This document shows positions 1 to 64,000 of a stretch of DNA of 64,000 bases, piece by piece. The stretch is from Candidatus Bathyarchaeota archaeon (GTDB lineage: Archaea > Thermoproteota > Bathyarchaeia > 40CM-2-53-6): NCBI GenBank assembly GCA_963726255.1, contig CAVSBL010000002.1:1376001-1440000 (forward strand). The letters are read 5' to 3'. A program made the position numbers and the translations under genes. The notes beneath the pieces are model-generated. The model saw only the letters and a list, made by a program, of their open reading frames with translations. It ran no database searches and was not told the origin of the DNA. How positions within the stretch are numbered: position 1 is the first letter of the stretch; each line of letters opens with the position of its first letter.

Positions 1-214
1 CGTACCCAAGCTTCTTGATGGATTCACGTATCACTTGAGTATTTGTTTGGGTAGGGTTGTATCGTACTAGAACTTTGTCCGTGAGATAACTGACGGATAT
101 GTCAACGATGCCTTGCATGCTCTTCAGTTTCTGTTCTATTACTCGTGAACAGTAAGAGCACCGCGTATTGTATATCGTCAACATTACCTTCGTGGTCCTA
201 CTGTCATTGATCAT
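1..214 (-). CDS. Heavy-metal-associated (HMA/CopZ-like) domain protein, runs off window edge
   Basis: Not in ORF track. Manual translation from ATG 214: MINDSRTTKVMLTIYNTRCSYCSRVIEQKLKSMQGIVDISVSYLTDKVLVRYNPTQTNTQVIRESIKKLGY, with CxxC and terminal LGY typical of the HMA fold. Confidence 0.8.
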   Translation of the reverse strand, partial: MINDSRTTKVMLTIYNTRCSYCSRVIEQKLKSMQGIVDISVSYLTDKVLVRYNPTQTNTQVIRESIKKLGY

Positions 215-288
215 GGCGATGCTCTCGCAATTCTAATAATCATCTTCAGTGTGTATAAGGGGGCTGTCCAAGCGTTCAACCATAAGCA

Positions 289-306
289 TATTAGTTTATT
301 CTAATA
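289..306. promoter_or_regulatory. Candidate ArsR operator (TATTAG-N6-CTAATA inverted repeat)
   Basis: Perfect 6-bp inverted repeat 20 nt upstream of the ArsR start codon. Confidence 0.5.
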
Positions 307-326
307 CACTTACCGCTTGACCACGA

Positions 327-644
327 ATGAAGATTTACTCTCTCCAAGCAGACCTATGCAAGGCACTGGCCCACCCCGTTAGGTTGCAGATACTCGACCT
401 ACTCGCCAAGAAAGAATACACCGTTGAAGACTTAGCCAAGCTCACCGGCTCAGGCCAATCAAACCTCTCCCAACACTTGGGAGCACTTAGACAGCAGAAA
501 CTCGTCGTTCCTCGACGTGCAGGAATGAACGTGTATTATGGCCTGTCAAATCCGAAAATAGTGGATGCATGCACTCTGATCAGAAACTTGCTTGTGGACC
601 TGCTTGAAGACGAACATCGTGTGGTAAAAAAGATAGAGGCATGA
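327..644 (+). CDS. ArsR/SmtB family transcriptional regulator
   Basis: KALAHPVRLQIL...SQSNLSQHL..LR...G..VYY winged-HTH pattern. Confidence 0.92.
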   Translation: MKIYSLQADLCKALAHPVRLQILDLLAKKEYTVEDLAKLTGSGQSNLSQHLGALRQQKLVVPRRAGMNVYYGLSNPKIVDACTLIRNLLVDLLEDEHRVVKKIEA

Positions 645-648
645 ACCA

Positions 649-1311
649 ATGGGTATCCTACCGGAATCGCACGTAAGTAGATTGAAAGCCGACCTAGCGA
701 AAATGCTAGTCAATCCCGTAAAAGTAACCGTATTCACTCAGGAAATTGAATGCGACTACTGCAAAGAGACACGGGAACTCGTAGAAGAAATCAGCTCGCT
801 CACCGACAAGATCAAGCTCCAAGTACTTGACTTCGTCAAGGATAAGGAAAAGGCCGTAGAATACGGAGTTGACAAAGTGCCAGCAATAGTCATTGAAGGC
901 TCAAAGAAGTCAAAGGTAAAATTCTACGGAGTACCCGCAGGCTACGAATTCAACACACTCATCAAAGATATGGTGCTAGTAAGCAGAGGAGAAACCGAGC
1001 TAACCGCCGAAACCAAGAGAAGACTAAGGGACATCAAGAAACCCGTACACGTGAAAGTGTTTGTCACACCAACCTGCCCCTACTGCCCCGGAATGGTAAG
1101 TCTGGCACATCAATTCGCGATGGAGAACGAGAACATCACCGCGGACATGATTGAAATCAGCGAATTCCCGCAGCTAGGCATCAAATACAACGTGTCTGGC
1201 GTACCTAAAACGGTCATTAACGAATCCGTTGAAGTTCTGGGAATGCAGCCAGAGGAAGAGTTCGTCCGCCAACTCGAAGCAGCAACAAAACCGTCACCAA
1301 CCTACGGATAA
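649..1311 (+). CDS. Protein disulfide oxidoreductase (PDO, two thioredoxin folds)
   Basis: CDYC and CPYC motifs, GVPAGYEF, VSGVPK. Confidence 0.92.
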   Translation: MGILPESHVSRLKADLAKMLVNPVKVTVFTQEIECDYCKETRELVEEISSLTDKIKLQVLDFVKDKEKAVEYGVDKVPAIVIEGSKKSKVKFYGVPAGYEFNTLIKDMVLVSRGETELTAETKRRLRDIKKPVHVKVFVTPTCPYCPGMVSLAHQFAMENENITADMIEISEFPQLGIKYNVSGVPKTVINESVEVLGMQPEEEFVRQLEAATKPSPTYG

Positions 1312-1357
1312 GCCCACGACTCGTACGATTAATTCTAATGATTAGGAGGTGATTTGA

Positions 1358-1534
1358 TTGGCAAAGAAATTCAAGTGCGCTGATATTGGGATGAAATGTG
1401 ACTATGAGGAAACCGCAACCACAACCGAGCAGCTCATGCCCAAACTTGCTGCTCACGCCAAAGCCGCGCACGGAATGAGTGAAATTCCGACAGAAATCAT
1501 GGCGAAGATCACCGCGGCAATCAAGGACATCTAG
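1358..1534 (+). CDS. DUF1059-family small metal-binding protein (58 aa)
   Basis: Below ORF-track cutoff. SD AGGAGGTGA then TTG; MAKKFKCADIGMKCDYEETATTTEQLMPKLAAHAKAAHGMSEIPTEIMAKITAAIKDI has the C-x6-C...H-x4-H pattern. Confidence 0.85.
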   Translation: MAKKFKCADIGMKCDYEETATTTEQLMPKLAAHAKAAHGMSEIPTEIMAKITAAIKDI

Positions 1535-1565
1535 AAAGAGAAGGTCCGAATACCACACTCTTTTC

Positions 1566-2219
1566 CTATTTTGTACGTTTCCGAGTTGTCCTTTTAATTA
1601 ATCCGCGTATGACAACTGCACATTGAATCCCTCGATAACTAAGATTCCTCTCCAATCTTTCCTGTTCGACCCGAGTATTGGGTCCCTTAGCGAGCGGATT
1701 GTTAACGTACGTTGCATCGCCTGAATAACCTGTCAAGACGACCCAATGGGGCAAGTCCTCTTTTCCTCCGAACAATGAAGTCGAAGTAAGGAATAGTGGA
1801 ATATGCGACTTGGTCAGAAGCGCCTTCAGGGTTTGCAGTTTGATCGGACGATTGACATTGCTCAGTCCCATTGCGTGAAACTTACTTCGAATATCTCCGT
1901 AGAGAAGTTCAAGAACTCCTCTGTCAAGGGAAGGGATCTCGTGTGAAATCTCGTCTATGAAGGAGTGCTTTCGAGATATTCCCATGGTGAATGCTGAGAA
2001 TCCGCGTCTTGCTGCAGCCACAGCTAATCCTTCCTTACTGGTCCCGTAACTCTCGACAAGATTTGACTCCCGCCAAATATCCAACTCAAGCCCCTTGGTA
2101 AGGCGGAGCGCGGGTTGGAAGAACTTCATAGCCATCAACAGGCTAGCCGGACCGCAAGTAAACTGAGACGTTTGTTTGTGGAATGGGACTCGAAGGTGGA
2201 GTGAGTTCTTCGACTTCAC
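1566..2219 (-). CDS. Peptidase C39-like (DUF3335-type) protein
   Basis: QTSQFTCGPASL nucleophile motif, PHWVVL, NNP. Confidence 0.8.
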   Translation of the reverse strand: MKSKNSLHLRVPFHKQTSQFTCGPASLLMAMKFFQPALRLTKGLELDIWRESNLVESYGTSKEGLAVAAARRGFSAFTMGISRKHSFIDEISHEIPSLDRGVLELLYGDIRSKFHAMGLSNVNRPIKLQTLKALLTKSHIPLFLTSTSLFGGKEDLPHWVVLTGYSGDATYVNNPLAKGPNTRVEQERLERNLSYRGIQCAVVIRGLIKRTTRKRTK

Positions 2220-2404
2220 TTGAGTTTCTTCCTACGCTTCCTACCATACGTTCAATATTCGTTTCCTTACTATCTGTCAGCCGTTAATCACATAAATCGA
2301 TAAGGCATTTCAGGGAGTATGAGCAGGATACTCTTGGAAAATCCACACTGAAGAATGAATCCAGCCGATCGTCATACCTGATCATTAAGCAGTTTTCATT
2401 AGCT

Positions 2405-2998
2405 TCACAATAACTGAAGGATTATGCTTTCGAGCGTAGCGTAGCTCTGCTGACCCTGAAGTGATGTTACGATCGCGCCATTTCTGTTAATTATGAAGAA
2501 AGTTGGTGTGACGTTAACGCCAAACATACTCATGGTGGAACCGCTTGAATCATACACGTATGTCAAACTCGAGCCGTAGTCCCTTATGAACTTCGCCACG
2601 TCATTCTTCGTGGTGCCCTGCCACGGGCCGGAAACGCTAATGAATGCCACGTTGCCGCCGTATTTTTGGTGCAGCTGTTCTAGGATTGGAACCATCGATT
2701 GGCAATGAGAACACCAAGGTTCCATGAACTCGAGGAATACAACTTTCCCCTGAAGTGAGGAAAATGAGAAGGATTCACCCGTTGCGCCGCTTGGTCCGAT
2801 CACAGGTAACGTGAAATCAAGTGGGTTGGAAGACCGTGACGATGTTGTGGACGAATTTTCAGTCTGTTGTTGGATGGGCAGAGGAGGCTGCGTTAGTGAG
2901 TAGATCACCCAAGCTGCAATCATAATTATCAATGGAATGGCGATCTTTTCCGCCCTGCTTAGTCTCTGTTTCTTTTCTGAGGGCTTCTTTGATGACAT
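2405..2998 (-). CDS. Membrane-anchored TlpA/ResA-like thiol-disulfide oxidoreductase
   Basis: N-terminal basic stretch plus TM helix; WCSHC; GVNVTPTFF. Confidence 0.88.
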   Translation of the reverse strand: MSSKKPSEKKQRLSRAEKIAIPLIIMIAAWVIYSLTQPPLPIQQQTENSSTTSSRSSNPLDFTLPVIGPSGATGESFSFSSLQGKVVFLEFMEPWCSHCQSMVPILEQLHQKYGGNVAFISVSGPWQGTTKNDVAKFIRDYGSSLTYVYDSSGSTMSMFGVNVTPTFFIINRNGAIVTSLQGQQSYATLESIILQLL

Positions 2999-3097
2999 AA
3001 CCCTTACCAGAAAATCTGCAGAGCACTTATCTAAGATTAGGATGACGGCCCATTCACACAGCAGGAAGTCAGTACTTAAGATGGGAAGGATGTCTGA

Positions 3098-3250
3098 GTC
3101 GAAAGAAACAGGTTAACTGTTCGCGGTATGGATTGTTTTGATGGGACACCAGTACTGGACATAATGCCATACAAGGACGACTACAAAGTCGACGATTATG
3201 GTATTGCCGCTTGGTATCATGGACTAATCAGTGAAGCAACAAGACGTGCG
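3098..3250 (+). pseudogene. C-terminal remnant of a TsaA/TrmO paralog
   Basis: VERNRLTVRGMDCFDGTPVLDIMPYKDDYKVDDYGIAAWY aligns with the C-terminus of the intact gene at 18645-19163; in-frame TGA at 3095 and N-terminal two-thirds absent; 3' limit approximate. Confidence 0.75.
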
Positions 3251-3291
3251 TGGCACTGTCTTAGTACTCTCCACTATCTCGTCTCGTGCGC

Positions 3292-5703
3292 TCATAGCCC
3301 TAATTTTCTGAACGCGAAGTACTTGGGGAAGTCTACGGCAAGCGTGAATATTGCAGAGAGTCCCAAGACAACGAGAACTTGCATAGTCGTGACGGATGGT
3401 AGGACAACGCCGTAGATTCCCAGCAAGGCAAATCCAATCACCGTAGCTAAGCTAGAGATGGCAAGTTCCCTTCCGGGTCGAGAGGCCCAGAAGTGTCCTC
3501 TCTCCCTCACAATAAGGACTCTAAACTGGCTGGTAAAGACTAGCGTAAGCAGCACAAAGGTCTGAAGGGTTCCCAGCTCCATGTGATAGTAATTCGTGCC
3601 GATGAAGATGACGATGGCACCTTCGACAACCAAGAGTAGGCCGATAATGAGTGAGGCTAACGTGATGTTCTTCACGTTCCAGATGTTTGGGCTGCGCGTG
3701 GTCTTCACGTTATCAGTGGCAAGTGACATTGTTACGAAGTCATTTGCAAACACCAACAAAACCATGCCCAGCACTGAGAGTACGACGTGGTGCAACCAGA
3801 AGAAGCCCAAGACTAGTATGCCGACGAACTGTATTACTTTCGTGACCTTGTTGACAACCCACGTTAGCATGCGCTGGTAGATTTGCCTGCTCGTGCCTAT
3901 TGCGTTGAGGATAACTCTGAGTCCGGGTTCGGTTAGAACTATGCTGGCAGATGCTTTTGCAACATCGGTTGAGTCGCTTACAGCTATGCCTACTTCCGCT
4001 TGTTTGAGCGCAGGTGAATCGTTCACACCGTCTCCTGTCATTCCTACCATGTGGCCTCTCGATTGCAGAAGTTTCACCAGTTTGTACTTGTCTTCTGGAT
4101 AAATCTCAGCCAATCCATCATATTCATCCAGAGCGCTTGCTTGATCCGCTTCTGATAGTTTCTCTAGATTTGACATCGAGTAGATTCGATTGCCAATGTC
4201 TACTTGGCTTGCGATCTCTCTGGCTATTGCCACGTTATCTCCTGTCAGCATTTTCGTCTTTACGCCTAAGCGGTTCAGTTCCCCTATCGTTTCCTTCGAG
4301 TCGGGTCTGGGAGGATCGGCCAGCGGGAGGAGCCCTACAAGCTTGAAGTTATCTAGGTCATTATCCTCTGATTTGGCGACCGCGATTGTTCGATAGCCTT
4401 TCTTGGATAATGATTCCACATTATTGTTGACATTTTTCCTAGTTTCATCGTCTACTTTGCATAGAGACAGAATTACTTGTGGTGCTCCTTTGGCTACTCT
4501 GAATCGTTTTCCGTCGTGTTCGACGATTGCTTCGGATCTCTTTGTCGCTGGATCAAATGGAGTAAACGACTCTTGCGTATATTGGATGGGGGCGGAGAGG
4601 TTCTTTGCGTAGTCGATCACGGCGAGGTCAATTACGTCTCTTATCTCCTCTTTCGAAGCTAGTCTCGCCATTATTGCGACGTCGTTCTTTTCGAACCCTT
4701 GGAAAGGGATAGGGTCGGTGACAGAGAGTTTGTTCTGTGTGATTGTACCGGTCTTGTCTAGGCATAGCACTTCCATTGATGCTGCGTCCTCAATGGAATT
4801 GAGCCTAGTTACTAGAGCGCCTTCTTTGGCAAGTTCCATTGCGCCCACCGCGAGAACGATGGCAAAGACTGCAGGTAGCGCGACTGGGACGGAACCCATG
4901 AGAAAGATTAGAGCGAACCTTACGATGGTTAGGGCGTCTACGACTCGTGTTAAAGCCGCGTCTAATACCACGAACGCCAGGGCCGCAATGCCAATGTACA
5001 TTGCATATTTGACAATGGCCGACATGATCTGCTCTTGGTGCGATTTGGGTTTGGCGATTTTCACTAATTCAGCAGTCTTTCCGAAGTATGTGTGGGCTCC
5101 CGTGTTGAGTACGAGAGCTTTCGCTTCGCCTCGCTTTATGATAGAACTCGAATAGAGAATCCCGGATTGATGTGCGGTCACGGGAAGTGATTCACCGGTC
5201 AACGCTGACTGATCAACGGACACTTCTCCAGCGACTATCTTGCCGTCAGCTGGTATTAGGTCGCCCAAACCAACCTGTATGATGTCGCCTGGAACTATTT
5301 CCCGAGCATCCTTGACGACCCATTCTCCATTCCGCAGAATTTTCGCTTTGATTGCTAGCCGTTTCTTCAGGAGTTCAAGTGCTTTCAGAGAGCTGCGCGT
5401 ATGGTGAAATCCGATGATAGCGTTCAGGGTCAGAAGCCCAAAGACTATTCCCACTTCCAGGTAGTGGCCTATGACGTATGAGAGAACCATCGTTAATTCC
5501 AAAAGCCAAGGCATTGGCCCCCAATACCGCGCCAAGAAATCGACAAACGGGTTCTTCCGCTTCTCCGATAATTCGTTGTAGCCAGATTCGCTAATGCGTC
5601 TCTTTGCCTCATTTTCGCTCAGACCGTTTGTTGACGTGCTCAATGCCGAGTACGCGGCTTCAATTGTTACGTCGGCAAAGTCTGCTGTCGTTCTAGTTGT
5701 CAT
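3292..5703 (-). CDS. P3A-type plasma-membrane proton-efflux P-type ATPase
   Basis: TGES, DKTGT, KGAPQ, DPPR, GDGVND; WGPMPW, PVALPAV and M6 ANDF are typical of P3A H+-ATPases. Confidence 0.9.
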   Translation of the reverse strand: MTTRTTADFADVTIEAAYSALSTSTNGLSENEAKRRISESGYNELSEKRKNPFVDFLARYWGPMPWLLELTMVLSYVIGHYLEVGIVFGLLTLNAIIGFHHTRSSLKALELLKKRLAIKAKILRNGEWVVKDAREIVPGDIIQVGLGDLIPADGKIVAGEVSVDQSALTGESLPVTAHQSGILYSSSIIKRGEAKALVLNTGAHTYFGKTAELVKIAKPKSHQEQIMSAIVKYAMYIGIAALAFVVLDAALTRVVDALTIVRFALIFLMGSVPVALPAVFAIVLAVGAMELAKEGALVTRLNSIEDAASMEVLCLDKTGTITQNKLSVTDPIPFQGFEKNDVAIMARLASKEEIRDVIDLAVIDYAKNLSAPIQYTQESFTPFDPATKRSEAIVEHDGKRFRVAKGAPQVILSLCKVDDETRKNVNNNVESLSKKGYRTIAVAKSEDNDLDNFKLVGLLPLADPPRPDSKETIGELNRLGVKTKMLTGDNVAIAREIASQVDIGNRIYSMSNLEKLSEADQASALDEYDGLAEIYPEDKYKLVKLLQSRGHMVGMTGDGVNDSPALKQAEVGIAVSDSTDVAKASASIVLTEPGLRVILNAIGTSRQIYQRMLTWVVNKVTKVIQFVGILVLGFFWLHHVVLSVLGMVLLVFANDFVTMSLATDNVKTTRSPNIWNVKNITLASLIIGLLLVVEGAIVIFIGTNYYHMELGTLQTFVLLTLVFTSQFRVLIVRERGHFWASRPGRELAISSLATVIGFALLGIYGVVLPSVTTMQVLVVLGLSAIFTLAVDFPKYFAFRKLGL

Positions 5704-6010
5704 TGAATGAGTACGCCTATCAAGTGTTCACAAAAGCGGCAGTAACCTACCGGCGTTAGTAAGAGTTCCTGACACGATCAGACAAGTCGAAGTCGATTGA
5801 ATGTCAGTTGTGGAGGCAATGAACGAGAAGAGAATCGACCAGTCCGCGTTCTTCTCAGCAGGAGAGGCTAACTAGTAATCATGTACATCAAGCCCGTCGA
5901 GAAGAGGCATGAACGCAAAAATCACTGAGAATGCTCTTCGCCCAGAAGGATTCGTTTCATATCTTCGTATTGGTCCTTCGTGATCTCTCCGAGGGCAGAT
6001 CGCTTCTGCA

Positions 6011-6790
6011 CTATTTCTCGTCATAATTCCAAAAGTGATTTGACCGTTTTTGACCTCCGACCAGCGCAACCACGCCTAGCGTCATCTCCTCCGTAAGCGT
6101 ACGTTGAAAGCCGATAGTGGACAGTGCTTCGGCGATTTCATCCGCGGAGGTTGATTTCAGTATCGAATTTGCAAGGTAGATCAAAGTATACTTCCAGTGC
6201 GCGGAAACTAATCCCCCAAGAGCGGGAATCACATAAAACATATGAAGCCTGAAAACTCGCCACACCAAAACGTTCTCTGGCCTAACAAAATCCACCGAGA
6301 GAAACCATCCCTGTTGAAGCAACACCCTCAGCGACTCACGAAACACAGCCATTTTGTCGCCTAAATTGCGCAACGCTAGTCCGACCGTCACGTACCTGAA
6401 GGTTCCGCTCCGAAAAGGAAGAAATTCTCCGACAGCCCTCACAAAGTCTACATCACAACGGCCCCTTGCCGCATGTTTTTTCCGGTTGGCTATACGCAGC
6501 ATCGAGGGGCTCAGATCCAGGCCTACGACGTAACCACTCCACACGTTCAAGCGTGCCAGGTTGAAAGTCACCAATCCGGTGCCGCACGCTACGTCTAGGA
6601 CCTTAGTTTTATTGGAAAAGACCATCTTGGCAAACATACGTCTCCGCCAAACCCAATCTAGCGAAAGCGTCATCAGATGAACAAGAACATCATACTCGTT
6701 CTCAACATCTGTGAAGATTGCTGTTACAAACTTGGCTTTGTCCACGAATTTGGTAGGAATTTCGATCAGCGTCATGCGTTTCTGGACCAC
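6011..6790 (-). CDS. UbiE/MenG family quinone C-methyltransferase
   Basis: YD...SL.LDWVWRR, LDVACGTG, LRNL, YLANSI. Confidence 0.82.
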   Translation of the reverse strand: MVQKRMTLIEIPTKFVDKAKFVTAIFTDVENEYDVLVHLMTLSLDWVWRRRMFAKMVFSNKTKVLDVACGTGLVTFNLARLNVWSGYVVGLDLSPSMLRIANRKKHAARGRCDVDFVRAVGEFLPFRSGTFRYVTVGLALRNLGDKMAVFRESLRVLLQQGWFLSVDFVRPENVLVWRVFRLHMFYVIPALGGLVSAHWKYTLIYLANSILKSTSADEIAEALSTIGFQRTLTEEMTLGVVALVGGQKRSNHFWNYDEK

Positions 6791-7067
6791 CTACTGAAAG
6801 GAATGGTTAATTTGTGCAGCAAGCCGGCTAAATCGATGTTTGCACATGCACCACTTGGAGGAAGACAGAGTAATAGATGAGATAAGAAGGCTATCCACTA
6901 TCACATGGGGAGCGCTCGCAAACTACTCTTATGGCATACCGAGTATTGTCTCTCGCCTTCTGAAGCCGCATCGTCGCCTGCGGCTTGCTGTTTAGCGCCG
7001 GACGGAAAGAGTTATTTTGCATAAGTATTCACTAACATGCCGTTAGAATACGGACAAGGGCAGGATA

Positions 7068-7580
7068 ATGCTGAAGATTAGGATCAGTTGGCCTAAGCTT
7101 CTCTTGCTTGTGGCCATGTCTGCATTCGGACTATGGGCCTCTTCCATGGTGATAGTCGTCTACTATACGATGAAACAGTCTTTGCCTTTCTGTCCTCTGC
7201 AGCAAGGGCCAGGGATAGTGGTGAATTGCAATGCCGTACTGGACAGCAGGTACAGTATGGTCTTTGGCGTTCCTCTTGAGCTATTCGCTGTCGCGTACTT
7301 TGTCATCAATCTCTTATTGGTCTATTTCATTGCTTTTGGGAGTGATCGCTTGTTTAGAACCTCACTGAATGCCTTGTTTGGATGGAGATTCCTAGGCATT
7401 GTAATTGTACCATACCTCGTCTTCGTCGAGCTGTTTCTGGTTAAGGCCATTTGCGTTTACTGTACTATTATGCACGTTGCGATCATTGCAGATTTTCTCA
7501 TCATCAGCTACCTTCTTTTCTATAAGAAACGCGGCCTGATAGAAGCGGTAGAAGCCACCACGAGCGGGAGGGCAGCGTGA
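7068..7580 (+). CDS. Vitamin K epoxide reductase (VKOR) family protein
   Basis: Loop cysteines CPLQQGPGIVVNC..VL.SRYS..FGVP; active-site ICVYC; about 4 TM helices. Confidence 0.9.
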   Translation: MLKIRISWPKLLLLVAMSAFGLWASSMVIVVYYTMKQSLPFCPLQQGPGIVVNCNAVLDSRYSMVFGVPLELFAVAYFVINLLLVYFIAFGSDRLFRTSLNALFGWRFLGIVIVPYLVFVELFLVKAICVYCTIMHVAIIADFLIISYLLFYKKRGLIEAVEATTSGRAA

Positions 7581-7892
7581 AGTAGATTACATAGGCGTTC
7601 AATATCGATGGACTACGTGATGAAGAATCTGGATGAATGGGAGGCCTTAGCTAGGGTGAGTCAGGTGGATCTTACGCAGCTAACACGCGACCAGGTAGAA
7701 CATTGTCACGGATTCTGTTGGGCATGTGTGAAGCGCTGGTGCTCTTGGAACGAGATACCGCCTCTAAGAACTGGGTCGCGTAACACCGGGTCGATCTCGT
7801 CGCGTGCAGTCAACTCGTCTATCAAGTAGGATCCTAGAACTCGGCTACGGTGATGTGACTTCCCGGCGGAAAGACCTGTAGAAGTTCGGCGA

Positions 7893-8762
7893 ATGCTGAA
7901 CCAGAGTATGCCTTCAGTCGATCGCGTGAAGCTCACAGTTCTTGTTGAAGATTCCGTAAACAAGCCTGGTCTCACAGCGAAACATGGCCTGTCGTTCCTC
8001 GTCGAAACTGCCTCAGCTGCTTCCAACTCAAGAATTCTCATGGATGCAGGACCGCCTCCCGACATAGCCTTACGCAACGCTAACGTGTTGAAAGCTGACA
8101 TCCGCCATTTGGACACCATAGTCATTAGCCACGGACACTATGACCATGCAGGCGGGTTAGTCGAGATCCTAAGAAATATCTCTCGGCCAACTCCCGTGAT
8201 CATTCACCCCTTGGCCTTTGTTCCAAAATTCTCCCTCAAACCCGATCTCAGATTCATAGGGCCAGACTTTGATCAAAGATCGGTTAGAGACGCCGGCGGA
8301 GTGCTGCTGCTTGCTCGCAACTCCGTCGCGATAGCAACCGGTGTTATCACAAGCGGCGAGGTTTCCAGGGAAACCGACTTTGAGAAAGTCGAGGGATTCT
8401 GGACGGTTAAGGACCAGCGTTTCGCTCAGGACCAGATGACTGACGATCAAGCACTCCTGATAAACGTGAGACAGAAAGGCCTCGTCGTCATATCAGGATG
8501 CGCCCACTCCGGAATCGTAAACACCGTAAGGCACGCGCAGAAGATGACTGGAACAAACAATATTCATGCAATCATCGGCGGCTGCCATCTGGAAAATGCT
8601 GATGACAAGAGAATCCAGGCAACCCTTGATCAGCTCATAAGAATTCAACCGAAGTTACTCTATCCATGTCACTGCACAGGCTCCAAAGCAGTGAATAGGC
8701 TCATTGACTCCTTCGGAGATCGGTGTAAAACTACTCGTACTGGAGACATCATTGAGCTCTGA
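7893..8762 (+). CDS. MBL-fold metallo-hydrolase (MJ0301/MJ0448-like)
   Basis: HGLS, SHGHYDHAGG, GCAHSG, GGCH, HCTG. Confidence 0.9.
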   Translation: MLNQSMPSVDRVKLTVLVEDSVNKPGLTAKHGLSFLVETASAASNSRILMDAGPPPDIALRNANVLKADIRHLDTIVISHGHYDHAGGLVEILRNISRPTPVIIHPLAFVPKFSLKPDLRFIGPDFDQRSVRDAGGVLLLARNSVAIATGVITSGEVSRETDFEKVEGFWTVKDQRFAQDQMTDDQALLINVRQKGLVVISGCAHSGIVNTVRHAQKMTGTNNIHAIIGGCHLENADDKRIQATLDQLIRIQPKLLYPCHCTGSKAVNRLIDSFGDRCKTTRTGDIIEL

Positions 8763-8958
8763 GACGACCTTTGGGATCGCACGCAAGCTGGATGATGTCG
8801 TTACCTGTGCTTAGGCAATATGCGGTCCGCTCTAGTGCAATTTCACTTTGAAATGGGCCCGAAGGCTATCGCATTCTCGCCCTCAACAGGGCCGGACGCT
8901 GTCGCCACAAGATCACAAGCGTAACACTAGGAGTTCACTGGTTCTGTTCATGTCGCTC

Positions 8959-10431
8959 TCACGCCATTATTGGCTGCACCTCGGAGATTTTCGCGAACTG
9001 CTTTTCGATTTTCTCTCTGTGGAGTGTGTTCATCGTGCAGAACGGGATTATCCTACCATCAGGCACCGCGTAATGAATGCCGCAGCGCTCCACTCTCTCA
9101 AGGTCAAAATTGTATGAGTCCATGAAGTGCATGACGCCTATCATGATTACGCGGTGCATCAATCTGCCAAGCGCTTCGTAACTTCCTTCCCTTACCACTC
9201 CGCTGATCAGAGGTGCGAGCACTCTAAGCTTAAGGTGCCTGAAGCTTTCAATCATCTCTAGTCTCGCTCTTACACTCTTGCCCGCTCTGGCGAGCCTGTA
9301 AACATCATTCATAGAGTGCATGAAAGCGTCGACGTTTGCGTATCGCGTGATTGGGGTCAGTTTTCCGTCTTCGACGAAAACGAATGTTGCCATTCCACAG
9401 TGTTCATGCATTGTGAATTCGGGGTATCTACTTCCCTTCAATGCTCCAACAGCCTTCGCGAATGGAACAACCGAAGGAACAGGATAGAAATCGCTTTGCT
9501 TTATCTGCCCATTCGTCTGCTCTTCAACGAGCCTCATGAAGTCTGGGATCGTAATTCGATAGTCGCGCAATTTTCCTCGATCAATTCTGCCCGTAATAGA
9601 AACTGGCTGAACGTTAACGCATCTGACGATGTCATGGTTTCTCGCTGCAAATTCTATGATGTCGCCTAGCTGAGTATCGTTCACTCCTCTTACTAGAGTA
9701 AGGACAAGGACTACGCTGTCATGACCTGCTGCCCTAAGGTTCTGTAGGGCTTTCAGCTTGGTTGGCCACAGATCTAAACCGCGAGTTGTCTTGTAGGGTT
9801 CCCCTGTGACGCCATCAAATTGCAGGTAGAAACTCGAAACGTCAGCGTCGATGAGGCTCTTCAGATATTCGCGGTCTTTTGATATTCGTACTCCGTTGGT
9901 GTTTACTTCAACATGATGTATACCTTTCTCATGGGCATATCGGATGATATCCGGTAGGTCGTCTCGAAGTGTGGGTTCTCCGCCGCTTAATTGAAGTGCC
10001 TTTACGGATACCGGTTTGTTCGAGGCTAAGTTGTCGATCATCCCGAAGATATCTTCGAGGGTTGGTTCATAGACGTAGCCTGCGGCGGCGGCATTGGCGA
10101 AGCAGATTGGACATTTTAGGTTGCAGCGGTTGGTTACGTCGATGATTGATAGGATCGTTTGCGATTTGTGGTTGGGACATATGCCGCAATCATACGGGCA
10201 CCCGAGTACTGTCTTGGTTCTTGGGTTTGCAAGACCATCCCCCACAATCGAGTATCTCCTTACGCGATCCCATTGTTGGAAGTCGGACCAATACACGTCC
10301 TCGTAATAGCCATGGTTCAGGCATGATTTGCCCATCATGACCTTACCGTCTCTTTCGAATATCCTCGCAGAGATAACCTGATGACATTCTGGGCAAATGC
10401 TCCTAGTTTCCTTCAAGAAATTCTGTCCCAT
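8959..10431 (-). CDS. tes: Tetraether lipid synthase Tes / GDGT-MAS (MJ0619-like radical SAM)
   Basis: N-terminal SICPEC...C..HG, CPYDCGICPNH, radical SAM CNLKCPIC, HEHCG, and C-terminal CGIHYAVPDGRIIPFC. Confidence 0.85.
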   Translation of the reverse strand: MGQNFLKETRSICPECHQVISARIFERDGKVMMGKSCLNHGYYEDVYWSDFQQWDRVRRYSIVGDGLANPRTKTVLGCPYDCGICPNHKSQTILSIIDVTNRCNLKCPICFANAAAAGYVYEPTLEDIFGMIDNLASNKPVSVKALQLSGGEPTLRDDLPDIIRYAHEKGIHHVEVNTNGVRISKDREYLKSLIDADVSSFYLQFDGVTGEPYKTTRGLDLWPTKLKALQNLRAAGHDSVVLVLTLVRGVNDTQLGDIIEFAARNHDIVRCVNVQPVSITGRIDRGKLRDYRITIPDFMRLVEEQTNGQIKQSDFYPVPSVVPFAKAVGALKGSRYPEFTMHEHCGMATFVFVEDGKLTPITRYANVDAFMHSMNDVYRLARAGKSVRARLEMIESFRHLKLRVLAPLISGVVREGSYEALGRLMHRVIMIGVMHFMDSYNFDLERVERCGIHYAVPDGRIIPFCTMNTLHREKIEKQFAKISEVQPIMA

Positions 10432-10507
10432 ACTATCAAATCCTGACGGTGATCATCTCAAACATTAGCGCGTGTCAAATGGTATGATTCCGTATGAATC
10501 CGTTGCT

Positions 10508-10522
10508 AATATATATTCATAA
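10508..10522. repeat. Copy 1 of a 15-nt AT-rich box (AATATATATTCATAA)
   Basis: 14/15 identical to 10869-10883; overlaps the DUF134 stop codon and lies upstream of tes. Confidence 0.5.
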
Positions 10523-10861
10523 TTCCCTATGAGAGGACCGCGCATGAACCTGCTTGCGAGGATCGATCTTCTTAACGACGTAGTCTCCGCCTTCGATCCT
10601 GAGGGCCTTGCCATTGACGAGAGCGTCCGCGGTCTTTGTATGAGCAGAGAATAGAATTCTGTGAAGCGTCGGCTGAGATATTCCCATTTTGATGGCGGTC
10701 TCTTCCTGCTCGAGCCCTTCTAGGTCCTTAAGCCTAATAGCCTCGAGCTCATCGACCTTGAGGCGGACTTCCTCAAGCTCCGTTATGGGAATCCCTCTTG
10801 GCTTGAAGAAGGTGACGCCGGGTTCGCAGCATACCCATCGGTTTTTTGTTGGTCTTGGCAT
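10517..10861 (-). CDS. DUF134 domain putative DNA-binding protein
   Basis: MPRP...FKPRG...DELEAIRLKDLEGLEQEE.A..MGISQPT...ADALVNGKALRIEGG. Confidence 0.92.
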   Translation of the reverse strand: MPRPTKNRWVCCEPGVTFFKPRGIPITELEEVRLKVDELEAIRLKDLEGLEQEETAIKMGISQPTLHRILFSAHTKTADALVNGKALRIEGGDYVVKKIDPRKQVHARSSHREL

Positions 10862-10868
10862 AATAGGG

Positions 10869-10883
10869 AATAAATATTCATAA
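10869..10883. promoter_or_regulatory. Copy 2 of the 15-nt box (AATAAATATTCATAA), semi-palindromic, directly upstream of the DUF134 gene
   Basis: GAATA-AA-TATTC inverted core a few nt upstream of the ATG. Confidence 0.5.
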
Positions 10884-11073
10884 GCCTTTAACGGTTTCGA
10901 GTTCGCCCTATGAGGAAGGAATCAAGGAACGGGATCCCGTTACTTGGGGAGATGTTTCCGGAGATTCAGGCCCAGACAGCTTTTGGAGTGAAGCAGATAC
11001 TTGTTGTGGCGCTCTTTACTCTCTACATTGTACGTTACGAAGGTTTTAGTTGTCATGCGAGTTAGGTTCTGGT

Positions 11074-11715
11074 ATGTCACGCAAGATTGACTGTGCGGCT
11101 TGTGGCATTAACCCCTGCTCCTCAGGTAATAGCAATCAATCCTTTGATGGTTGTCCCATGAACACGGCTGAAGAGGTGCTTGAGAATGCTTCCGAGGTCT
11201 ACAAGTCAGAGTTGAGGGAGATGGCTCATGCAGCGGCTGTTGTTGAGGCGAAAGGATACATGAGGTGGACTAGGGTCGAGGACACGATTGAGTTCGCGCG
11301 AGCCATGGGTTATAGGAAGCTTGGCATAGCCTGCTGTGTTGGCTTGAAGAGGGAGGGGGCCATTCTGGAAAGCATCCTACGCAAGAATGGGTTCGAGGTG
11401 TCATCGGCCGTCTGTAAAACGGGCGGCGTCCCCAAGGAGGAACTGGGCATCAAAGATGAGGAAAAGATACGTCCAGGCGGATTTGAAGCTATGTGCAATC
11501 CCATTGCGCAAGCGATGCTCTTGGATTCAGCTGGTTCCCAGCTGAACATACTCGTCGGCTTATGCGTTGGCCACGACGCTTTATTCGCAAAGGCGTCCCA
11601 GGCTCCTGTAACAACGCTAGTAGCCAAGGACAGAGTGCTCGGCCACAACCCCGTCGCAGCCATCTACAATCATCAATCCTACTACAGGAAGAGACTGTAC
11701 GAGGACCACGCTTAG
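11074..11715 (+). CDS. DUF1847 family Cys-rich metal-binding protein
   Basis: TRVEDTIEFA, GIACCVGL, CKTGG, MCNPIAQA, GLCVGHD, KDRVLGHNP. Confidence 0.9.
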   Translation: MSRKIDCAACGINPCSSGNSNQSFDGCPMNTAEEVLENASEVYKSELREMAHAAAVVEAKGYMRWTRVEDTIEFARAMGYRKLGIACCVGLKREGAILESILRKNGFEVSSAVCKTGGVPKEELGIKDEEKIRPGGFEAMCNPIAQAMLLDSAGSQLNILVGLCVGHDALFAKASQAPVTTLVAKDRVLGHNPVAAIYNHQSYYRKRLYEDHA

Positions 11716-11726
11716 GCCTCCATCGC

Positions 11727-12890
11727 TCAGCTGAACGGTTTGCGGAGGGGTATTACCGAAACCTGAACCGTAGATGGAACCTTCTCTGCGATTTGGTTGG
11801 ATTCTTGCATCAATAGTGCCAGCGGCCGGTACAAGGCATGAACGAATTTCGTGAAAGGAGCGGTTATGAGAAGGTTGAAGACTGCTATGAGATGGACCAC
11901 GTAAGTAACATATGCAGCTAAGGGAAAGTCTGCGAGCATGAACAGGTCTAGCAGAAATCCAGTAACACCAACGAGAAGAAGCAAGAGCAAGAAAGTCCAG
12001 TCACTGAAGTGACTGTAGCTTGCATACTCTTCTTTGCCTTCGAACCGTTTGTAGATGAAGTAGACCGATCCGTACGTAAGGGCCAAGCCCGCCACTATTC
12101 CCAAGCCACGAGGTACATAGTAGGACAACTGTAGACTGTACGCGTCGATCGTGTAGTCGAGTGTTGTTGCGGCTAGCAGGCCTAGGAATCCCCAAACGAG
12201 GAGGAGGTGTGCCCAGTACCTGTTGCTGTCTGAACAGTCATGAAAGCGCTTCTGAAGGGCAACCTCGTTTACTATCACTTTGAATAGTGCCTCGAACTTC
12301 GAGGATAAACTCTTAATCCCTTTTGGGGATGACAATTCGTCCCTGCGTTGTGATACGTATCTATGCATGATTCCGAGGTTCGCGAGGGCGCTGAGGCCTA
12401 CAAAAACACCCATGAGTAGTCCTGTCCTGTCGACAGCGTCCATTGGAATGAAGGTGAACATATCGACGCTACTCAAGTCGACGGGTCCGTGGAACATCAT
12501 TATGATAGCGGCCAGAAACAAAGAGAGCGCCGCTAAACTGCCGTAGAAGGCGATCTTGCTGCTGTACATTGCGTCGGATATTCTTCCCCAGCTGTATTTC
12601 TTGATCGCATATCGCCTTGCCGCCATCATGAAAGCTCCTGGGTCGGCGCTGCGGGGGCATGTTTCTGTGCATTCGCCACAGTAGTCGCAGGACCACAGTT
12701 CAGCTGAGGAGAGAAGTTTGTCCTCCAGGCCGACCGCTGCGTACCTAATCATCTTTCTGGGGAATGCTTCGTCCTCCGTTGATAGCGGACAGACTGCTGT
12801 GCAATTGCCGCAATTGAAGCATGCGCTGATATCGAAAGCGCCAACTTTCTTTATCTTGCCCAGTAGGTTTGGGTTGACTGTTAAGGCCAG
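11727..12890 (-). CDS. QmoC/HdrE-like membrane subunit (2x[4Fe-4S] plus TM domain with His ligands)
   Basis: CFNCGNCTAVCP and CDYCGECTETCP; about 6 TM helices with WAHLL, VVHLI, KFVHALY; probable CTG start 8 nt after GGAGG (ORF track starts at 12962). Confidence 0.82.
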   Translation of the reverse strand: MALTVNPNLLGKIKKVGAFDISACFNCGNCTAVCPLSTEDEAFPRKMIRYAAVGLEDKLLSSAELWSCDYCGECTETCPRSADPGAFMMAARRYAIKKYSWGRISDAMYSSKIAFYGSLAALSLFLAAIIMMFHGPVDLSSVDMFTFIPMDAVDRTGLLMGVFVGLSALANLGIMHRYVSQRRDELSSPKGIKSLSSKFEALFKVIVNEVALQKRFHDCSDSNRYWAHLLLVWGFLGLLAATTLDYTIDAYSLQLSYYVPRGLGIVAGLALTYGSVYFIYKRFEGKEEYASYSHFSDWTFLLLLLLVGVTGFLLDLFMLADFPLAAYVTYVVHLIAVFNLLITAPFTKFVHALYRPLALLMQESNQIAEKVPSTVQVSVIPLRKPFS

Positions 12891-12891
12891 T

Positions 12892-13179
12892 TCATCTCCC
12901 TCCTTTTGCCAGCTTGTACTTCCAGTAGCCATCTTCGCTCTTCTCTGATGGTTCCAGGACATTGTAGTGTGTCAGTGTGAGCACGTAGTAGGAGGTGGTG
13001 TGCACGTCCATCTCAAGTTCCTTAGCTATCTCTGGGATGGTTTTTTTGTGTGTGGCGACAGCTTTCGTTATCTTCCCCTTGATCTTTGCCTGTTCCCTCA
13101 TCAGGCGGCGTAATTCTTCTGAGGGTGTGAGATTGTATTTTTCTCGGAGTCGCATCAACGTACTTGCCTGCAAGATCAC
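12892..13179 (-). CDS. Small winged-HTH protein inside the Hdr/Qmo-like operon
   Basis: KTIPEIAKELEMD...SYYVLTL..Y...DGYWKY; GTGA overlap with the upstream hdrA stop. Confidence 0.7.
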   Translation of the reverse strand: MILQASTLMRLREKYNLTPSEELRRLMREQAKIKGKITKAVATHKKTIPEIAKELEMDVHTTSYYVLTLTHYNVLEPSEKSEDGYWKYKLAKGGR

Positions 13180-15128
13180 TGCCTCCGTGCCATCGCCTTG
13201 ATCATGGCTTCGATCTGCTCGTTACCTAAGCCTTTCAACTCAATGGCGCCAGTCGGGCAGACAGCCACGCATGCGCCGCAGCCTGTGCATCTCGCTGCGT
13301 TTACCCAAGCCTTTTCCCCCTTGCCACTTTCGTCTTTGATTTCAATCGCGTCGTACTTGCACTCTTGTATGCAAAGTCTATTGATAGAGCAGGTTTCGGG
13401 ATTGACGTGAGCCACGAATGGTTCGAGAATAAGTTCCTTTTTCAGGGCTATGTTGGCTGCTTTGCTGGCAGCAGCCTCCGCCGAAGCTACCGTCTCGCTG
13501 ATATCTTTGGGTGCCTGAGCTGTGCCCGCAATGTAAATCCCGGCCATGGCAGTCTCGACAGGCCTCAGCTTCGGATGCATTTCTAGGAGGAATTTGTCCT
13601 TACCTTTTGATATCTTCAACATGCTGTAAAGCTGTTCGTTGCTCTTTCTCGGAACCATTCCTGTTACGAGAACGACCATGTCAACGGGCAACTCCAACTC
13701 CTCCTCGATGGGTGTCAGGAGGTCTTTGACCTTGACTACAAGCTTGCCATTGCTCTGGCGCACGGTGGGCGGAACTTCATCCGCATGTTTGAAGAAAAGC
13801 ACATTCTCTTTTGACGCTTGTTCGAAGAGCAGTTCGTTCAGTCCGTAGGTTCTGATGTCGCGATATATGTGATAGACATGGAGCCCCTTAATTTTATTCA
13901 GCAGAGAGAGTGAAACATTCATTGTAGCATTGCAGCAATACCGAGAACAATACTCGTTAACGTCTTGGTTTTCTCGCGTTGGAGTCTGTCTGCTTCCAAC
14001 ACAGTATATGAAAACGATCTCATGTACTTTATTCGGAATCCCCAACTCCATTAGCCTATGTAACTGCTGGAGCGTTACCACGTTCTTGTAAAGGCCGTAA
14101 CCAAATTCTCCAATCTTCGGTTCGTAGGGATCGAATCCCGTTGTGACAATTATGCTTCCGACCTTGATGCGGATGTTTTTCGGTTGTTCATTCAGGTCCA
14201 CCGCTTCGTTACATATCGCTTGAATCTGGCTCAAGCATTCGGGTGGGCAATGTTCTTTGTCAAGGGAGGGTATGGTGGGGTATGTTCCTTCATAGGGTGG
14301 AAGGATCGCTGCTCCGCGTTTGGTCAGCCCATAGTCGAATTCGTTTGGCACTCCTTGGACATCGGGGACTGATGCGATCCTGGGGCAGGTGGTCTTGAAG
14401 TATCGGGGTTTCGTGTTGATTTCGACTTTGAAGTTTCCGACGTATCCTTCCACAGAACTTATCTCTGAGTTGGTGTAGACGGCGATGTTCTCCTTCGATA
14501 GAACCTCCTGTACCATTTCTTTGGCGATTTCAGGCCCTGGTCGTCCCTGAGGATAGACTTGGGAGAGCTGTGGGACTCTTCCTCCTAGGAAGGGATCCTT
14601 TTCCACAAGATGCACCGCAATTCCGGCATTGGCCAAATCGACGGCGGCTCTTAGGCCTGCGACGCCTCCACCCACAACCATGACAGCCGGGGTTGATTCG
14701 GCGCTGATGCCTTCAAGAGGTTCGGACAGCCTAGAGTATGCCACGGCTGACCTAACCTGCCTTAGTGCTTTTTCGGTCGCCCCTTTCTTGTCTTCTGTGT
14801 GCGCCCACGAGGACTGTTCCCTGATGTTGACATGGTAGTAGGTGTAGGGGTTCAAGCCTGCTCTCTGGCACACATTTCTGAACGTGATCTCATGGAGCCT
14901 CGGAGAACAGGACGCTACTATCATTCTGTCAAGCTTGTTCGCTTTGACATCCTCTATCATTTCATTCTGTGAGGAATCGGAGCAGGCGAACATCACGTCC
15001 TTAGCGACGACGACATTTGCTTCTTTGGCTATTTCTTCGGTTACCTTCTTCACATCAACATAGTCTGAGATGTTTCCTCCGCAGTGGCAGACGTAGACGC
15101 CTATTCTACGCTGTTTGTCTTCGTCCAC
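13176..15128 (-). CDS. HdrA-family flavoprotein (QmoB-like, with N-terminal Cys domain and C-terminal ferredoxin)
   Basis: GVYVCHCGGN, ASCSP, GGGVAG, CVGSR...YCSRYCC, HPKLRPVET, CTGCGACVAVCP. Confidence 0.9.
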   Translation of the reverse strand: MDEDKQRRIGVYVCHCGGNISDYVDVKKVTEEIAKEANVVVAKDVMFACSDSSQNEMIEDVKANKLDRMIVASCSPRLHEITFRNVCQRAGLNPYTYYHVNIREQSSWAHTEDKKGATEKALRQVRSAVAYSRLSEPLEGISAESTPAVMVVGGGVAGLRAAVDLANAGIAVHLVEKDPFLGGRVPQLSQVYPQGRPGPEIAKEMVQEVLSKENIAVYTNSEISSVEGYVGNFKVEINTKPRYFKTTCPRIASVPDVQGVPNEFDYGLTKRGAAILPPYEGTYPTIPSLDKEHCPPECLSQIQAICNEAVDLNEQPKNIRIKVGSIIVTTGFDPYEPKIGEFGYGLYKNVVTLQQLHRLMELGIPNKVHEIVFIYCVGSRQTPTRENQDVNEYCSRYCCNATMNVSLSLLNKIKGLHVYHIYRDIRTYGLNELLFEQASKENVLFFKHADEVPPTVRQSNGKLVVKVKDLLTPIEEELELPVDMVVLVTGMVPRKSNEQLYSMLKISKGKDKFLLEMHPKLRPVETAMAGIYIAGTAQAPKDISETVASAEAAASKAANIALKKELILEPFVAHVNPETCSINRLCIQECKYDAIEIKDESGKGEKAWVNAARCTGCGACVAVCPTGAIELKGLGNEQIEAMIKAMARRQ

Positions 15129-16491
15129 TACTAGCCACCTCGATAGGGATTTTTCGCGTCGTCGTGTTCATGTAGGCTATTGAGTTCATGCAAGCGGCGC
15201 TTCCTTCGACCACTGAATCGGGTATATCTTTGGGTCCAGTTGCTGTTCCCGCAGCGAACACACCGTCAATGTTCGTTTTCATTGGGGCTACGTTCTGGTC
15301 AGGGCTCGTAACCCAGCCGACACTGTCCACCTTGAGTTGTTGGCCCTTGAAGAGATCAGGTGGACACACGTTTGGAAGCAGGCCAACGGACAGCACAGCT
15401 AAGTCATGCTCGGTCTTCGTCAGCTTTCCTCCGTTCTCAATGTCCTCATAGTGTAGTACGAGATTGCCGTTTTCTAACTGCTCTATCTTGGCAACCTTTC
15501 CTTTCACGAACCTGACGCCCATCGCCCTTGCTTGAACATAGAATTCCTCGAACCCTTTCCCATAGGCTCGGATGTCTATGTAGTAGATTGTGATGTCCGC
15601 TATGGGCAAAGCGCCCATCAAGAGCTGGGCCTGCTTTATCGAGTACATGCAACACACCTGAGAACAGTACGGGTTGCCCAGCGATGCGTCTCTTGAACCC
15701 ACACACAGAACATATGCAATGTTGGCGGGTTCCTTGCCGTCGGATGGTCTCACTATGGCGTGTGTTGGCCTTGTCGGAGCGAGGAGCCTTTCCATTTGCA
15801 TTGAGGTGATGACGTTGGGGTATTCGCTGAAATGATAATCGGTTTTGCGTTTTGCGTCGAAGAGCTGGAAACCTGTGGCCACTATGACGGACTTAGCTCT
15901 TAGCGTATGCCATTTCGGCGTCTGAAGGAAGTTGATGCTATTTGCGGGGCAGGCTCTCTCACAAGCGCCACAATACACACAATTCTCCATATCTATGACT
16001 GCAATCTTGGGTACTCCTGTCTCGAACGGAACGAAGATAGCTTTCCTTCCGACAAGCCCCAGGTCGTATTCGCTTGGGACTATCACAGGACAGGCATCTT
16101 CACACTGTCGGCATGCAGTGCATGCGGAGGCTTCCACGTATCGTGGCTTTTCAAAAATGCTAGCCTTGAATGACCCATCTTCCTCTTTTTCGACCGCCTT
16201 TACCTCAGAATAGGTCAGGATCTTGATGTACGGGTGATGGGTCGCCGCAGCCATTTTCGGCGTGGAAATGCAGCTGGCGCAGTCCATTGTGGGGAACGTT
16301 TTGCTGAGCTTGAACATGTTGCCACCTATGCTCGGCTCCTTCTCGACTATGATCACCCGTTTGCCCATATCTCCCAAATCAAGAGCGGCCTGCATTCCAG
16401 CGATTCCACCTCCAATTATGATGGCGTCGTAGCTCTCGTCGGGGAGAGTTTCGGGCTCTCCGAAACTGGGAATCTTCGGGTTTATGCTCAA
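15106..16491 (-). CDS. HdrA-family flavoprotein (QmoA-like core with inserted ferredoxin)
   Basis: GGGIAG, KTFPTMDCASC, CTACRQCEDACP, CVYCGACERACP, CVGSRD...YCSQVCC, GKGFEEFY, VKGK, GPKDIP. Confidence 0.9.
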   Translation of the reverse strand: MSINPKIPSFGEPETLPDESYDAIIIGGGIAGMQAALDLGDMGKRVIIVEKEPSIGGNMFKLSKTFPTMDCASCISTPKMAAATHHPYIKILTYSEVKAVEKEEDGSFKASIFEKPRYVEASACTACRQCEDACPVIVPSEYDLGLVGRKAIFVPFETGVPKIAVIDMENCVYCGACERACPANSINFLQTPKWHTLRAKSVIVATGFQLFDAKRKTDYHFSEYPNVITSMQMERLLAPTRPTHAIVRPSDGKEPANIAYVLCVGSRDASLGNPYCSQVCCMYSIKQAQLLMGALPIADITIYYIDIRAYGKGFEEFYVQARAMGVRFVKGKVAKIEQLENGNLVLHYEDIENGGKLTKTEHDLAVLSVGLLPNVCPPDLFKGQQLKVDSVGWVTSPDQNVAPMKTNIDGVFAAGTATGPKDIPDSVVEGSAACMNSIAYMNTTTRKIPIEVASSGRRQTA

Positions 16492-16940
16492 CTCGAAACC
16501 GCCATCCCTGTCTTTACAGGGCCTATCTTTTTCAGCGAAGTGTAGAAGTCTTTGATGCTCTTGGCGAATGATTCACCGCACACTGAGCAGACTCCTGTGA
16601 TCTTGACTCTCTCCGCTTCAATCCCGGTTTCTTTCAGCAGCTTCTGCGCAGTTTCGACTCTCTGCGCTGTCTTCGACACACACTCTTCGCCTAAGTATGG
16701 ACAGTCCGGGCCGTCAGCCGCGATGTAGACGCCTTCAAAACCGTCCTGAAGGGCGTGCACAATAAACTCTGGTCTTATCATCGATGAGCATGGGAGTCTG
16801 ATTATGCTGGTTGATGATGGGTAGTGTATGTGGGAGCTGCCCGCAAAGTCTATGCCGGGGTCTGAGATCGTAGACGTAGAAAAAATGAGGATTAGGGGCG
16901 TGTACTCCTCTTCCGAGGAGACGCGCCTTGGGGCATCCAC
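16488..16940 (-). CDS. MvhD/FlpD-like iron-sulfur subunit (atypical Cys pattern)
   Basis: DFAG..HIHYP...IIRLPCS..I.PEF...A...GFEGV...DCPY...GI..ER fits the MvhD fold. Confidence 0.8.
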   Translation of the reverse strand: MDAPRRVSSEEEYTPLILIFSTSTISDPGIDFAGSSHIHYPSSTSIIRLPCSSMIRPEFIVHALQDGFEGVYIAADGPDCPYLGEECVSKTAQRVETAQKLLKETGIEAERVKITGVCSVCGESFAKSIKDFYTSLKKIGPVKTGMAVSS

Positions 16941-17180
16941 CTACTTCTTCCTTCTGACATATATCTTCCAGTATCCGTTCTCTTCGACAGTGCCTAGGTA
17001 TTCGTGTCCCATTTTCTTTGCCCAGACTGGGATGTCGGCCTTTGTGCCCGGGTCAGATGAAATTGTTTCGAGAACCGCGCCTACTGGAACTGTGGCAATT
17101 GCTCTTTTTGTTTCGAGTAAGGGACCAGGGCAAGATGTCCCTCTTGCATCCACGACTTTATCCGCGGTGAGCTCTGACAA
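16941..17180 (-). CDS. tusA: TusA family sulfur carrier
   Basis: DARGTSCPGP...SSDPG...DIP.W. Confidence 0.92.
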   Translation of the reverse strand: MSELTADKVVDARGTSCPGPLLETKRAIATVPVGAVLETISSDPGTKADIPVWAKKMGHEYLGTVEENGYWKIYVRRKK

Positions 17181-17194
17181 GGCTTCTCGTTCCC

Positions 17195-17611
17195 CTAGAT
17201 GAAAAGCGTCACTTGGGATTCTGAGGCCTCTGTGATGTAGGTGCCGACGCCCGCTATTTCGTCCACTATTGGGTCGAGGTCATTCTTTGTTATGCCAAGT
17301 AGGTCGCAAGCAGTTGAGCAGGCCAGTATCTTCACTTTTCCCATTTCTTTCGCTTTCTTGAGCATGTCATACCAGGGTGGGGCGTTCGTTACTTTCAGTC
17401 GGTCTTTGATCATGGGAACGAGCTCTTCGAAGTCCTTGCTGAACTTCTGGTTTGTCTTTACCATATCTTTCTTGAAGCCGAGTAGTCCGTAGAATGTGAC
17501 GAATATGGTTACGTCCATGTCTGTGGCAACTGCGCCTGATGTGACTATTGCGAGGGGCATTAGCTTGTCGACTGTTCCGGAGTACATCATTATGGTCATC
17601 TTTCCTGCCAT
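17195..17611 (-). CDS. DsrE/DsrF-like (DsrE2/3-type) sulfur transferase
   Basis: SGTVDKL, IFVTFYGL, ACSTAC, GVGTY, TLFI C-terminus. Confidence 0.88.
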   Translation of the reverse strand: MAGKMTIMMYSGTVDKLMPLAIVTSGAVATDMDVTIFVTFYGLLGFKKDMVKTNQKFSKDFEELVPMIKDRLKVTNAPPWYDMLKKAKEMGKVKILACSTACDLLGITKNDLDPIVDEIAGVGTYITEASESQVTLFI

Positions 17612-17712
17612 ATTTTTCACCGTTCGGTTCATGTGGAAATCGCTATTTACGACTTCATCGTGATTCCACTCTTTGAGAATCAGACGTTCGCAATATACGC
17701 AAATTCTGATGT

Positions 17713-18069
17713 TTGAATACCGAAGAATGGACGTTGTCGCAGGTAAGGGAACGACTCTTCCAAATGCAGGCGGAGGTGTGCAAGATACTCTGTAACCCGC
17801 GGAGGCTGCAGCTTCTGCACGTGCTTCGTGACGGTGAGAAATCTGTCAGCGAATTATCTGCGGTCACGGGGTTGAGGCAAGCGAACGTTTCGCAGCACCT
17901 AGCTTTGATGCGACATCACAAGGTTGTCATCGAGAGGCGCTTGGGGAACTCCGTCTTCTATCACATATCGGACGGACGGATAAACAGCGCCTGCGACCTC
18001 ATCCTAGCAGTATTGTTGGACCAAGCGAGTGAGGATTCGAAACTCATCCGGATCGCACGAAGAGGTTAA
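17713..18069 (+). CDS. ArsR family transcriptional regulator, divergent from the dsrE-tusA-hdr operon
   Basis: CKILCNPRRLQLL...SVSEL...QANVSQHL...GNSVFY...SAC. Confidence 0.9.
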   Translation: MNTEEWTLSQVRERLFQMQAEVCKILCNPRRLQLLHVLRDGEKSVSELSAVTGLRQANVSQHLALMRHHKVVIERRLGNSVFYHISDGRINSACDLILAVLLDQASEDSKLIRIARRG

Positions 18070-18124
18070 ACACTTCTCATAGGCGTTAGATCCTTGTCAT
18101 CATTGTCAATCGGAGAGAGGGTGA

Positions 18125-18592
18125 GTGTCGGAAGTTTCAGCGAAGTTAAGACGAGTTGACGGCCTCAACTTCAACGTGGAAGTAGCAGGGGGCCGGAGAA
18201 TTCAGCTCAACTCTGCCGAAGATATGGGGCACGCGTTTACTCCCATGGAGCTTTTCCTTGTAGCACTCGCGGGTTGCACGGCCATGGACGTACAGTGGAT
18301 ATTGGAAAAGCAGAGACAGAAAGTCGAGGGACTTGAAATATCAGTTCGAGGAGTCCGTCGCGGAGAAGACCCTGCATACTATGAGAGGATTTACCTCGAA
18401 TATTCGGTGCGAGGTGAGGGCATCAGGAAAGATGCAGTTGAACGGGCAATACGCCTCTCGCAGGAAAAGTATTGCTCAGTCACAGCCATGATTAAGGAGA
18501 CCGTAAAGACACACATAACCTACACAATTGCGGATGGGAAAGGGAATGAACAGAAATTCGTCTATCCAGCTCTCTCCCATAATGTCCGGTGA
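18125..18592 (+). CDS. OsmC/YhfA family protein
   Basis: PMELFLVALAGCTAMDV...AIRLSQEKYCSV. Confidence 0.9.
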   Translation: MSEVSAKLRRVDGLNFNVEVAGGRRIQLNSAEDMGHAFTPMELFLVALAGCTAMDVQWILEKQRQKVEGLEISVRGVRRGEDPAYYERIYLEYSVRGEGIRKDAVERAIRLSQEKYCSVTAMIKETVKTHITYTIADGKGNEQKFVYPALSHNVR

Positions 18593-18644
18593 GATTTCTT
18601 GATGACGCTGTTCGGTCTACCAAATTGACAGCTTGATATGGTTG

Positions 18645-19163
18645 CTAGATGTCTGCACCTACTCTTTCAAGTATCCTACGGTACCATTCAGGCAGTTCAT
18701 ATTCTTCTGCCCTGTAGTTGCTGCGATATGGCTTTAGGTCAAGAACAGGCGTTCCATCAAAAAGATCCAAGCCGCGGACAAGAAGCCGTGTCTTTTCTAT
18801 TCGCAGAAGCCTCACGAGGCTTAATCCAATTGGATTTGGCCTGGTAGGAGAGTCAATGGCGAAAACCCCTACCAAAGGCAACTCCTCAGGTTTAAAGCCG
18901 GCCTTCAGTAGTCTTCGCGGTTTAACTTTCAATGGACCAATCTGGTCAGGCCGCAACCTATGCAGGTAACTCAACACGAATATGTGAGAAAATCCCTCAA
19001 GGCCATCCAGCGCATCATTGAATTGTGGGAAGACTTCAACAGTTGCTTCCAATTCGCTATGCATTTCTCTTACTTCGTCGTCAGTCGCATCGGTCCGCAC
19101 AATTCCGACGGGTCGAAGAATAATCCGATTTTCATGTTGCATACCGAACTCTCCTGAAGCCAC
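18645..19163 (-). CDS. tsaA: tRNA m6t6A37 methyltransferase TrmO/TsaA family
   Basis: GLEGFSHI, GVFA..SPTRPNPIGLS, GLDLFDGTPVLDLKPY. Confidence 0.88.
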   Translation of the reverse strand: MASGEFGMQHENRIILRPVGIVRTDATDDEVREMHSELEATVEVFPQFNDALDGLEGFSHIFVLSYLHRLRPDQIGPLKVKPRRLLKAGFKPEELPLVGVFAIDSPTRPNPIGLSLVRLLRIEKTRLLVRGLDLFDGTPVLDLKPYRSNYRAEEYELPEWYRRILERVGADI

Positions 19164-19252
19164 GTCTTATTTGCTACTCACTAGCGATTGGTTAGATAAT
19201 GAGTCTTATTGTGTACACCGATCTTCGAAAGAAGCTACGCCATTAGAACAGA

Positions 19253-19723
19253 TCAGGCGGGCTTGAGGAAGTTTGGGTTGGTGGAGTCGTATTTGTCAGC
19301 GTCTTTCTCGCTTCGTGTGATTTCATGCAACCATCTGGCTGCGCCATCCCTCTTCCAGTCGCCGATCCTCTCATGCAGGTCCAGATAGTTGCGTGGCATC
19401 GGGTGGGTGCCAACTTTGACCGGAAGCCCGACTACTTTCTCTATGTAGTTCTTGTGGTCCTCGATATATGGGCAGATCGGGTAACCCGCTAGATAACAGC
19501 TGGCGAGGTAGATTACCTGGGCGCCAAACTTCTTCATGTCGGCAGGCGCATACTCAAGCCGCTCGCCGGGGCAGCCGCCGCAAGCCATCCACCCTACGAC
19601 CTGTATGGGTTCATCCTCAGCGTATTCTGCGAATGCTCCGTCACGTTCGATGATCGACTTGAAGCACTTGTTCCCCGTGCAGGTCCTGTTCCTATCGCAG
19701 ATCATTATGCCTACTTTGACCAT
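19253..19723 (-). CDS. CGGC domain protein
   Basis: KVGIMIC...C.G.KCF...GAF...CGGCPG...LASC...CP...VGTH. Confidence 0.88.
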   Translation of the reverse strand: MVKVGIMICDRNRTCTGNKCFKSIIERDGAFAEYAEDEPIQVVGWMACGGCPGERLEYAPADMKKFGAQVIYLASCYLAGYPICPYIEDHKNYIEKVVGLPVKVGTHPMPRNYLDLHERIGDWKRDGAARWLHEITRSEKDADKYDSTNPNFLKPA

Positions 19724-19881
19724 GCTAACTCGAAGTGCGAGTTGTGTGCTTTGCTTTAGGGCCTTTCGAATATAGAGTAAAATGAGAACGTGTTTCAAAG
19801 ACGTAAGTATTTGACTGCGGGTGACGCGAAATTCCTGATAATCTAGACTGATTTTCGCACGATGGAGTTAGGCGGAGGGTA

Positions 19882-19899
19882 TATATCGGAACCGATATA
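19882..19899. promoter_or_regulatory. Candidate PadR operator TATATCGG-AA-CCGATATA
   Basis: Perfect 8-bp inverted repeat overlapping a TATA-like sequence upstream of the DUF5320-padR-nifX operon. Confidence 0.65.
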
Positions 19900-19925
19900 G
19901 CTAACGATATGCGATCAGAGGTGAT

Positions 19926-20138
19926 ATGATGGGACGCTTTGGTTACGGCCACGGCGGACATTGTGACTCCGAATGTCATGGCGGTCCGGGTTGGTACGGG
20001 CGAGGGCGAACTTGGGGATGGCAGCCTCCTATGACGAACGATGAAGTCGTGGGAGAGATGGAAGACTACAAGGCTCGACTCGAAGCCGAGATAACCGCAC
20101 TCGAGAAGAGGATCAACAGTCTGAAGGAGAAACAGTAG
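19926..20138 (+). CDS. DUF5320-like Gly-rich/coiled-coil small protein
   Basis: Gly/Arg-rich N-terminus, then E...LEAEITALEKRINSL; SD GAGGTGA. Confidence 0.7.
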   Translation: MMGRFGYGHGGHCDSECHGGPGWYGRGRTWGWQPPMTNDEVVGEMEDYKARLEAEITALEKRINSLKEKQ

Positions 20139-20145
20139 GGTAGGA

Positions 20146-20517
20146 TTGAATATGCCCCGGTGGTGTCGATGCAGTTGTGGTCCGTTCAATATACGTTTCA
20201 TACCACCCGGCATACTGAAACCCTACGTCCTCCGCCTTCTATCCACCAAATCAATGCACGGCTTCGAGATCATGGAAGAAATCTTCGAGAGAACAGGCAG
20301 GGTCTGGCGGCCAGGGCCTGGAACGATTTACCCCACCCTTTCTTGGTTGGAGGAAAACGGCTACATTGAGAGTATAGTCGAAGTCAGAGGAGAGAAAGCT
20401 CGGAAGCCCTACAAGATAACTGCGAAGGGTCTGGGGGCATTGAAGGAGTATCGAACCGTAAGACGAGAGGGACTAGAAAGCCTAGAATGGATGCGAACCG
20501 TCTGGAAGGACATGTGA
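20146..20517 (+). CDS. PadR family transcriptional regulator
   Basis: HGFEIM...WRPGPGTIYPTL..LEE.G...RKPYKITAKG. Confidence 0.92.
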   Translation: MNMPRWCRCSCGPFNIRFIPPGILKPYVLRLLSTKSMHGFEIMEEIFERTGRVWRPGPGTIYPTLSWLEENGYIESIVEVRGEKARKPYKITAKGLGALKEYRTVRREGLESLEWMRTVWKDM

Positions 20518-20548
20518 CATGATTATCCATACGGTTGGAGGTGAATTA

Positions 20549-20944
20549 GTGATAACTAAGATTGCAGTGGCATCTGATGATGGGCAGACGATAACTCAGC
20601 ATTTTGGTCGAGCACGCGGTTATGTTGTCCTGACTATAGAGAACGGGCATGTTGAGAAGCGTGAGTCTCGAGACAAATTAGGTCATGCGGATTTCGGGGA
20701 CCAGCATCACCACGGGCCTCAGCATGGCGTAGGGCTGGAAGAGGAGCAGCGACATGGTATGATGTTTGCACCAATTACAGACTGCGAAGTCTGCGTCGTT
20801 GGAGGAATGGGTATCGGTGCGTATGAGAACTTACGCTCCCTAGGAATTCGACCGATAGTAACCGACGTCAAGTCGATTGATGAAGCGGTGAAAGCTTTCA
20901 TTGAGGGTCGGCTTGAGAACCACGCTGAGCGAATTCATGGGTAG
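20549..20944 (+). CDS. NifB/NifX (FeMo-cofactor-binding / orange-protein-like) domain protein
   Basis: KIAVASDDG..I.QHFGRA, His-rich loop, GGMGIGA. Confidence 0.88.
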   Translation: MITKIAVASDDGQTITQHFGRARGYVVLTIENGHVEKRESRDKLGHADFGDQHHHGPQHGVGLEEEQRHGMMFAPITDCEVCVVGGMGIGAYENLRSLGIRPIVTDVKSIDEAVKAFIEGRLENHAERIHG

Positions 20945-20961
20945 CCAGGAATTTGTGGAGG

Positions 20962-21804
20962 CTACCCGGTCTTCCCTGAATGCAGTCTATGTGTTCTTTC
21001 ATCTTCGACCTGAATCGTGGCATGAGCCATCCCAAAGTTCTCCCTAAGGAGTTTTCTAGCCTGTTCTTGGATCGCTTCCCATTCCTGAGACCTATCTGTG
21101 GTGATGTGTACGCTTGCCGCATGGACGCCAGAAGTTATTGTCCATAAGTGAAGGTGGTGTACTCCTGTAACGCCACGGATGCTCAACAAGGTTTCCTCGA
21201 CTTTTCCAGGAGAGATACCGCTTGGAGCACTTTCCATGAGTATGTTCACGCTCCCCATAATCAGCTTGTATATGCTAGGTATCATAATGAGACCTATCAG
21301 CGCTCCTGCGACGGGATCAGCAACATACCATCCCGTCAGAGAGATTACTGTTCCAGCAACGATTACTCCTGCAGAGCTTAATGCGTGTACCATCACCTCA
21401 AGAAATGCGCCTCGAAAGATCAGGCTCTGTTTGGAAGGACCGCTTAGAAGCTTAATTCCAATCGAGTTCAAAACCAAACCCACTATGGCGACGACCGTCA
21501 TGGGTCCTCCTCGAACGTCCGGTGGGCTAAGCAAACGTAGATAGACTTGAAAGAAGATGTACAGGTCCATCACTACTAAGATTACGCCATTTAACAGGGC
21601 AACCAATACTTCGAGGCGATAATATCCAAAGGACCGCTCGGGGGTTGCCGGTTTGATTGCAAGAGTGATTGCGAGAAAAGTCATCGTTAGAGTTCCAACG
21701 TGAGAAAACATGTGAACGGCATCTGTCAACAAGGCAAGACTGTTGGCCAAGATACTGCCTACAAATGCAACCACCATATACGAGAACGTGAGTGCAATAA
21801 CCAC
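20962..21804 (-). CDS. Cation diffusion facilitator (CzcD-like) transporter, possible 5' frameshift
   Basis: SLALLTDAVH, SFGYYRLEVL.AL.NG, DPV, HHLHLWTITSG, HATIQVE. Confidence 0.88.
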   Translation of the reverse strand: MVIALTFSYMVVAFVGSILANSLALLTDAVHMFSHVGTLTMTFLAITLAIKPATPERSFGYYRLEVLVALLNGVILVVMDLYIFFQVYLRLLSPPDVRGGPMTVVAIVGLVLNSIGIKLLSGPSKQSLIFRGAFLEVMVHALSSAGVIVAGTVISLTGWYVADPVAGALIGLIMIPSIYKLIMGSVNILMESAPSGISPGKVEETLLSIRGVTGVHHLHLWTITSGVHAASVHITTDRSQEWEAIQEQARKLLRENFGMAHATIQVEDERTHRLHSGKTG

Positions 21805-22070
21805 AATCAGCCTGGATTTATTCTGGGACGCAATAGACGTGACTCACACGAACCTCAGGCCCCGGCCTGTGTTATGACGTTCATATGAGTTGCCATATTT
21901 TAGACAGGATGCCATTCTCTTGACGGTCAACTAACTACTACAGGGCAGAAGTCTACGAACTTCCTGATTGGTACTGTGGAATATTAGAAAGAGCAGGCGG
22001 AGACGTCTGGCATGTCCATCACCTAGTTGGTTTATGTAACTTGTGTCACATTGTCGAATGTTAGGGAGGC

Positions 22071-22877
22071 TTGACCTTGCCCGACATTTTCGAAGAAGTC
22101 GCGATGTTAAGACGAGAACATAAAACCGCTGCTCTTGCGACGGTTGTTGGGGGTGAGAAAGGTTCGCCTGGAAAGACAGGGTTCCGCATGCTGGTCTATC
22201 CTGATGGCAAAATCTCGGGAACAGTTGGCGGGGGTCTTCTCGAGGCGAAGATTCGCGAGGAGGGGTTACGCTGCATGTCTGACAAGAAGCCTAGACTACT
22301 TGAGCTGGCGCTTGATGATGAGAGCGCTGACAGCATCGGAGTACTTTGCGGCGGAAAGGTGACGGTCTTCATAGAACCCATTCAGGGCCCTTCTACGATG
22401 TACGTCTTTGGGGGCGGACACATCGCTATTCCTCTCGTCCAGTTCGCCAAGACTCTCGAATTCGCTGTTGTCGTCGTAGACGACCGACAGGATTTTGCCA
22501 ACACGGAACGTTTTCCACAAGCGGATGAAGTGAAGGTAGGCGAGTTTGCTAATGTAACCAAATCCATGGACTTTTCTGAAGGAGACTGCGTTGTCATAAT
22601 CACCCACGGTCATGCGCACGATGAAACAGTTCTGAAAGAATGCCTCTCGAAGGCCTACCTTCCCGGATATATTGGCATGATTGGTAGCAGAGATAAGATT
22701 GCCAGAACATTCGCTAATTTGAGAGAGCAGGGCATCTCACAGGAACTTCTCGCCAAGGTGAAGGCGCCAATAGGGCTCGACATAGGCGCTAGAACTCCCG
22801 CTGAAATAGCGTTGAGCATAATTGCAGAGATCGTTGCGTACAGATACGGAAGGTCGGTTAAGCCAGAGCAGCCTTGA
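22071..22877 (+). CDS. XdhC/CoxI molybdoenzyme maturation factor
   Basis: GSPG, GTVGGG, CGG, FGGGHI, YIGMIGS, APIGLDIGA.TPAEIALSI. Confidence 0.92.
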   Translation: MTLPDIFEEVAMLRREHKTAALATVVGGEKGSPGKTGFRMLVYPDGKISGTVGGGLLEAKIREEGLRCMSDKKPRLLELALDDESADSIGVLCGGKVTVFIEPIQGPSTMYVFGGGHIAIPLVQFAKTLEFAVVVVDDRQDFANTERFPQADEVKVGEFANVTKSMDFSEGDCVVIITHGHAHDETVLKECLSKAYLPGYIGMIGSRDKIARTFANLREQGISQELLAKVKAPIGLDIGARTPAEIALSIIAEIVAYRYGRSVKPEQP

Positions 22878-22987
22878 GGTGCAATTCGTATGAAGAGTCA
22901 TGTAAGATGCTGATCGTCTGCGTAGAGAATTGAGTTCTAAGTTCACGTGGGAATTCCTGTTCGCTTTTTCGGCGAAGTTGAGTGTTT

Positions 22988-24427
22988 TCAGGACGCCGCA
23001 GGGATGCCTGCTAGCCTTCGGGCCATTTCCTTCTTCTTTTCCAGGTCAGCGAGTTGTCTGACCGTCATCTGCGCTGCGGCTGGCGAACCCCCGCCATGCA
23101 TGCATAATGCTCCTAACCGTCCTGGCCCAGCGATCATGCTCTCAACTAACCTGGCCACCCTCAATCTCTTCTCAGCCGTAACCCCTTGAAGCCCGCGGTA
23201 ATACTTCTCGACTAGCGGGCCGACCTTTGGGTTCTTCAGGTCAAGTTCAGAAGGCATGCATGACACCATTCCGCCGCCTATGTCTTCCGCAATCTTCTGA
23301 ATCTCATAGGGAAGCCTAGTTACACTGATCTTTGTAACGTTCGCCAAGAGTGGGTCAGGGAACCAAGCGCCTGATGGCGTTGGTTGGCCTTCGTTGGCGG
23401 CACCTAAGGCTTGGGAGTATAATGATTCGGAGAGATACGTCATCTCCGTCAAACGGTCAGATAGCTGTCTAGAGAGCCCGTTATATTCAGCCAAAAGCGC
23501 GCCTGCACCGGTCAAGACGTCACCACACCCCGCCAGGCAGCCACCCAGCACCATACGGTGAAGCAGAACAAATTTCGCGACGACATCAACGGCGAACTCG
23601 TATTCGCCGTTCATGAACACCCGCTCCTTGGGAACGAAGACGTCGTCGAAGACCACCAGCGATTCCGAGGAGCCAAAGTTGACGTTTCCTTTGTCGAATC
23701 CTTCTTCTAACTTCCTTTCGCCCCCTGACTGTGCGTCCACAACTTGAATCAGGCCTTCAGCGTTCATTGGTACGGCAAAGGCAACGGCATGTTCCTTCTC
23801 TGCTTCGGCGAATCCTGTGCCTGGCTGAACGATGATCTCGTGCGAACCGATTGCGCCACCAATCATGCTCTTGGCGCCCCGCACAACGATGCCTTTTCTG
23901 TTCTCGTCAACTACCCTGAGGTAAACGTCCTTGTCAGGCTGGTGTTTCGGTTTCAAGGATCGATTGCCCTTCGGATCCGTTAGCGCGCCAGCGCAGGTGA
24001 GGTCCTTGCCCTGAACCATCGCCGCGTACCGTTTCAGCCGCTTATGGTATTCCGTCCCAAGCTGAGCATCCATTTCGTGTGTGGAATTCCAGAGCGCGTT
24101 CAAAGCGTCCCAGCCACAGCAACGGCTGGCAGTGCAAACCCCTGTCCATTGGCAGATGAATCGTGCAGCCTTGACGCGGTTTACGAGGTCCTCCTTCGAG
24201 CTGTGTATTGAACAGTAGACGCTGACTTTAGCGCCTTCGACTGTCCTGGTTAGAAGATTGTTGTAGTTTTGTTGCTTAGAAAGCTCGTAGATCGCACCGA
24301 TCCCTTCCAAAGCTAATCGTGTGAACGGGTTCTTTGTTACGTCTTCGATGCGGTCTCCACGCATGTAGGCCTCGGATTTTAGCTGCCGTATACTGTGTAT
24401 GTATTCTTGTTTCGACTTGAGGACCAT
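22988..24427 (-). CDS. 4-hydroxybutyryl-CoA dehydratase (AbfD)/HpaB-family protein, atypical
   Basis: C...RCCGWD, GALTDPKGNRS, GIVVRGAK, VFDDVFVP.ERVFM, HR....GC, MHGGGSP. Confidence 0.82.
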   Translation of the reverse strand: MVLKSKQEYIHSIRQLKSEAYMRGDRIEDVTKNPFTRLALEGIGAIYELSKQQNYNNLLTRTVEGAKVSVYCSIHSSKEDLVNRVKAARFICQWTGVCTASRCCGWDALNALWNSTHEMDAQLGTEYHKRLKRYAAMVQGKDLTCAGALTDPKGNRSLKPKHQPDKDVYLRVVDENRKGIVVRGAKSMIGGAIGSHEIIVQPGTGFAEAEKEHAVAFAVPMNAEGLIQVVDAQSGGERKLEEGFDKGNVNFGSSESLVVFDDVFVPKERVFMNGEYEFAVDVVAKFVLLHRMVLGGCLAGCGDVLTGAGALLAEYNGLSRQLSDRLTEMTYLSESLYSQALGAANEGQPTPSGAWFPDPLLANVTKISVTRLPYEIQKIAEDIGGGMVSCMPSELDLKNPKVGPLVEKYYRGLQGVTAEKRLRVARLVESMIAGPGRLGALCMHGGGSPAAAQMTVRQLADLEKKKEMARRLAGIPAAS

Positions 24428-24436
24428 TGTACTCCC

Positions 24437-25573
24437 TCATAGAAGCTCGTTGGAAATCACGAGTCGCTGAATCTCGGACGTGCCTTCGTAAATCTCCGTA
24501 ATCTTCGCGTCCCGGTAGTATCTTTCCAGCGGTAGGTCCGTCATGTATCCGTATCCGCCGTGGATTTGCAGCGCCTTTCGTGCGGCTTCGACGGCAGTTG
24601 ATGCGGCGAAGAGCTTGGCCATGCTCGCCTCCTTCGTGTGCTTTCTGCCCTGGTCCGTAAGGTTTGCAGCATGGTACGTGAGCAATCTCGCGGCTTCAAT
24701 TTCAGTCGCCATGTCAGCAATCATCCACCGAATTGCTTGTTGGTCGCTGATAGGCTTCCCAAATTGGACCCTCGTCCTTGCATGTTCAATCGCCGCGTCT
24801 AGGGAGGCCTGGGCTATGCCTACGGCTTGTGCGGCAATGCTGATTCGCCCGCAGTCGAGCGTGTCCATTGCAATCTTGAACCCCTCCCCGGGGCGCCCAA
24901 GCATATTCTTCGCTGGGACGCGCACGTCGTCGAAAATTACTTCAGAAACCATTGACGACCGTATTCCCATCTTGTCGAATATTTTTCCAATTTTGACGCC
25001 GGGCATCTTTCGATCCACAATGAAGCATGAGATTCCGCAGTGCGCGAGCGATTTGTCCGTCATCGCGAAGACTAGGTAGGTGCTCGCCATCGGTGCGTTC
25101 ACGATGAAGTATTTGCGGCCATGAATAACATAATCATCGCCGTTACGCGTGGCCTTTGATTCCATTGCGGCGACGTCGCTACCCGCTCCGAGTTCGGTCA
25201 AGCAGAATGATCCGAACTTTGCACCCTGAGCCAGAGGCTTCAAGTAACGCATCTTTTGCTGCTCGGTCCCGTACGATAGCAACGGTTGGCTCACGAGCGA
25301 TACATGCACGGCCAGCGTAACTCCAAGCGCCGCGGAGCCACGTGAGATTTCTTCGACCGCAAGAACATAGCTTAGTATGTCTTGGCCTCCACCACCATAC
25401 TTTCGCGGGATCGGCAGGCCAGTCAACCCGGCTCTGGCCATCGCACGCCATGTATCCGTTGGGAATTTCTTACTCTTGTCCCAACCATCCGCCTTGGGCA
25501 GGACAAGTTGCTCAGCAAACTTGCGCGCCGCTCGCAGAACGTCTCCTTGGCCCTTGTTTAACGCGAACTCCAT
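24437..25573 (-). CDS. Acyl-CoA dehydrogenase (short/branched-chain type)
   Basis: FCLTELGAGSD, KMGIR, GRISIAAQAVG, R.QFG, QIHGGYGY, IYEGTSEIQ. Confidence 0.93.
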   Translation of the reverse strand: MEFALNKGQGDVLRAARKFAEQLVLPKADGWDKSKKFPTDTWRAMARAGLTGLPIPRKYGGGGQDILSYVLAVEEISRGSAALGVTLAVHVSLVSQPLLSYGTEQQKMRYLKPLAQGAKFGSFCLTELGAGSDVAAMESKATRNGDDYVIHGRKYFIVNAPMASTYLVFAMTDKSLAHCGISCFIVDRKMPGVKIGKIFDKMGIRSSMVSEVIFDDVRVPAKNMLGRPGEGFKIAMDTLDCGRISIAAQAVGIAQASLDAAIEHARTRVQFGKPISDQQAIRWMIADMATEIEAARLLTYHAANLTDQGRKHTKEASMAKLFAASTAVEAARKALQIHGGYGYMTDLPLERYYRDAKITEIYEGTSEIQRLVISNELL

Positions 25574-25590
25574 AGCAAGCCCTACTGAAT

Positions 25591-25653
25591 GGTACCGTAA
25601 GTACCGGGAAATAGCTGTTCAATACGAACAATACGAACAGTACTTACGGTTCC
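25591..25653. repeat. Inverted repeat enclosing a short tandem repeat upstream of the acyl-CoA dehydrogenase
   Basis: ACCGTAAGTAC (25594-25604) / GTACTTACGGT (25640-25650), with CAATACGAA x2 inside. Confidence 0.7.
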
Positions 25654-25836
25654 GCTAACTTGTCTTCGGACAAGTCAGCTTGCCTCCATCGACTTGCAGG
25701 ATTACCTTCGGCGCTTCTGAGTCTGCATTGGGTTCCTGTACCATTGCTTCACTTAGCCCTACGGCCCCGAACCTCAGGGCTCATGCGAGAATAGTGATGA
25801 GTATGTCTGCAGAATAGTGCGTTGTTTCGTTCTTGC

Positions 25837-26184
25837 CTACATGTGCACAATTTCTTCTGGCGGTGGCGGTGCTTCTTCACTGGGGGGCTGTTCCATGTCG
25901 ACTCCGGTAACTGATTTCACTTGTTGTTTGAACCACACGTCGAAGGGAGCTTTTGACTTGGCTAGAACTTCGAAAGTCTTCTCCACGTCGTGGGCTTCAA
26001 AGTATACGATTACCATGTCGCCCTGGGGAGTTTTCTGCAGGAACCATGACTCTTTCGTTATTTCTTGTCTTTTCAGTGTTTCGGCAAATTCGGTGCGTTT
26101 CGGGCCCATACATGTCTTCGCAAACTCTCGTCCAGCTTCAGTCTTACCTGGAAGAATTGGGAATGCTCCGCAAAATGTTCTCAT
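25837..26184 (-). CDS. Conserved hypothetical protein (dimeric alpha/beta barrel-like)
   Basis: FPILPGK...ESWFLQ.TPQGD....YFEA...FD.WF pattern; clean ORF. Confidence 0.65.
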   Translation of the reverse strand: MRTFCGAFPILPGKTEAGREFAKTCMGPKRTEFAETLKRQEITKESWFLQKTPQGDMVIVYFEAHDVEKTFEVLAKSKAPFDVWFKQQVKSVTGVDMEQPPSEEAPPPPEEIVHM

Positions 26185-26278
26185 GACGCAACGTCTCCAT
26201 GTAATTCCTAATATTCCTTACGGTATAATTTTTCACAGAGGAATCCGTCAACCAACAACTTCACGTTACCCTGAGAAC

Positions 26279-26854
26279 TCACTTGAGCCGCTTGAGTAAC
26301 TCTTCGGTGTCAACTACCGTTGCGAATTCCTCATCGAGACTTGCAAGGTTGATGGCATGGATGTCCTCTGCCTTGTAGCTCCTCCCGTCTGGTCCTACTC
26401 GATCAAAGGTCGCGGTGGCGTCCGAAACCACGTAGGCATCAAATCCCAAGTTCCCCGCCATACGTGCCGTTGTCGACACGCAATGGTCGGTCACCAGCCC
26501 CGCGATGACCAATGTCTTTAAGCCATTCTGTCTGAGGCGTGCCTCAAGGTCGGTTCCGATGAATGCACTGTTAACATTCTTCTGAATGACCGGCTCGCCG
26601 GAGTGCGGTTTAGCGGCATCCTTGAATTCAAACCCTGGAGACCCTGGCCCCAACACCGAGCCGGGCATACGTGAGCGGTGTTGTATGTGAAATAGTGGCC
26701 GGCCAGTCTTTCGCCAGGTTTCCAGCAACCTTGCGATGTTCGACTCCGCTTGGGGGTTGTTTCTCCGTCCCCACCTCGGGTCGTCGAAACCTTTCTGGAC
26801 ATCGATTATGATTAGGGCCGCGTCCTTCGGCAACGGTTCGGGTTGAGCTTTCAT
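26279..26854 (-). CDS. Isochorismatase-like cysteine hydrolase
   Basis: IIDVQKGF, KNVNSAF.GT, GLVTDHCV..TAR. Confidence 0.92.
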   Translation of the reverse strand: MKAQPEPLPKDAALIIIDVQKGFDDPRWGRRNNPQAESNIARLLETWRKTGRPLFHIQHRSRMPGSVLGPGSPGFEFKDAAKPHSGEPVIQKNVNSAFIGTDLEARLRQNGLKTLVIAGLVTDHCVSTTARMAGNLGFDAYVVSDATATFDRVGPDGRSYKAEDIHAINLASLDEEFATVVDTEELLKRLK

Positions 26855-26999
26855 AATGGCCTCGGGGCGCTTTGCCCATATGCTCTTTTTATCCTTTCCA
26901 AGAATGGAAGCGTTTCACGTTACCGCAAATGGTAACTATTCAGTGCAAGAAGTACCCTTCAAAGTGACGCAGCAAACGCGTTGTGCAGGACCACGAATA

Positions 27000-27308
27000 T
27001 TGAGCAAGTATGTGAAAGTCTGCGAAGTCACCGACGTCCCCCCTGGAACCATGCACCCCGTTGACGTAGGTAAGAACAAACTCATGGTTGTCAATGTGGA
27101 CGGGGCTCTATACGTCTTAAACCGGATATGCACCCATGAAACCGCTGACCTTTCAACCGGTTTCCTCGTGGGCTCCGTCGTCACTTGCCCACTCCATCTG
27201 TCAAGGTTCGATGTGAAGAGTGGAACCGTGGAAAACCTGCCCGCGACGGTGCCCCTTGCGACGTACAGGTTGAAGGTTGAAGGGACAAGCGTATACGTAG
27301 AAGTGTAG
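27000..27308 (+). CDS. Rieske-type [2Fe-2S] ferredoxin
   Basis: CTHE...CPLH; probable TTG start at 27000. Confidence 0.88.
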   Translation: MSKYVKVCEVTDVPPGTMHPVDVGKNKLMVVNVDGALYVLNRICTHETADLSTGFLVGSVVTCPLHLSRFDVKSGTVENLPATVPLATYRLKVEGTSVYVEV

Positions 27309-27386
27309 AACCGTCCAGCGAAAACAGTTGGAGCACTTATATCACGTCATATACGTAATGCCAACGAGCGCACGCAGGTCTCGCTA

Positions 27387-28631
27387 ATGGTCGCAAAGGC
27401 CGCAACGATAAACGTTCCCAAGGTTCGGGAAGACTTTCCGATTCTCAATCGCCAAGTCAACGGAAAACCACTCATCTACTTTGATAACGCTGCCACCTCA
27501 CAGAAACCTAAGTCCGTCATAGAAAGCACAGACAGGTACTACCGGGAATACAACGCGAACATACACCGCGGAATCCACAAGCTAGCTGAGGAAGCAACCC
27601 TTGCACATGAGGAAGCGAGAGAAAAAATAGCCAAATTCATCAATGCAAGGCACACCGAAGAAATAATCTTCACACGAAACGCAACCGAAGCAATGAACCT
27701 CGTGGCCTACACCTGGGGCAAAGCGAACGTCGGGAAAGGTGACAAGATTGTCCTAACCATCATGGAGCACCACAGCAACATAGTTCCGTGGCAGCTACTG
27801 GCACAAGAAAAAGGTGCCCGCGTCGAGTACGTAAAGATCGATGATGAAGGATTACTTCGAGAGGATGAGATTCATGAGCTAATTGATGAGACAACGAAAC
27901 TCGTGTGTGTAACCCAAGCGTCCAACGTGCTTGGAACGATAAACTCCGTTAAGGAAATCGGTAAGATTGCCCACCGTTACGGGGCCATGTTCCTGGTTGA
28001 CGCCGCCCAGTCTGTGCCGCATATGGGCGTTGACGTCAGGGACATTGACTGCGATTTCTTCGCGTTCTCAGGCCACAAGATGTTGGGCCCTACGGGAATC
28101 GGAGTTCTTCACGGAAAGCGTGAACACTTGCAGGCCATGCCACCATTCTTGGGTGGGGGGGAAATGATTAGGGAGGTTCACACGACCGGAGCCTCGTGGA
28201 AGGACATACCGTACAAGTATGAGGCTGGGACACCAAACATTGTCGGCGCCATTGGCCTGGGGGCAGCGGTAGATTATCTCAGCAAGCTCGGTATGGAGAA
28301 CGTTCACGAGCATGAAAGAGAAATCACCAGCTACGCCATTAGAAGGATGGCGGAAGTCAAAGAGATCACAATCTATGGCCCCAAAGATGTTGCGAAACGG
28401 GTTGGCGTGTTATCCTTTAACTTAGGAGATGTCCATGCCCATGACCTCGCCTCTATCCTAGATGAGGAGGGCATCGCGATTAGGTCAGGGCACCATTGCG
28501 CTCAACCTTTAATGGAATTCTTGAACGTTCCCGCCATGTCGAGAGCAAGCTTTTACATTTATAACACGAAAGAGGAAGTTGACGTCTTCATGAACGCCCT
28601 TGAGAAAGCCAGGAAGCTATTCGCGCGATGA
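27387..28631 (+). CDS. sufS: Cysteine desulfurase, SufS type
   Basis: YFDNAATSQKP, EHHSN, SGHKMLGP, RSGHHCA. Confidence 0.95.
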   Translation: MVAKAATINVPKVREDFPILNRQVNGKPLIYFDNAATSQKPKSVIESTDRYYREYNANIHRGIHKLAEEATLAHEEAREKIAKFINARHTEEIIFTRNATEAMNLVAYTWGKANVGKGDKIVLTIMEHHSNIVPWQLLAQEKGARVEYVKIDDEGLLREDEIHELIDETTKLVCVTQASNVLGTINSVKEIGKIAHRYGAMFLVDAAQSVPHMGVDVRDIDCDFFAFSGHKMLGPTGIGVLHGKREHLQAMPPFLGGGEMIREVHTTGASWKDIPYKYEAGTPNIVGAIGLGAAVDYLSKLGMENVHEHEREITSYAIRRMAEVKEITIYGPKDVAKRVGVLSFNLGDVHAHDLASILDEEGIAIRSGHHCAQPLMEFLNVPAMSRASFYIYNTKEEVDVFMNALEKARKLFAR

Positions 28632-29035
28632 GTTCTGACATCTACAAAGACATCATATTGGATTATTATAGGAACCCGCGCAATTTCGGCGACCTGCCGG
28701 AACCTGACGTCCGCACGAAAGACTCGAACCCGCTGTGCGGGGACATCATTGAAATGCAGCTGAAAATCAAGGACGGGAAGGTGGACGACGTACGGTTCAA
28801 GGGTAAGGGATGCGCAATTAGTCAAGCCTCAGCTTCGATGCTCACAGAAGTAGTCAAAGGAAAGACGCTTGATGAAATCAAAGCCTTAGGTAAGCCTGAC
28901 GTGCTAAATCTTCTAGGCATAGACCCCGGCCCTACCCGAATCAAATGCGCCTTACTAGGCTTGAAAGTGCTGAAGCTCGGCGTTTATGGCTACCTCGGCC
29001 AGGCGATTACCGAGGAAGTAAAGCAACTAGTCTAG
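28628..29035 (+). CDS. sufU: SufU/IscU-type Fe-S scaffold / sulfur acceptor
   Basis: NPLCGD, GCAISQAS, RIKCA. Confidence 0.9.
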   Translation: MSSDIYKDIILDYYRNPRNFGDLPEPDVRTKDSNPLCGDIIEMQLKIKDGKVDDVRFKGKGCAISQASASMLTEVVKGKTLDEIKALGKPDVLNLLGIDPGPTRIKCALLGLKVLKLGVYGYLGQAITEEVKQLV

Positions 29036-29167
29036 CATAGGTTTCGGAACTGTTCACATTGCGATTTTGAGAAGCGATGCCGCGATTTGTTCACGGTCTG
29101 ACGCGCCCCACCACCCTTTTTTCGTAAATGAAAAGTTTATGTGAGGTGCAGCTAAGGTGTGGAAGTC

Positions 29168-29776
29168 ATGCCAAACAAATATGTTCTTCCGGAATTGCCA
29201 TACAAATACAACACGCTGGAACCAGTCATTTCCCAACAAATAATGACACTCCACCACGACAAGCACCACGCAGCCTACGTTAACGGCGCAAACGCGGCAC
29301 TCGAAAAACTCGACAAAGCCCGCAAGGGCGAAGCCCAAATCGACATCAAAGCAGTTCTCAGAGACTACAGCTTCCACTACGGAGGCCACATCCTCCACAG
29401 CATCTTCTGGCCAAACATGGCCGCCCCCGGCAAAGGAGGCGGAACCCCAGGCGGAGCCCTCGCAGACAAGATCAACGCAGACTTCGGCGGCTTCGACAAA
29501 TTCAAACAACAATTCTCCGACGCGGCTAAGACGGTCGAAGGCTCAGGATGGGCGCTACTACTCTACGACAACACAACCGACCAACTCGTCCTAACACAAA
29601 TAGAGAAACAAAACTTCATGCACCTCGCCCAACTACCAATCCTACTGGGCCTCGACGTATGGGAGCATGCGTACTACCTGCAGTACCTAAACGACAGGGC
29701 GAAATATGTCGACGAGTGGTGGAAGGTCGTAAACTGGTCTGATGTTGACGCACGATTCGGTAAAGCAAAACGTTAG
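29168..29776 (+). CDS. sod: Fe/Mn superoxide dismutase
   Basis: HHDKHH, GGHILH, GSGW, DVWEHAYY. Confidence 0.96.
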   Translation: MPNKYVLPELPYKYNTLEPVISQQIMTLHHDKHHAAYVNGANAALEKLDKARKGEAQIDIKAVLRDYSFHYGGHILHSIFWPNMAAPGKGGGTPGGALADKINADFGGFDKFKQQFSDAAKTVEGSGWALLLYDNTTDQLVLTQIEKQNFMHLAQLPILLGLDVWEHAYYLQYLNDRAKYVDEWWKVVNWSDVDARFGKAKR

Positions 29777-29940
29777 CACCCACAAAAACCAGAATCAATA
29801 AAACGATTGTATGGGTCTGAGCTAATTCAGACCCACCCCCTCCTTTCTCGTAAGCGCACTGATTGCGATAAACCGACATAAGGTTCAAAAAGTACGAGGT
29901 ACGTAGGCTGTCCAAGCCTGCTGACGGCAATAGTCACAGG

Positions 29941-30213
29941 GTGTTTCTTGTTTTGGTATGTGCAATTTGTAATGGAGATGGGGAAGTAGCCTGTAGCAAG
30001 TGTAAAGGCACCGGCTCGATACCAACGAAATGCGACGAATGCAAGGGAACGGGCAAGCTGACCACTGAGAAAGGCGTGTTGGATTGCGACATTTGCAACG
30101 GCAGCGGCCTCGTCTCCATCAAGTGTAACGAATGCTTCGGCGGCGGCAAACTCGTCTGTGAAGCATGCGGCGGAACAGGCGGCAAAGAAAGCGAGATAGA
30201 CGAATCCATCTGA
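29941..30213 (+). CDS. Stand-alone DnaJ-type zinc-finger protein (6 x CxxCxGxG)
   Basis: CAICNGDG, CSKCKGTG, CDECKGTG, CDICNGSG, CNECFGGG, CEACGGTG. Confidence 0.82.
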   Translation: MFLVLVCAICNGDGEVACSKCKGTGSIPTKCDECKGTGKLTTEKGVLDCDICNGSGLVSIKCNECFGGGKLVCEACGGTGGKESEIDESI

Positions 30214-30330
30214 GTCTGCTATCCCCAGGGAAGAACTAGCCCGCACGTCCCGGTAGCTCGAACGGCCGCGCAATTTGAGAGGCAAGAATAAAGCCCTGCC
30301 AGGCTCTCGGGTATACGAGTCTGCTGCGCT

Positions 30331-31884
30331 ATGAAGACGGCACTTATCTCAAGTCAAGAAAGATTCCCATTCCTTCGAGAGCTATCCATTCAGGACGTTA
30401 ACCCTGGCTCATGTACTGGTCCTGACGGTTGGAGTAGCATAGAAGGCCATGAGCTCCTGGAAGTTGTGACCCCGATTGACGGTTCGTTAATTGCGAAGGT
30501 GGCGCTCGCCTCAGTAGACGATTACGAACGCGTAGTCAAGGCCGCTCAAGAAGCCTTCCTGAAATGGCGTCTGACACCTGCACCTGTTAGGGGCCAAATC
30601 ATGCGTGAGGTTGGCGAAGAGCTTCGGAAGCAGAAGGAACAGCTTGGAAAGCTAATCACTCTGGAAATGGGCAAGATCGTCGCGGAAGGTATGGGGGAAG
30701 TACAGGAAGCCATCGACATCGCCGATTTCGCGGTAGGACTCTCACGCCAGCTTTACGGCCTCACCATGCAATCTGAACGACCACTTCACCGAATGTATGA
30801 GCAATGGCACCCCTTGGGTGTAGTGGGCATAATCACTGCCTTCAACTTCCCGGTCGCGGTCTGGTCATGGAACTCAATGATCGCAGCCGCCTGCGGGGAT
30901 ACAATGGTATGGAAACCTTCCTCCAAAGTTCCACTCAGCGCAATCGCAGTCCAACACACCATCAACCGAGTAATGGAACGCCACGGGCTAACAGGAATCT
31001 TTACGCTCGTAATAGGCAGGGGCTCAACAATTGGAGAACGCCTAATCAACGACAAAAGAATTCCACTGATCTCTTCTACAGGATCAACTGAGATGGGTAA
31101 GCGTGTTGCCGAAGCAGCCGCCAAACGATTGGCGCGAACTATACTGGAATTAGGCGGTAATAACGCCATAATTGTCGCTGAGGATGCGAACTTAGACCTG
31201 GCCGTGCGTGCCATATTGTTTGGGGGAGTAGGAACAGCAGGGCAACGTTGCACGACGACTAGGCGAATAATAGCGCAGAAGCAAATCATCGATGAATTGA
31301 CTTCAAGGCTTGTAAAGGCATACGGGCAGGTTCGAATCGGCGACCCCTTGGATCCCAATACGCTGATGGGGCCGTTGGTTGACGGGGAAGCGGTTGCCAC
31401 TATGATGAAAGCCTTGGAGATTTTGCCGAAACAAGGCGGGAAGGTTGTTACGGGTGGGAAAAAAATCGACCGTCCCGGGTTCTATGTGGCGCCGGCAATA
31501 GTCAGGGTTCCAGGTAACACGCAACTGGTCTGTGAAGAAACGTTCGCCCCGATACTTTACGTGATGCCGTATGATACGATTGAGGATGCGGTAAGGTTAC
31601 ATAATGAGGTCCCGCAGGGACTGTCCTCGGCGATTTTCACCGAATCTCTGAAGAAAACGGAGAAGTTTCTTTCCGCCGTCGGCAGTGATTGCGGAATAGC
31701 TAACGTGAACATCGGCACCTCTGGGGCTGAGATTGGGGGAGCGTTCGGCGGCGAGAAGGATACCGGTGGCGGTCGAGAGGCGGGATCGGATGCTTGGAAA
31801 CAGTACATGCGCCGCCAGACGACGACGATTAACTGGAGTGACCAACTGCCCTTAGCGCAGGGAATCAAATTCGGCGAGCAATAG
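30331..31884 (+). CDS. Aldehyde dehydrogenase family 7 (aminoadipate-semialdehyde/P6C dehydrogenase-like)
   Basis: AFNFPVAVW.WN, LELGGNN, GTAGQRCTT, GAEIGGAFGGEK.TGGGRE. Confidence 0.9.
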   Translation: MKTALISSQERFPFLRELSIQDVNPGSCTGPDGWSSIEGHELLEVVTPIDGSLIAKVALASVDDYERVVKAAQEAFLKWRLTPAPVRGQIMREVGEELRKQKEQLGKLITLEMGKIVAEGMGEVQEAIDIADFAVGLSRQLYGLTMQSERPLHRMYEQWHPLGVVGIITAFNFPVAVWSWNSMIAAACGDTMVWKPSSKVPLSAIAVQHTINRVMERHGLTGIFTLVIGRGSTIGERLINDKRIPLISSTGSTEMGKRVAEAAAKRLARTILELGGNNAIIVAEDANLDLAVRAILFGGVGTAGQRCTTTRRIIAQKQIIDELTSRLVKAYGQVRIGDPLDPNTLMGPLVDGEAVATMMKALEILPKQGGKVVTGGKKIDRPGFYVAPAIVRVPGNTQLVCEETFAPILYVMPYDTIEDAVRLHNEVPQGLSSAIFTESLKKTEKFLSAVGSDCGIANVNIGTSGAEIGGAFGGEKDTGGGREAGSDAWKQYMRRQTTTINWSDQLPLAQGIKFGEQ

Positions 31885-31886
31885 GC

Positions 31887-32801
31887 TTACGCTAGATAAT
31901 CCAACCAATCAGAGCGCTTCTTACCGCTTCCTCTCACCGCATCGTCGAAAGCGGCTTGCAACTTTCTTGTAACTGGATATTCGCTGTTTCCGATTTTTCT
32001 TCCGTCAACTTCTCTAATTGGAGTTATTTCAGCCGCAGTCCCGCAGAGGAACAGCTCGTCCGACGTGTACAACTCTTCCCGCGACATGTCAATGCGGCTA
32101 CAATCGACATCAAGCTCACCCGCTAGTTGAATCACAGTATCACGAGTTATTCCCCGAAGTATACCTGCGGAAGCGGGCGGTGTTGAGAGCGCGCCTCGCT
32201 TCACTCGAAAGATGTTCTCGCCCGTTCCCTCACACACCATTCCGTTCGCGTTTAGAAGGATGGCCTCATCATACCCCGCCTTTACTGCCTCAATCTTTGC
32301 AAGGCCTGCGTTCGCGTAGTTCGCGGAGGATTTTGCTTGGGGAGGTAGCGTGAGCGGACTGATTCGTCGCCAAGATGAGACTAGGCAGCGGACCCCATTC
32401 TTCAACGCATCTTTGCCCAGGTAGGCTCCCCAACGCCAAGCCGCAACTGCAAAGTCTACTTTGTTCGGTAACGGGTTAACTCCCATTTCCCCATAACCGT
32501 AGTAAGCAATCGGCCTGATGTAACACTCGTCAAAGCCGTTAGCTTTGACAATGCTTCTGATTGCGGAAGCTATTTCATCTGGGCTGTATCGGAGGTCCAT
32601 TAGGTATATCTTGGCGCTGTTCACGAGGCGCCAGACGTGATCGTACAGCCTAAAGATGGCTGGGCCTCGATCGGTTTTGTAGCATCTGAGGCCTTCGAAG
32701 ACGGCTGTTGCATAATGCAAGGCGTGGGTTAGAACATGTATCTTGGCGTCGTCCCAGTCGACTAAGCTGCCGTTGAGCCAAATCTTACTGCCTTTATCCA
32801 T
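31887..32801 (-). CDS. ilvE: Branched-chain amino acid aminotransferase
   Basis: HALHY, FEG, YIRP, AK...NY, EGTGEN, L.GITR, GTAAE. Confidence 0.93.
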   Translation of the reverse strand: MDKGSKIWLNGSLVDWDDAKIHVLTHALHYATAVFEGLRCYKTDRGPAIFRLYDHVWRLVNSAKIYLMDLRYSPDEIASAIRSIVKANGFDECYIRPIAYYGYGEMGVNPLPNKVDFAVAAWRWGAYLGKDALKNGVRCLVSSWRRISPLTLPPQAKSSANYANAGLAKIEAVKAGYDEAILLNANGMVCEGTGENIFRVKRGALSTPPASAGILRGITRDTVIQLAGELDVDCSRIDMSREELYTSDELFLCGTAAEITPIREVDGRKIGNSEYPVTRKLQAAFDDAVRGSGKKRSDWLDYLA

Positions 32802-32858
32802 TCGTGAAGACCTCTGCCTCAAGCAACTGAGATTCAAACGAAAATTCTGGGCTGCGCG

Positions 32859-33296
32859 CTAGGTGATTTGGACGTGGTCGATTTGGTAGTAGCGTTTGGC
32901 TAGCATGCGGGTCTTGTCTATTGTTCGGCCGTTCTTTCCTATGGCTAGGGCTTTGTCTTTGGGGTCCACTTCCACTACGACGATTTTGCGGTCGGGCCTT
33001 TCCGTTATTCGAACTTCCTTGATTTTCGCTGGCGACAGGCAGTTCCTAATGAGGCCTTCCGCCGTGTCGGAGAATTCAACTACTTCGATGGGCCGTCCGG
33101 TCATCTTGCGAAGGGCGTTAATGTTTTTGCCGCCCTTGCCGATCGCTAATCCCATCTCTCCGGGTTTGGCGAGGAAGATTATCCTATCGCCTTCTTCGTC
33201 GATTATGCAATCGTTTGCTGTGGCGCCCGTAATGTTTTCGAAGAGCGCGATAAGCCTCATCGTTTCGCCGGTGAGTTTTATTCCTGAGCTGGCCAT
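32859..33296 (-). CDS. nusA: Archaeal NusA (KH-domain) transcription factor
   Basis: Two AIGK.G KH motifs; position after L30e. Confidence 0.93.
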   Translation of the reverse strand: MASSGIKLTGETMRLIALFENITGATANDCIIDEEGDRIIFLAKPGEMGLAIGKGGKNINALRKMTGRPIEVVEFSDTAEGLIRNCLSPAKIKEVRITERPDRKIVVVEVDPKDKALAIGKNGRTIDKTRMLAKRYYQIDHVQIT

Positions 33297-33299
33297 GTC

Positions 33300-33614
33300 T
33301 TAGCTCTCTGCTAGTTTGAGTATCTCTGAATCGCCCGGTTCCTTAATCGCTAATACGGATACTACGAAGGGTTTCAAGCATGCTGACCCGAGGTCGACGC
33401 TGTTTCCTGGAAAATTGAAGATGGGCACCGACGATTGCTTGGCGTATTGGATAATGTCTGTCTTGTATTGGGCGGGGCAGTTAGAGGCTACGATTAGGAG
33501 CTTTGCCTTCGCGAACCTTGCAGCGTCGAGGGCTTCCCTGACGCCCAGTGCAACTTTGCCGGTTTTAACTGCGATCTGGATCTGTTTGTTCACGTCTACT
33601 TTTGTGCTCTGCAT
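33300..33614 (-). CDS. rpl30e: 50S ribosomal protein L30e
   Basis: AVKTGKV.LG, ASNCP, LG.AC.KPF, GDSEI. Confidence 0.95.
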   Translation of the reverse strand: MQSTKVDVNKQIQIAVKTGKVALGVREALDAARFAKAKLLIVASNCPAQYKTDIIQYAKQSSVPIFNFPGNSVDLGSACLKPFVVSVLAIKEPGDSEILKLAES

Positions 33615-36600
33615 TACTTCTTTCCCTTCTCAGGCATGGACATGTAGACTTCGATGAGGCCTGTTCCCATAGGAACTTGTTGCCCGACGATGACGTTTTC
33701 CGCGACTCCACGTAATGTGTCCCGTGTTCCTTTGACTGCGGCATCTACGATGGTGGGTATTGTTATTTCAAATGCGGCTTTGGCTAGCGTGCTGGCTTTC
33801 TCTCCGCTCACGCCGTGCCTTCCGACTTGGAGTACCTCTCCGGACGCGGTCATAGCATCGGCTACGAGCATGACGTGGCGTATGTCTACGTCGAGGCCTT
33901 GCTCTTCCAGAACCGCGGTTGCCTCCTTTATGATTACGTTGCGGGCTGCTTCAATTCCAAGCACTTCGGCTACTTCGTGCATATTGTTCGAGATTGTTCT
34001 GGTTGTATCTACGCCTTCAGTTTCCAGTGTCAACTCGAGGTTTGAGCCCTCGGTTCTGATTACCCATTCGCTTTTCTCGCCAGTTTTCTCTTCCATGACT
34101 AGTGCACGTTTTACTTGTGGGATTCCCTTGACGTGCATCAGGGGCAGGCGCAACACGAGCCTGTTGAATTGTGGTATGTCCATGTCCTGCGGTGTGATGT
34201 GGACGGTGTTTCGTTCCACTTCTACCTTGCATCCGCCAGGGGTTACAGCTGCTTTTACGTCTTTGAGAACTACTTCTCTCTCCCTCATGGCTTCGGTGTT
34301 CAGTGTGACAACAATCCGCATTTTAGTGATATCTGATTCAATGATTGATGCAATGTCGCCCAAGGTGGTATGGGTGATTCTTGTGGCAACTTCCTGTGCC
34401 TTTTCCCGGCTCGTGCGCCGTTTCTTGTCAAGGTACACAATCATGCTAGGTGTGGATGGAATCTTCCGTGCGTCTACGATCTCGATTAGCCTGGGAAGGC
34501 CTAGCGTTACGTTCTGTTCCCTGACGCCTGCGAAGTGGAATGTTCTAAGCGTCATCTGGGTGCCGGGCTCACCTATTGATTGGGCCGAGACTATTCCGGC
34601 CGCTTCCCCAGGTTCGATCATTGATTTGCGGTAGTTCTTCACGGCTTCCTTTATCGCCGTGTCCACTCCCTTCCGGGTGAGTTTTACGCGGAGGAGGCTG
34701 TCTTTCAGTTGGTCGGCTAGGCTGGGGGTGAGGTCTTCCCTGACCTCTGCGACCCTCTTCTCAATGTAGGCCTTGCTCGCCTTTGCACCCTTCTCGATTG
34801 TGAGTTCGACCCGTTCCACCAATCGTTCGGTATTCACTGCCTTTCCGTGATCGCTTTTGGCGGTGTCGACTCCGTCTTCACCATACCTGAATTGTATGAT
34901 ATCGCCTCTTGAGTCGCGGACTGTGCCGTCGTATTCAACCCGAATGTGTTCGAGCGCATTGATGAGCCGGCGTTGCATGTAACCGCTCTGCTGCGTTCTA
35001 ACGGCCGTATCCACCAGTCCTTCTCTGCCGCCCATCGAATGGAAGAAGAATTCCACGGGGGTTAGGCCCTCTTGGTAGGAAGCGTAGACGAACCCTCGGG
35101 CTTCAGCGCCGACATCACCCCTCTCGAAGAAGGGGAGGGCTCGGTCTCTGTAGCCCCGCCTTATTCGTTGGCCGCGGATTGATTGTTGGCCAACGGTAGC
35201 AACCATCTGGGCGATGTTTAGCATTGAGCCGCGCGCTCCCGTCTTGGTCATTATAACTCCAGAATTGTCCGTCTCAGTCTTCAGGTATTGTTCAGCGAGT
35301 TCGCCCGCCTGGTCGCGGGCCTTTGAAAGTTCATCCATGATGCGGAGTTCAAGGGACTCTTCGACGGATCGACCTGGGAGCCGTTCAAGTGTCTTTCTCT
35401 TGTATTGGTCAATCAAGTCTTGTACATGTTCTTCGGCTTTCTTGACAGCCTTTGAGATTTTGTCTCTGACTCCGGCTGAAATGTCGAGTTCATCAATTCC
35501 GTACGTAAATCCTCGAAGGGTTATGAAACGGTCAAGGAGTTTTATCAAACCGTTCAGGAAGATACGGGCTGGTTCAGAGCCGCTGTCTTTCACTATGCGG
35601 TGGAAGAGGGTCTCGGAGCGTTCGGCACCGATTGTGTTCTTGTCTATGACCCCTTCAACGAGCGTCCCGTCTTTCACTACGACAGAGCTGCCGTCCTCTT
35701 TGGTTACCATGCTCGACTTGGCTACAAAGTCGAAACCTGCCGGGAGGAAGAGGCTGAAGATTTGCTTCCCGCTCCAAAGCTCCTCCGGCCGTTTTATCTC
35801 AGGGGGCGGCAGTTCTCCGCGGTATCCCGCCGCGGTTATGAGTTTGCCGACTTCTTCTTTGTTCAAGTAAGTTGACTTTCTCGTGAGTAGGTACGCTGCG
35901 GTGAGCAGGTCGGTCTTGGCTCCAATTATGGGGCCTCCGTATCGGGGTGAGAGAATTTGATCTTGGACTTGCATGAGTAATTTTGCTTCGGTTCTTGCTT
36001 CCTCCCCCTGTGGGACGTGGAGGTTCATTTCGTCGCCATCGAAGTCCGCGTTGTATGGTGGGCATACGCATGGGTTGAGCCTGAAGGTCTTGTATGGGAG
36101 CACTTTCACCGTGTGTGCCATTATCGACATTCGGTGGAGTGAGGGTTGCCGGTTGAACAGGACGATATCTCCATCCCTAATGTGGCGTTCCACGATGAAA
36201 CCCGGCTGAATTGCTTCAGCCAAGCTTTCACGTTCAGTGACGAATTCCAGCCTGACCCTTCGCCCGTCAGGCCTTACGATGTAGAGCGCGCCAGGGTATT
36301 GGTCTGGACCATTCCTGATGAGTTGTTTCAACTCGTCGATGTTCCAGGGTGTGACCCTTTCAGGGATGGTTAGGCGCTGGGCAACATCGAGCGGTACGCC
36401 GACTTCGTTAATGTCAATATTCGGGTCAGGTGAGATTACGGTCCTGGCTGAGAAATCAACTCGTTTTCCGGAAAGGTTTCCCCTGAACCTGCCCTCTTTG
36501 CCTTTGAGCCTCTGGCTGAGGGTCTTCAGCGCCCGGCCAGACCTATGGCGTGCGGGCGGCAGGCCGGAAACTTCGTTGTCAAAGTAGGTTGTGACGTGGT

Positions 36601-37426
36601 ACTGGAGTAGTTCATGGAGTTCTTGGATGATGTTAACGGGAACGCCTGACTCCAGAGCTTCTTTGAGTTTCTGGTTTATCCTGATAATGTCGACGAGCTT
36701 GTGCGTAAGGTCGTCCTCTGATCTGATTCCTGATTCGAGAGTGATGGATGGCCTTACCGTTACTGCTGGGACGGGTAGAACTTGGAGGATCATCCATTCG
36801 GGCCGTGCGGCGGTGGGTTCCATGCCTAGTAATCGGAGGTCTTCGTCCGGGATTCGTTCGAGTCGCTCCCGAATTTGGCTTGGGTTTAGCCTAGCTGCGC
36901 CGGCTTCCGCCATTTCATGGAAGGTGGTTGGTTTCGCGTGTTCAATTTGGTATTGGCGGGCTCCGCAGTGTGGGCATTCCTGGCTCTTCTTCGCATCCTT
37001 CATGACAGTGTCGTAGAATGTGGATGGGATCTCGTTGAGTTGCTTTTGCTGCCTCTGCATCATTTCATTGTATGCCTTGATCTTGTCGGCGGAGAGAAGT
37101 ATGCGGCCGCAGTTTCGGCATGTGACCTGAAGCAGTTTGTGGATAAGCTTCGCGAAGGCCACGTGGACGACTGGTTCTGCCAGTTCAATGTGCCCAAAGT
37201 GTCCAGGGCATGCGGATGCGGTGTTGCCGCAAGTCTTGCACTTCTGTCGTGGCTCTAGGGTGCCGAGGCGGCCGTCCATCAAGCCCGAAACAATTGGAAC
37301 GCCGTCTTCATCGTAAGTGTCGGCGGTTTGAATTTCAACCGCGGAAAGTTTGCGTATTTCACCTGGGGACGTGAGCGTAAAGTGGATACTGCCGATTACT
37401 TTGGTTGGTTCTTCAGCGACCGACAT
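33614..37426 (-). CDS. rpoA: DNA-directed RNA polymerase largest subunit, fused A'/A''
   Basis: CPGHFGH, NADFDGD, DTAVRT, QSIGEPGTQMTL.TFH in one ORF. Confidence 0.97.
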   Translation of the reverse strand: MSVAEEPTKVIGSIHFTLTSPGEIRKLSAVEIQTADTYDEDGVPIVSGLMDGRLGTLEPRQKCKTCGNTASACPGHFGHIELAEPVVHVAFAKLIHKLLQVTCRNCGRILLSADKIKAYNEMMQRQQKQLNEIPSTFYDTVMKDAKKSQECPHCGARQYQIEHAKPTTFHEMAEAGAARLNPSQIRERLERIPDEDLRLLGMEPTAARPEWMILQVLPVPAVTVRPSITLESGIRSEDDLTHKLVDIIRINQKLKEALESGVPVNIIQELHELLQYHVTTYFDNEVSGLPPARHRSGRALKTLSQRLKGKEGRFRGNLSGKRVDFSARTVISPDPNIDINEVGVPLDVAQRLTIPERVTPWNIDELKQLIRNGPDQYPGALYIVRPDGRRVRLEFVTERESLAEAIQPGFIVERHIRDGDIVLFNRQPSLHRMSIMAHTVKVLPYKTFRLNPCVCPPYNADFDGDEMNLHVPQGEEARTEAKLLMQVQDQILSPRYGGPIIGAKTDLLTAAYLLTRKSTYLNKEEVGKLITAAGYRGELPPPEIKRPEELWSGKQIFSLFLPAGFDFVAKSSMVTKEDGSSVVVKDGTLVEGVIDKNTIGAERSETLFHRIVKDSGSEPARIFLNGLIKLLDRFITLRGFTYGIDELDISAGVRDKISKAVKKAEEHVQDLIDQYKRKTLERLPGRSVEESLELRIMDELSKARDQAGELAEQYLKTETDNSGVIMTKTGARGSMLNIAQMVATVGQQSIRGQRIRRGYRDRALPFFERGDVGAEARGFVYASYQEGLTPVEFFFHSMGGREGLVDTAVRTQQSGYMQRRLINALEHIRVEYDGTVRDSRGDIIQFRYGEDGVDTAKSDHGKAVNTERLVERVELTIEKGAKASKAYIEKRVAEVREDLTPSLADQLKDSLLRVKLTRKGVDTAIKEAVKNYRKSMIEPGEAAGIVSAQSIGEPGTQMTLRTFHFAGVREQNVTLGLPRLIEIVDARKIPSTPSMIVYLDKKRRTSREKAQEVATRITHTTLGDIASIIESDITKMRIVVTLNTEAMREREVVLKDVKAAVTPGGCKVEVERNTVHITPQDMDIPQFNRLVLRLPLMHVKGIPQVKRALVMEEKTGEKSEWVIRTEGSNLELTLETEGVDTTRTISNNMHEVAEVLGIEAARNVIIKEATAVLEEQGLDVDIRHVMLVADAMTASGEVLQVGRHGVSGEKASTLAKAAFEITIPTIVDAAVKGTRDTLRGVAENVIVGQQVPMGTGLIEVYMSMPEKGKK

Positions 37427-37427
37427 T

Positions 37428-40400
37428 CTAAGCACGCTCCGATACTTCTAATCGCGGCGCCACGCCGAGGGCCATGAGTTCCTGCAGCAATAGTTTGAAG
37501 GCATAGGACAGTTGCACGGCGGAAATGACCGCCTTGTCGCCGTCGACTCTGCAAATGTACTTGTTTTGTTTCACGTCGTGGTAGGCTAACAGGCCGCATA
37601 CTTCGCAAACCATGGCCGTGTACTTGTCCGATTCTTCAAGGAGCCTGTCCCTCAATAGTGCCGACGCGCCGTGGCCGATTAAGCAATCTCGTTCCATCTC
37701 GCCGAACCTGAGGCCTCCGCCCCTCGCACGGCCTTCAGTCGGTTGACGTGTGAGCATCTGTACTTGTCCTCGCGCACGGGCATGCATTTTGTCGGCGACC
37801 ATGTGGTGTAATTTCTGGTAGTAGACGACTCCCATGAATATATCAGCGACGAGTTTCTTGCCGTCTACACCATTGTAGAGAACTTCCCTTCCGCTGTGTT
37901 GGAAACCTAACTCAAGAAGCGCATCACGTAGAGCCGCAGGCCCTTCATTACTGAACGCGGTTCCATCGACTGGCTCTCCCCGAAGGCTTGCAACCTTCCC
38001 TCCCACTGCCTCAACGAACTGGCCGATAGTCATGCGCGACGGAATCGCATGGGGGTTAATGATAACGTCAGGTACGATCCCCTGTTCGCTGAAAGGCATA
38101 TTCTCCTGCGGGATCAAAGTCCCGATAACGCCTTTCTGTCCATGCCTCGATGCAAACTTGTCTCCGAGTTCAGGAATTCGCGTGTCTCGAACGCGCGCCT
38201 TCACTAGGCGGTTGCCTTCTATCGACTCGCTAAGGAAAACGGCGTCCACTATGCCTTCTTCCGAGGGGCGCATGCCCACCGATGAATCACGTTTAGTTGG
38301 TCCTTTGACCTCGAATTCGCGGTATTCTTCGAGGAACCTGGGCGGACTTGTCCTTCCGATCAGCACGGAGTTTCCGGTGACCTCTGACTCTACCGAGATG
38401 ACCCCGTCTTCTTCTAAGAGCCTGTAGTACCTGTCACCCCTGTAGCCGCGAATTCCGGCCTCGGGCACTTCGAATTTATCACGAAGGCCCCCGAGATACT
38501 GCCTGCACTCTCCTTCATAGACTCGGTAGAATGTTGAACGGAAGAGCCCTCGGTCTACCGACGATTTGTTAATTATGATAGCGTCTTCCATGTTGTAGCC
38601 TTGGTAGCAGAGAAGTGCTACAACACAGTTCTGTCCCGCAGGCCTACTGTCGTACTTGATGATGTCCATGGGTTTCGTCCTGACCATGGGGACCTGTGGG
38701 TAGTGTAGGATGTGGCCTCGCGAATCAACGCGGTTTGCGTAATTAACGCAGAAAATTCCAAGCGCTTGTTTTGCCATAGCGGATTCATAGGCGTTGCGTG
38801 GTGACTGGTTGTGTTCGGGATAGGGGATTAGGGACGCGCAGATTCCCAGAATTGTGTACGGTGCAATTTCGACGTGCGTGGTCCTTTCATTCATTCGGTT
38901 TGGCGACGGGGCGATCAACGCATTTTCTTCCTCATCTGCGTCCAGGTACTCGATGACGCCTCGGTCCACGAGGTCCTCCCAACGCATCTCTCCGCGCTGT
39001 ACTGCTTCTACGTGCTCACGCGTTAGCCGTGGCTTTGAATTCTCCACAATGATTAGCGGCCTTCGTACCCTGCCTTGGTCGCAGTTAACGTAAAGCGCAT
39101 TTCGGCCTCCTTCAACTAGAGGCGGCGAGTAAGCTACATTTACTTCCGAACTTATCTCCGCACCCCTTCGCATTCGGATAAGCTCCGCCGCTAGCTTGTC
39201 TGCCTCGCTGGCGTATCCTGCAATCAGGCCGTCAACGAAAACCTTCGCGCCAGTTTCGCGGAGTTTGCTGTCGGCTTCGTCTACGGGGACTACGCCCATG
39301 CGTCGGAGTTTCGAAACGAATTCTCGCGAATCCACGCCAATAGATATGACCGCGCTGAGAGCGAGATTCTTTACAAGACCGCAGTTCGAGCCTTCAGGCG
39401 TCTCGCTGGGACAAAGCCTCCCCCAATGTGTGGGGTGGAGGTCTCTTGCTTCGAGGTTTGGTTGGCTCCTGCTTAAGGGCGACTGGAGCCTGCGAAGGTG
39501 GCTCAGGGTTGAAGCGTAATTTGTTCGGTCTAGGAGTTGCGTTACACCGACTCGGCCGCGAACCCAATTGCCGGTGGCAATCGCATGCTGTATTCGTTCT
39601 GTGATAATACCAGGGCGAATAGCATTACTGATTGAAAGTTCCGCATGCCTGCGGATTGTGATTCGTTCGAGTTGGTATTTCAGGTCTCGGATCAGGTTGC
39701 GGAAGGAAATTCGGAATAATTCGGCTAATAGGGACCCAGCGAGTTTCAACCGTTTATTCGCGTAATGGTCCTTGTCGTCAGGCCCCCTAATCCCAAGTTT
39801 GAGTTCGATTACCCGAACTCCCACTTCAGCAATGCACGCGGCTTTCTCTTTCCTGTCTTCAGGGCTCCGTCCAATATGTGGAAGGAAGTTTCTGTCAACG
39901 GAAGCCTCAGCCTTCTTTAAACGGTAATCTTCGACTTGGCCGGGAGCCAACCGGTTACCGATGTAGAGGAGGGCATCCCTCTGTGAAACGACGCCGACTG
40001 ATTTCTCAAAGGTTGTTGCAAGTTGGTTCTGAAGCGTCTCGTCGGTCGATATCATCTCAGCAATTCTCGAGTCCTCTTCGTAGCCGAGCGCCTTCATCAT
40101 CACAACGATTGGGATGTCCGATGGGACGCCGGGCATCGTTATGTACATGGCGCCGTCAGTTTTCAGAGTCACCTCTGTTCTAGCTCTGAAACCGACCGTT
40201 GTTGAGAAGATCTTAGCTTTGTAGGTGGGATGGACGCCTGTTTGCTCCTTGTCTACCAGAATCTTGTTTGCCGCCAAGTCTTCCAGTGCAACGACGACAC
40301 GTTCTGCACCGTTCACGATGAAGTAGCCACCGGGGTCAAGCGGATCTTCACCGATGCTGATCAGTTCCTCAGCGGACATTCGAGAGAGCGGGCAAATTTT

Positions 40401-40790
40401 CGAACGAAGCATTACGGGAAAATCGCCGATATAGACAATCTCGGTTTGACCCTCCCTCTCCCCGATCACAGGAGTCATCTCCAAGTGGAGGGGGGCGGCG
40501 TAAGTCAGGTTGCGAATTCTAGCCTCAGTTGGAAAGATCTGCCGTTCCGACCCGTCTACTTCAGTTACCCGCGGCGTTCCAATCTCAATTTTGCCGAGTT
40601 TGATTTTCAGCGGATAGTCTTCAATCTCAATTGGGATCTCTCCGGTTTCGTCGACAATGGCTTGCAGCCCAGTCTCTATGAACTCATTGTATGAGTCGAC
40701 GTGTTGCCTAACCAGCCCTTTCTCTTCCAGGAAATGTTTGATTAAATCCCAGATTTGAGGGCTAACAGTTCCAGCCGTAGTTACAGCCAC
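37428..40790 (-). CDS. rpoB: DNA-directed RNA polymerase subunit B (unsplit)
   Basis: GDKFASRHGQKG, HMVADKMHAR, GGLRFGEMERDC. Confidence 0.97.
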   Translation of the reverse strand: MAVTTAGTVSPQIWDLIKHFLEEKGLVRQHVDSYNEFIETGLQAIVDETGEIPIEIEDYPLKIKLGKIEIGTPRVTEVDGSERQIFPTEARIRNLTYAAPLHLEMTPVIGEREGQTEIVYIGDFPVMLRSKICPLSRMSAEELISIGEDPLDPGGYFIVNGAERVVVALEDLAANKILVDKEQTGVHPTYKAKIFSTTVGFRARTEVTLKTDGAMYITMPGVPSDIPIVVMMKALGYEEDSRIAEMISTDETLQNQLATTFEKSVGVVSQRDALLYIGNRLAPGQVEDYRLKKAEASVDRNFLPHIGRSPEDRKEKAACIAEVGVRVIELKLGIRGPDDKDHYANKRLKLAGSLLAELFRISFRNLIRDLKYQLERITIRRHAELSISNAIRPGIITERIQHAIATGNWVRGRVGVTQLLDRTNYASTLSHLRRLQSPLSRSQPNLEARDLHPTHWGRLCPSETPEGSNCGLVKNLALSAVISIGVDSREFVSKLRRMGVVPVDEADSKLRETGAKVFVDGLIAGYASEADKLAAELIRMRRGAEISSEVNVAYSPPLVEGGRNALYVNCDQGRVRRPLIIVENSKPRLTREHVEAVQRGEMRWEDLVDRGVIEYLDADEEENALIAPSPNRMNERTTHVEIAPYTILGICASLIPYPEHNQSPRNAYESAMAKQALGIFCVNYANRVDSRGHILHYPQVPMVRTKPMDIIKYDSRPAGQNCVVALLCYQGYNMEDAIIINKSSVDRGLFRSTFYRVYEGECRQYLGGLRDKFEVPEAGIRGYRGDRYYRLLEEDGVISVESEVTGNSVLIGRTSPPRFLEEYREFEVKGPTKRDSSVGMRPSEEGIVDAVFLSESIEGNRLVKARVRDTRIPELGDKFASRHGQKGVIGTLIPQENMPFSEQGIVPDVIINPHAIPSRMTIGQFVEAVGGKVASLRGEPVDGTAFSNEGPAALRDALLELGFQHSGREVLYNGVDGKKLVADIFMGVVYYQKLHHMVADKMHARARGQVQMLTRQPTEGRARGGGLRFGEMERDCLIGHGASALLRDRLLEESDKYTAMVCEVCGLLAYHDVKQNKYICRVDGDKAVISAVQLSYAFKLLLQELMALGVAPRLEVSERA

Positions 40791-40799
40791 AATTTCACC

Positions 40800-41066
40800 T
40801 TAACCATCAACAACATACCGATAAACGGTAACTTCGCCAGCGGTCGCGCTCTTGCGCGTTATACGCAAAATATCACCCATCTTTGCTCCCAAGGCCTCAG
40901 CGGTAGGATCGCTAGTTCTGACGTAAGGGAGCTGGTGTGGCCTGATATGGAACTCCCGCATCAGTTCTTCCGCTTCCTTCTTGGAAAGAAGCTCATGTTT
41001 CGGAACAAATTGATGGCCGAAGATGTTGTATGACCTCTCCTTTTCGCTATCCTTCAATCTAGGCAT
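40800..41066 (-). CDS. rpoH: DNA-directed RNA polymerase subunit H (Rpo5)
   Basis: HQFVPKHE, QLP, DP, R.S.TAG....YR.V. Confidence 0.95.
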   Translation of the reverse strand: MPRLKDSEKERSYNIFGHQFVPKHELLSKKEAEELMREFHIRPHQLPYVRTSDPTAEALGAKMGDILRITRKSATAGEVTVYRYVVDG

Positions 41067-41338
41067 TTTCTCCCCCGAGAAAAGGTTCTTCCGGCCCTCG
41101 AACAGACCTTACCGAAACTTTCCACAGCACCACCGGGACCCAAGCTAATAAAGTTTAGTGCATTCTAAGCGCTCCGCTAAATGAACGCCCGCGGATTCCG
41201 AAGCAGAAATTTCGGAACAGACGAGTTTTCTGCTAACCGGCTCTATGTGAACTCTCATTAATTACGTTTGAGGCGCGCCCAAAACCGTTGACTCGGACGG
41301 TGAACCACAGGAGGAACATGAAAACTTCGTCGGCTGAT

Positions 41339-41785
41339 TTAGTCGTTCAACACGAGCAGATCGTCCAAGATAGGCGTTTTAGCCCAGTCCCTTGCCGCCT
41401 TCTTCTTGCCATAACCTATCAAGTTCCGGTTCTCTGAGGTCATCAGACTGCAGAAAAAGGCCTTGCCACCCTTCGGCTTGACTTCTTCGATTGCACACTC
41501 GCCGTCGCGCAAAAAAACACACGGAGAATCAGAAAAAGCCCATTCCGAATGAACAACTCGCCCCGCCTCATCGTCTTTCCTCGCGGGACAGACGTAATAT
41601 CGCCTCTGACCAGATTCCAAAACGTAGTCGAACACAAGGAAACGAGTAAGGAGCTCTCTTTCAGACAAGCCGAGGAACCGAGCAATCCTTGGCAAATCAT
41701 CCGGGGAAAGGGCACAGGGATGAGTCATACAGCACTTGCCGCATTTCACACAAGGCTTTAGCGTTGAAGGATTCTTCACTCTCAA
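41339..41785 (-). CDS. YkgJ-family cysteine cluster protein
   Basis: CVKCGKCC...CVFL...C.IEEVKP. Confidence 0.78.
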   Translation of the reverse strand: MRVKNPSTLKPCVKCGKCCMTHPCALSPDDLPRIARFLGLSERELLTRFLVFDYVLESGQRRYYVCPARKDDEAGRVVHSEWAFSDSPCVFLRDGECAIEEVKPKGGKAFFCSLMTSENRNLIGYGKKKAARDWAKTPILDDLLVLND

Positions 41786-41832
41786 TGGTTGCCGAGAAGC
41801 CCCTACAGAAGAAGAATTGCATTACCGGAGTC

Positions 41833-42264
41833 TTAAGATAACGCTTGTAGGGCCGTAAGTGCCTTTGCTCTGTCCTGTGAGTAGCGCGTGTATAGTCTGC
41901 TCACATTGGATATGAATTTGATTTTGTCTCCGGCTACTGTGTAGAATTCTTGCATTCTGCCTTCGAGTGTCTTTGCTGCAGACATTGCATCTGTCATGGC
42001 CGCGTTACCCGGTAACGTTAGGTCCATTTTGTATGTTTCCTCGAAAATACCTGAGACTGGTTCGAGTAGGGAGTGATCGACGCTTTCTCTCGCTGTCCTC
42101 TCTAACTCCTTCTTCCGTTTGTCGCTGTTCTCCGCGAATTTTGTGAAGAGTGGCTTGGCTTGGGCGAAGGTGCTACTTGTGGCCAAGCCGCGGTAGAATT
42201 GAGCGGTTTGATCTTCGAGTTGCAGCGTAAACCTGAGAACCATGGTGAAGGTGGTGAGCTCCAT
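41833..42264 (-). CDS. Ferritin-like/rubrerythrin-fold protein (degenerate)
   Basis: Two LE.....FY helix-pair repeats; ExxH motifs absent. Confidence 0.6.
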   Translation of the reverse strand: MELTTFTMVLRFTLQLEDQTAQFYRGLATSSTFAQAKPLFTKFAENSDKRKKELERTARESVDHSLLEPVSGIFEETYKMDLTLPGNAAMTDAMSAAKTLEGRMQEFYTVAGDKIKFISNVSRLYTRYSQDRAKALTALQALS

Positions 42265-42297
42265 ACTTTGAGTCCCTCTCACACACCTTGCATGGCA

Positions 42298-43791
42298 CTA
42301 GAACCATCTTGAGATGACGACTTTTCTGTCCGTGAAGAAGTTGATCGCGTCGAAGCCTTGTCCGTGTAGGTCTCCGAAGAAAGAGTCTTTCCAGCCGCTG
42401 AATGGGAAGTAAGCTACAGGAGCCGCTATTCCTATGTTGACCCCGACGTCTCCTGCCAGTACTCTGTGTTTGAACTCTCTAGCCCACTTGCCGTTTTGTG
42501 TGAATATTGATGCTGCATTGCCATATGGGTTCTCATGGATGATTCTAAGAGCCTCTTCGAAGTCCTTGGCTCTGATCAAGCACATGACGGGTCCGAAGAT
42601 CTCTTCACTGCCAATCTTGCTCTTCGGGTTGACTTTATCGAATATTGTTGGGCCGATGAAGTAGCCTTTCTCGTAACCTGGCACTTTGATATTTCGACCG
42701 TCGAGGATCAATTCGGCCCTTTCCTTGATGCCGGTTTCGATGTAGGATAGGACCTTCTCTTTGGCTTGCGCTGAGCGAAGCGGCCCCATTTGCACAGTTT
42801 CATCTAAGCCGTAACCGGTTTTGACAGCCTTCGCGGCTTCCAATAGCTTCTTCTTCAGTTGCTCGTAGAAAGCATCGTCACCAACGGCTACTACGTTAGC
42901 ACCTGCTAAGCATCTTTGACCTGCACAGCCGTAGACTGAGTTCATTACAGCAGGCATGATCTTGTCGAGTGGTGCATCAGGCATAACCAAGAGGAAGTTC
43001 TTCGCACCACCTTGGCATTGTGCCCGCTTGCCGCCTGCAGTTGCTTTAGCGTAAACGTATTTCGCGACGGGTGTTGAGCCTACAAAAGACACGCCCCTCA
43101 CGTCTTTGCTTTCGAGAAGCGCATCAGAGACATCTCTTGATCCGTTCACGAGGTTGACCACGCCTGGTGGAAAACCTGCCTCGTCTACTAGTTCGAACAG
43201 CTTGTTTTGGGTCAGTGGGACTTCGCTTGAGGGCTTCAGGACATAGGTATTCCCGCACGCGACAGCATAGGGTAGGAACCACCATGGGATCATTGCTGGG
43301 AAATTGGAGGGGGGAAGGCATGCGAAGATTCCCAATGGCTGCAGGACACATTCCTCATCCAGACCGGGAGCGATGGTCTCTAAGTTGTATCCCATCATCA
43401 GCGTAGGAATGCCTGCCGCATGTTCAACACATTCAATCGCTCGTCGAACTTCGCCTCGAGCCTCGTCGATGGTCTTCCCATGTTCCTTCGTTAGGATTTG
43501 AGACACTTCTTCGAAATGCTCTTCCATCAAATTCTTGAGGGTGAACATGTAGCGTGCACGCGTGAGCGGAGGCGTTTCCCTCCATTCATCATAAGCAGCT
43601 TGGGCATACCGGATAGTCTCTTCCACCTCTTCTCTGGTGGACATTGGGACACGGGCTAGCACTTCGGTTGTGGCTGGGTTGACGACGTCTAGGGTCTTAG
43701 TCGATTTTGACGCAACCCATTCGCCGTTGACATAATTCTTTATGACTTCGGCCTGGGCCTCACGCCCTATGACCTTTGTAGCCTGTACCAT
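42298..43791 (-). CDS. mmsA: CoA-acylating (methyl)malonate-semialdehyde dehydrogenase
   Basis: NFPAMIP.W, SFVGST, GAKN, GCAGQRC, EEIFGP, SFFGDLH. Confidence 0.92.
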   Translation of the reverse strand: MVQATKVIGREAQAEVIKNYVNGEWVASKSTKTLDVVNPATTEVLARVPMSTREEVEETIRYAQAAYDEWRETPPLTRARYMFTLKNLMEEHFEEVSQILTKEHGKTIDEARGEVRRAIECVEHAAGIPTLMMGYNLETIAPGLDEECVLQPLGIFACLPPSNFPAMIPWWFLPYAVACGNTYVLKPSSEVPLTQNKLFELVDEAGFPPGVVNLVNGSRDVSDALLESKDVRGVSFVGSTPVAKYVYAKATAGGKRAQCQGGAKNFLLVMPDAPLDKIMPAVMNSVYGCAGQRCLAGANVVAVGDDAFYEQLKKKLLEAAKAVKTGYGLDETVQMGPLRSAQAKEKVLSYIETGIKERAELILDGRNIKVPGYEKGYFIGPTIFDKVNPKSKIGSEEIFGPVMCLIRAKDFEEALRIIHENPYGNAASIFTQNGKWAREFKHRVLAGDVGVNIGIAAPVAYFPFSGWKDSFFGDLHGQGFDAINFFTDRKVVISRWF

Positions 43792-43806
43792 ATCAGTTCA
43801 CTAAAC

Positions 43807-43821
43807 TTGGACACCGTCCAA
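43807..43821. promoter_or_regulatory. Candidate BarR/Lrp operator TTGGAC-ACC-GTCCAA
   Basis: Perfect 15-bp palindrome 15 nt upstream of the mmsA start. Confidence 0.65.
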
Positions 43822-43960
43822 TCGGTTATTAGCCTTACGGTGTAGTATCATCAAGGACAATGCGATTGACTTCGTCTGATAGTGGGGAAAGTTGTGCATA
43901 CCAAGATGCGGCTATCAGCTCTCACCTTTAGCCGCCTAGCCGCACATTTCCCAAGTGGTA

Positions 43961-45304
43961 CTAGGCAACCTCTTTGTCTGCTACCTCAAGCGCCCTGTCG
44001 AGCACGCTGACGCCCTGCTCGAATTCTTCTTTCTTGATTATCAGGGGTGGGGCGACGGTTAGGTAGTTGATCCATGTGTTGATGAACACACCGTTCTTCA
44101 TGCATTCTGCGGCGACGCGGTCAACAACCAAAGGTTTGCCCTGTAGCTTATCCTCACGAGTATTGAAGCCCTCCTTGGATTTCCTGTTGCGGACCAATTC
44201 AAGTGCCCAGAAAAGGCCAAGCCCGCGCACATCTCCTACTGAAGGATGTTTATCTTGCAACGCTTTCAACTGTTTTCCAATGGATTGCCCCATTTCACGT
44301 GAGCGTTCAACGAGGCCTAGCCGCTTGTATTCTCCGATGGCCGCGACCCCTGCTGCCAATGTCAGTGGGTGCGCCTCGTAAGTGTGACCGTGCGCGAAGT
44401 AATTCTCCTCAAAATAATCCGAAATTTCGCGAGTTGTTGCGGTGACACTCAGCGGAACATACGCACCAGTGATTCCCTTGGCAGTTGTCATAATGTCGGG
44501 TTTGACCTTCCAGTGGTCTACCGCAAACCATTCGCCTGCCCGTCCCCAACCTGACATGACCTCGTCACAAATCAGTAGGACTTCGTGTTGCTCTGTAATC
44601 TCGCGGAGGCGGGGAAGGTATTCGTCAGGAGGAACGAGTATCCCATTGGTTCCAACAATCGGCTCGACAATGATGGCTGCGACGTTCGATTCATGCTTAA
44701 TCATGTACTCAATATAGTCGGCGCATGCGATGCCACAGTTGGGATATTCCAACCCGAAGGGACAACGATAGCAGTAGGCATCTGGTCCAAAAATAACCCC
44801 TCCCATTTTGCCGGAAGGTTCAATCGGGTATCGTCGTGGATCACCCGTGGCTGCAATTGAACCCGCAGTCGAACCGTGGTAGGATGAGTAGCGGGAAATT
44901 ATCTTGTACTTGCCCGTGAACTGCCTCGCAATCTTGAACGCAGCTTCGTTTGCCTCGGTCCCTGACGTAGCGTAGAAAAACTTCTCAAGTCCTTGGGGCA
45001 TAACCTCCAAGAGAGATTTCGTTAATCTTGCGCGTACATCCGTGGTAAAAGATGGCGCTGCGTAGGGAAGCTTCTTGGCTTGTTCGCAGATTGCTTCAAT
45101 TACAGCCTTATTCCCGTGACCTAGATTGGAACACATCAGTTGGGATGAAAAATCAAGAAAACGCTGGCCTGACGCGTCTGTAAAGTAGCATCCTTCTGCG
45201 CTAACAATCTCGCGAGGAACCCACCCTTTTTGCGCTCGCCAAGTTCCATACGTGTACTCTTTTGATACTTTCACAACGTCCGACTGGGTAGCAGCCTGAA
45301 CCAT
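43961..45304 (-). CDS. Class III PLP aminotransferase (beta-alanine/taurine:pyruvate type)
   Basis: DFSSQL...LGH, SGTEANE, SYHG, DEVMSGWGR, AKGIT, HGHTY. Confidence 0.9.
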   Translation of the reverse strand: MVQAATQSDVVKVSKEYTYGTWRAQKGWVPREIVSAEGCYFTDASGQRFLDFSSQLMCSNLGHGNKAVIEAICEQAKKLPYAAPSFTTDVRARLTKSLLEVMPQGLEKFFYATSGTEANEAAFKIARQFTGKYKIISRYSSYHGSTAGSIAATGDPRRYPIEPSGKMGGVIFGPDAYCYRCPFGLEYPNCGIACADYIEYMIKHESNVAAIIVEPIVGTNGILVPPDEYLPRLREITEQHEVLLICDEVMSGWGRAGEWFAVDHWKVKPDIMTTAKGITGAYVPLSVTATTREISDYFEENYFAHGHTYEAHPLTLAAGVAAIGEYKRLGLVERSREMGQSIGKQLKALQDKHPSVGDVRGLGLFWALELVRNRKSKEGFNTREDKLQGKPLVVDRVAAECMKNGVFINTWINYLTVAPPLIIKKEEFEQGVSVLDRALEVADKEVA

Positions 45305-45341
45305 AATGCATCCATTCCTTTTACCAGAATTTACGCTTAAT

Positions 45342-45387
45342 AGTATTACTGTCCAATTCCTGCGTCAAAATTCTGGACGATGTACAG
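45342..45387. promoter_or_regulatory. Two BarR-like boxes upstream of the aminotransferase
   Basis: AGTATT-ACT-GTCCAA (45342-45356) and CTGGAC-GAT-GTACAG (45373-45387), centres 31 bp apart. Confidence 0.5.
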
Positions 45388-45428
45388 TGCGGTATTGAGG
45401 CCTAAGGGAATATTCTCTATTGCCTCAG

Positions 45429-46778
45429 TTAGGAAACGTAGACAATCATGAGATCCATTAGATTCGTACCCGTCTCGCCAGTGCGTATGGCGTCGTGTAA
45501 TCTTCTGAAGGCGCTTGAAGAATCATGCATCCTTAAGCATTCAACGGCATCTATACCAGCCCTCCTAGCGCGTTCTAGACTGTGGCCGTCAACTATCGCC
45601 CCTGCTAGGTCAGTGGGGCCGTCAGTTCCATCGGTACCGATGGAAGCGATGGTGATTTTCTTACTGCCTGCTATTTTCAGGGCTGCCGCCAATGCCAATT
45701 CTTGATTTCGACCTCCTTCTCCGTGCTCCCCCCGAATAGTTACGGTAGTTTCGCCGCCCGCGACCAAGACACATGGAGAGTTAAACGGCTGCTCGTTCGT
45801 CTCGATTTCTTTTGCAATACTTGCCAAAATGATACCAACGTCCTTTGCCTCCCCCTCGACACTGGTTGATATCGTCACGGGGCGTAATCCAAGTTCGGTC
45901 GCCGTTCTCACGGCAGCCCGACAAAGCATCGGATTCTCCGCAAAAATAACATGGTGTGCCCTTACGCCCATCCGTTCAAAGTCAGTTGACTTCGGAGTTT
46001 CTTGATCAATGTCTGCTTTCTCGAAGTAATCCCTTGCCGAGCTGGGAATTTTGTCCCACAGATCATATCTTACAAGAACATGCTTTGCATCGGAGAATGA
46101 AGTCGTATCCGAAACGGTAGGCCCCCAAGGAAGACCTACAACTTCATCGATGGCGATTAAACTAACAACTTCGGCCTGGTGCGCAGCCATTGACAGTTTT
46201 CCGCCACCCACTTGAGAGAGATGCTTTCGAACAGTGTTCATATCTTCGAGGGGTGCCCCAGAATTCAACAGCAAGTTACAGACTTTTCTTGCATCCTCAA
46301 GGGTAATGCCTTTCGGGGGAAGCATGGTTAAGGAAGTACACCCGCCCGTAACACAGACAATTACAAGGTCATCCTTCTCTGCCTTTCTGGCTATCCGAAG
46401 AATTTCCTCACCTCCTATGGCGCTGCCCTCGTCAGGTATTGGATGGCCCCCTTCCATCACCCTAATCTTCTTGGTTTTGCGACCGCCTCCTTTCTTCTCG
46501 ACGACAACGCCTTCTCTAATTTTGTCTTGGAGAATGTCTTCAAGAGCACACGCGGCAAAGGTAACCTGTTTGCCTCCACCGATAAGGAATATGTCCTTAA
46601 TTTTCTTTAGATCGTATCTGAGCGGTCCTATCTTGAGATCGTCGTTAAGCTTGACCTGCTCCATGATGAGGTCATATGAGTTTACTTGTTCTAGGGCGCC
46701 CTCGATGATTTTAAGGACTGCCTCTCTTCCACGAATGTTTCCCTTAGACGTAAGCTCGTCCGAATTTTGTATTACCAT
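45429..46778 (-). CDS. Glycerate 2-kinase (MOFRL/DUF4147) family kinase, divergent
   Basis: GHPIPD, RKHLS, GPT, GGETTV, GGRNQE, GTDGTDG, TGTNLMD. Confidence 0.88.
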   Translation of the reverse strand: MVIQNSDELTSKGNIRGREAVLKIIEGALEQVNSYDLIMEQVKLNDDLKIGPLRYDLKKIKDIFLIGGGKQVTFAACALEDILQDKIREGVVVEKKGGGRKTKKIRVMEGGHPIPDEGSAIGGEEILRIARKAEKDDLVIVCVTGGCTSLTMLPPKGITLEDARKVCNLLLNSGAPLEDMNTVRKHLSQVGGGKLSMAAHQAEVVSLIAIDEVVGLPWGPTVSDTTSFSDAKHVLVRYDLWDKIPSSARDYFEKADIDQETPKSTDFERMGVRAHHVIFAENPMLCRAAVRTATELGLRPVTISTSVEGEAKDVGIILASIAKEIETNEQPFNSPCVLVAGGETTVTIRGEHGEGGRNQELALAAALKIAGSKKITIASIGTDGTDGPTDLAGAIVDGHSLERARRAGIDAVECLRMHDSSSAFRRLHDAIRTGETGTNLMDLMIVYVS

Positions 46779-46787
46779 AAGCTAGTA

Positions 46788-48041
46788 CTAGGCTCCGACT
46801 GGCAAAACATATGGTCCTCCGGGAACTATTGCCGTCCTCAGTTCTTGATTTGATTGCATACCGCATAGCCGCAGAGCTTCGTCAACTGACTTGGCGTGCT
46901 CCATTTTCATTGTCCTTACGGTCTCGGGGTCAACCCCGTCGGTGACGACTATGACCTTGGCCTTGGACAGGATTCTTGCAAGTATCTGGATGTTATCCTG
47001 ATCCTCAACGGGCTCGTCCGTCTTCAGCTTCTTAAGGACGTCTTGGGGATCCTTCCCAAGGGACATGTACTTCTGAAAGACCTTGTGGCCCACGCCGTCT
47101 CTACACTCGCTTGCCAGAACGATAGTCCCGCCTTTTCTTATCATCAATTCTCCGACAGCCAAACCTTTGACACACTGATACAAGTTCCTGTCGAGTGGAT
47201 ATCCACCATTTGTTGTCACGACGACATCAAAGAGTTCGTGAAATTCCACTTTCATGTCTTCAGTAACTGCTTTGGCCGCTTTTCTGTGAGTTGGTCCTGG
47301 TTCTCCAATGAATAGGTGCGTCATGTTCTTTTGGGAGTCTACAGTGACGTTTACGATGAGGTGCAGTCCGCTCTTCTGACCTCCTTGAACAATATCCTCG
47401 TAGATGGGGTTGCGGTCTAGAAGTCCGTATCTAGCCCTATCATGCGCTACCATGTCGAAGCTGTGGTTCTTCAGAATTGTAATCTTGCCCGCGATACCCG
47501 GTACGATGCTTTTGTATCCTCCGCCGAATCCTGCGTGAAAGTGCGGAACCACTAACCCGGCGGCGATCTTCAAGTCCGATTCCATAAACCGCCTGTTGAG
47601 GAAGACTGGGGTGCCTCTCGTAGTTGTTCCAAGTGAAACCAATTCCCCGTTGGCATCGTGGTTTTCAATGCAAAACTTGTCTACAATCGTTTGTCCAATA
47701 TTCTCGATCAAATCAGCGCGGCTCATTGGCGCGTGAAGGCCATTTGCAACTAGAATTGTGATATTTTCTCTTGCGACTCCAGCCTCCTCAAGCTCCCCCA
47801 AGAGGAGGGGAACGATTACGTCGTTGAATGCGAAGCGAGTATTGTCGCTGACAACAACGCAGACCTTCTTGGCCTTAAATCCGAGGAAGAAGGAGCGATT
47901 CTCCTTGAAATAGCTGGAGATCTTGCTTTGAGCGTAATTTCTGGGATCAGTAATTGCTCTCGCATCTTTAGGCCTAAGTATTCTTACTTTTCGGGGTGCC
48001 TTGAGGTTGACGTACTTCTGTCCATAAGGGAGTTTTACCAT
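46788..48041 (-). CDS. LarA-family nickel-pincer-nucleotide-dependent 2-hydroxy-acid racemase/epimerase
   Basis: SDNTR, ANGLH, NHD, PHFHAGFGGGYK, NHS, GGYPLDRNLYQCVK. Confidence 0.92.
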   Translation of the reverse strand: MVKLPYGQKYVNLKAPRKVRILRPKDARAITDPRNYAQSKISSYFKENRSFFLGFKAKKVCVVVSDNTRFAFNDVIVPLLLGELEEAGVARENITILVANGLHAPMSRADLIENIGQTIVDKFCIENHDANGELVSLGTTTRGTPVFLNRRFMESDLKIAAGLVVPHFHAGFGGGYKSIVPGIAGKITILKNHSFDMVAHDRARYGLLDRNPIYEDIVQGGQKSGLHLIVNVTVDSQKNMTHLFIGEPGPTHRKAAKAVTEDMKVEFHELFDVVVTTNGGYPLDRNLYQCVKGLAVGELMIRKGGTIVLASECRDGVGHKVFQKYMSLGKDPQDVLKKLKTDEPVEDQDNIQILARILSKAKVIVVTDGVDPETVRTMKMEHAKSVDEALRLCGMQSNQELRTAIVPGGPYVLPVGA

Positions 48042-48069
48042 CGTTCTTGTCGTCCATCCTCGTTCACGA

Positions 48070-49356
48070 TCAAACTGGCCTGCGATAGTTCGCCCCTGCA
48101 TACGTTGCCGACTCGCCTAGTTCTTCTTCTATCCTTAGCAATTGGTTGAATTGGGCGGTTCTTTCACTTCTGCATGGAGCCCCGTTCTTGAGTTGACCTG
48201 CACCTATGGCAACGGTTAGGTCGGCGAGCCATGTATCCTCCGTTTGGCCCGATCTTTCAGAAGCGACGACACTGTAGCCGTTCTTGACGGCATATTGCGC
48301 GACGTCCAAGGCCTCACTCAATGTTCCTATCTGATTGACCTTCCAGAGTACGGCATTGGCCGCGCGACTTTCTACTCCCGTTCGAACCCGTGACAAATTA
48401 GTGACGAAGAAATCGTCACCCACTATCTGAATTCGCCCCAATCTCTTAGTGACCTCAATGAAGCCCTCAAAATCATCTTCATCGAATGGATCCTCGATCG
48501 ATTTAAGCGGCAACGTGTTGACCAACTCTTCGTAAAGATCCATAAGGTTCTCGCGAGAGAATTCTTTGCCCATCAGATGGTACTTGCCATACTTCCTATC
48601 GTAAAGATGACTTGCAGCCGCGTCCATCGCGAGTATGAACTTATCTTCATAACCAAGTTCCTCGATTGCTCTGAGAATCTCGTCAAAGGCGTCATGAGGG
48701 TCGCTTATGCCGGGAGGCGAATAAGCTCCCTCATCGCCTACGTTCAAAGCGTACTTTGATCGTTTCGCGAGCCGTTCTCCTAGTTTGAAATAGACCTCAG
48801 CGCTGAGACGCATAGCCTCTGAAAAACCCTCGGCTCCAATTGGCATAGCATTGAATTCTTGAAAATCTAGGTCAGTTGCACCAAGTTTTCCGCCGTTTAT
48901 CATAATTATCATGGGAACAGGAAGTATGTGCGCTTGGGGACCCCCGATGTATCTGTAGAGGGGAAGACCGAGAGCCTCTGCAGCGACCCGTGCAACTGCG
49001 AGAGAAACGCCGACGATGGCGTTCCCTCCTAGTTTCGACTTATTCTCAGTTCCATCGAGTTCAATTATCGTCGAGTCTATCTCCTTCTGGTTTCTGACAT
49101 CCATCCCGGTCACTTTAGGTCCGATGACCTCATTGACATTTCTTACAGCAGTCAAGACGCCTCTTCCAGCATATCTAGAACCACCGTCTCTCAGTTCGAA
49201 AGCCTCGTATTTTCCTCTGGATCTACCGGACGGAACATCAGCTCTTGCCCTTGCTCCCCCTTCGGCGATAACATCTACCTCTATCGTTGGGTTTCCTCTT
49301 GAATCCAGTATCTCCCTCGCCCTCACTGATTTGATTCTGAAGATTTCTTGAGACAA
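48070..49356 (-). CDS. eno: Enolase homolog with altered active-site residues
   Basis: REILDSRGNPT, QEF, GDEG, IEDP, VGDD, KVNQIG, NQLLRIEE; but SERSG and NGGKL. Confidence 0.88.
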   Translation of the reverse strand: MSQEIFRIKSVRAREILDSRGNPTIEVDVIAEGGARARADVPSGRSRGKYEAFELRDGGSRYAGRGVLTAVRNVNEVIGPKVTGMDVRNQKEIDSTIIELDGTENKSKLGGNAIVGVSLAVARVAAEALGLPLYRYIGGPQAHILPVPMIIMINGGKLGATDLDFQEFNAMPIGAEGFSEAMRLSAEVYFKLGERLAKRSKYALNVGDEGAYSPPGISDPHDAFDEILRAIEELGYEDKFILAMDAAASHLYDRKYGKYHLMGKEFSRENLMDLYEELVNTLPLKSIEDPFDEDDFEGFIEVTKRLGRIQIVGDDFFVTNLSRVRTGVESRAANAVLWKVNQIGTLSEALDVAQYAVKNGYSVVASERSGQTEDTWLADLTVAIGAGQLKNGAPCRSERTAQFNQLLRIEEELGESATYAGANYRRPV

Positions 49357-49564
49357 ACCGATTTACCAGCACACTAAGTCAATTCTACGCGCGTTTCTTG
49401 AACAAGGACTTATCCTTTCGAACTGTGGCTTATCTTCGACGCAATTGGGTGCAAAACGGCACAATGGCTCGTTCGAAAGATGGAGTCAATGTCAGGTATT
49501 CTTCTCGATATGCTTTCGGATTGAACCCGGGTGTTCCTTACGCGTGCGGCGGTCTCTGGCCAGC

Positions 49565-50026
49565 TCAAGTCTCCATTCTTGGATCCTCTTTTAGTATTCT
49601 TGCGACAACTTGCGTGCTGGTTCTTTCAATATCGCTCATGTTGCTGAGGCGTTCCAGTTTTTGCATATAGTCATCTCTGTCATGTGCTCGGATTAGGACT
49701 ATGAAGTCGACGTCTCCAAGAATATAATATACAGCCCAGACTCCAGGGATCTTGGATAGTCTGAGTCCAACTTTCTGGTGATACCGCGGGCCATACTTGG
49801 CTCGAACAAGCACCGCTGCAAGATAGTCGTACCCTAATCTTGCAGGATCGAGTTTCGCATAATACCCTTCAATTACCTTCTCTCGCTCTAGCCTGCTGAT
49901 TCTGTAGTGCACCGTTGATTTCGGGATGCCAAGCCTCTTAGCGATTACCTGCAGTGGAACCCTGGAATCTTTTTGAAGTATCTTTAGCAGGGTCCTATCG
50001 ATCTTATCCAACTTTGCCACTTCCAT
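49565..50026 (-). CDS. Lrp/AsnC regulator of the BarR/Grp subgroup
   Basis: IPKST..YRI, GYYA, AKYG..YH, IPGVW.VY..LGD.DF, ERTSTQVV match recalled Sulfolobus Grp/BarR signatures. Confidence 0.85.
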   Translation of the reverse strand: MEVAKLDKIDRTLLKILQKDSRVPLQVIAKRLGIPKSTVHYRISRLEREKVIEGYYAKLDPARLGYDYLAAVLVRAKYGPRYHQKVGLRLSKIPGVWAVYYILGDVDFIVLIRAHDRDDYMQKLERLSNMSDIERTSTQVVARILKEDPRMET

Positions 50027-50223
50027 TCGGCACACAACGCCCCATTTGGACAGTGGAGCTTTTCTTTAAGACACTATCGGAATGTTGGGCTCAAGAATCC
50101 GATACGCGATGAAGAAAGCGTTTAGCCAATTTTACTGGCGAACCTTGTCGGGTAGCTGGGATTGGCTGCTCAACATATATTTTGGAGAGACATGCACGAT
50201 AGACGGGCCTTGAAGGTGGAACC

Positions 50224-50682
50224 ACAACGCAAGTTTCGGCCAAACTAGAGCGGGTTAAGAACCTAAAATTCAACGTCAAACTGCCAGACGGACGCCGAAT
50301 TGAACTAAACTCGGGCGAGGAGATGGGTCAAGCCTTCACCCCCATGGAGCTCTTCTTGGTCGCCTTGGCAGGTTGCACTGCGATGGATGTGCAATGGATT
50401 ATGGATAAGGAGAGGCAACAGGTGGACCGGCTTGAAATTTCAGCTCGGGGAACTCGGCGAGATGAAGACCCGATGTACTATGAAAGTATCGACTTAGAAT
50501 ACACGCTCGCGGGTCCGAGCATTAGGAAGGATGCCGTTGAAAGAGCAATTCGACTCTCACAGGAAAAATACTGTTCAGTATGGGCTATGGTGAATGATAA
50601 TGTCAAACTTAACATAACTTACAGGATTGCGAACGGAACCGATCCGGAGCAACAATACGCCTACACGGCCCAGGCAAGATAA
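50224..50682 (+). CDS. Second OsmC/YhfA paralog lacking a canonical start codon
   Basis: Homology to 18125-18592 extends upstream of ATG 50323 (TQVSAKLERVKNLKFNV vs SEVSAKLRRVDGLNFNV); no in-frame ATG/GTG/TTG after TAG 50200. Confidence 0.7.
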   Translation, partial: TTQVSAKLERVKNLKFNVKLPDGRRIELNSGEEMGQAFTPMELFLVALAGCTAMDVQWIMDKERQQVDRLEISARGTRRDEDPMYYESIDLEYTLAGPSIRKDAVERAIRLSQEKYCSVWAMVNDNVKLNITYRIANGTDPEQQYAYTAQAR

Positions 50683-50948
50683 GCCGTGGGTAACTTGCCA
50701 TCATAAATGGCAATGCCGCTTTTATTCTGGTTAGGCCATAACATACCTAGGTGGATATTGGGCAGCCCTAAGATGGTTCGGAAGAAGAAGAAAGAGCAGG
50801 CCAAACCCGCGCATACGGGTCAGATGTCAACTTCAGGACACTAACCACCGGATTGGTTAGTATCGAACCGCCTGCGCCAAAGAACTTCAGTTTATGTACG
50901 TAAGTCTCTATTGCGCCTTGGCGATCAATCTCCGGCGGACGGAAGCGA

Positions 50949-52109
50949 ATGCAGGAAACAGAAGCTAAAGAGTTCTACCAGTACGACCCCGCCAAGCGAG
51001 CCCTTGCCAAGCGTTACGAAAATGTGAAGCTAATTCTAGAACCTATCACTGGAACAATAGTTCCGGTCGCACTCTCCCTCTTTCTGCTCTTCTCGGGGAC
51101 ATCAGTTAAGCTCGCCCAAAGTCTCGCTTCGATGACCAGTTCTTACTGGATGACGTTGGGTTTGTACATTATCTCTTTCGTAATCTTCCTGCAGGTTGTA
51201 GAAACGCCATTCTCGTTCTACTCAGGGTACATTGTCGACCACAGATTTCACCTTTCAACCCAATCCTTGAAGGATTGGAGTGTTGACGAGTTGAAGAGCC
51301 TTGGAATCGAGGTGGCCTTTGGCGTACTAGCAGGAGTCACCCTCTATTATTTGATCAGAACTACGACTTTGTGGTGGCTCGCGGCCGCAGCGCTCTTTGC
51401 AATTTTCTCAATCCTGCTCTCAATAATTCTACCTTACGTTCTCATGCCGATATTCCATAAAGTTACACCACTCGCTGATCCGTCATTGAAGGACACACTT
51501 CTTGAGATGTCAGGGAAAGTCGGCGCGAGAAGCGTCGACCGGGTCTTGGTAGCGGATGAAAGCAGCAAATCCATCAGAGCGAACGCATTCTTCTCAGGGA
51601 TCGGTGGGAGTAAAGCGATCGTACTGTTCGATACACTGCTGAATAGTTTCACACGTAGAGAGGTGATTACTGTGGTCGCCCATGAACTTGGGCACTACGT
51701 GAACAAAGACATCTGGAAGGAAGCAGGTCTATCCGGCGTCCTGACATTGCCGCCGTTCTTCTTTGCCGACTTCGCCGTGAGGCAGGCAGCGAACAGCCTG
51801 GGGTTGGCCAGCATGGCCGACCCTGCTGGTGTCCCAATAATTATCGCCATCTTGGTAGGCGTGAGCTTCTTGCTGCAACCATTCTCCAACGGAATCTCCC
51901 GAGTAATGGAGAGGAGGGCTGACGAGTTTGCCCTTCGAGCTGCGGACGATTCGGACGCGCAGTCATCAGCTGAGAGGCGGCTGGCGGATTTGAGCCTCGC
52001 CGTAGACAAACCGAATCGGCTTGTTGAACTGTTCTTCTACTCTCATCCCTCATCCGCTAGACGCGAGCAGTTGGCTGAGGATTGGAAGAAAAAGCACACT
52101 AACAAATGA
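50949..52109 (+). CDS. M48 (Ste24-like) membrane zinc metallopeptidase
   Basis: NAFFSG, LFDTL, HELGH, E.RAD.FA, SHP. Confidence 0.92.
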   Translation: MQETEAKEFYQYDPAKRALAKRYENVKLILEPITGTIVPVALSLFLLFSGTSVKLAQSLASMTSSYWMTLGLYIISFVIFLQVVETPFSFYSGYIVDHRFHLSTQSLKDWSVDELKSLGIEVAFGVLAGVTLYYLIRTTTLWWLAAAALFAIFSILLSIILPYVLMPIFHKVTPLADPSLKDTLLEMSGKVGARSVDRVLVADESSKSIRANAFFSGIGGSKAIVLFDTLLNSFTRREVITVVAHELGHYVNKDIWKEAGLSGVLTLPPFFFADFAVRQAANSLGLASMADPAGVPIIIAILVGVSFLLQPFSNGISRVMERRADEFALRAADDSDAQSSAERRLADLSLAVDKPNRLVELFFYSHPSSARREQLAEDWKKKHTNK

Positions 52110-52193
52110 AGCATCGGTCCACTATTCTTGTCCACGCCTCACGCATGGCGAACAACACTTTCGCGGGCCGTGGGCATAAGTCTCATGTCTCAC

Positions 52194-52739
52194 TCAGTAA
52201 ACTTTTCTGATTCGCGCGATCAGGGACGGTCCGATTGCGCCGAGTAAGATTGCGGTCGTCAACTCGTGGGCCAGGCCGAAAGGATAGGGGCTAACGCTGC
52301 CCGTAATGAATGGAACGTAGAGGGCCAGGACCGCGCCCAGCCACGGGTAACTGAAAAGGAGAGCATCAATAACGGATGTCCCAATATCGAATAACATTGT
52401 AAGAAAGAAACCCACGATCGCCATCCTCCATCGACTAAACGAGCTTGTACGATGCCATAACAAACCCGCGAGTAACCCTACAACGGCCATACAGCTCGAC
52501 GTCTCCAGAGTCCATATACCCGCACCATAGGGGCTGACCAAGTCGCTAAGCGTCATAGAAAGCCAACCAACAGCAAACCCTGCCAAAGGGCCACCCACCA
52601 CACCACTAACGATCACGAGAAAAGCAATGGGCTTCACGTTAGGGGGACCCCAAGCGAGGGCGAACCTGAACGCAACGTTCGCTGCTGAAAGCGAAGCCAC
52701 GAGAGCCAAAAGCTTAGTCTTGCTTGGCACTGGAACCAC
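52194..52739 (-). CDS. ECF transporter S component (CbrT-like)
   Basis: About 6 TM helices; PNVKP loop; G..G..G motif. Confidence 0.7.
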   Translation of the reverse strand: MVPVPSKTKLLALVASLSAANVAFRFALAWGPPNVKPIAFLVIVSGVVGGPLAGFAVGWLSMTLSDLVSPYGAGIWTLETSSCMAVVGLLAGLLWHRTSSFSRWRMAIVGFFLTMLFDIGTSVIDALLFSYPWLGAVLALYVPFITGSVSPYPFGLAHELTTAILLGAIGPSLIARIRKVY

Positions 52740-52964
52740 CTGGATGGATTATCCAGGCAACTACATGTAAAGCCTTCCTGCAGGAGTCTGATTCAGAGAG
52801 ACTTGCTCTCCCTGCACTTGCAGCCCTTTCGATTTCTAGCACGCTTTCCTCAAGCGCCCGCCTTCTTGGCTCGATCTTAGAGTGGACGAATCATCTATGA
52901 GGCTTAAATTTGCGCAGCACTCCCAAATTCGATTCGAGCTAGTCATAGGGGAGAACTGAGAAGG

Positions 52965-54545
52965 TTGTTCAGAACAAGAATCTTGATTTGCCTTGCAATT
53001 GTCCTGCTCATGGTAGGCGGTGCGACGCTTCCAATTCTCGCCTCCAACATGGACAATGCGCCTTCAAAGATTCAACACATCATCTTCATAATTCAAGAAA
53101 ACCATTCATTCGACAATTACTTCGGAACATACCCGGGCGCGAATGGTTTTCCTCTAGGAATCTCGATTCCGATCAATCCCAATCAAACGAACCTGGGGTT
53201 GGTTCAACCATTTCATCTGAATGTTGCACAGCCAATCTCGATAGTGGGCGACGAACTACCGCCAGGAATCAGCGACCCTTCACAACTGAACGAGACAATT
53301 TCCTTGGATCCGGATGATATTGGAAGTAGCTCGACTGGTCCATTCCCATTTAACAATGAGTCCATCGGACACGACCTAAGTCATGCATGGGCAGTAGCGC
53401 ACGAAGCATACGATAATGGTAAGATGGACGGATTCATAGCGGCGGAGAAGAGCACTCTAACTATGGGGTATTACGATCGGAACGATCTTCCATATTACTG
53501 GGATTATGCGGACAACTATGTCCTAGACGATAACTTCTTCTCGTCCCTGATGGGCCCCAGCTTTCCGAATCATCTTTACATAGTCTCAGGGACCAACGGA
53601 CCGACTAATGGATTAAACTACCGTTGGGTATTACATAACGGTGTGATCGATAACCCAGCCGGCGATTTTGGTTGGCAAGGCGTCAGCCTCTCGTGGGCAA
53701 CGCTTGCGGAAGAACTTAGCAACACGAACATCCAATGGGCTTGGTACGATGGGCAGGCGAGACCGCTGAGGCCTACAATCTGGAACGTTCTACCACTCTT
53801 CACCTACTTCCAGAATCACCCTGACCAGCTTACGGAGCATGTGAAGAACACACAATACTTCATTTCAGACATTCAAACCGGCCAGTTGCCAGCCGTTTCT
53901 TGGATCATTCCTGGAGAAGGAGCAGGAGCATGGCGTCCGCCTAGTTGGCCGGCGGTTTGCAATGGGCAGTCGACTAGTGAACACCCACCAGCTAGGAGCG
54001 ACTGTGGGATGGATTACGTATCGTACTTGGTCAATCAGGTGATGCAAAGCCAATACTGGCAGTCAACCGCAATCGTCCTGACCTGGGACGATTATGGAGG
54101 ATTCTACGACCATGTTGCCCCACCACAAGTAGATGAATACGGTGAGGGATTCAGGGTCCCAACCCTTGTAATCTCACCCTGGGCTAAACACCATTTCGTC
54201 GACCACACACAATATGAATTCGCCTCATTCTTGAAACTAGCAGAAGAAACCTTCAACCTACCATCACTCGGGACGAGGGACGTATCAGCGAACGATATGA
54301 TGAACTCGTTCGACTTCAACCAATCACCACAATCAGGGCGAATTGAGCCAGCGAATTTTGTAGGCCCCGCGCAATCATCGACAACAGCCCAGCTATCAAC
54401 CTCAATAACTGAAGCCACAAGCACTGAGTCAACATTGCTCTCGGAGACTGCATGGCTGTTCTATATCGTCTTGACCGTTGTGGTGGTTGCCGCAGCAGTC
54501 ATGGCCGCAGTTATAGTTCGTCGTTGGAGTATGAGGAAGAACTGA
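52965..54545 (+). CDS. Surface-anchored phosphoesterase / phospholipase C (AcpA/PlcH family)
   Basis: Signal peptide, [13 protein letters not shown]...[31 protein letters not shown]; S/T linker, C-terminal TM and basic tail. Confidence 0.9.
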
Positions 54546-54591
54546 AATCGCAGGGGGCGACACGAATTAGGCATCCGCTAGTTCAATGGCT

Positions 54592-54921
54592 CTATTCTTT
54601 TCTCTCAACCGTTACCTTGCATCTTGTGACTAAGGCAGCTATGGCCCCGAGTGCTGCCAGCCATGGTGCCATTACGGCCCCGATTAATCCAGCAGTGACT
54701 GGTAGTTCAAGCAGCAACTTGTCCTGCTCGTCTCGAACGATGATTCTCGTCACATTCCCTTCGTGTACTAAGTTCTTAACTCTCGTCACTAATTCGTCCG
54801 CGTTGATCGAGAATTCTTCCGACACAGACTTGCCAACTCGTCTTCCGCAATTCAAGCAGTATTTCGCGGTCTCTGGTAAGTCAGTTTGACATTTTTCGCA
54901 GCGGACCATGATCTCGCTCAC
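54592..54921 (-). CDS. Zinc-ribbon plus DUF4342 domain protein
   Basis: CEKC...CLNCG then VK.LVHEGNVTRIIV...LELPVTAG. Confidence 0.85.
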   Translation of the reverse strand: MSEIMVRCEKCQTDLPETAKYCLNCGRRVGKSVSEEFSINADELVTRVKNLVHEGNVTRIIVRDEQDKLLLELPVTAGLIGAVMAPWLAALGAIAALVTRCKVTVERKE

Positions 54922-54945
54922 TACACTGTTTGGCTCTGCGGTCGA

Positions 54946-55980
54946 TCACCGCAAAGGTCTCATGAGAACCTCGCCAGGCGTTTTTCGAGGGGTAGGCTTG
55001 ACATTCCGCCCGTAGCCTAGCCGAAGGAGGAGTTGCGGGAACCCCTTCACGCCTAACGTATCACGAAGCTTAGCAAGCAGCTCAGGGACTTCAATCGGCT
55101 GATTCAGAAAGGACGCCCAGACGTCGTCAGCGCAAGCCCGTAACAATACCCTTTCCAAGGCTTGACCCCCCGACAACCAACCCTCTATGGTATTGGCATC
55201 TGTTCCGAGCACTGCCAAGACGGGGGATCCGGTGGCGAGCTGCCGATCTTTCGCAGCCTGCCCCTCGCCGAAGTCGAATGTTCGGACGACAATAGGCGCC
55301 AAGTTTGAAGTTAGCCCTTCTATACCCAGGGCGTAGCCGGGCATGCCATCATGGCTGACGGTACGATTGCGATGCATCCAGGCGGCCAATTCACGGCGAA
55401 AACTCGGGTTAGCCATTTGAATACGGTCACCTTCAGCGACTAAGTCAGCAACTTTGTTGCGGTCATTTTCATCAAGCACGAAATGAAGCCACGCACCTTC
55501 TTTGCTAGCAGCGGCTTCCAGCTCTGAGAGAACTTTTTCGGGAATATTCCGTGGCTCAAAGGGCATCCGGTTTGTGCGGCGTTGGGTTATTGCTTGGAAC
55601 AGCAAATCATCCTCAGCGGTCGGCTTTTTCCTCTTCCCAAAACTGACGCGTGCCAGCAGGTCGGGCTCAGCCTTCTTCGGGAGGGTTCTCACTTTACTTG
55701 CATAACCAAAATGGTGAAGAGCAATACGCAGGTTTAGAAGTGATGCCCCACAGGCCATAATTAATTCCCGATCCTCAGGGTCACAAACAGGTAAGGCCCG
55801 CCTGCGATCGGCATGTAACTCAACTTCGTCCCCGACGATCTTGAACAGCCAGGGTTGCGAATTATGCCCCGATGGTGCCAGGATGGCATAGTTCAGGAGG
55901 TATCGCAGCTTGTCGGAAGGCTTCCCTCTCTTCGGATACGGTCTCTCGGAAATTTCCCAAGGGTCCCATAACTCGGACAT
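54946..55980 (-). CDS. Acg-family FMN-binding nitroreductase-like protein
   Basis: APSGHNSQPW, DP..REL...CGA, RRTNR, LNQP.E, PQLLLRLGY, TPR. Confidence 0.88.
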   Translation of the reverse strand: MSELWDPWEISERPYPKRGKPSDKLRYLLNYAILAPSGHNSQPWLFKIVGDEVELHADRRRALPVCDPEDRELIMACGASLLNLRIALHHFGYASKVRTLPKKAEPDLLARVSFGKRKKPTAEDDLLFQAITQRRTNRMPFEPRNIPEKVLSELEAAASKEGAWLHFVLDENDRNKVADLVAEGDRIQMANPSFRRELAAWMHRNRTVSHDGMPGYALGIEGLTSNLAPIVVRTFDFGEGQAAKDRQLATGSPVLAVLGTDANTIEGWLSGGQALERVLLRACADDVWASFLNQPIEVPELLAKLRDTLGVKGFPQLLLRLGYGRNVKPTPRKTPGEVLMRPLR

Positions 55981-56107
55981 TTCAGAACGCCCCTGACTTC
56001 CGAAGACCCGGAGACCCCCAGCTATTAAGAGGATTGCCTAATTTTCTGGCCAGAACACCAAAAGTCTGTTAACGCGGGTCAACAAGTTTCGGTTTTGATG
56101 GCTCAGC

Positions 56108-57547
56108 ATGAAGGAGTACGATGTCATCGCGATAGGCACGGGTTCGCCAATGTACGTTCTCGAAGGGATGATCCAAAGGAACCCGAACATCAGGGTCGCC
56201 GTCATAGACAAAGACGAAGCTGGTGGCATATGCCTCACACGTGGGTGCATCCCCTCTAAGATTCTACTCTACCCTGCAGAAGTAGTTCGGACGATTCAAC
56301 GGGCCAGTACTTTTGCGATCGAGGTTGACTTGAAGAAAGTGAATTTCGCGAAGGTAATGAAGCGTATGCGAACGCTGATCGATAAAGACGTAGAATCAAT
56401 AAGGCAAGGTCTTTCCAGTTCACAGAACATCGACTACTTCCACGCCACCGCAGAATTTACCGGGCCGTACACACTGAAAGTTCAGGATGAAACGATCAGG
56501 TCGAAGATGATTCTCCTATCGACGGGTTCACAGACGATCATCCCACCAATCGATGGCTTAGAGGATACGGGTTACCTCACTAGCGACACAATCCTCTACG
56601 AGACCAAACTGCCTGGAAGCGTCGCTATCGTGGGTGGCGGTTACATCGCGGCCGAATATGGCCACTTCCTATCCGCGATGGGTTCGAAAGTCACAATAGT
56701 CGGCAGAAACCGGCAGTTCCTCCCACAAGAAGAACCTGAGGTATCCGCACTTGCGAAAGAAGAGCTGGGAAAGCACATGACAATTCTAACAAATCATGAG
56801 GCCACGCAAACGCGGAAGACACCTAGTGGCAAGAAGCAACTCCTAGCGGTCGATAGAGAAACGGGGCGGAAAAAACCGATTCTCGCTGACGAAATAATGA
56901 TCGCGACGGGACGGGGGCCTGGCACGGAGATCTTACGTCCTGATCGTGCTGGAATCAAGACTGACGCGAAGGGGTGGATTGTGGTCGACGAATTCTTGCA
57001 AACGACGTCCCCAAACGTCTGGGCGTTCGGCGACGCGAACGGCAAATACCTTTTCAAACATAAAGCCAACTACGATGCCGAAGTAGTCTATTACAACGCC
57101 GTTCTGGGTAGGAAGGTCCCCTACGACTACCATGCCGTTCCACACGCTGTCTTCACAGACCCTGAAATCGCAAGCGTCGGGCTGAGAGAGAAAGAGGCGC
57201 TGGAGCGCTTTGGCTCGGACAGGATTATGATCGGCTTTGAACGGTATGAAGATACCGCCAAGGGAGAAGCTATGGCTCTGAAGAACTACTTCGTGAAGGT
57301 GATCTTGGAAACGGACACCTTCCGGATTCTGGGCGCTCACATCATCGGCCCAGAGGCATCCGTTCTGATTCAAGAGATAATTAATCTCATGTACACGCCG
57401 GAACAGAGCGCGCGCCCCCTGATGGTTGCAATGCACATACACCCCGCGCTGAGCGAGGTAGTTCAGCGAGCCTTCGGATCGTTAATGACACCTGAACAAT
57501 ACCACCACCAGCTAAGCCACATGATGACCGACGAAGAACATCACTGA
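56108..57547 (+). CDS. Class I pyridine nucleotide-disulfide oxidoreductase (dihydrolipoyl dehydrogenase/mycothione reductase-like)
   Basis: GGICLTRGCIPSK, GGGYIAAE, GD, HPALSE. Confidence 0.88.
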   Translation: MKEYDVIAIGTGSPMYVLEGMIQRNPNIRVAVIDKDEAGGICLTRGCIPSKILLYPAEVVRTIQRASTFAIEVDLKKVNFAKVMKRMRTLIDKDVESIRQGLSSSQNIDYFHATAEFTGPYTLKVQDETIRSKMILLSTGSQTIIPPIDGLEDTGYLTSDTILYETKLPGSVAIVGGGYIAAEYGHFLSAMGSKVTIVGRNRQFLPQEEPEVSALAKEELGKHMTILTNHEATQTRKTPSGKKQLLAVDRETGRKKPILADEIMIATGRGPGTEILRPDRAGIKTDAKGWIVVDEFLQTTSPNVWAFGDANGKYLFKHKANYDAEVVYYNAVLGRKVPYDYHAVPHAVFTDPEIASVGLREKEALERFGSDRIMIGFERYEDTAKGEAMALKNYFVKVILETDTFRILGAHIIGPEASVLIQEIINLMYTPEQSARPLMVAMHIHPALSEVVQRAFGSLMTPEQYHHQLSHMMTDEEHH

Positions 57548-57803
57548 AACGTATTTCCTTAAGCCACGATGGAGTCCTTCGCTTTTGGGTTGGGATTCAC
57601 ATTGTTCACTCTAGCCTCAATCATGTCTGCCCGATAGAGTCAATCGAACAGCGAAAATGAGAGAACAGGATGTACAGTCACGACAGAAATCAGGAACGCC
57701 ACCATTAATGCGCCCAAGGCTGGAGTCATTGAGACGACACTTCTCGAGGCCCTTTCACCTGTAACCTTGTTTAGATGATACCATTCGAGGGAGGATTCTT
57801 GCA

Positions 57804-58220
57804 ATGATTAGGGTTGTTCGATTCGAGGAATCCGTGGCGGACAGTATTCTCAGCTGTGCCCTTGACGCGTACCCTAATGAGGCGATTCTTCTCTTGCGCG
57901 GTAAGGTAGGTAAAGATGAGATACTCATCAATGACGTTTTGATTCCACCTCTCGCTACACATGGACGGGGATTCTCCAATTTCCGGAGCATCATGCTTCC
58001 AATGGACCTGAGTGTGATGGGAGTCGCACATTCGCATCCCTCCGGTTCGCTTCGACCTTCAATCCATGACTTGAACCATTTCTACGGGAGGATCATGGTA
58101 ATCACAGCTTACCCATACCAATCCTACCGTGATATCGGAGTCTTCAACAGCCACGGTGACAGACTCTTACATGAAGTAGTGCCGGACCATAAGCAGCCAA
58201 GCGATGACTTGACTTATTGA
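57804..58220 (+). CDS. JAB1/MPN (JAMM) metalloprotease
   Basis: YPNE...HSHPSG...PS..D. Confidence 0.88.
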   Translation: MIRVVRFEESVADSILSCALDAYPNEAILLLRGKVGKDEILINDVLIPPLATHGRGFSNFRSIMLPMDLSVMGVAHSHPSGSLRPSIHDLNHFYGRIMVITAYPYQSYRDIGVFNSHGDRLLHEVVPDHKQPSDDLTY

Positions 58221-58577
58221 ACGCTGCACTCGCAACTATCGTAGGCCGGCTACTTGGAATCTACATGTCAAGATAATATCTATGCTACCCGGATGGGGAA
58301 GCTTGTTACTCCTATCATTAGTCCCAAAGCAGAGTTTCGCGTACGCCTTTGAGCTGATCTGTTTCCCAATACTATCACAGTTATGCATTACGCCTGTTGC
58401 TGGAGGATCAGAATTCCGAAGTATACGGCTAGACCCACGTAGAGAACTAGCTCTAATTGGTCAGGGAGGAGATAACCCAGTGAAACTCCCTTGGCGGCTA
58501 CCCACTCCAACGCATCCCTAATCATCAAAATCGTCCTCGACACAGCTACTCAAATCCATCAGCGCAACATCAAGTCT

Positions 58578-58754
58578 TCAGGCTTGACCTGTTCCCTCTC
58601 CTCGGTAGTGAGGACTTAGGTCGTGTTTTCCGCAGTAGTGTCCCTTCAATCGCAATTTTGTGCTGAATCTTCTTTCGCAAAGTAGACACCTGTAGATGCC
58701 GATGATGGGTAGGGAAGTTGCTTTCCGTTCATCGAGTTGGAATATCTGACTCAA
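58578..58754 (-). CDS. 58-aa classical C2H2 zinc-finger micro-protein
   Basis: Not in ORF track. TTG start; MSQIFQLDERKATSLPIIGIYRCLLCERRFSTKLRLKGHYCGKHDLSPHYRGEGTGQA matches Y-x-C-x2-C-x3-F-x5-L-x2-H-x4-H; TTATAT upstream. Confidence 0.72.
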   Translation of the reverse strand: MSQIFQLDERKATSLPIIGIYRCLLCERRFSTKLRLKGHYCGKHDLSPHYRGEGTGQA

Positions 58755-58972
58755 TTTCTGCGCCTTTGACTACGCCATGCAGTTGGGTTGAATATAATCA
58801 GGATTCACCTTCGGTGTACACCATTAACCGCATTGGGTTGGATAGTACGCTTATCGTTTTCCCAAGACATCAGCGCTAATTCATTTCGGCATGTTGATAA
58901 TCAACTGGCCTTCCATGCGGAGTAAGTATCCTCACTATATTCGAGTGACTGTAACTGACAGAGTCGAACCCA

Positions 58973-59245
58973 TTGGCCGAGAAGAAGCCCACGCAACCTG
59001 GCAGAAAATCCCCAGTGCAAATAAGGTTCGAGATTCTAGAGTTTCTCTTCTATAATGCTGGGCCTCATTCTAGGACATCCCTTTGGCGTCACGCTACTCA
59101 GCTTTCATACGATGACTTCCAACGCTATCTAGAATACTTGAGAACTAAGGGTTTCATCGAAGAATCGGAAGGGGAAATTCGACTGTCTGCGGAGGGAAGA
59201 GATGTTTACGTTAAGCTCAAAGAAACGCTTCCGTCGATTTTGTGA
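58973..59245 (+). CDS. Small winged-HTH protein (archaeal HTH_45-like)
   Basis: RKS...I..EIL...T.L...LSY....YL..L...GFI......L...GR. Confidence 0.75.
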   Translation: MAEKKPTQPGRKSPVQIRFEILEFLFYNAGPHSRTSLWRHATQLSYDDFQRYLEYLRTKGFIEESEGEIRLSAEGRDVYVKLKETLPSIL

Positions 59246-59308
59246 GAGACAATACACCAATGGTGAGTTATGCCTATACCTTCCCAGTTCGGTACGGAAT
59301 AGTCAGCG

Positions 59309-59683
59309 ATGTCAGACAATAGCGAAGAATACCCAGTCACTGGACTTCACGCATTCTTGCGAGAAGCCTCAGATGAGTTCCGAAGATTCCGTTTTCAGGC
59401 TAAAGTCAATCTCATAGGCTCGATCATTCTGCTTCTCTTTCTTTCACGCTTTCTCATTTTCGCAGTTGGAAGGTACGGACCTACACCGTTTAGAGCCCCC
59501 GAGGTGGAGTATGAACCGCATTTCGAATTCCTGGACTTCTTTCTCTTATTGGCCTCGCTAGCTGCTGTGTTGTGGTCTCTGTATGTGTGGATTGGGCAAC
59601 GACGATTTGTTTCACGGTGGGGGGAGAGATTTGAGAGACTCGACGCTTTGGAAAAACGATTCCTCCCCGACGATTCCTCCTAG
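59309..59683 (+). CDS. Hypothetical 2-TM membrane protein
   Basis: Clean ORF with two hydrophobic segments. Confidence 0.6.
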   Translation: MSDNSEEYPVTGLHAFLREASDEFRRFRFQAKVNLIGSIILLLFLSRFLIFAVGRYGPTPFRAPEVEYEPHFEFLDFFLLLASLAAVLWSLYVWIGQRRFVSRWGERFERLDALEKRFLPDDSS

Positions 59684-59843
59684 CGTAAACACCACAAGTT
59701 GACTACGAACCTCCGTCGCCTGACTTGCGGGCCGGGACTAAGCGACTGTAGGAGATGAAGCGCCAAATGCACCTCTGGTGCGCACCAGAAATGGCGTCTG
59801 CTTAAATGATACTCGCCGCGTGGATGCCCAGTGTGAAGCAGTT

Positions 59844-60629
59844 ATGGAACCAGCCGTACACCGCACTTCGGTGAACCCGGCTCTATCAATAGGCCTGCTG
59901 TGGCCACTACGAATCTTCATGGGCTTTACGTTTCTTTATGCGGGCCTCCAGCACCTGACGGACCCTTCCTATTTCGACCCGTCGAAATCAGGCTATATCG
60001 GGCATTTAATATCGCAATATGCGGTTGGTTCACCAATTCACGATTTCCTTCTTGGCGTTGTTGCTCCGAACGCGGCTACCTTCGGCTACGTTGTCGCCAT
60101 GGGAGAATCGTTGATTGGAGTAGCTGTTCTACTTGGTTTTCTGTTCAGATTCGCCGCATTCGCCGGCTTGATTCTGAATTTCACATTCTTTCTGTCCGCC
60201 ACTTGGGGTGCGTTTCCGTTCTATTTTGGTTCCGATATCGTTTTCGTGATGTGCTGGTTGACGCTGCTATTGACTGGGCCACAGGGACAAAGCGTAGATG
60301 GAGCGTTGGCGACGCGGTTTCATTCTCTCGGTTGGCTGGTAGTTAGGCCCGTTCAGGTGAGCGCGGTCGCAGCTCCGGCAAGTGCACAGACAAGTGGGAC
60401 TCCGGTTCCCCTTGCGAGAAGAGCGAGCCTGTATCCGAAACAGGTGCTTGAGGTGAATAAGGCATTTGACCGAATCAAACAGCAGTTCGTTTCGCATCGC
60501 GAGACGGTGACGATACTTGAGTTTGTTCGCGCATTCGTGATCAGCTTAGGCGTGGACCGTGCTGATACGCCGAGGCTCTTGAATGGAATTCAGGCTCTTA
60601 TCAACCGCAAAGGAGTTGATGGCCCTTGA
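59844..60629 (+). CDS. DoxX / thiosulfate:quinone oxidoreductase small subunit (DoxD)-like membrane protein
   Basis: PLRIFMGFTFLYAGLQHL.DP, GE..IG...LLG...R.AA..G, PFYFGSD. Confidence 0.8.
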   Translation: MEPAVHRTSVNPALSIGLLWPLRIFMGFTFLYAGLQHLTDPSYFDPSKSGYIGHLISQYAVGSPIHDFLLGVVAPNAATFGYVVAMGESLIGVAVLLGFLFRFAAFAGLILNFTFFLSATWGAFPFYFGSDIVFVMCWLTLLLTGPQGQSVDGALATRFHSLGWLVVRPVQVSAVAAPASAQTSGTPVPLARRASLYPKQVLEVNKAFDRIKQQFVSHRETVTILEFVRAFVISLGVDRADTPRLLNGIQALINRKGVDGP

Positions 60630-61261
60630 CGACGGAGGAGGTAAATCAGACCGCGGAGCGGCTGGTGGAAAAATATAGTATGCAAGTTCCAAAGGAAATT
60701 GCAGACTCAGTTTTCATTGGCCGGCCGAGAGTTCCGGTGTTACTTGCCCGTGCATCTTTTCGGCCTGACGTTGATGTTCGGACGGAGCAGCGGACGCAGT
60801 TTCAACGAGAGCGTAGAAACTTCCTTCACACAATGCTCGGACTTGCAGCGGTCTCCGTCACTGGGTTATTCTTGTTGAAGATCGCCTCTGCCCCCAGCTC
60901 CCAGCCCCTGCCGACCACATACGCGTCAAACGCCGCTGCCACCCATAGCGGTCAACTGCTTGCAAATGCCGCGAATATCCCCCCGAACCAGTCATTAACC
61001 TTCAATGACCCAGCCGTAGGCCCAATAGTTCTAATTCACCTAGACAATGGGCAATTTGTCACTTACAGTTCCATTTGCACTCACGCTGGATGCCAGGTTC
61101 AGTTTGACCCCTCGGCGAAGGATTTGGCCTGCCCCTGCCATGGTGCAGTATATGACCCGTACAACAATGCGCAAGTGTTGGCGGGACCAGCACCCTATCC
61201 GCTGCAAAAAATCCAAATACAATACGACTCGTCAACAGGCAACATCTACTTGACTGGTTGA
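60626..61261 (+). CDS. Membrane-anchored Rieske [2Fe-2S] protein
   Basis: RRNFL Tat-like motif plus TM; CTHAGC...CPCHG; GPAPYPL. Confidence 0.9.
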   Translation: MTTEEVNQTAERLVEKYSMQVPKEIADSVFIGRPRVPVLLARASFRPDVDVRTEQRTQFQRERRNFLHTMLGLAAVSVTGLFLLKIASAPSSQPLPTTYASNAAATHSGQLLANAANIPPNQSLTFNDPAVGPIVLIHLDNGQFVTYSSICTHAGCQVQFDPSAKDLACPCHGAVYDPYNNAQVLAGPAPYPLQKIQIQYDSSTGNIYLTG

Positions 61262-61510
61262 AGTGGAATATGGAACCGCCGTGAGGAATTCTCAGGGAAT
61301 CAACCTTCTCCATTTCATGAGATTGTGATTAGCACGCTTCGAGAACTCAGTCAAAGCTGCCGGTGACGGCCTCGGTGGTTTTTCGGTAAAGTCTCTTTTG
61401 AAAAGACGTAGCTCGATCCGTGGCGATCGGTAGCCAATCTAAGCTAGGAGATGATTCATCCATTACCATTATATGCTAACTACACGCCGTCGTTCCATTT
61501 ATCGGCGCAC

Positions 61511-61699
61511 ATGGAGAAGACAGATTCATTGAAACTGAACGTCCATCTCAGGCCAAAGTCGATTGCTGACGCGACAGTGAACTGGTTACTGGCTAACGCG
61601 AGGTCGTTCAGTTACCTATTGCCCGATAGCTTAGAGCTAGGGCTTTATCTTGGCCTTGCGGCATATTTCGCATTCCAAATGGCTCAACAGCAAGCGTAG
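61511..61699 (+). CDS. Possible small membrane protein
   Basis: ORF with a C-terminal hydrophobic helix; no recognisable family. Confidence 0.3.
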   Translation: MEKTDSLKLNVHLRPKSIADATVNWLLANARSFSYLLPDSLELGLYLGLAAYFAFQMAQQQA

Positions 61700-61992
61700 G
61701 CGACTGTTGAGGTCGCTAAAGACTTGAGTAAAGAGAAAAAGTCCACAAGGAAACAAGACAGAGTTCACAATCGAGCTCTGGTGTTGACAACAATCGACCT
61801 GACAAATGGCTTGGAGGGCGAACGCTCTTGGTTTTCCTTTGCAGAACTTGGCCGATGGTGAACGGTGCAGAGAACAGATGCGGATAATTCAAAAACGCAC
61901 AATGGGCTTCATGGTCCGTGTGAATCGCATTCCTCGTACGGACCACGTCTCCTAATAGTCAGCCCGTCCGTTATGTCTACGTAGTGTAGAGT

Positions 61993-63147
61993 CTGAAAGC
62001 CATTCTCGTAGAGTGCCTTACTCCGGACACCAAACCGCGAATGAATGAATTAAGTGATATTGCGAAGACTGCCGGTTACGACGTAGTCGGACAAGTTACG
62101 CAACAACGGGACGCGGTAGATGGAGCGTTTTGTGTTGGCAAAGGAAAGATAGACGAGATCGCGAAGCTTGTTCGAAAGGACCCAGTTGATGCGGTGGTTT
62201 TTACTCGACAACTTTCCGCAGGTCAGGTGTTCAGGATCAAGAAGAAGCTTGGTGAGGAGGTCCGGGTTCTAGACAGGAATCTGCTCATCCTGGAAGTGTT
62301 TGATAAACGCGGTGCCACAGCCGAGGCTAAGCTCCAGGTATCGTTGGCGAGGTTACGGTACACGTTCTCTTGGGGTAGGGAATCGATACGCATGCGCGGA
62401 ATCGTCAGCGAACAAATGGGACGAGGAGGCCCCGGCCGTTACCCGTACGAGTCATACGAAGCCATGTCCCGCAAGCGTATTAGCAAGATCGAGGGCGAAC
62501 TCCGGGAAATAAGGTCGAAACAGTCCCGCCTCCGAACGCACCGAGGAAAAGCAGGTTTCCGGATCGTGGCTTTGACGGGTTACACGCAGAGCGGAAAGAC
62601 GACATTGTTCAACAGGTTGGCGTCTGAATCAAAAGAAGTGGGCTTGGGACCATTCACGACATTATCCAGCTTTGCACGAAAGATTCCCATGGAATCGGGG
62701 TCCCCGTTCATTATGGTCGACTCAATCGGATTTATCGAGGAATTGAACCCGTTACTCCTAAACGCGTTTCGTACTACGTTGAGTGAACTCGCAAATTCAG
62801 ACCTAGTTCTCTTGTTCGTTGACGGTAGCGATGATATTGAAACGGTGATCAGAAAGACATCGGCATCTCATGAGGCCATGCAGAAGGAAGTCCCTGGAGT
62901 TCCAATTCTCGTCTGCGTCAATAAGATAGATATCGCAACACGTGAACACTTGGACAAGGTCCTGAAGGAAGTTCGCAGAATATTCGAAACAGAGGAGATA
63001 ATCGAGATCAGCTCCAAAACAGGGGCTAATGAATCTGACCTCCTCAGCAAGATTGGAAAAAGACTAGCTACCACCCACCCGATTCTCAAGCACGAGTTGA
63101 CGCAAACGACCCTTTCACGAAAGAACCGAATGTATCCTAGACTGTGA
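61993..63147 (+). CDS. hflX: GTPase HflX family
   Basis: G.GK..E, DR..LILE.F, EAKLQV.LA.L.Y, GYTQSGKT, FTTL, DSIG, NKID; probable CTG start giving MKAILVE. Confidence 0.88.
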   Translation: MKAILVECLTPDTKPRMNELSDIAKTAGYDVVGQVTQQRDAVDGAFCVGKGKIDEIAKLVRKDPVDAVVFTRQLSAGQVFRIKKKLGEEVRVLDRNLLILEVFDKRGATAEAKLQVSLARLRYTFSWGRESIRMRGIVSEQMGRGGPGRYPYESYEAMSRKRISKIEGELREIRSKQSRLRTHRGKAGFRIVALTGYTQSGKTTLFNRLASESKEVGLGPFTTLSSFARKIPMESGSPFIMVDSIGFIEELNPLLLNAFRTTLSELANSDLVLLFVDGSDDIETVIRKTSASHEAMQKEVPGVPILVCVNKIDIATREHLDKVLKEVRRIFETEEIIEISSKTGANESDLLSKIGKRLATTHPILKHELTQTTLSRKNRMYPRL

Positions 63148-63175
63148 ATCCGCGCACGTCATCGGGTTGCAGGGT

Positions 63176-63418
63176 TCAGTATTGTTGCAGGTTCTGTATC
63201 TTACGTGAGGTTAGGTTCACCGTTACGGTGAAGAAGAATTTTCTGTCTTCGTTTCTTATTCTATAGCTGCCGGTAACTCCGACATCGCCCATTGCGTCAG
63301 GAGACATCTGGCCTTCAATTGCAAAGTCGTCGAGAGCCGAGCCAACTTTGGATTCTAAGTAGTTCTTGATTAGCTGATACAATTCGCTCGGAGGTGTTTT
63401 GGTTTCCAAATATTCCAC
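63176..63418 (-). CDS. Hypothetical protein
   Basis: Clean 80-aa ORF filling the space between hflX and the TRAM gene. Confidence 0.55.
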   Translation of the reverse strand: MEYLETKTPPSELYQLIKNYLESKVGSALDDFAIEGQMSPDAMGDVGVTGSYRIRNEDRKFFFTVTVNLTSRKIQNLQQY

Positions 63419-63482
63419 CTCGATTCCGTGTAAGGTTGAACTTTAAAAAAATAGGGATTCGGGAGAGATCCTCCCAGAAGTT

Positions 63483-63689
63483 CTATTGGACGACTTCGCC
63501 TATGGCGAATCGTGGACCAACGGAGTTGATCTTAACCTTCACGTGGTCGCCAGGTTTGGTTTGGGGAATGAAGACTACGAAGCCTTCGATCCTAGCGACT
63601 CCGTCACCGCGACGGCTCGTCTCCTTGATGTCAAGTTCGTATTCTTTACCTTCCTCAACTGGCTTGTTGAAGGAACGTTCAAAGCTCAT
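63483..63689 (-). CDS. Single TRAM-domain RNA chaperone (archaeal cold-shock-like)
   Basis: KPVEEG..Y...I...SRRGDGVARIEGFVVF.P..KPGD; SD GAGGTGA. Confidence 0.93.
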   Translation of the reverse strand: MSFERSFNKPVEEGKEYELDIKETSRRGDGVARIEGFVVFIPQTKPGDHVKVKINSVGPRFAIGEVVQ

Positions 63690-63932
63690 GCATTTCACCT
63701 CATTCGGTTTCGTTCAGCTAGTTCTTCGGGAGAAAACAAGGACGCCAACGCGGATGGTTACGGAAGGACGTTCGCTTCAGCCCGTATACCTAACTGACGA
63801 ACACAGTAGACCCGAGGCTAATAACCCTGCTTGTTGCGGCTTTCGTGTGAGTCTTTCTCGGAAAAAAGAAACAGATGTAGCGAGCCATCTTCGCTGTATA
63901 GCTTTCTTGTAGAAGTAGGGTTGGGCTGTTCC

Positions 63933-64000
63933 TCAGCGCGCCTTCTCGCGAACCTCGAAATAGTGTCGGTATCCTTTCGCGTCCTCCTCGTAATCGTACT
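63933..64000 (-). CDS. 3' end of an unidentified gene entering from the right edge
   Basis: ...YDYEEDAKGYRHYFEVREKAR-stop(63933). Confidence 0.45.
   Translation of the reverse strand, partial: YDYEEDAKGYRHYFEVREKAR

Follow-up and report, generated by a model that had tools for sequence, protein, structure and literature searches.

A TusA- and DsrE-linked operon with Qmo-like architecture in a Bathyarchaeota archaeon, and its possible role in sulfane sulfur redox chemistry

The window analysed here, a stretch of 64,000 nucleotides from the genome of a Candidatus Bathyarchaeota archaeon (completeness 98.5%), contains a seven-gene operon on the minus strand (17632-11727) that reads dsrE, tusA, an MvhD-like gene (whose product we call MvhD'), a short hdrA, a long hdrA, a winged-helix gene and a qmoC-like gene (Table 1). 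A preliminary description of this DNA had reported a tightly packed operon divergent from a cysteine-containing ArsR, and all of its genes were found where it had placed them, abutting or overlapping. A gap of 14 nt follows dsrE and none follows tusA, while the next three pairs of genes overlap by 4, 23 and 4 nt and the last pair by 41 or 71 nt depending on the start of qmoC, which is probably the ATG at 12932, the one preferred by homologues. This spacing is operon-like, and since all 45 of the informative related loci show the arrangement, it is far from what chance would give.

Table 1. Features of the operon and of the adjoining divergent genes (window positions)
Feature	Position	Strand	Evidence
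DsrE-family sulfur carrier, 145 aa	17195-17632	-	PF13686, 84.6 bits
TusA sulfur carrier, 79 aa	16941-17180	-	PF01206, 87.1 bits
MvhD-like subunit (MvhD'), 150 aa	16488-16940	-	PF02662, 101.1 bits
Short HdrA-type flavoprotein, QmoA-like, 461 aa	15106-16491	-	NF040770 (HdrA2), 494 bits
Long HdrA-type flavoprotein, QmoB-like, 650 aa	13176-15128	-	HdrA of 5odc, 471 bits
Winged-helix protein, 95 aa	12892-13179	-	Predicted fold; no Pfam or NCBIfam family in profile searches
QmoC-like fusion	11727-12962	-	PF02665 and Fer4 families; NF038018, 226.9 bits
ArsR/SmtB-family regulator	17713-18069	+	PF01022, 42.8 bits; NF033788, 74.4 bits (cut-off 55)
OsmC-family protein	18125-18592	+	PF02566, 68.1 bits
dsrE/arsR divergent intergenic region, 80 bp, presumed promoter and operator	17633-17712	.	

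Both sulfur carriers retain their active-site cysteines. Cys17 of TusA, in a CPGP motif, is conserved in 56 of 56 copies, and an alignment of 37 sequences shows C17-P18-G19-P20 to be invariant, in keeping with the CPxP motif of the TusA family. A profile built from cluster-linked TusA scored 116.8-154.9 bits against 20 held-out cluster-linked copies and 38.8-50.9 bits against three other TusA copies; by this measure the operon TusA belongs to a distinct, high-scoring subfamily tied to the complex. Cys105 of DsrE, within an ACST motif, is conserved in 54 of 54 cluster-linked homologues, and the motif is aligned in the nearest solved relative (2qs7, 111 bits). Assignment as a DsrE2 equivalog was rejected (NF047629, 48.2 vs 210 bits), and the protein is placed only in the wider PF13686 DsrE/DsrF/DsrH-like family. 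A supply of sulfur is present, in the form of three rhodanese-domain proteins encoded in the genome and a SufS cysteine desulfurase encoded 10 kb from the operon.

HdrA was the best match of both flavoproteins in NCBIfam and in the PDB. The short protein consists of an FAD domain with an inserted 2x[4Fe-4S] ferredoxin domain and a DCxxC motif; it lacks the N-terminal and C-terminal domains of HdrA, its NF040770 match spanning model positions 141-563. The long protein aligns end to end with HdrA of 5odc (residues 6-647) and has an N-terminal 4-Cys domain, an FAD domain, a degenerate inserted ferredoxin domain without both of its Cys motifs, and a C-terminal ferredoxin domain, after which it ends with no fused MvhD domain; the DCSIC motif is absent. 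Conserved cysteine sets are present in both proteins across the cluster-linked homologues. Many bacterial versions of the short protein carry a GltD/NfnB-like NAD(P)H module, which is absent from the archaeal one described here. In a tree of HdrA sequences that holds no reference QmoA or QmoB, the TusA-linked short copies and the TusA-linked long copies each formed a clade of their own (24 of 24 sampled, 100% SH-aLRT in both cases), and the subclades of the two match each other, which suggests that they co-evolve. The short clade stands beside its hydrogenase-linked counterpart with 91% support; the long pair lies in an unresolved fork.

The QmoC-like protein joins an HdrC-like 2x[4Fe-4S] domain, alignable to HdrC of 7bkb, 8rvu and 5odc, to about six hydrophobic segments. 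Eight cysteines, Cys243 and three histidines (His252, His357 and His375) are conserved in all 81 sequences; four histidines are required for a di-haem domain of the NarI type. The score on the curated qmoC equivalog NF038018 is under its cut-off of 300 bits. With two HdrA-family flavoproteins and an FeS/membrane subunit, the operon has the Qmo-like architecture that had been proposed for it.

The MvhD-like subunit departs from its relatives in its cysteines. The canonical set (CCNWC, MCSG and GCxxxDC) ligates the [2Fe-2S] cluster. When MvhD' is aligned with MvhD of 5odc, STSTIS stands in place of CCNWC and GCHLGDC has lost its first Cys, so that the β1-loop and GC cysteines of the canonical set are missing; it has instead three cysteines that are absent from the canonical set, Cys87, Cys118 and Cys121. 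The last two form a CxxC motif that is conserved in 55 of 55 TusA-linked copies and in none of four hydrogenase-linked copies, and that is also missing from the canonical MvhD of the same genome. We extended the comparison to the best 150 matches among 1.84 billion representatives, 94 of which span the two CxxC positions: 32 of these have the CxxC, 30 of them with no Cys in the β1 loop, whereas all 62 without CxxC have one to three Cys there. In some MvhD' subtypes the CxxC provides the sole cysteines among the positions compared. The predicted structure (pLDDT 87.8) superposes on MvhD with a TM score of 0.80-0.92 and an rmsd of 1.4-1.5 Å, and in this confident model the CxxC is predicted to lie at a strand-to-helix N-cap, between strand 112-116 and helix 122-139. 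In the subtype found here, the CxxC together with Cys51, Cys80 and Cys87 could constitute a relocated set of FeS-cluster ligands.

The 95-aa protein encoded between the long hdrA and qmoC contains no Cys, and its gene is translationally coupled on both sides. AlphaFold2 models it as a generic winged helix (pLDDT 91), for which the best Foldseek matches are ArsR/SmtB and Z-alpha domains with E values of about 1e-3. The gene was detected in 28 of the 45 informative loci, further loci have a weak match or a divergent small ORF in its slot, and none was detected in hydrogenase-linked clusters. The ArsR-family regulator has Cys23, Cys27 and Cys93, the first and last of which it shares with an ArsR paralogue at window positions 327-644. 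The position aligned to the first sensing Cys of HlyU and SqrR-type proteins (ILC/IMC motif) is a His (LLHVL), and classification as a SqrR/BigR/HlyU-type sensor was rejected, as this helix-2 Cys is lacking and the BigR model scored 46.7 vs 155 bits. The divergent intergenic region contains inverted repeats of 6 bp only, and one 10-mer in it also occurs upstream of qmoC2 in the paralogous cluster described below, where roughly 0.03 such matches would be expected by chance. The OsmC gene lies 56 nt 3' of arsR and is possibly co-transcribed with it, its membership being uncertain. Genes for thiol and oxidative stress are plentiful elsewhere in the window (thioredoxin-fold, AhpC/TSA, VKOR, SOD and a second OsmC).

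To place the operon among its relatives, we collected 80 QmoC-like loci from named genomes. The long hdrA is directly upstream of qmoC in 72 of them. Among the 45 loci with at least 6.2 kb of upstream sequence, which we call informative, tusA, mvhD and both hdrA genes were always present. phmmer detected dsrE in 35; of the other ten, eight have a divergent DsrE-family ORF (PF02635) in the cluster and two have a dsrE-tusA-dsrE group about 6 kb off, giving a DsrE-family gene in or near all 45. The association with persulfide carriers that was noticed at this one locus is thus conserved throughout the informative sample. Clustering of all the remaining ORFs of the 80 loci yielded no further family in more than 12, which argues that no separate catalytic enzyme travels with the operon. 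The carriers are anaerobes of both domains, mostly regarded as fermenters, and include Bathyarchaeia, Thermoplasmatota, Njordarchaeota, Aminicenantes, Krumholzibacteria, Chloroflexota and others.

A paralogous cluster that had escaped the preliminary description lies 15 kb away in the same genome (qmoC2-hdrAs2-hdrAl2-mvhD2-mvhG-mvhA-protease, C2:1368040-1375855). It has the same core, but its MvhD is canonical, and where the operon has TusA and DsrE it encodes an Mvh-type [NiFe] hydrogenase. In all four related hydrogenase-linked clusters for which downstream sequence is available, MvhG adjoins MvhD, and three of them also have MvhA; the other 76 of the 80 QmoC-like loci gave no hydrogenase match. 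The hydrogenase-linked partner is not general, since a second QmoC-like gene occurs in only 6 of 45 genomes with a TusA-linked cluster.

The rest of the genome speaks against a role in APS, sulfite or methane metabolism. The expected absence of APS reductase holds genome-wide (best aprA match 45.7 vs 641.75 bits), and dsrA, dsrC and mcrA were not found in the genome either. The claim that HdrB is missing is correct for the operon, which has no stand-alone HdrC either, and no CCG domain occurs in the window; it does not extend to the genome, where four ORFs at C2:2.04-2.23 Mb, 640-850 kb from the operon, have CCG domains. Two of the four are hdrB genes in hdrC-hdrB-hdrA clusters, one of which also has its own mvhD. 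A quinone pool, suggested earlier from a MenG-like gene (6011-6790), is doubtful: this gene barely passes TIGR01934 (161.5 bits, cut-off 158.35), but MqnA and MqnD have no match in the genome, MenA and MenB are not over their cut-offs, no known menaquinone pathway was found, and the sole UbiD is a mevalonate-pathway enzyme. Indirect signs that quinone is used come from this MenG/UbiE-family gene, an adjoining VKOR homologue and a DoxD-Rieske pair. No heme b synthase in the genome scored over its cut-off, the best AhbD-like ORF being a TIGR04053-family radical SAM protein. Because neither a known menaquinone pathway nor a heme b synthase over cut-off was found, the membrane partner and the haem content of the QmoC-like subunit are putative.

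As had been proposed, the operon differs in membership from canonical HdrABC, from canonical QmoABC-AprAB and from sHdr. Like canonical (type I) QmoABC it has two HdrA-related FAD/FeS subunits, a QmoC that combines HdrC-like FeS and membrane domains, and an MvhD-like module. In the canonical complex of sulfate reducers and green sulfur bacteria, as covered in the excerpted part of PMC3333476, the membrane domain of QmoC is of the cytochrome b type, the MvhD-like domain is fused to QmoB, and electron confurcation is proposed. Here, by contrast, the MvhD module is encoded by a separate 150-aa gene with a different cysteine set, the NF038018 equivalog is not reached, aprBA is absent from the genome, and TusA, DsrE and the winged-helix protein are added. 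The resemblance to MvhAGD-HdrABC of methanogens (5odc) lies in the long HdrA, end to end, in the MvhD fold and in the HdrC-like N-terminus of QmoC, and the paralogous cluster even retains the MvhAG hydrogenase; however, there is no HdrB and hence no noncubane-cluster active site, a short/long HdrA pair stands in place of the HdrA homodimer, a membrane domain occupies the place where HdrB would bind, and the sulfur-carrier genes sit at the position of the hydrogenase genes. With sHdr the operon shares an Hdr-related flavoprotein system that always occurs with TusA and DsrE-family sulfur transferases. sHdr is described in parts of PMC11094781 and PMC6067878 as soluble, as containing HdrB1/B2 and HdrC1/C2, and as requiring lipoate-binding proteins, whereas the operon has no CCG subunit and has two HdrA paralogues and a membrane QmoC.

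The closest described system is Qmo-shaped as well, with both soluble subunits HdrA-like and a QmoC distinct from the canonical type. This type II QmoABC was reportedly first described by Chernyh et al. 2020. The portions of PMC10504309 and PMC8477390 that treat it place it in 'Ca. Vulcanisaeta moutnovskia' and Ammonifex degensii, with A and B subunits that resemble HdrA, and either pair it with APS reductase or do not commit to a role; those portions do not speak of tusA, dsrE, a separate MvhD-like gene, the CxxC or a winged-helix gene. Among the papers searched, none was found to mention a link to tusA. The operon and type II QmoABC are probably the same family, since two aprA-bearing genomes of the same phylum (G160 and G167) carry exactly the TusA-linked cluster, as their only full-length QmoC-like locus. 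That this operon family is probably already in print under that name had not been recognised in the preliminary description.

With moderate confidence, we propose that the operon encodes a complex of the Hdr/Qmo type, through which electrons pass between a membrane carrier and sulfane sulfur bound to TusA and DsrE. Its products would assemble into one membrane-anchored redox complex, built on a heterodimer of the short and long HdrA-type FAD/FeS proteins that would jointly provide one copy of each peripheral HdrA module, with MvhD' as an MvhD-fold adaptor on the cytoplasmic side. The HdrC-like clusters of QmoC would connect this heterodimer electrically with the membrane domain and, through it, with a lipid-soluble carrier. 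The substrate would be sulfane sulfur (persulfide, possibly thiosulfonate) on TusA Cys17 and DsrE Cys105; this is suggested because TusA and DsrE replace the hydrogenase genes of the paralogue and because the adaptor has an invariant CxxC. That CxxC may be the thiol-redox site at which carrier sulfur meets the electron chain, and its catalytic role is a conjecture, since neither an HdrB-type active site nor any other site known to reduce sulfur is present in the complex. As to direction, we lean towards reduction of the carrier-bound sulfur to sulfide, because the host is an H2-using anaerobe without genes for sulfate or sulfite reduction. The role may be respiratory, or may be the removal of reactive sulfur species under control of the thiol-bearing ArsR.

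Two other readings assign the complex a known partner enzyme. If it were a genuine type II QmoABC that feeds electrons to APS reductase, tusA and dsrE would be bystanders; the Qmo-like architecture fits this, as do the descriptions of type II Qmo in sulfate reducers (PMC10504309 and PMC8477390, in part) and the occurrence of the cluster in G160 and G167. Yet in those two genomes it lies more than 600 kb from aprA and retains dsrE and tusA, and of 12 aprA genomes searched 8 have no QmoC-like match and only 2 have a full-length one. The HdrA-like gene that does adjoin aprA, in genome G280, branches outside both TusA-linked clades, the authors who describe type II state that it also occurs without Dsr and Apr, and the source genome itself has neither an aprA over cut-off nor dsrA or dsrC. 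We consider this reading very improbable. The chance is also small that the operon supplies the electron-input half of a heterodisulfide reductase, acting on a low-molecular-weight or protein heterodisulfide, with HdrBC encoded elsewhere. The two distant hdrC-hdrB-hdrA clusters and the two further CCG-domain ORFs would make it feasible, but both hdrB genes have their own hdrA and hdrC 700-840 kb away, CCG genes do not recur in the neighbourhood of the 80 related loci, and the genome has no DsrC-type heterodisulfide carrier.

The other two readings keep the sulfur carriers and change their purpose. TusA and DsrE might serve biosynthetic sulfur trafficking (thiolated tRNA, molybdopterin, FeS), with the redox complex merely keeping the carriers or an intermediate reduced. 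In E. coli, tRNA thiolation and the synthesis of the molybdenum cofactor both draw on TusA as a hub, tblastn found no TusA or DsrE in the genome other than those of the operon, and a SufS cysteine desulfurase gene lies 10 kb from it. Against this, 200 of 201 sampled genomes of the class lack cluster-type TusA, although 89 of the 200 have some TusA, so the cluster is not a housekeeping need; the operon TusA belongs to a subfamily tied to the complex, and no biosynthetic genes recur beside the clusters. We therefore think such a role improbable. A better case, though still an unlikely one in our estimation, can be made for a non-bioenergetic stress system of anaerobes that removes reactive sulfane sulfur such as persulfides and polysulfides, is switched on by a thiol-sensing ArsR and uses the membrane subunit as an electron source only. 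A Cys-bearing ArsR is divergent here, and 27 of 45 related clusters contain or adjoin an arsR gene; OsmC comes next after arsR in this window and has homologues no more than about 4 kb from three Chloroflexota clusters (L066, L068 and L084); the window is rich in stress genes, and the operon occurs in one of 201 sampled class genomes, as an accessory trait would. However, a seven-gene complex that combines two flavins with many FeS clusters and a membrane anchor is elaborate for detoxification, and the first cysteine present in characterised sulfide sensors is missing from the ArsR.

The two clusters of the source archaeon also allow a more far-reaching and decidedly speculative proposal, which we think has a low chance of being correct: the TusA-linked and hydrogenase-linked forms would both belong to a single undescribed class of HdrA-based enzyme that bifurcates electrons and is coupled to the membrane, in which QmoC and a membrane carrier replace HdrBC and the heterodisulfide as the high-potential branch. 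For the TusA-linked form, the two-electron substrate would be a protein persulfide relay from TusA/DsrE to the CxxC of MvhD', which would amount to a new active site on the MvhD fold. As rough figures, the sulfur couple lies near -270 mV, menaquinone near -75 mV and ferredoxin near -450 mV. If this were true, the sulfide/sulfane couple could be coupled to ferredoxin and the membrane carrier, and in this archaeon the pair of paralogous complexes would make up a respiratory loop from H2 to sulfur.

Altogether, these data partly support the interpretation first given to this operon. Neither of the outcomes named beforehand as contradicting it was observed, and the oxidation or reduction of carrier-bound sulfur and the flavin-based bifurcation that it envisaged are putative. 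The two clusters in one genome offer a clean comparison of the same core, with a hydrogenase and canonical MvhD in one and TusA, DsrE and a CxxC-bearing MvhD in the other, and this comparison singles out the two CxxC cysteines of MvhD'. If the proposed function is correct, many uncultured anaerobes would have a dedicated membrane complex for the redox chemistry of protein-bound sulfane sulfur, which would represent a hidden branch of the anoxic sulfur cycle, and the reading of 'type II Qmo' genes in metagenomes, now counted towards sulfate reduction, would change.

The operon encodes proteins of known families and is tightly packed. Its first two gaps measure 14 and 0 nt, the next three junctions are overlaps of 4, 23 and 4 nt, and the last is an overlap of 41 or 71 nt depending on the qmoC start, of which 12932 is the likelier because close homologues start near Met11. 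The nearest named relative, a 'Candidatus Bathyarchaeota' MAG (locus L011), has TusA, MvhD' (the operon's MvhD-like adaptor) and winged-helix proteins 95–97% identical to those of the window; its qmoC lies in four frame-shifted pieces (L011 8989-10219) among intact neighbouring genes, which may reflect assembly error or decay. A contamination estimate of 9.3% for the bin is irrelevant to the operon, because the operon shares its 2.36-Mb contig with RNA polymerase genes of archaeal type and with the gene for Tes, the tetraether lipid synthase. RNA polymerase subunit A, which most archaea encode as separate A' and A'' and a few lineages as one piece, is here a single 1273-aa ORF spanning Rpb1 domains 1-5 (window 33614-37435). 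A gene for a Cys-rich DUF1847 protein (208.8 bits; window 11050-11715) converges on the end of qmoC across a 12-nt gap, and did not recur beside related clusters.

Genes of the operon, its divergent neighbour and the hydrogenase-linked paralogous cluster (L091, region just upstream of the window; G000:C2, the 2.36-Mb contig of this genome)
Feature	Location	Strand or orientation	Match or remark
DsrE-family protein	first of seven ORFs, 17632-11727	minus	PF13686, 84.6 bits
TusA	second ORF of operon	minus	PF01206, 87.1 bits
MvhD/FlpD-fold protein (MvhD')	third ORF of operon	minus	PF02662, 101.1 bits
HdrA-type flavoprotein, 461 aa (short HdrA)	fourth ORF of operon	minus	NF040770, 494 bits, central part of model
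HdrA-type flavoprotein, 650 aa (long HdrA)	fifth ORF of operon	minus	576 bits, positions 1-642
95-aa protein (winged-helix)	sixth ORF of operon	minus	assigned to no family
QmoC-like protein	last ORF of operon	minus	NF038018, 226.9 bits, under cut-off 300
ArsR-family gene, three cysteines	17713-18069	divergent from operon	followed by an OsmC gene
qmoC2-hdrAs2-hdrAl2-mvhD2 (canonical cysteines), [NiFe] small then large subunit (Mvh/Vhu-type), maturation protease	L091 8040-15855 = G000:C2:1368040-1375855		

The preliminary description proposed a Qmo/Hdr-like complex with neither HdrB nor APS reductase. The lack of APS reductase extends from the operon to the entire genome (2.42 Mb, estimated completeness 98.5%), in which no aprA scored over the cut-off and dsrA, dsrC and mcrA were not found. 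The lack of HdrB is a property of the operon but not of the genome, which has four ORFs with CCG (HdrB-type) domains 640–850 kb away; by tblastn, two of these sit inside separate hdrC-hdrB-hdrA clusters, one with a canonical mvhD, and the distant hdrB genes thus already have partners. TusA and DsrE occur in one copy each genome-wide (tblastn), and no YeeE/YedE thiosulfate transporter was matched in the genome. A gene for a SufS-family cysteine desulfurase (TIGR01979, 622.7 bits), a possible sulfur donor to TusA, lies 10 kb off the operon, where it follows a gene for a Rieske-type [2Fe-2S] ferredoxin (the two at window 26856-28631).

The arrangement recurs in related loci. A QmoC-like profile found 568 relatives in one-genome-per-species contigs; we kept the best 80 loci and scored all their six-frame ORFs against the window's proteins. 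The long hdrA is directly upstream of qmoC in 72 of these 80; in L042, L059 and L067 a contig end truncates the cluster and the flanks match, while five loci (L019, L023, L026, L027 and L064) have the order qmoC-hdrAs-hdrAl-mvhD. Forty-five of the 72 have at least 6.2 kb upstream and were taken as informative. All 45 carry tusA, mvhD and both hdrA genes, 35 carry dsrE, 28 the winged-helix gene and 27 arsR. Among the ten scored without dsrE, two have dsrE-tusA-dsrE at a distance of about 6 kb, and in the other eight a divergent PF02635 ORF either adjoins tusA or follows qmoC. The earlier suggestion of a link between dsrE/tusA and this operon type is borne out. In further loci the winged-helix slot is filled by a divergent small ORF or a weak match. 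Any further gene family is found in 12 of the 80 loci at most. In one Njordarchaeota MAG (L036 4559-8793) a second hdrAs-hdrAl pair directly follows the qmoC of the TusA-linked cluster, so that a single qmoC has an HdrA set on either side. By record title, the hosts include Bathyarchaeota, Acidilobaceae, Thermoplasmatota, Njordarchaeota, Aminicenantes, Anaerolineae and other Chloroflexota, Krumholzibacteria, Planctomycetota and Actinomycetota.

We also asked how common the cluster is in the organism's own class. With a profile of cluster-linked TusA, 20 held-out linked copies scored 116.8–154.9 bits versus 38.8–50.9 bits for three unlinked ones. Of 201 sampled genomes of the class, the window's own scored 145.9 bits and was alone in the linked range; none of the remaining 200 exceeded 67.8 bits. 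In a tree of 59 HdrA sequences, from which the closer relative L011 was left out, the nearest HdrA proteins came from MAGs labelled Thermoplasmatota (68% identity) and 'Methanobacteriota' (61%). Together these results make the operon an accessory trait in this class, which was probably acquired laterally.

Type II QmoABC, as described in two papers (PMC10504309, PMC8477390), differs from the canonical complex in that both soluble subunits are near HdrA; it occurs in 'Ca. Vulcanisaeta moutnovskia', Ammonifex degensii and organisms without Dsr or Apr, and its role is left open there. In 401 sampled genomes of the window's phylum, aprA scored over the cut-off in 25, and 12 of these were searched with the QmoC-like protein. 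Two (G160 and G167) gave a full-length match, and both have the full dsrE-tusA-mvhD-hdrAs-hdrAl-wHTH-qmoC cluster more than 600 kb away from aprA. In a third aprA genome, G280, the set adjacent to aprA is a different one, with genes for an HdrC-like protein, an HdrA-like protein of 827 aa and a membrane protein. The tree places this HdrA-like protein in neither of the TusA-linked clades. The complete clusters in G160 and G167, taken with the type II descriptions, therefore indicate that the operon family is probably the type II Qmo of the literature. Its constant companion is tusA, not aprBA.

The same genome has a paralogous cluster 15 kb upstream of the operon, just beyond the window, which is a hydrogenase-fed HdrA/QmoC membrane complex without HdrBC. 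A literature search on QmoC with Mvh returned nothing naming such a cluster in titles or the beginnings of abstracts. The five alternative-order loci are of this hydrogenase type: in the four with downstream sequence, MvhG lies beside MvhD in all and MvhA in three, and the other 76 loci gave no hydrogenase matches. The two cluster types thus differ in substrate-side module (hydrogenase versus TusA/DsrE), adaptor, winged-helix gene and gene order. Within this genome the paralogue with the hydrogenase could supply the membrane pool that the operon uses; an H2-to-sulfur chain as a general feature was rejected, since only 6 of 45 cluster-bearing genomes have a second QmoC-like gene. The dsrE-arsR intergenic region and the region upstream of qmoC2 have in common a single 10-mer, CTATTTACGA (window 17643-17652; reverse complement at L091 about 7975-7984), for which a rough estimate of the chance expectation is about 0.03, as well as the 8-mer ATATACGC. 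This sharing could reflect common regulation or chance.

In the HdrA tree, the short and long proteins of the TusA-linked and hydrogenase-linked clusters each form one clade (100% SH-aLRT). Across the two cluster types the short clades pair with each other and so do the long ones, the latter in a fork that the tree does not resolve; the short/long duplication therefore probably predates the split of the two cluster types. Subclades of short and long HdrA match. Over its full length the long protein aligns with 5odc HdrA, from the solved Mvh-Hdr complex of methanogens, but it has no DCSIC motif, and in its inserted ferredoxin domain both Cys motifs are missing. The short one keeps these features and has neither the N-terminal domain nor the ferredoxin domain at the C-terminus. 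As a pair they resemble an asymmetric HdrA dimer in which each peripheral module is present once. Many bacterial loci encode a short HdrA of about 900 aa that includes a GltD/NfnB-like NAD(P)H module, which is absent from the window's protein. QmoC has about six hydrophobic segments, invariant His252, His357 and His375, and eight invariant cysteines that would serve two [4Fe-4S] clusters.

The adaptor differs from MvhD of the solved complex: CCNWC has become STSTIS, the first Cys of GCHLGDC is gone, and cysteines 87, 118 and 121 are new. Cys118 and Cys121, which form a CxxC motif, are present in 55 of 55 TusA-linked copies and in none of four hydrogenase-linked ones, and are absent from the genome's HdrABC-linked MvhD. 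As an independent check, an MvhD' profile was run against 1.84 billion representatives; it gave 2490 matches at E <= 0.001, and 37 of these also passed E <= 1e-30. Among the best 150 of the 2490, the motif was covered in 94; 30 of the 32 with CxxC lack any β1-loop Cys, while all 62 without it have β1-loop cysteines. No fused forms were found among longer proteins at E <= 1e-10, which is weak evidence. An AlphaFold2 model (pLDDT 87.8) superposes on MvhD with TM 0.80–0.92; in it the CxxC follows strand 112-116 and precedes helix 122-139. Thiol-disulfide active sites have this geometry, with a CxxC where a helix starts; alternatively, the motif could be a relocated pair of cluster ligands. Chloroflexota subtypes lack Cys51, Cys80 and Cys87, and in some the CxxC holds the only subtype-wide conserved cysteines; a cluster held by MvhD' alone is disfavoured because such subtypes have only two. 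TusA Cys17 and DsrE Cys105 are invariant. A prediction of the MvhD'-TusA complex with alignments as input and without controls scored 0.00 against a mark of 0.32, which gives no verdict either way.

On the membrane side, the genome gave no match to MqnA/MqnD, only enoyl-CoA-hydratase-level scores for MenB with none at cut-off, two UbiA-type prenyltransferases under the MenA cut-off and, for AhbD, a TIGR04053-family radical SAM protein as best match; none of these is proof of absence. We assigned the sole UbiD-family decarboxylase to the mevalonate pathway because mevalonate kinase adjoins it; it lies between that gene and an aconitase-like dehydratase homologue (L097 242-3516 = G000:C2:309700-312974), which we take to fit the archaeal anhydromevalonate route rather than quinone synthesis. 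A MenG/UbiE-family methyltransferase gene (window 6011-6790) is divergent from a VKOR homologue (7068-7580). Nearby are a second Cys-bearing ArsR gene (327-644) directly before one for a double thioredoxin-fold protein (649-1311), and an AhpC/TSA-like protein (2405-2998). Window 327-7580 is thus a thiol-redox, quinone-flavoured gene group, yet no known menaquinone pathway was found genome-wide. Likewise, a gene for a DoxD/DoxX-family membrane protein (PF04173, 72.7 bits) overlaps one for a Rieske iron-sulfur protein (59778-61261), another hint of quinol chemistry although the organism has no quinone pathway that was recognised. Because the synthesis genes are missing at cut-offs, the membrane carrier and haem are unproven despite MenG/UbiE, VKOR and the DoxD-Rieske pair.

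Two narrower assignments were dropped. The cysteine position rules out that the ArsR protein is a SqrR/BigR-type sensor. A relationship of the winged-helix protein to DsrD, for which Pfam gave no match and Foldseek only generic winged-helix matches, is kept as an analogy.

No account of a tusA/dsrE-linked HdrA-HdrA-QmoC operon turned up in the searchable literature, which excludes subscription papers and supplements that may bear on the point; to that extent the way the genes are combined, the changed adaptor and the strict association with tusA are undescribed. The simplest interpretation is that the operon encodes a Qmo/Hdr-type complex, which would exchange electrons between a carrier in the membrane and the sulfane sulfur bound to TusA/DsrE. 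MvhD' would be the interface between the complex and the sulfane sulfur on TusA and DsrE, and for this organism we lean towards reduction of the carrier-held sulfur to sulfide.

Follow-up and report, generated by a model that had tools for sequence, protein, structure and literature searches.

To our knowledge, the enolase family proper is usually treated as a family with a single function. In canonical enolases, the loop-2 histidine contacts both the phosphate and the 3-OH of 2-phosphoglycerate (2-PG) (PMC10619443), and the histidine of the SHRS motif holds a water molecule next to C3 of PEP (PMC8996150). The motif of the class II (MOFRL) glycerate 2-kinases is defined as D-x(0,2)-G-x(0,1)-D-[GP]-x(4)-[APS]-[ACDGST] (PMC2063504), and homologues of LarA were reported in 2024 to racemise glycerate in vitro and also to epimerise 2,3-dihydroxybutyrates (PMC11770544). 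A literature search found no published account of a MOFRL kinase paired with a variant enolase. The locus described here, which combines members of all three families, lies in a window of 64,000 nucleotides from an uncultured archaeon (the whole stretch of DNA that was analysed), and its features are as follows:

49565..50035, minus strand: AsnC-type regulator (HTH_24/HTH_AsnC and AsnC_trans_reg domains), candidate cassette regulator (Lrp/AsnC)
48070..49356, minus strand: ENO2, variant enolase of 428 aa with a TTG start (Enolase_N and Enolase_C)
46788..48041, minus strand: LarA homologue, nickel-pincer-nucleotide (NPN) 2-hydroxy-acid racemase/epimerase (Lar_N and LarA_C)
45429..46778, minus strand: MOFRL (class II) glycerate-2-kinase-type kinase, ENO2-paired subtype (DUF4147 and MOFRL)
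43961..45304, minus strand: class III (omega-type) aminotransferase, recurrent accessory (Aminotran_3, 305 bits)
42298..43791, minus strand: methylmalonate/malonate-semialdehyde dehydrogenase (MMSDH)-type aldehyde dehydrogenase, accessory (TIGR01722)

On the minus strand the order is AsnC regulator, ENO2, racemase and kinase, the regulator gene being located 208 nt upstream of ENO2. The racemase reading frame is open from 48101 (46788-48101) and is matched by Pfam from its residue 26 onwards; the ATG at 48041 is the likely start. With this start, the gaps are 28 nt between ENO2 and the racemase and 9 nt between the racemase and the kinase, in agreement with the initial annotation, which had noted three co-oriented genes about 30 and 10 nt apart. 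The aminotransferase, the MMSDH-type aldehyde dehydrogenase and the AsnC regulator, all three of which that annotation omitted, recur with the cassette at other loci. It is an evenly balanced proposition that the window carries a regulated catabolic cassette on its minus strand, the substrate and the direction of flux being what we infer for it.

The surroundings of ENO2 were compared in 47 non-redundant ENO2 loci, sampled across many groups of archaea and in three Chloroflexota. A MOFRL kinase adjoins ENO2, or is at most two genes away, in 35 of the 47 loci (orthologues of the paired kinase, 42-63% identity), and in the remaining 12 the sequence on one side of ENO2 breaks off where the contig or locus ends. 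The racemase joins the kinase and ENO2 in 9/47 loci, and the three genes are adjacent in eight of them (viz. the window, L038, L080, L083, L089, L095, L100 and L105); this trio is found in both domains, archaea and bacteria, and its gene order is shuffled among the loci. Hence, the cassette does recur outside the window, but the conserved unit is the pair formed by the kinase and the variant enolase and not the trio put forward initially, the racemase being an accessory. Horizontal transfer has distributed this two-gene module over uncultured archaea and some of the Chloroflexota. The exact ENO2 motif is present in 39 species genomes, and in metagenomes the ENO2 clade comprises at least 120 clusters at 90% identity. 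Homologues of the regulator (51-54% identity) adjoin the cassette in L080 and L089, and in four loci a D-2-hydroxyacid dehydrogenase, which could be a hydroxypyruvate reductase, is found beside the pair.

By its profile matches ENO2 is an enolase, scoring 530.6 bits against TIGR01060 (cut-off 300) and 187.7 and 341.9 bits against the Pfam models Enolase_N and Enolase_C, and its relatives in databases are all named enolase or phosphopyruvate hydratase. Its best solved relative is 2PA6 (498 bits), to which it aligns nearly without gaps. ENO2 retains the Asp, Glu and Asp that bind the metal, the Lys that serves as base, the pair of Glu residues on the acid side, the Arg-Ser site for the phosphate, and the Lys and Gln at the carboxylate (assigned by the yeast enolase numbering), and the columns DAAAS, IEDP, GDD, KVNQ, GDEG, FQEF, RS and LKNG are conserved in the alignments of ENO2 with canonical enolases and 2PA6. 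However, in the window ENO2 reads GRSRG for GASTG, GGKLGA for GGKHAG and SERSGQ for SHRSGE. The two substrate-contact His residues, present in 7/7 canonical enolases in the alignment, are Leu and Glu in all 15 ENO2 sequences, and these replacements are fixed across the ENO2 clade, being seen also in the 38 rows of the tree (GGKHAG to GGKLAA, SHRS to SERS). Further, the Ala of loop 1 is changed to Arg or Lys and the Glu near SERS to Gln, and the loop-2 motif GG(K/R/L)L is present in 113 of the 120 metagenome clusters listed. In the phylogenetic tree the 38 ENO2 rows form one clade (SH-aLRT 99), whose stem is short (0.23). Thus, the suggestion that the enolase deviates at substrate-contact positions is upheld, both of the histidines concerned being replaced.

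The same had been suggested for the kinase, but there it is not borne out. The protein, which matches DUF4147 (189.1 bits) and MOFRL (127.4 bits), has the conserved residue at every one of the 62 positions whose conservation among 63 MOFRL proteins is 95% or higher, and its class II motif, which reads DGTDGPTDLAG, is intact. Its best solved relatives are PH0495 (1X3L, 326 bits), a characterised glycerate kinase forming 2-PG, and TM1585 (2B8N, 236 bits). ENO2-paired and unpaired kinases differ at only four positions, at two of which the paired type is the same as PH0495. The kinase misses the NCBIfam cut-offs for Thermoproteus-type and Thermoplasma-type glycerate 2-kinases (213 vs 550 and 169 vs 670), though these models are narrow, as the other MOFRL gene of this genome is also below them (247 and 164). 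Based on these sequence comparisons, it looks like an ordinary class II glycerate 2-kinase.

That other MOFRL gene is encoded on the same contig, together with a second, canonical enolase, and ENO2 is therefore not the only, ordinary glycolytic enolase of this genome; neither of its two enolase copies is in a ribosomal context. An enolase with the canonical motif is present in 9/9 ENO2 genomes examined, the "other" enolase reads SHRSGE in 8/8, and an unpaired MOFRL gene is likewise found in each of the nine ENO2 genomes of the MOFRL survey. Hosts of the module of kinase and ENO2 thus also possess a MOFRL kinase for housekeeping and an enolase of the canonical type. As initially noted, larB, larC and larE, the cofactor genes, are absent from the window, and all three are located elsewhere on the same contig (profile matches: LarB, 236 bits vs cut-off 175; LarE, 307 vs 150; LarC, Pfam 375 bits, above cut-off).

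The racemase matches Lar_N and LarA_C (Pfam, 168.7 and 137.6 bits). In its alignment to 2YJG, with the LarA residues numbered as in PMC11770544, equivalents are present of H108, H174, K184, H200 and K298, the five residues that had been named for it before, as well as of Q295 and the NPN-binding Arg75, and the motifs SDNTR, GLH, PHF, GGGYKS, NHS and YQCVKG also align. With the catalytic His pair, the NPN-carrying Lys and the Ni-binding His in place, the protein appears to be functional. No NCBIfam equivalog cut-off is reached by it. At the specificity positions 175, 176, 358 and 359 (LarA1 numbering) it has F, H, D and N. Assignment as a lactate racemase (NF033504) was rejected, the score being 381 bits vs 460 and the residues F, F, W, E/Q being absent, so that the enzyme is not marked as lactate-specific; assignment as a malate racemase (NF052593 and NF052595) was rejected on scores of 331 vs 500 and 327 vs 462, with D, N in place of H/Q, K. 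An Asp at the position of LarA W358 is found in all seven readable ENO2-linked racemases vs none of 19 unlinked ones, and on the racemase tree this state requires three changes. The nearest unlinked relatives carry the lactate-racemase residues F, F, W, E/Q.

Taken together, the cassette is probably an undescribed route from glycerate, or a close relative of it, to PEP. In its simplest form, which in our estimation has an even chance of being correct, it would funnel glycerate of either enantiomer via 2-PG to PEP: the racemase would interconvert L- and D-glycerate, the kinase would phosphorylate O2 of D-glycerate, and ENO2 would remove water from the resulting 2-phospho acid. In the racemase, Asp replaces the Trp that packs on the methyl group of lactate, and its pocket should therefore suit a polar side chain. 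The aminotransferase and the aldehyde dehydrogenase may help to supply the acid. The route from L-glycerate through D-glycerate and 2-PG to PEP is the one proposed in the initial annotation, and it is still the simplest reading, with an analogue as a less likely one; what has changed is the framing, since the unit is a pair and its kinase looks ordinary. Similarly, an operon with a dedicated glycerate racemase, and its physiological role, are undescribed as claimed, but the racemisation of glycerate by LarA homologues had already been demonstrated in vitro. However, because the ENO2 genomes possess a canonical enolase and an unpaired MOFRL kinase, a plain glycerate route would be redundant, which counts against glycerate as the substrate, as do the His replacements and the loop-1 Arg/Lys, which look like what is expected for a substrate altered at C3. 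Glycerate also fails to account for the aldehyde dehydrogenases, for the neighbours resembling genes of pyrimidine catabolism and for the omega-type aminotransferase, which is recurrent.

These observations lead to an alternative that we consider possible but hold tentatively, in which the logic is the same (racemisation or epimerisation at C2, phosphorylation of O2, elimination across C2-C3) and the substrate differs from glycerate at C3, e.g. a 2,3-dihydroxy C4 acid (4-deoxy-threonate/erythronate or threonate/erythronate) or a 3-amino acid such as isoserine. In that case ENO2 would catalyse a reaction new to the enolase family, with a substituted enol phosphate, or PEP together with ammonia, as its product. 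The sole active-site changes in ENO2 affect residues touching the C3 hydroxyl/water and the phosphate, and they are fixed (15/15 sequences; 38 rows); the kinase and ENO2 are extra copies next to the standard enzymes; a carboxylate has been gained near the side-chain position in both the racemase (Asp358) and ENO2 (Glu for His); omega-aminotransferases, as well as genes of the beta-amino-acid or reductive-pyrimidine type, are repeatedly associated with ENO2; and 2,3-dihydroxybutyrates are, as mentioned, epimerised by LarA homologues. However, at the level of the pocket the kinase does not depart from characterised glycerate kinases, the ENO2 clade has a short stem, and the replacements in ENO2 are charge-compensated (H to E with a neighbouring E to Q; A to R/K with K to Q), due to which they may simply rewire the same chemistry. 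Further, none of the candidate analogues has a known abundant source, and no gene that would process a substituted enol phosphate further recurs in the loci. It is accordingly a minority possibility that the ENO2 clade represents a new activity within the enolase family proper, whose kinase makes its substrate from a small, polar 2-hydroxy acid that leads to a compound unlike 2-PG at C3; on similarly tentative grounds, the candidate substrates are 2-phospho-2,3-dihydroxybutanoate and 2-phospho-erythronate/threonate, from which a substituted enol phosphate would arise, and 2-phospho-isoserine, from which PEP and ammonia would be released. If so, the Asp358 racemases would be a matching, as yet unassigned specificity class of nickel-pincer enzymes, and the acid would, to judge from the aminotransferase and the reductive-pyrimidine-like neighbours, come from a nitrogen-containing compound.

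Either substrate is compatible with a wider interpretation, which we regard as rather doubtful, that five to six genes form one pathway and the cassette makes up the end of a catabolic island for amines or amino acids, where the aminotransferase and the aldehyde (or 2-hydroxyacid) dehydrogenase make the hydroxy acid from an imported amine or amino acid and the cassette converts it to PEP. The aminotransferase is near ENO2 in 8/47 loci, including loci of Bathyarchaeia type and two of Chloroflexota, but it is absent from the other 39 pair loci within the DNA seen. An adjacent racemase is also present in four of the aminotransferase loci (the window, L080, L095 and L100); a fifth, L081, has only a divergent LarA-like gene 7 kb away, and it encodes an ABC importer and an M20 amidohydrolase. 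An aldehyde dehydrogenase flanks the aminotransferase in the window, in L080 (a homologue of 44% identity, which follows it) and in L095 (a different Aldedh-family gene, which precedes it), and the AsnC regulator accompanies the aminotransferase in the window and L080. However, the gaps in the window, 124 nt between kinase and aminotransferase and 169 nt between aminotransferase and dehydrogenase, suggest separate transcription units, the former making it probable that the aminotransferase has its own. The dehydrogenase also passes the MMSDH model TIGR01722 (543.9 bits, cut-off 448.5), and MMSDH converts a beta-keto semialdehyde to an acyl-CoA and not to a 2-hydroxy acid; an aminotransferase and an MMSDH alone make up the standard beta-alanine/beta-aminoisobutyrate route. 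The best solved relative of the aminotransferase is taurine:2-oxoglutarate aminotransferase (6JIX, 295 bits). Lastly, that the three genes are chance neighbours with nothing special about them, the enolase being a spare glycolytic copy next to a lactate racemase and a glycerate kinase, would agree with the database names of the ENO2 relatives and with the TIGR01060 score far above the cut-off, but it is highly improbable, as it is contradicted by adjacency kept across phyla and domains despite the shuffled order, by a separate ENO2 clade with fixed active-site changes, and by a racemase without the F, F, W, E/Q residues that its nearest unlinked relatives have.

Whether the substrate is glycerate or a relative, a widespread enolase clade that occurs as a second copy locked to its own kinase would be a rewired isozyme or else catalyse a reaction, so far unrecognised, that supplies PEP. 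Its hosts are abundant uncultured subsurface archaea (Bathyarchaeia, Hadarchaeia, Caldarchaeales-type and Asgard) and Dehalococcoidia. The Asp358 signature offers a testable new LarA specificity class with a built-in physiological context, which the in vitro glycerate racemase activity reported in 2024 lacks.

Among known systems, the glycerate branch common to the non-phosphorylative Entner-Doudoroff pathway, the serine cycle and tartrate/glyoxylate use shares with this locus the kinase family, its domain pair and its motif (T. tenax GK, PMC2063504; PH0495, 1X3L; TM1585, 2B8N), as well as the expected feeding of 2-PG to an enolase-family enzyme that forms PEP. However, in the described pathways the enolase is the housekeeping one and a racemase is absent, whereas here a second copy of the kinase is fixed beside a dedicated variant enolase, and the pair often has an NPN racemase and an aminotransferase with it. 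LarA (PMC11770544; PMC7583248) has the same domains, catalytic His pair, NPN-binding Lys/Arg/His and Gln/Lys carboxylate site as the racemase, but the F, H, D, N of the latter differs from LAR (F, F, W, E/Q), MAR (x, x, H/Q, K), HGR (Y, F, H/Q, T) and GntE (E, V, A, H), and the glycerate-active LarAH43 of Enterocloster asparagiformis keeps Trp358 (PMC11770544) where the racemase has Asp. The archaeal enolase paralogues arCOG01169/01170 (PMC4390880) are likewise second copies for which a division of function has been proposed; that study contrasts copies inside and outside the ribosomal superoperon, and its excerpted text mentions neither a kinase partner nor a His replacement. With canonical enolase (EC 4.2.1.11; M. 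jannaschii 2PA6; S. elongatus 5J04, PMC8996150; M. tuberculosis, PMC10619443), ENO2 has the fold and the catalytic residues in common, but it differs in having Leu for the loop-2 His, Glu for the His preceding Arg-Ser together with Gln for the nearby Glu, and Arg/Lys for the loop-1 Ala; these changes are fixed clade-wide, and ENO2 is always an extra copy.

The initial annotation had placed three co-oriented open reading frames in this cassette, and its coordinates are exact, with all three on the minus strand:

48070-49356, minus strand: the variant enolase ENO2 (Enolase_N and Enolase_C; TIGR01060, 530.6 bits against a cut-off of 300)
46788-48101, minus strand: ORF of the racemase, a LarA homologue (Lar_N and LarA_C), its start most likely the ATG at 48041
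45429-46778, minus strand: the MOFRL kinase (DUF4147 and MOFRL)

With the racemase starting at this ATG, the intergenic gaps, for which about 30 and 10 nt had been claimed, are 28 and 9 nt. An Lrp/AsnC regulator is found on the same strand 208 nt upstream of the cassette, and downstream, again on this strand, come first a class-III aminotransferase, after a gap of 124 nt, and then, after another of 169 nt, an aldehyde dehydrogenase, which matches the MMSDH model with 543.9 bits against a cut-off of 448.5. The segment 41339-42282 (minus strand) has a 149-aa ORF, which matches nothing in Pfam or NCBIfam and begins 15 nt past the MMSDH stop, and behind it on the same strand a CxxCxxCC protein, putatively Zn/Fe-chelating. 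Contigs from one wetland metatranscriptome (nanopore, 95-99% alike) match the window at 42476-45363 and 49648-50017, viz. the genes for MMSDH, the aminotransferase and AsnC, and the start codon of the aminotransferase is 59 nt from the upstream end of one of the pieces; as these are contig data, the lack of cover at 45368-49591 should not be interpreted in terms of expression or operon limits.

When 15 ENO2 proteins were aligned with canonical archaeal enolases, the metal ligands, the KVNQ, FQE and R-S motifs and the carboxylate Lys were retained in all 15, and so was GDEG, except that 4 of the 15 have GVEG. All 15 also carry G(R/K)S in loop 1 where the canonical enolases have GAS, GGKLAA in loop 2 in place of GGKHAG, SERSGQ in place of SHRSGE and AQ(Y/F)N in place of AKYN, and these replacements are equally visible against the solved M. 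jannaschii enolase. In the S. elongatus enolase, the second metal is bound by the loop-1 Ala carbonyl, and a water 3.5 Å from C3 of PEP is held jointly by Glu168 and the His that precedes Arg-Ser (PMC8996150); in the M. tuberculosis enzyme, both the phosphate and the 3-hydroxyl of 2-PG are in contact with the His of loop 2 (PMC10619443). Based on these published roles, the changes in ENO2 are concentrated on the C3 side and around the phosphate, and the replacements appear to be pairwise charge-compensating. In a quick maximum-likelihood tree (IQ-TREE) of 65 enolases, the 38 rows with the signature group as a single clade (SH-aLRT 99, stem 0.23) within the archaeal enolases; such a clade is partly expected, because these rows had been picked for their motif or their resemblance to the query. 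The Chloroflexota ENO2 lie inside this clade beside a Heimdallarchaeota row, a placement that points to horizontal spread. The metagenome relatives of ENO2 fall into no fewer than 120 clusters (64-98% identity), all named enolase, the proteins 98% identical carrying the name Candidatus Bathyarchaeia. SERS(G/A)QT is present in all 104 of 120 proteins readable at the His-to-Glu position, the motif match having ended at loop-1 GRS in the other 16.

A search of the phylum (401 genomes) with ENO2 gave 13 matches at 63-69% identity, and below a gap all of the remaining enolases are at most 57% identical to it (50% for the canonical copy of the window's own genome). A MOFRL orthologue (47-53% identity) adjoins ENO2 in 12 of these 13 loci, and the 13th is at a contig end. 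Scanning one genome per species for SERSGQTEDT identified 39 genomes, every one a MAG and mostly Bathyarchaeia, the others being Thermococci-labelled MAGs, Methanomassiliicoccales, Methanomethylicia, Terraquivivens, Thermoplasmatales, Micrarchaeia, Hadarchaeum, Njord- and Heimdallarchaeota, Desulfurococcales and three Chloroflexota. The neighbours of ENO2 were counted in a set of 47 loci, from which seven duplicates had been dropped.

Genes near ENO2 in the 47 loci
MOFRL kinase: 35 of 47 (in the remaining 12 the sequence breaks off within about 0.5 kb of ENO2 on one side)
LarA homologue: 9 of 47
Class-III aminotransferase: 8 of 47
D-2-hydroxyacid dehydrogenase: 4 of 47
SDR: 4 of 47
AsnC regulator: 3 of 47
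MMSDH-type dehydrogenase: 2 of 47

The trio of kinase, ENO2 and racemase described in the initial annotation does recur, the three genes being adjacent in 8 of the 47 loci (the window, L038, L080, L083, L089, L095, L100 and L105), in variable order and with two of the 8 from Chloroflexota. L080, which belongs to a different family of the phylum, has the window's entire gene set again, inclusive of AsnC, aminotransferase and MMSDH. The relatives of the racemase were gathered through genome searches and the motif scan, as a locus search on the single racemase protein gave none; close orthologues are few among 60 relatives. In the congener G011 (racemase 69% identical) the kinase, ENO2 and racemase are together in a changed order, and in three genomes with an orthologue at 45-48% identity neither an enolase nor a kinase is close by. 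In one family of the phylum (L072, L074, L075 and L077) the kinase and ENO2 occupy a fixed housekeeping neighbourhood, preceded by the gene for ribosomal protein L15e and followed by those for NAD kinase, prefoldin and an SRP54-type GTPase, and the other enolase of these genomes is very divergent (TIGR01060, about 361-366 bits) with its His motifs kept. One Bathyarchaeota MAG has a second enolase-like gene in tandem (L108:5339-6586, between ENO2 at 4012-5295 and MOFRL from 6673), which is very divergent (end branch 1.19) and has neither SHRSGE nor SERSGQ.

The pair formed by the kinase and ENO2 is an add-on. The separate canonical enolase that had been sought elsewhere in the window's genome is present at C2:1515970-1517226 (584.9 bits, canonical motifs), and it is not a ribosomal-superoperon copy, its neighbours being a nitroreductase and a PNPOx-like gene. 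A second MOFRL gene is at C2:420408, and the cofactor genes larBCE, likewise expected outside the window, were all found above cut-offs, larB and larE adjacent at about C2:1005-1006 kb and larC at C2:2167 kb. As these genes are all on C2, the 2.36-Mb contig of the window itself (C2:1376001-1440000), the 9% contamination estimate is irrelevant to them. A further enolase with SHRSGE is present in 9 of 9 ENO2 genomes examined. In a MOFRL search of 151 genomes, two matches were found in 8, every one an ENO2 genome (in two of them the end of a contig truncates the second copy); one more ENO2 genome, the ninth, has its pair at the end of a contig and shows a single unpaired copy, and the remaining 108 genomes with a match have a single copy each.

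The catalytic and cofactor residues of the racemase are intact in the alignment. At the four specificity positions defined for LarA homologues (PMC11770544) it has F, H, D and N, which fits none of the classes described; a lactate racemase was rejected, as the specificity residues are wrong for one, and so was a malate racemase, as position 359 lacks Lys. Asp at the W358 position is present in all 7 readable ENO2-linked LarA homologues (one other being truncated, and one divergent, 7 kb off and unalignable there) and in 0 of 19 unlinked ones, the absence of linkage being judged over flanks of 1.5 kb, or of 7 kb in three cases; 12 of these 19, the window enzyme's nearest relatives among them, have Trp. 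The Asp358 state requires three changes on the tree of LarA homologues, and it tracks ENO2 linkage by convergence or repeated loss. The order is unusually rich in LarA homologues, with at least one match in 60 of 61 genomes (the G001-G060 set) and 4-7 in several (e.g. 7 in G036), and those read mostly show the Trp-type lactate-racemase signature. Two further Lar_N-like genes of the window's genome (L004 and L005; C4:2033-2989 and C2:583601-584530) form a very long branch (4.23), and in both the second catalytic His is followed by PHP(F/Y)LQY.

In the simplest mechanism, the same as that of the initial annotation, the racemase would racemise glycerate, the kinase would phosphorylate it at O2 and ENO2 would dehydrate the product to PEP; we give this an even chance. 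L-glycerate is also a substrate of MOFRL glycerate kinases, turned over at 13-34% of the rate seen with the D form (PMC2063504). The earlier claim that the kinase deviates at substrate-contact motifs was not confirmed: it scores 326 bits against PH0495 and 236 bits against TM1585, both solved relatives, and a changed pocket is unsupported, since the class-II motif is kept and only four fixed differences (K95, T144, S311 and H418) separate it from 32 unpaired MOFRL proteins, the paired type being the same as PH0495 at K95 and H418. That the cassette acts on an analogue of glycerate is kept alive by the redundancy of the plain route with housekeeping enzymes and by the fixed C3-side changes in ENO2, and we regard it as possible but rather doubtful. 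As substrates of ENO2, 3-sulfolactate and 2,3-bisphosphoglycerate were rejected, as the His-to-Glu change would set a negative charge next to an anionic leaving group. A lactate 2-kinase making 2-phospholactate for F420 was also rejected, the Asp358 pocket being unsuited to lactate and 2-phospholactate lacking a group at C3 that an enolase could eliminate.

It may also be that the cassette forms the last part of a pathway starting from an amine. Genes for an MtmB-like methyltransferase and a corrinoid-binding protein, seen at L080 only, are flanked there (L080:4872-6916) by the racemase on one side and the AsnC-aminotransferase-MMSDH block on the other, which hints at a methylated amine as the upstream substrate in that genome. 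Other genes recur near the pair in two to four loci each, viz. an M20 amidohydrolase, a PALP enzyme, a Mo-hydroxylase large subunit, an amino-acid permease or ABC importer, and a luciferase-like oxidoreductase. The same frequency holds for a dihydropyrimidinase-like amidohydrolase, a PreA-like DHO_dh with Fer4 (4Fe-4S) and an OTCase-like protein, which are beside the pair in the distant lineages of L082, L116, L113 and L090; this suggests a link of the pair to reductive pyrimidine-type or hydantoin-type catabolism. Our literature search found no description of an enolase and MOFRL pairing and no glycerate racemase under that name. No kinase or enolase is named in the main text of two LarA papers (PMC11770544 and PMC7583248), and Table S1 of the latter, on COGs beside LarA groups, may list such neighbours. 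The recurrent neighbours listed above, together with the aminotransferase and MMSDH, resemble reductive pyrimidine catabolism and the catabolism of beta-amino acids, a chemistry whose link to the pair is tentative.
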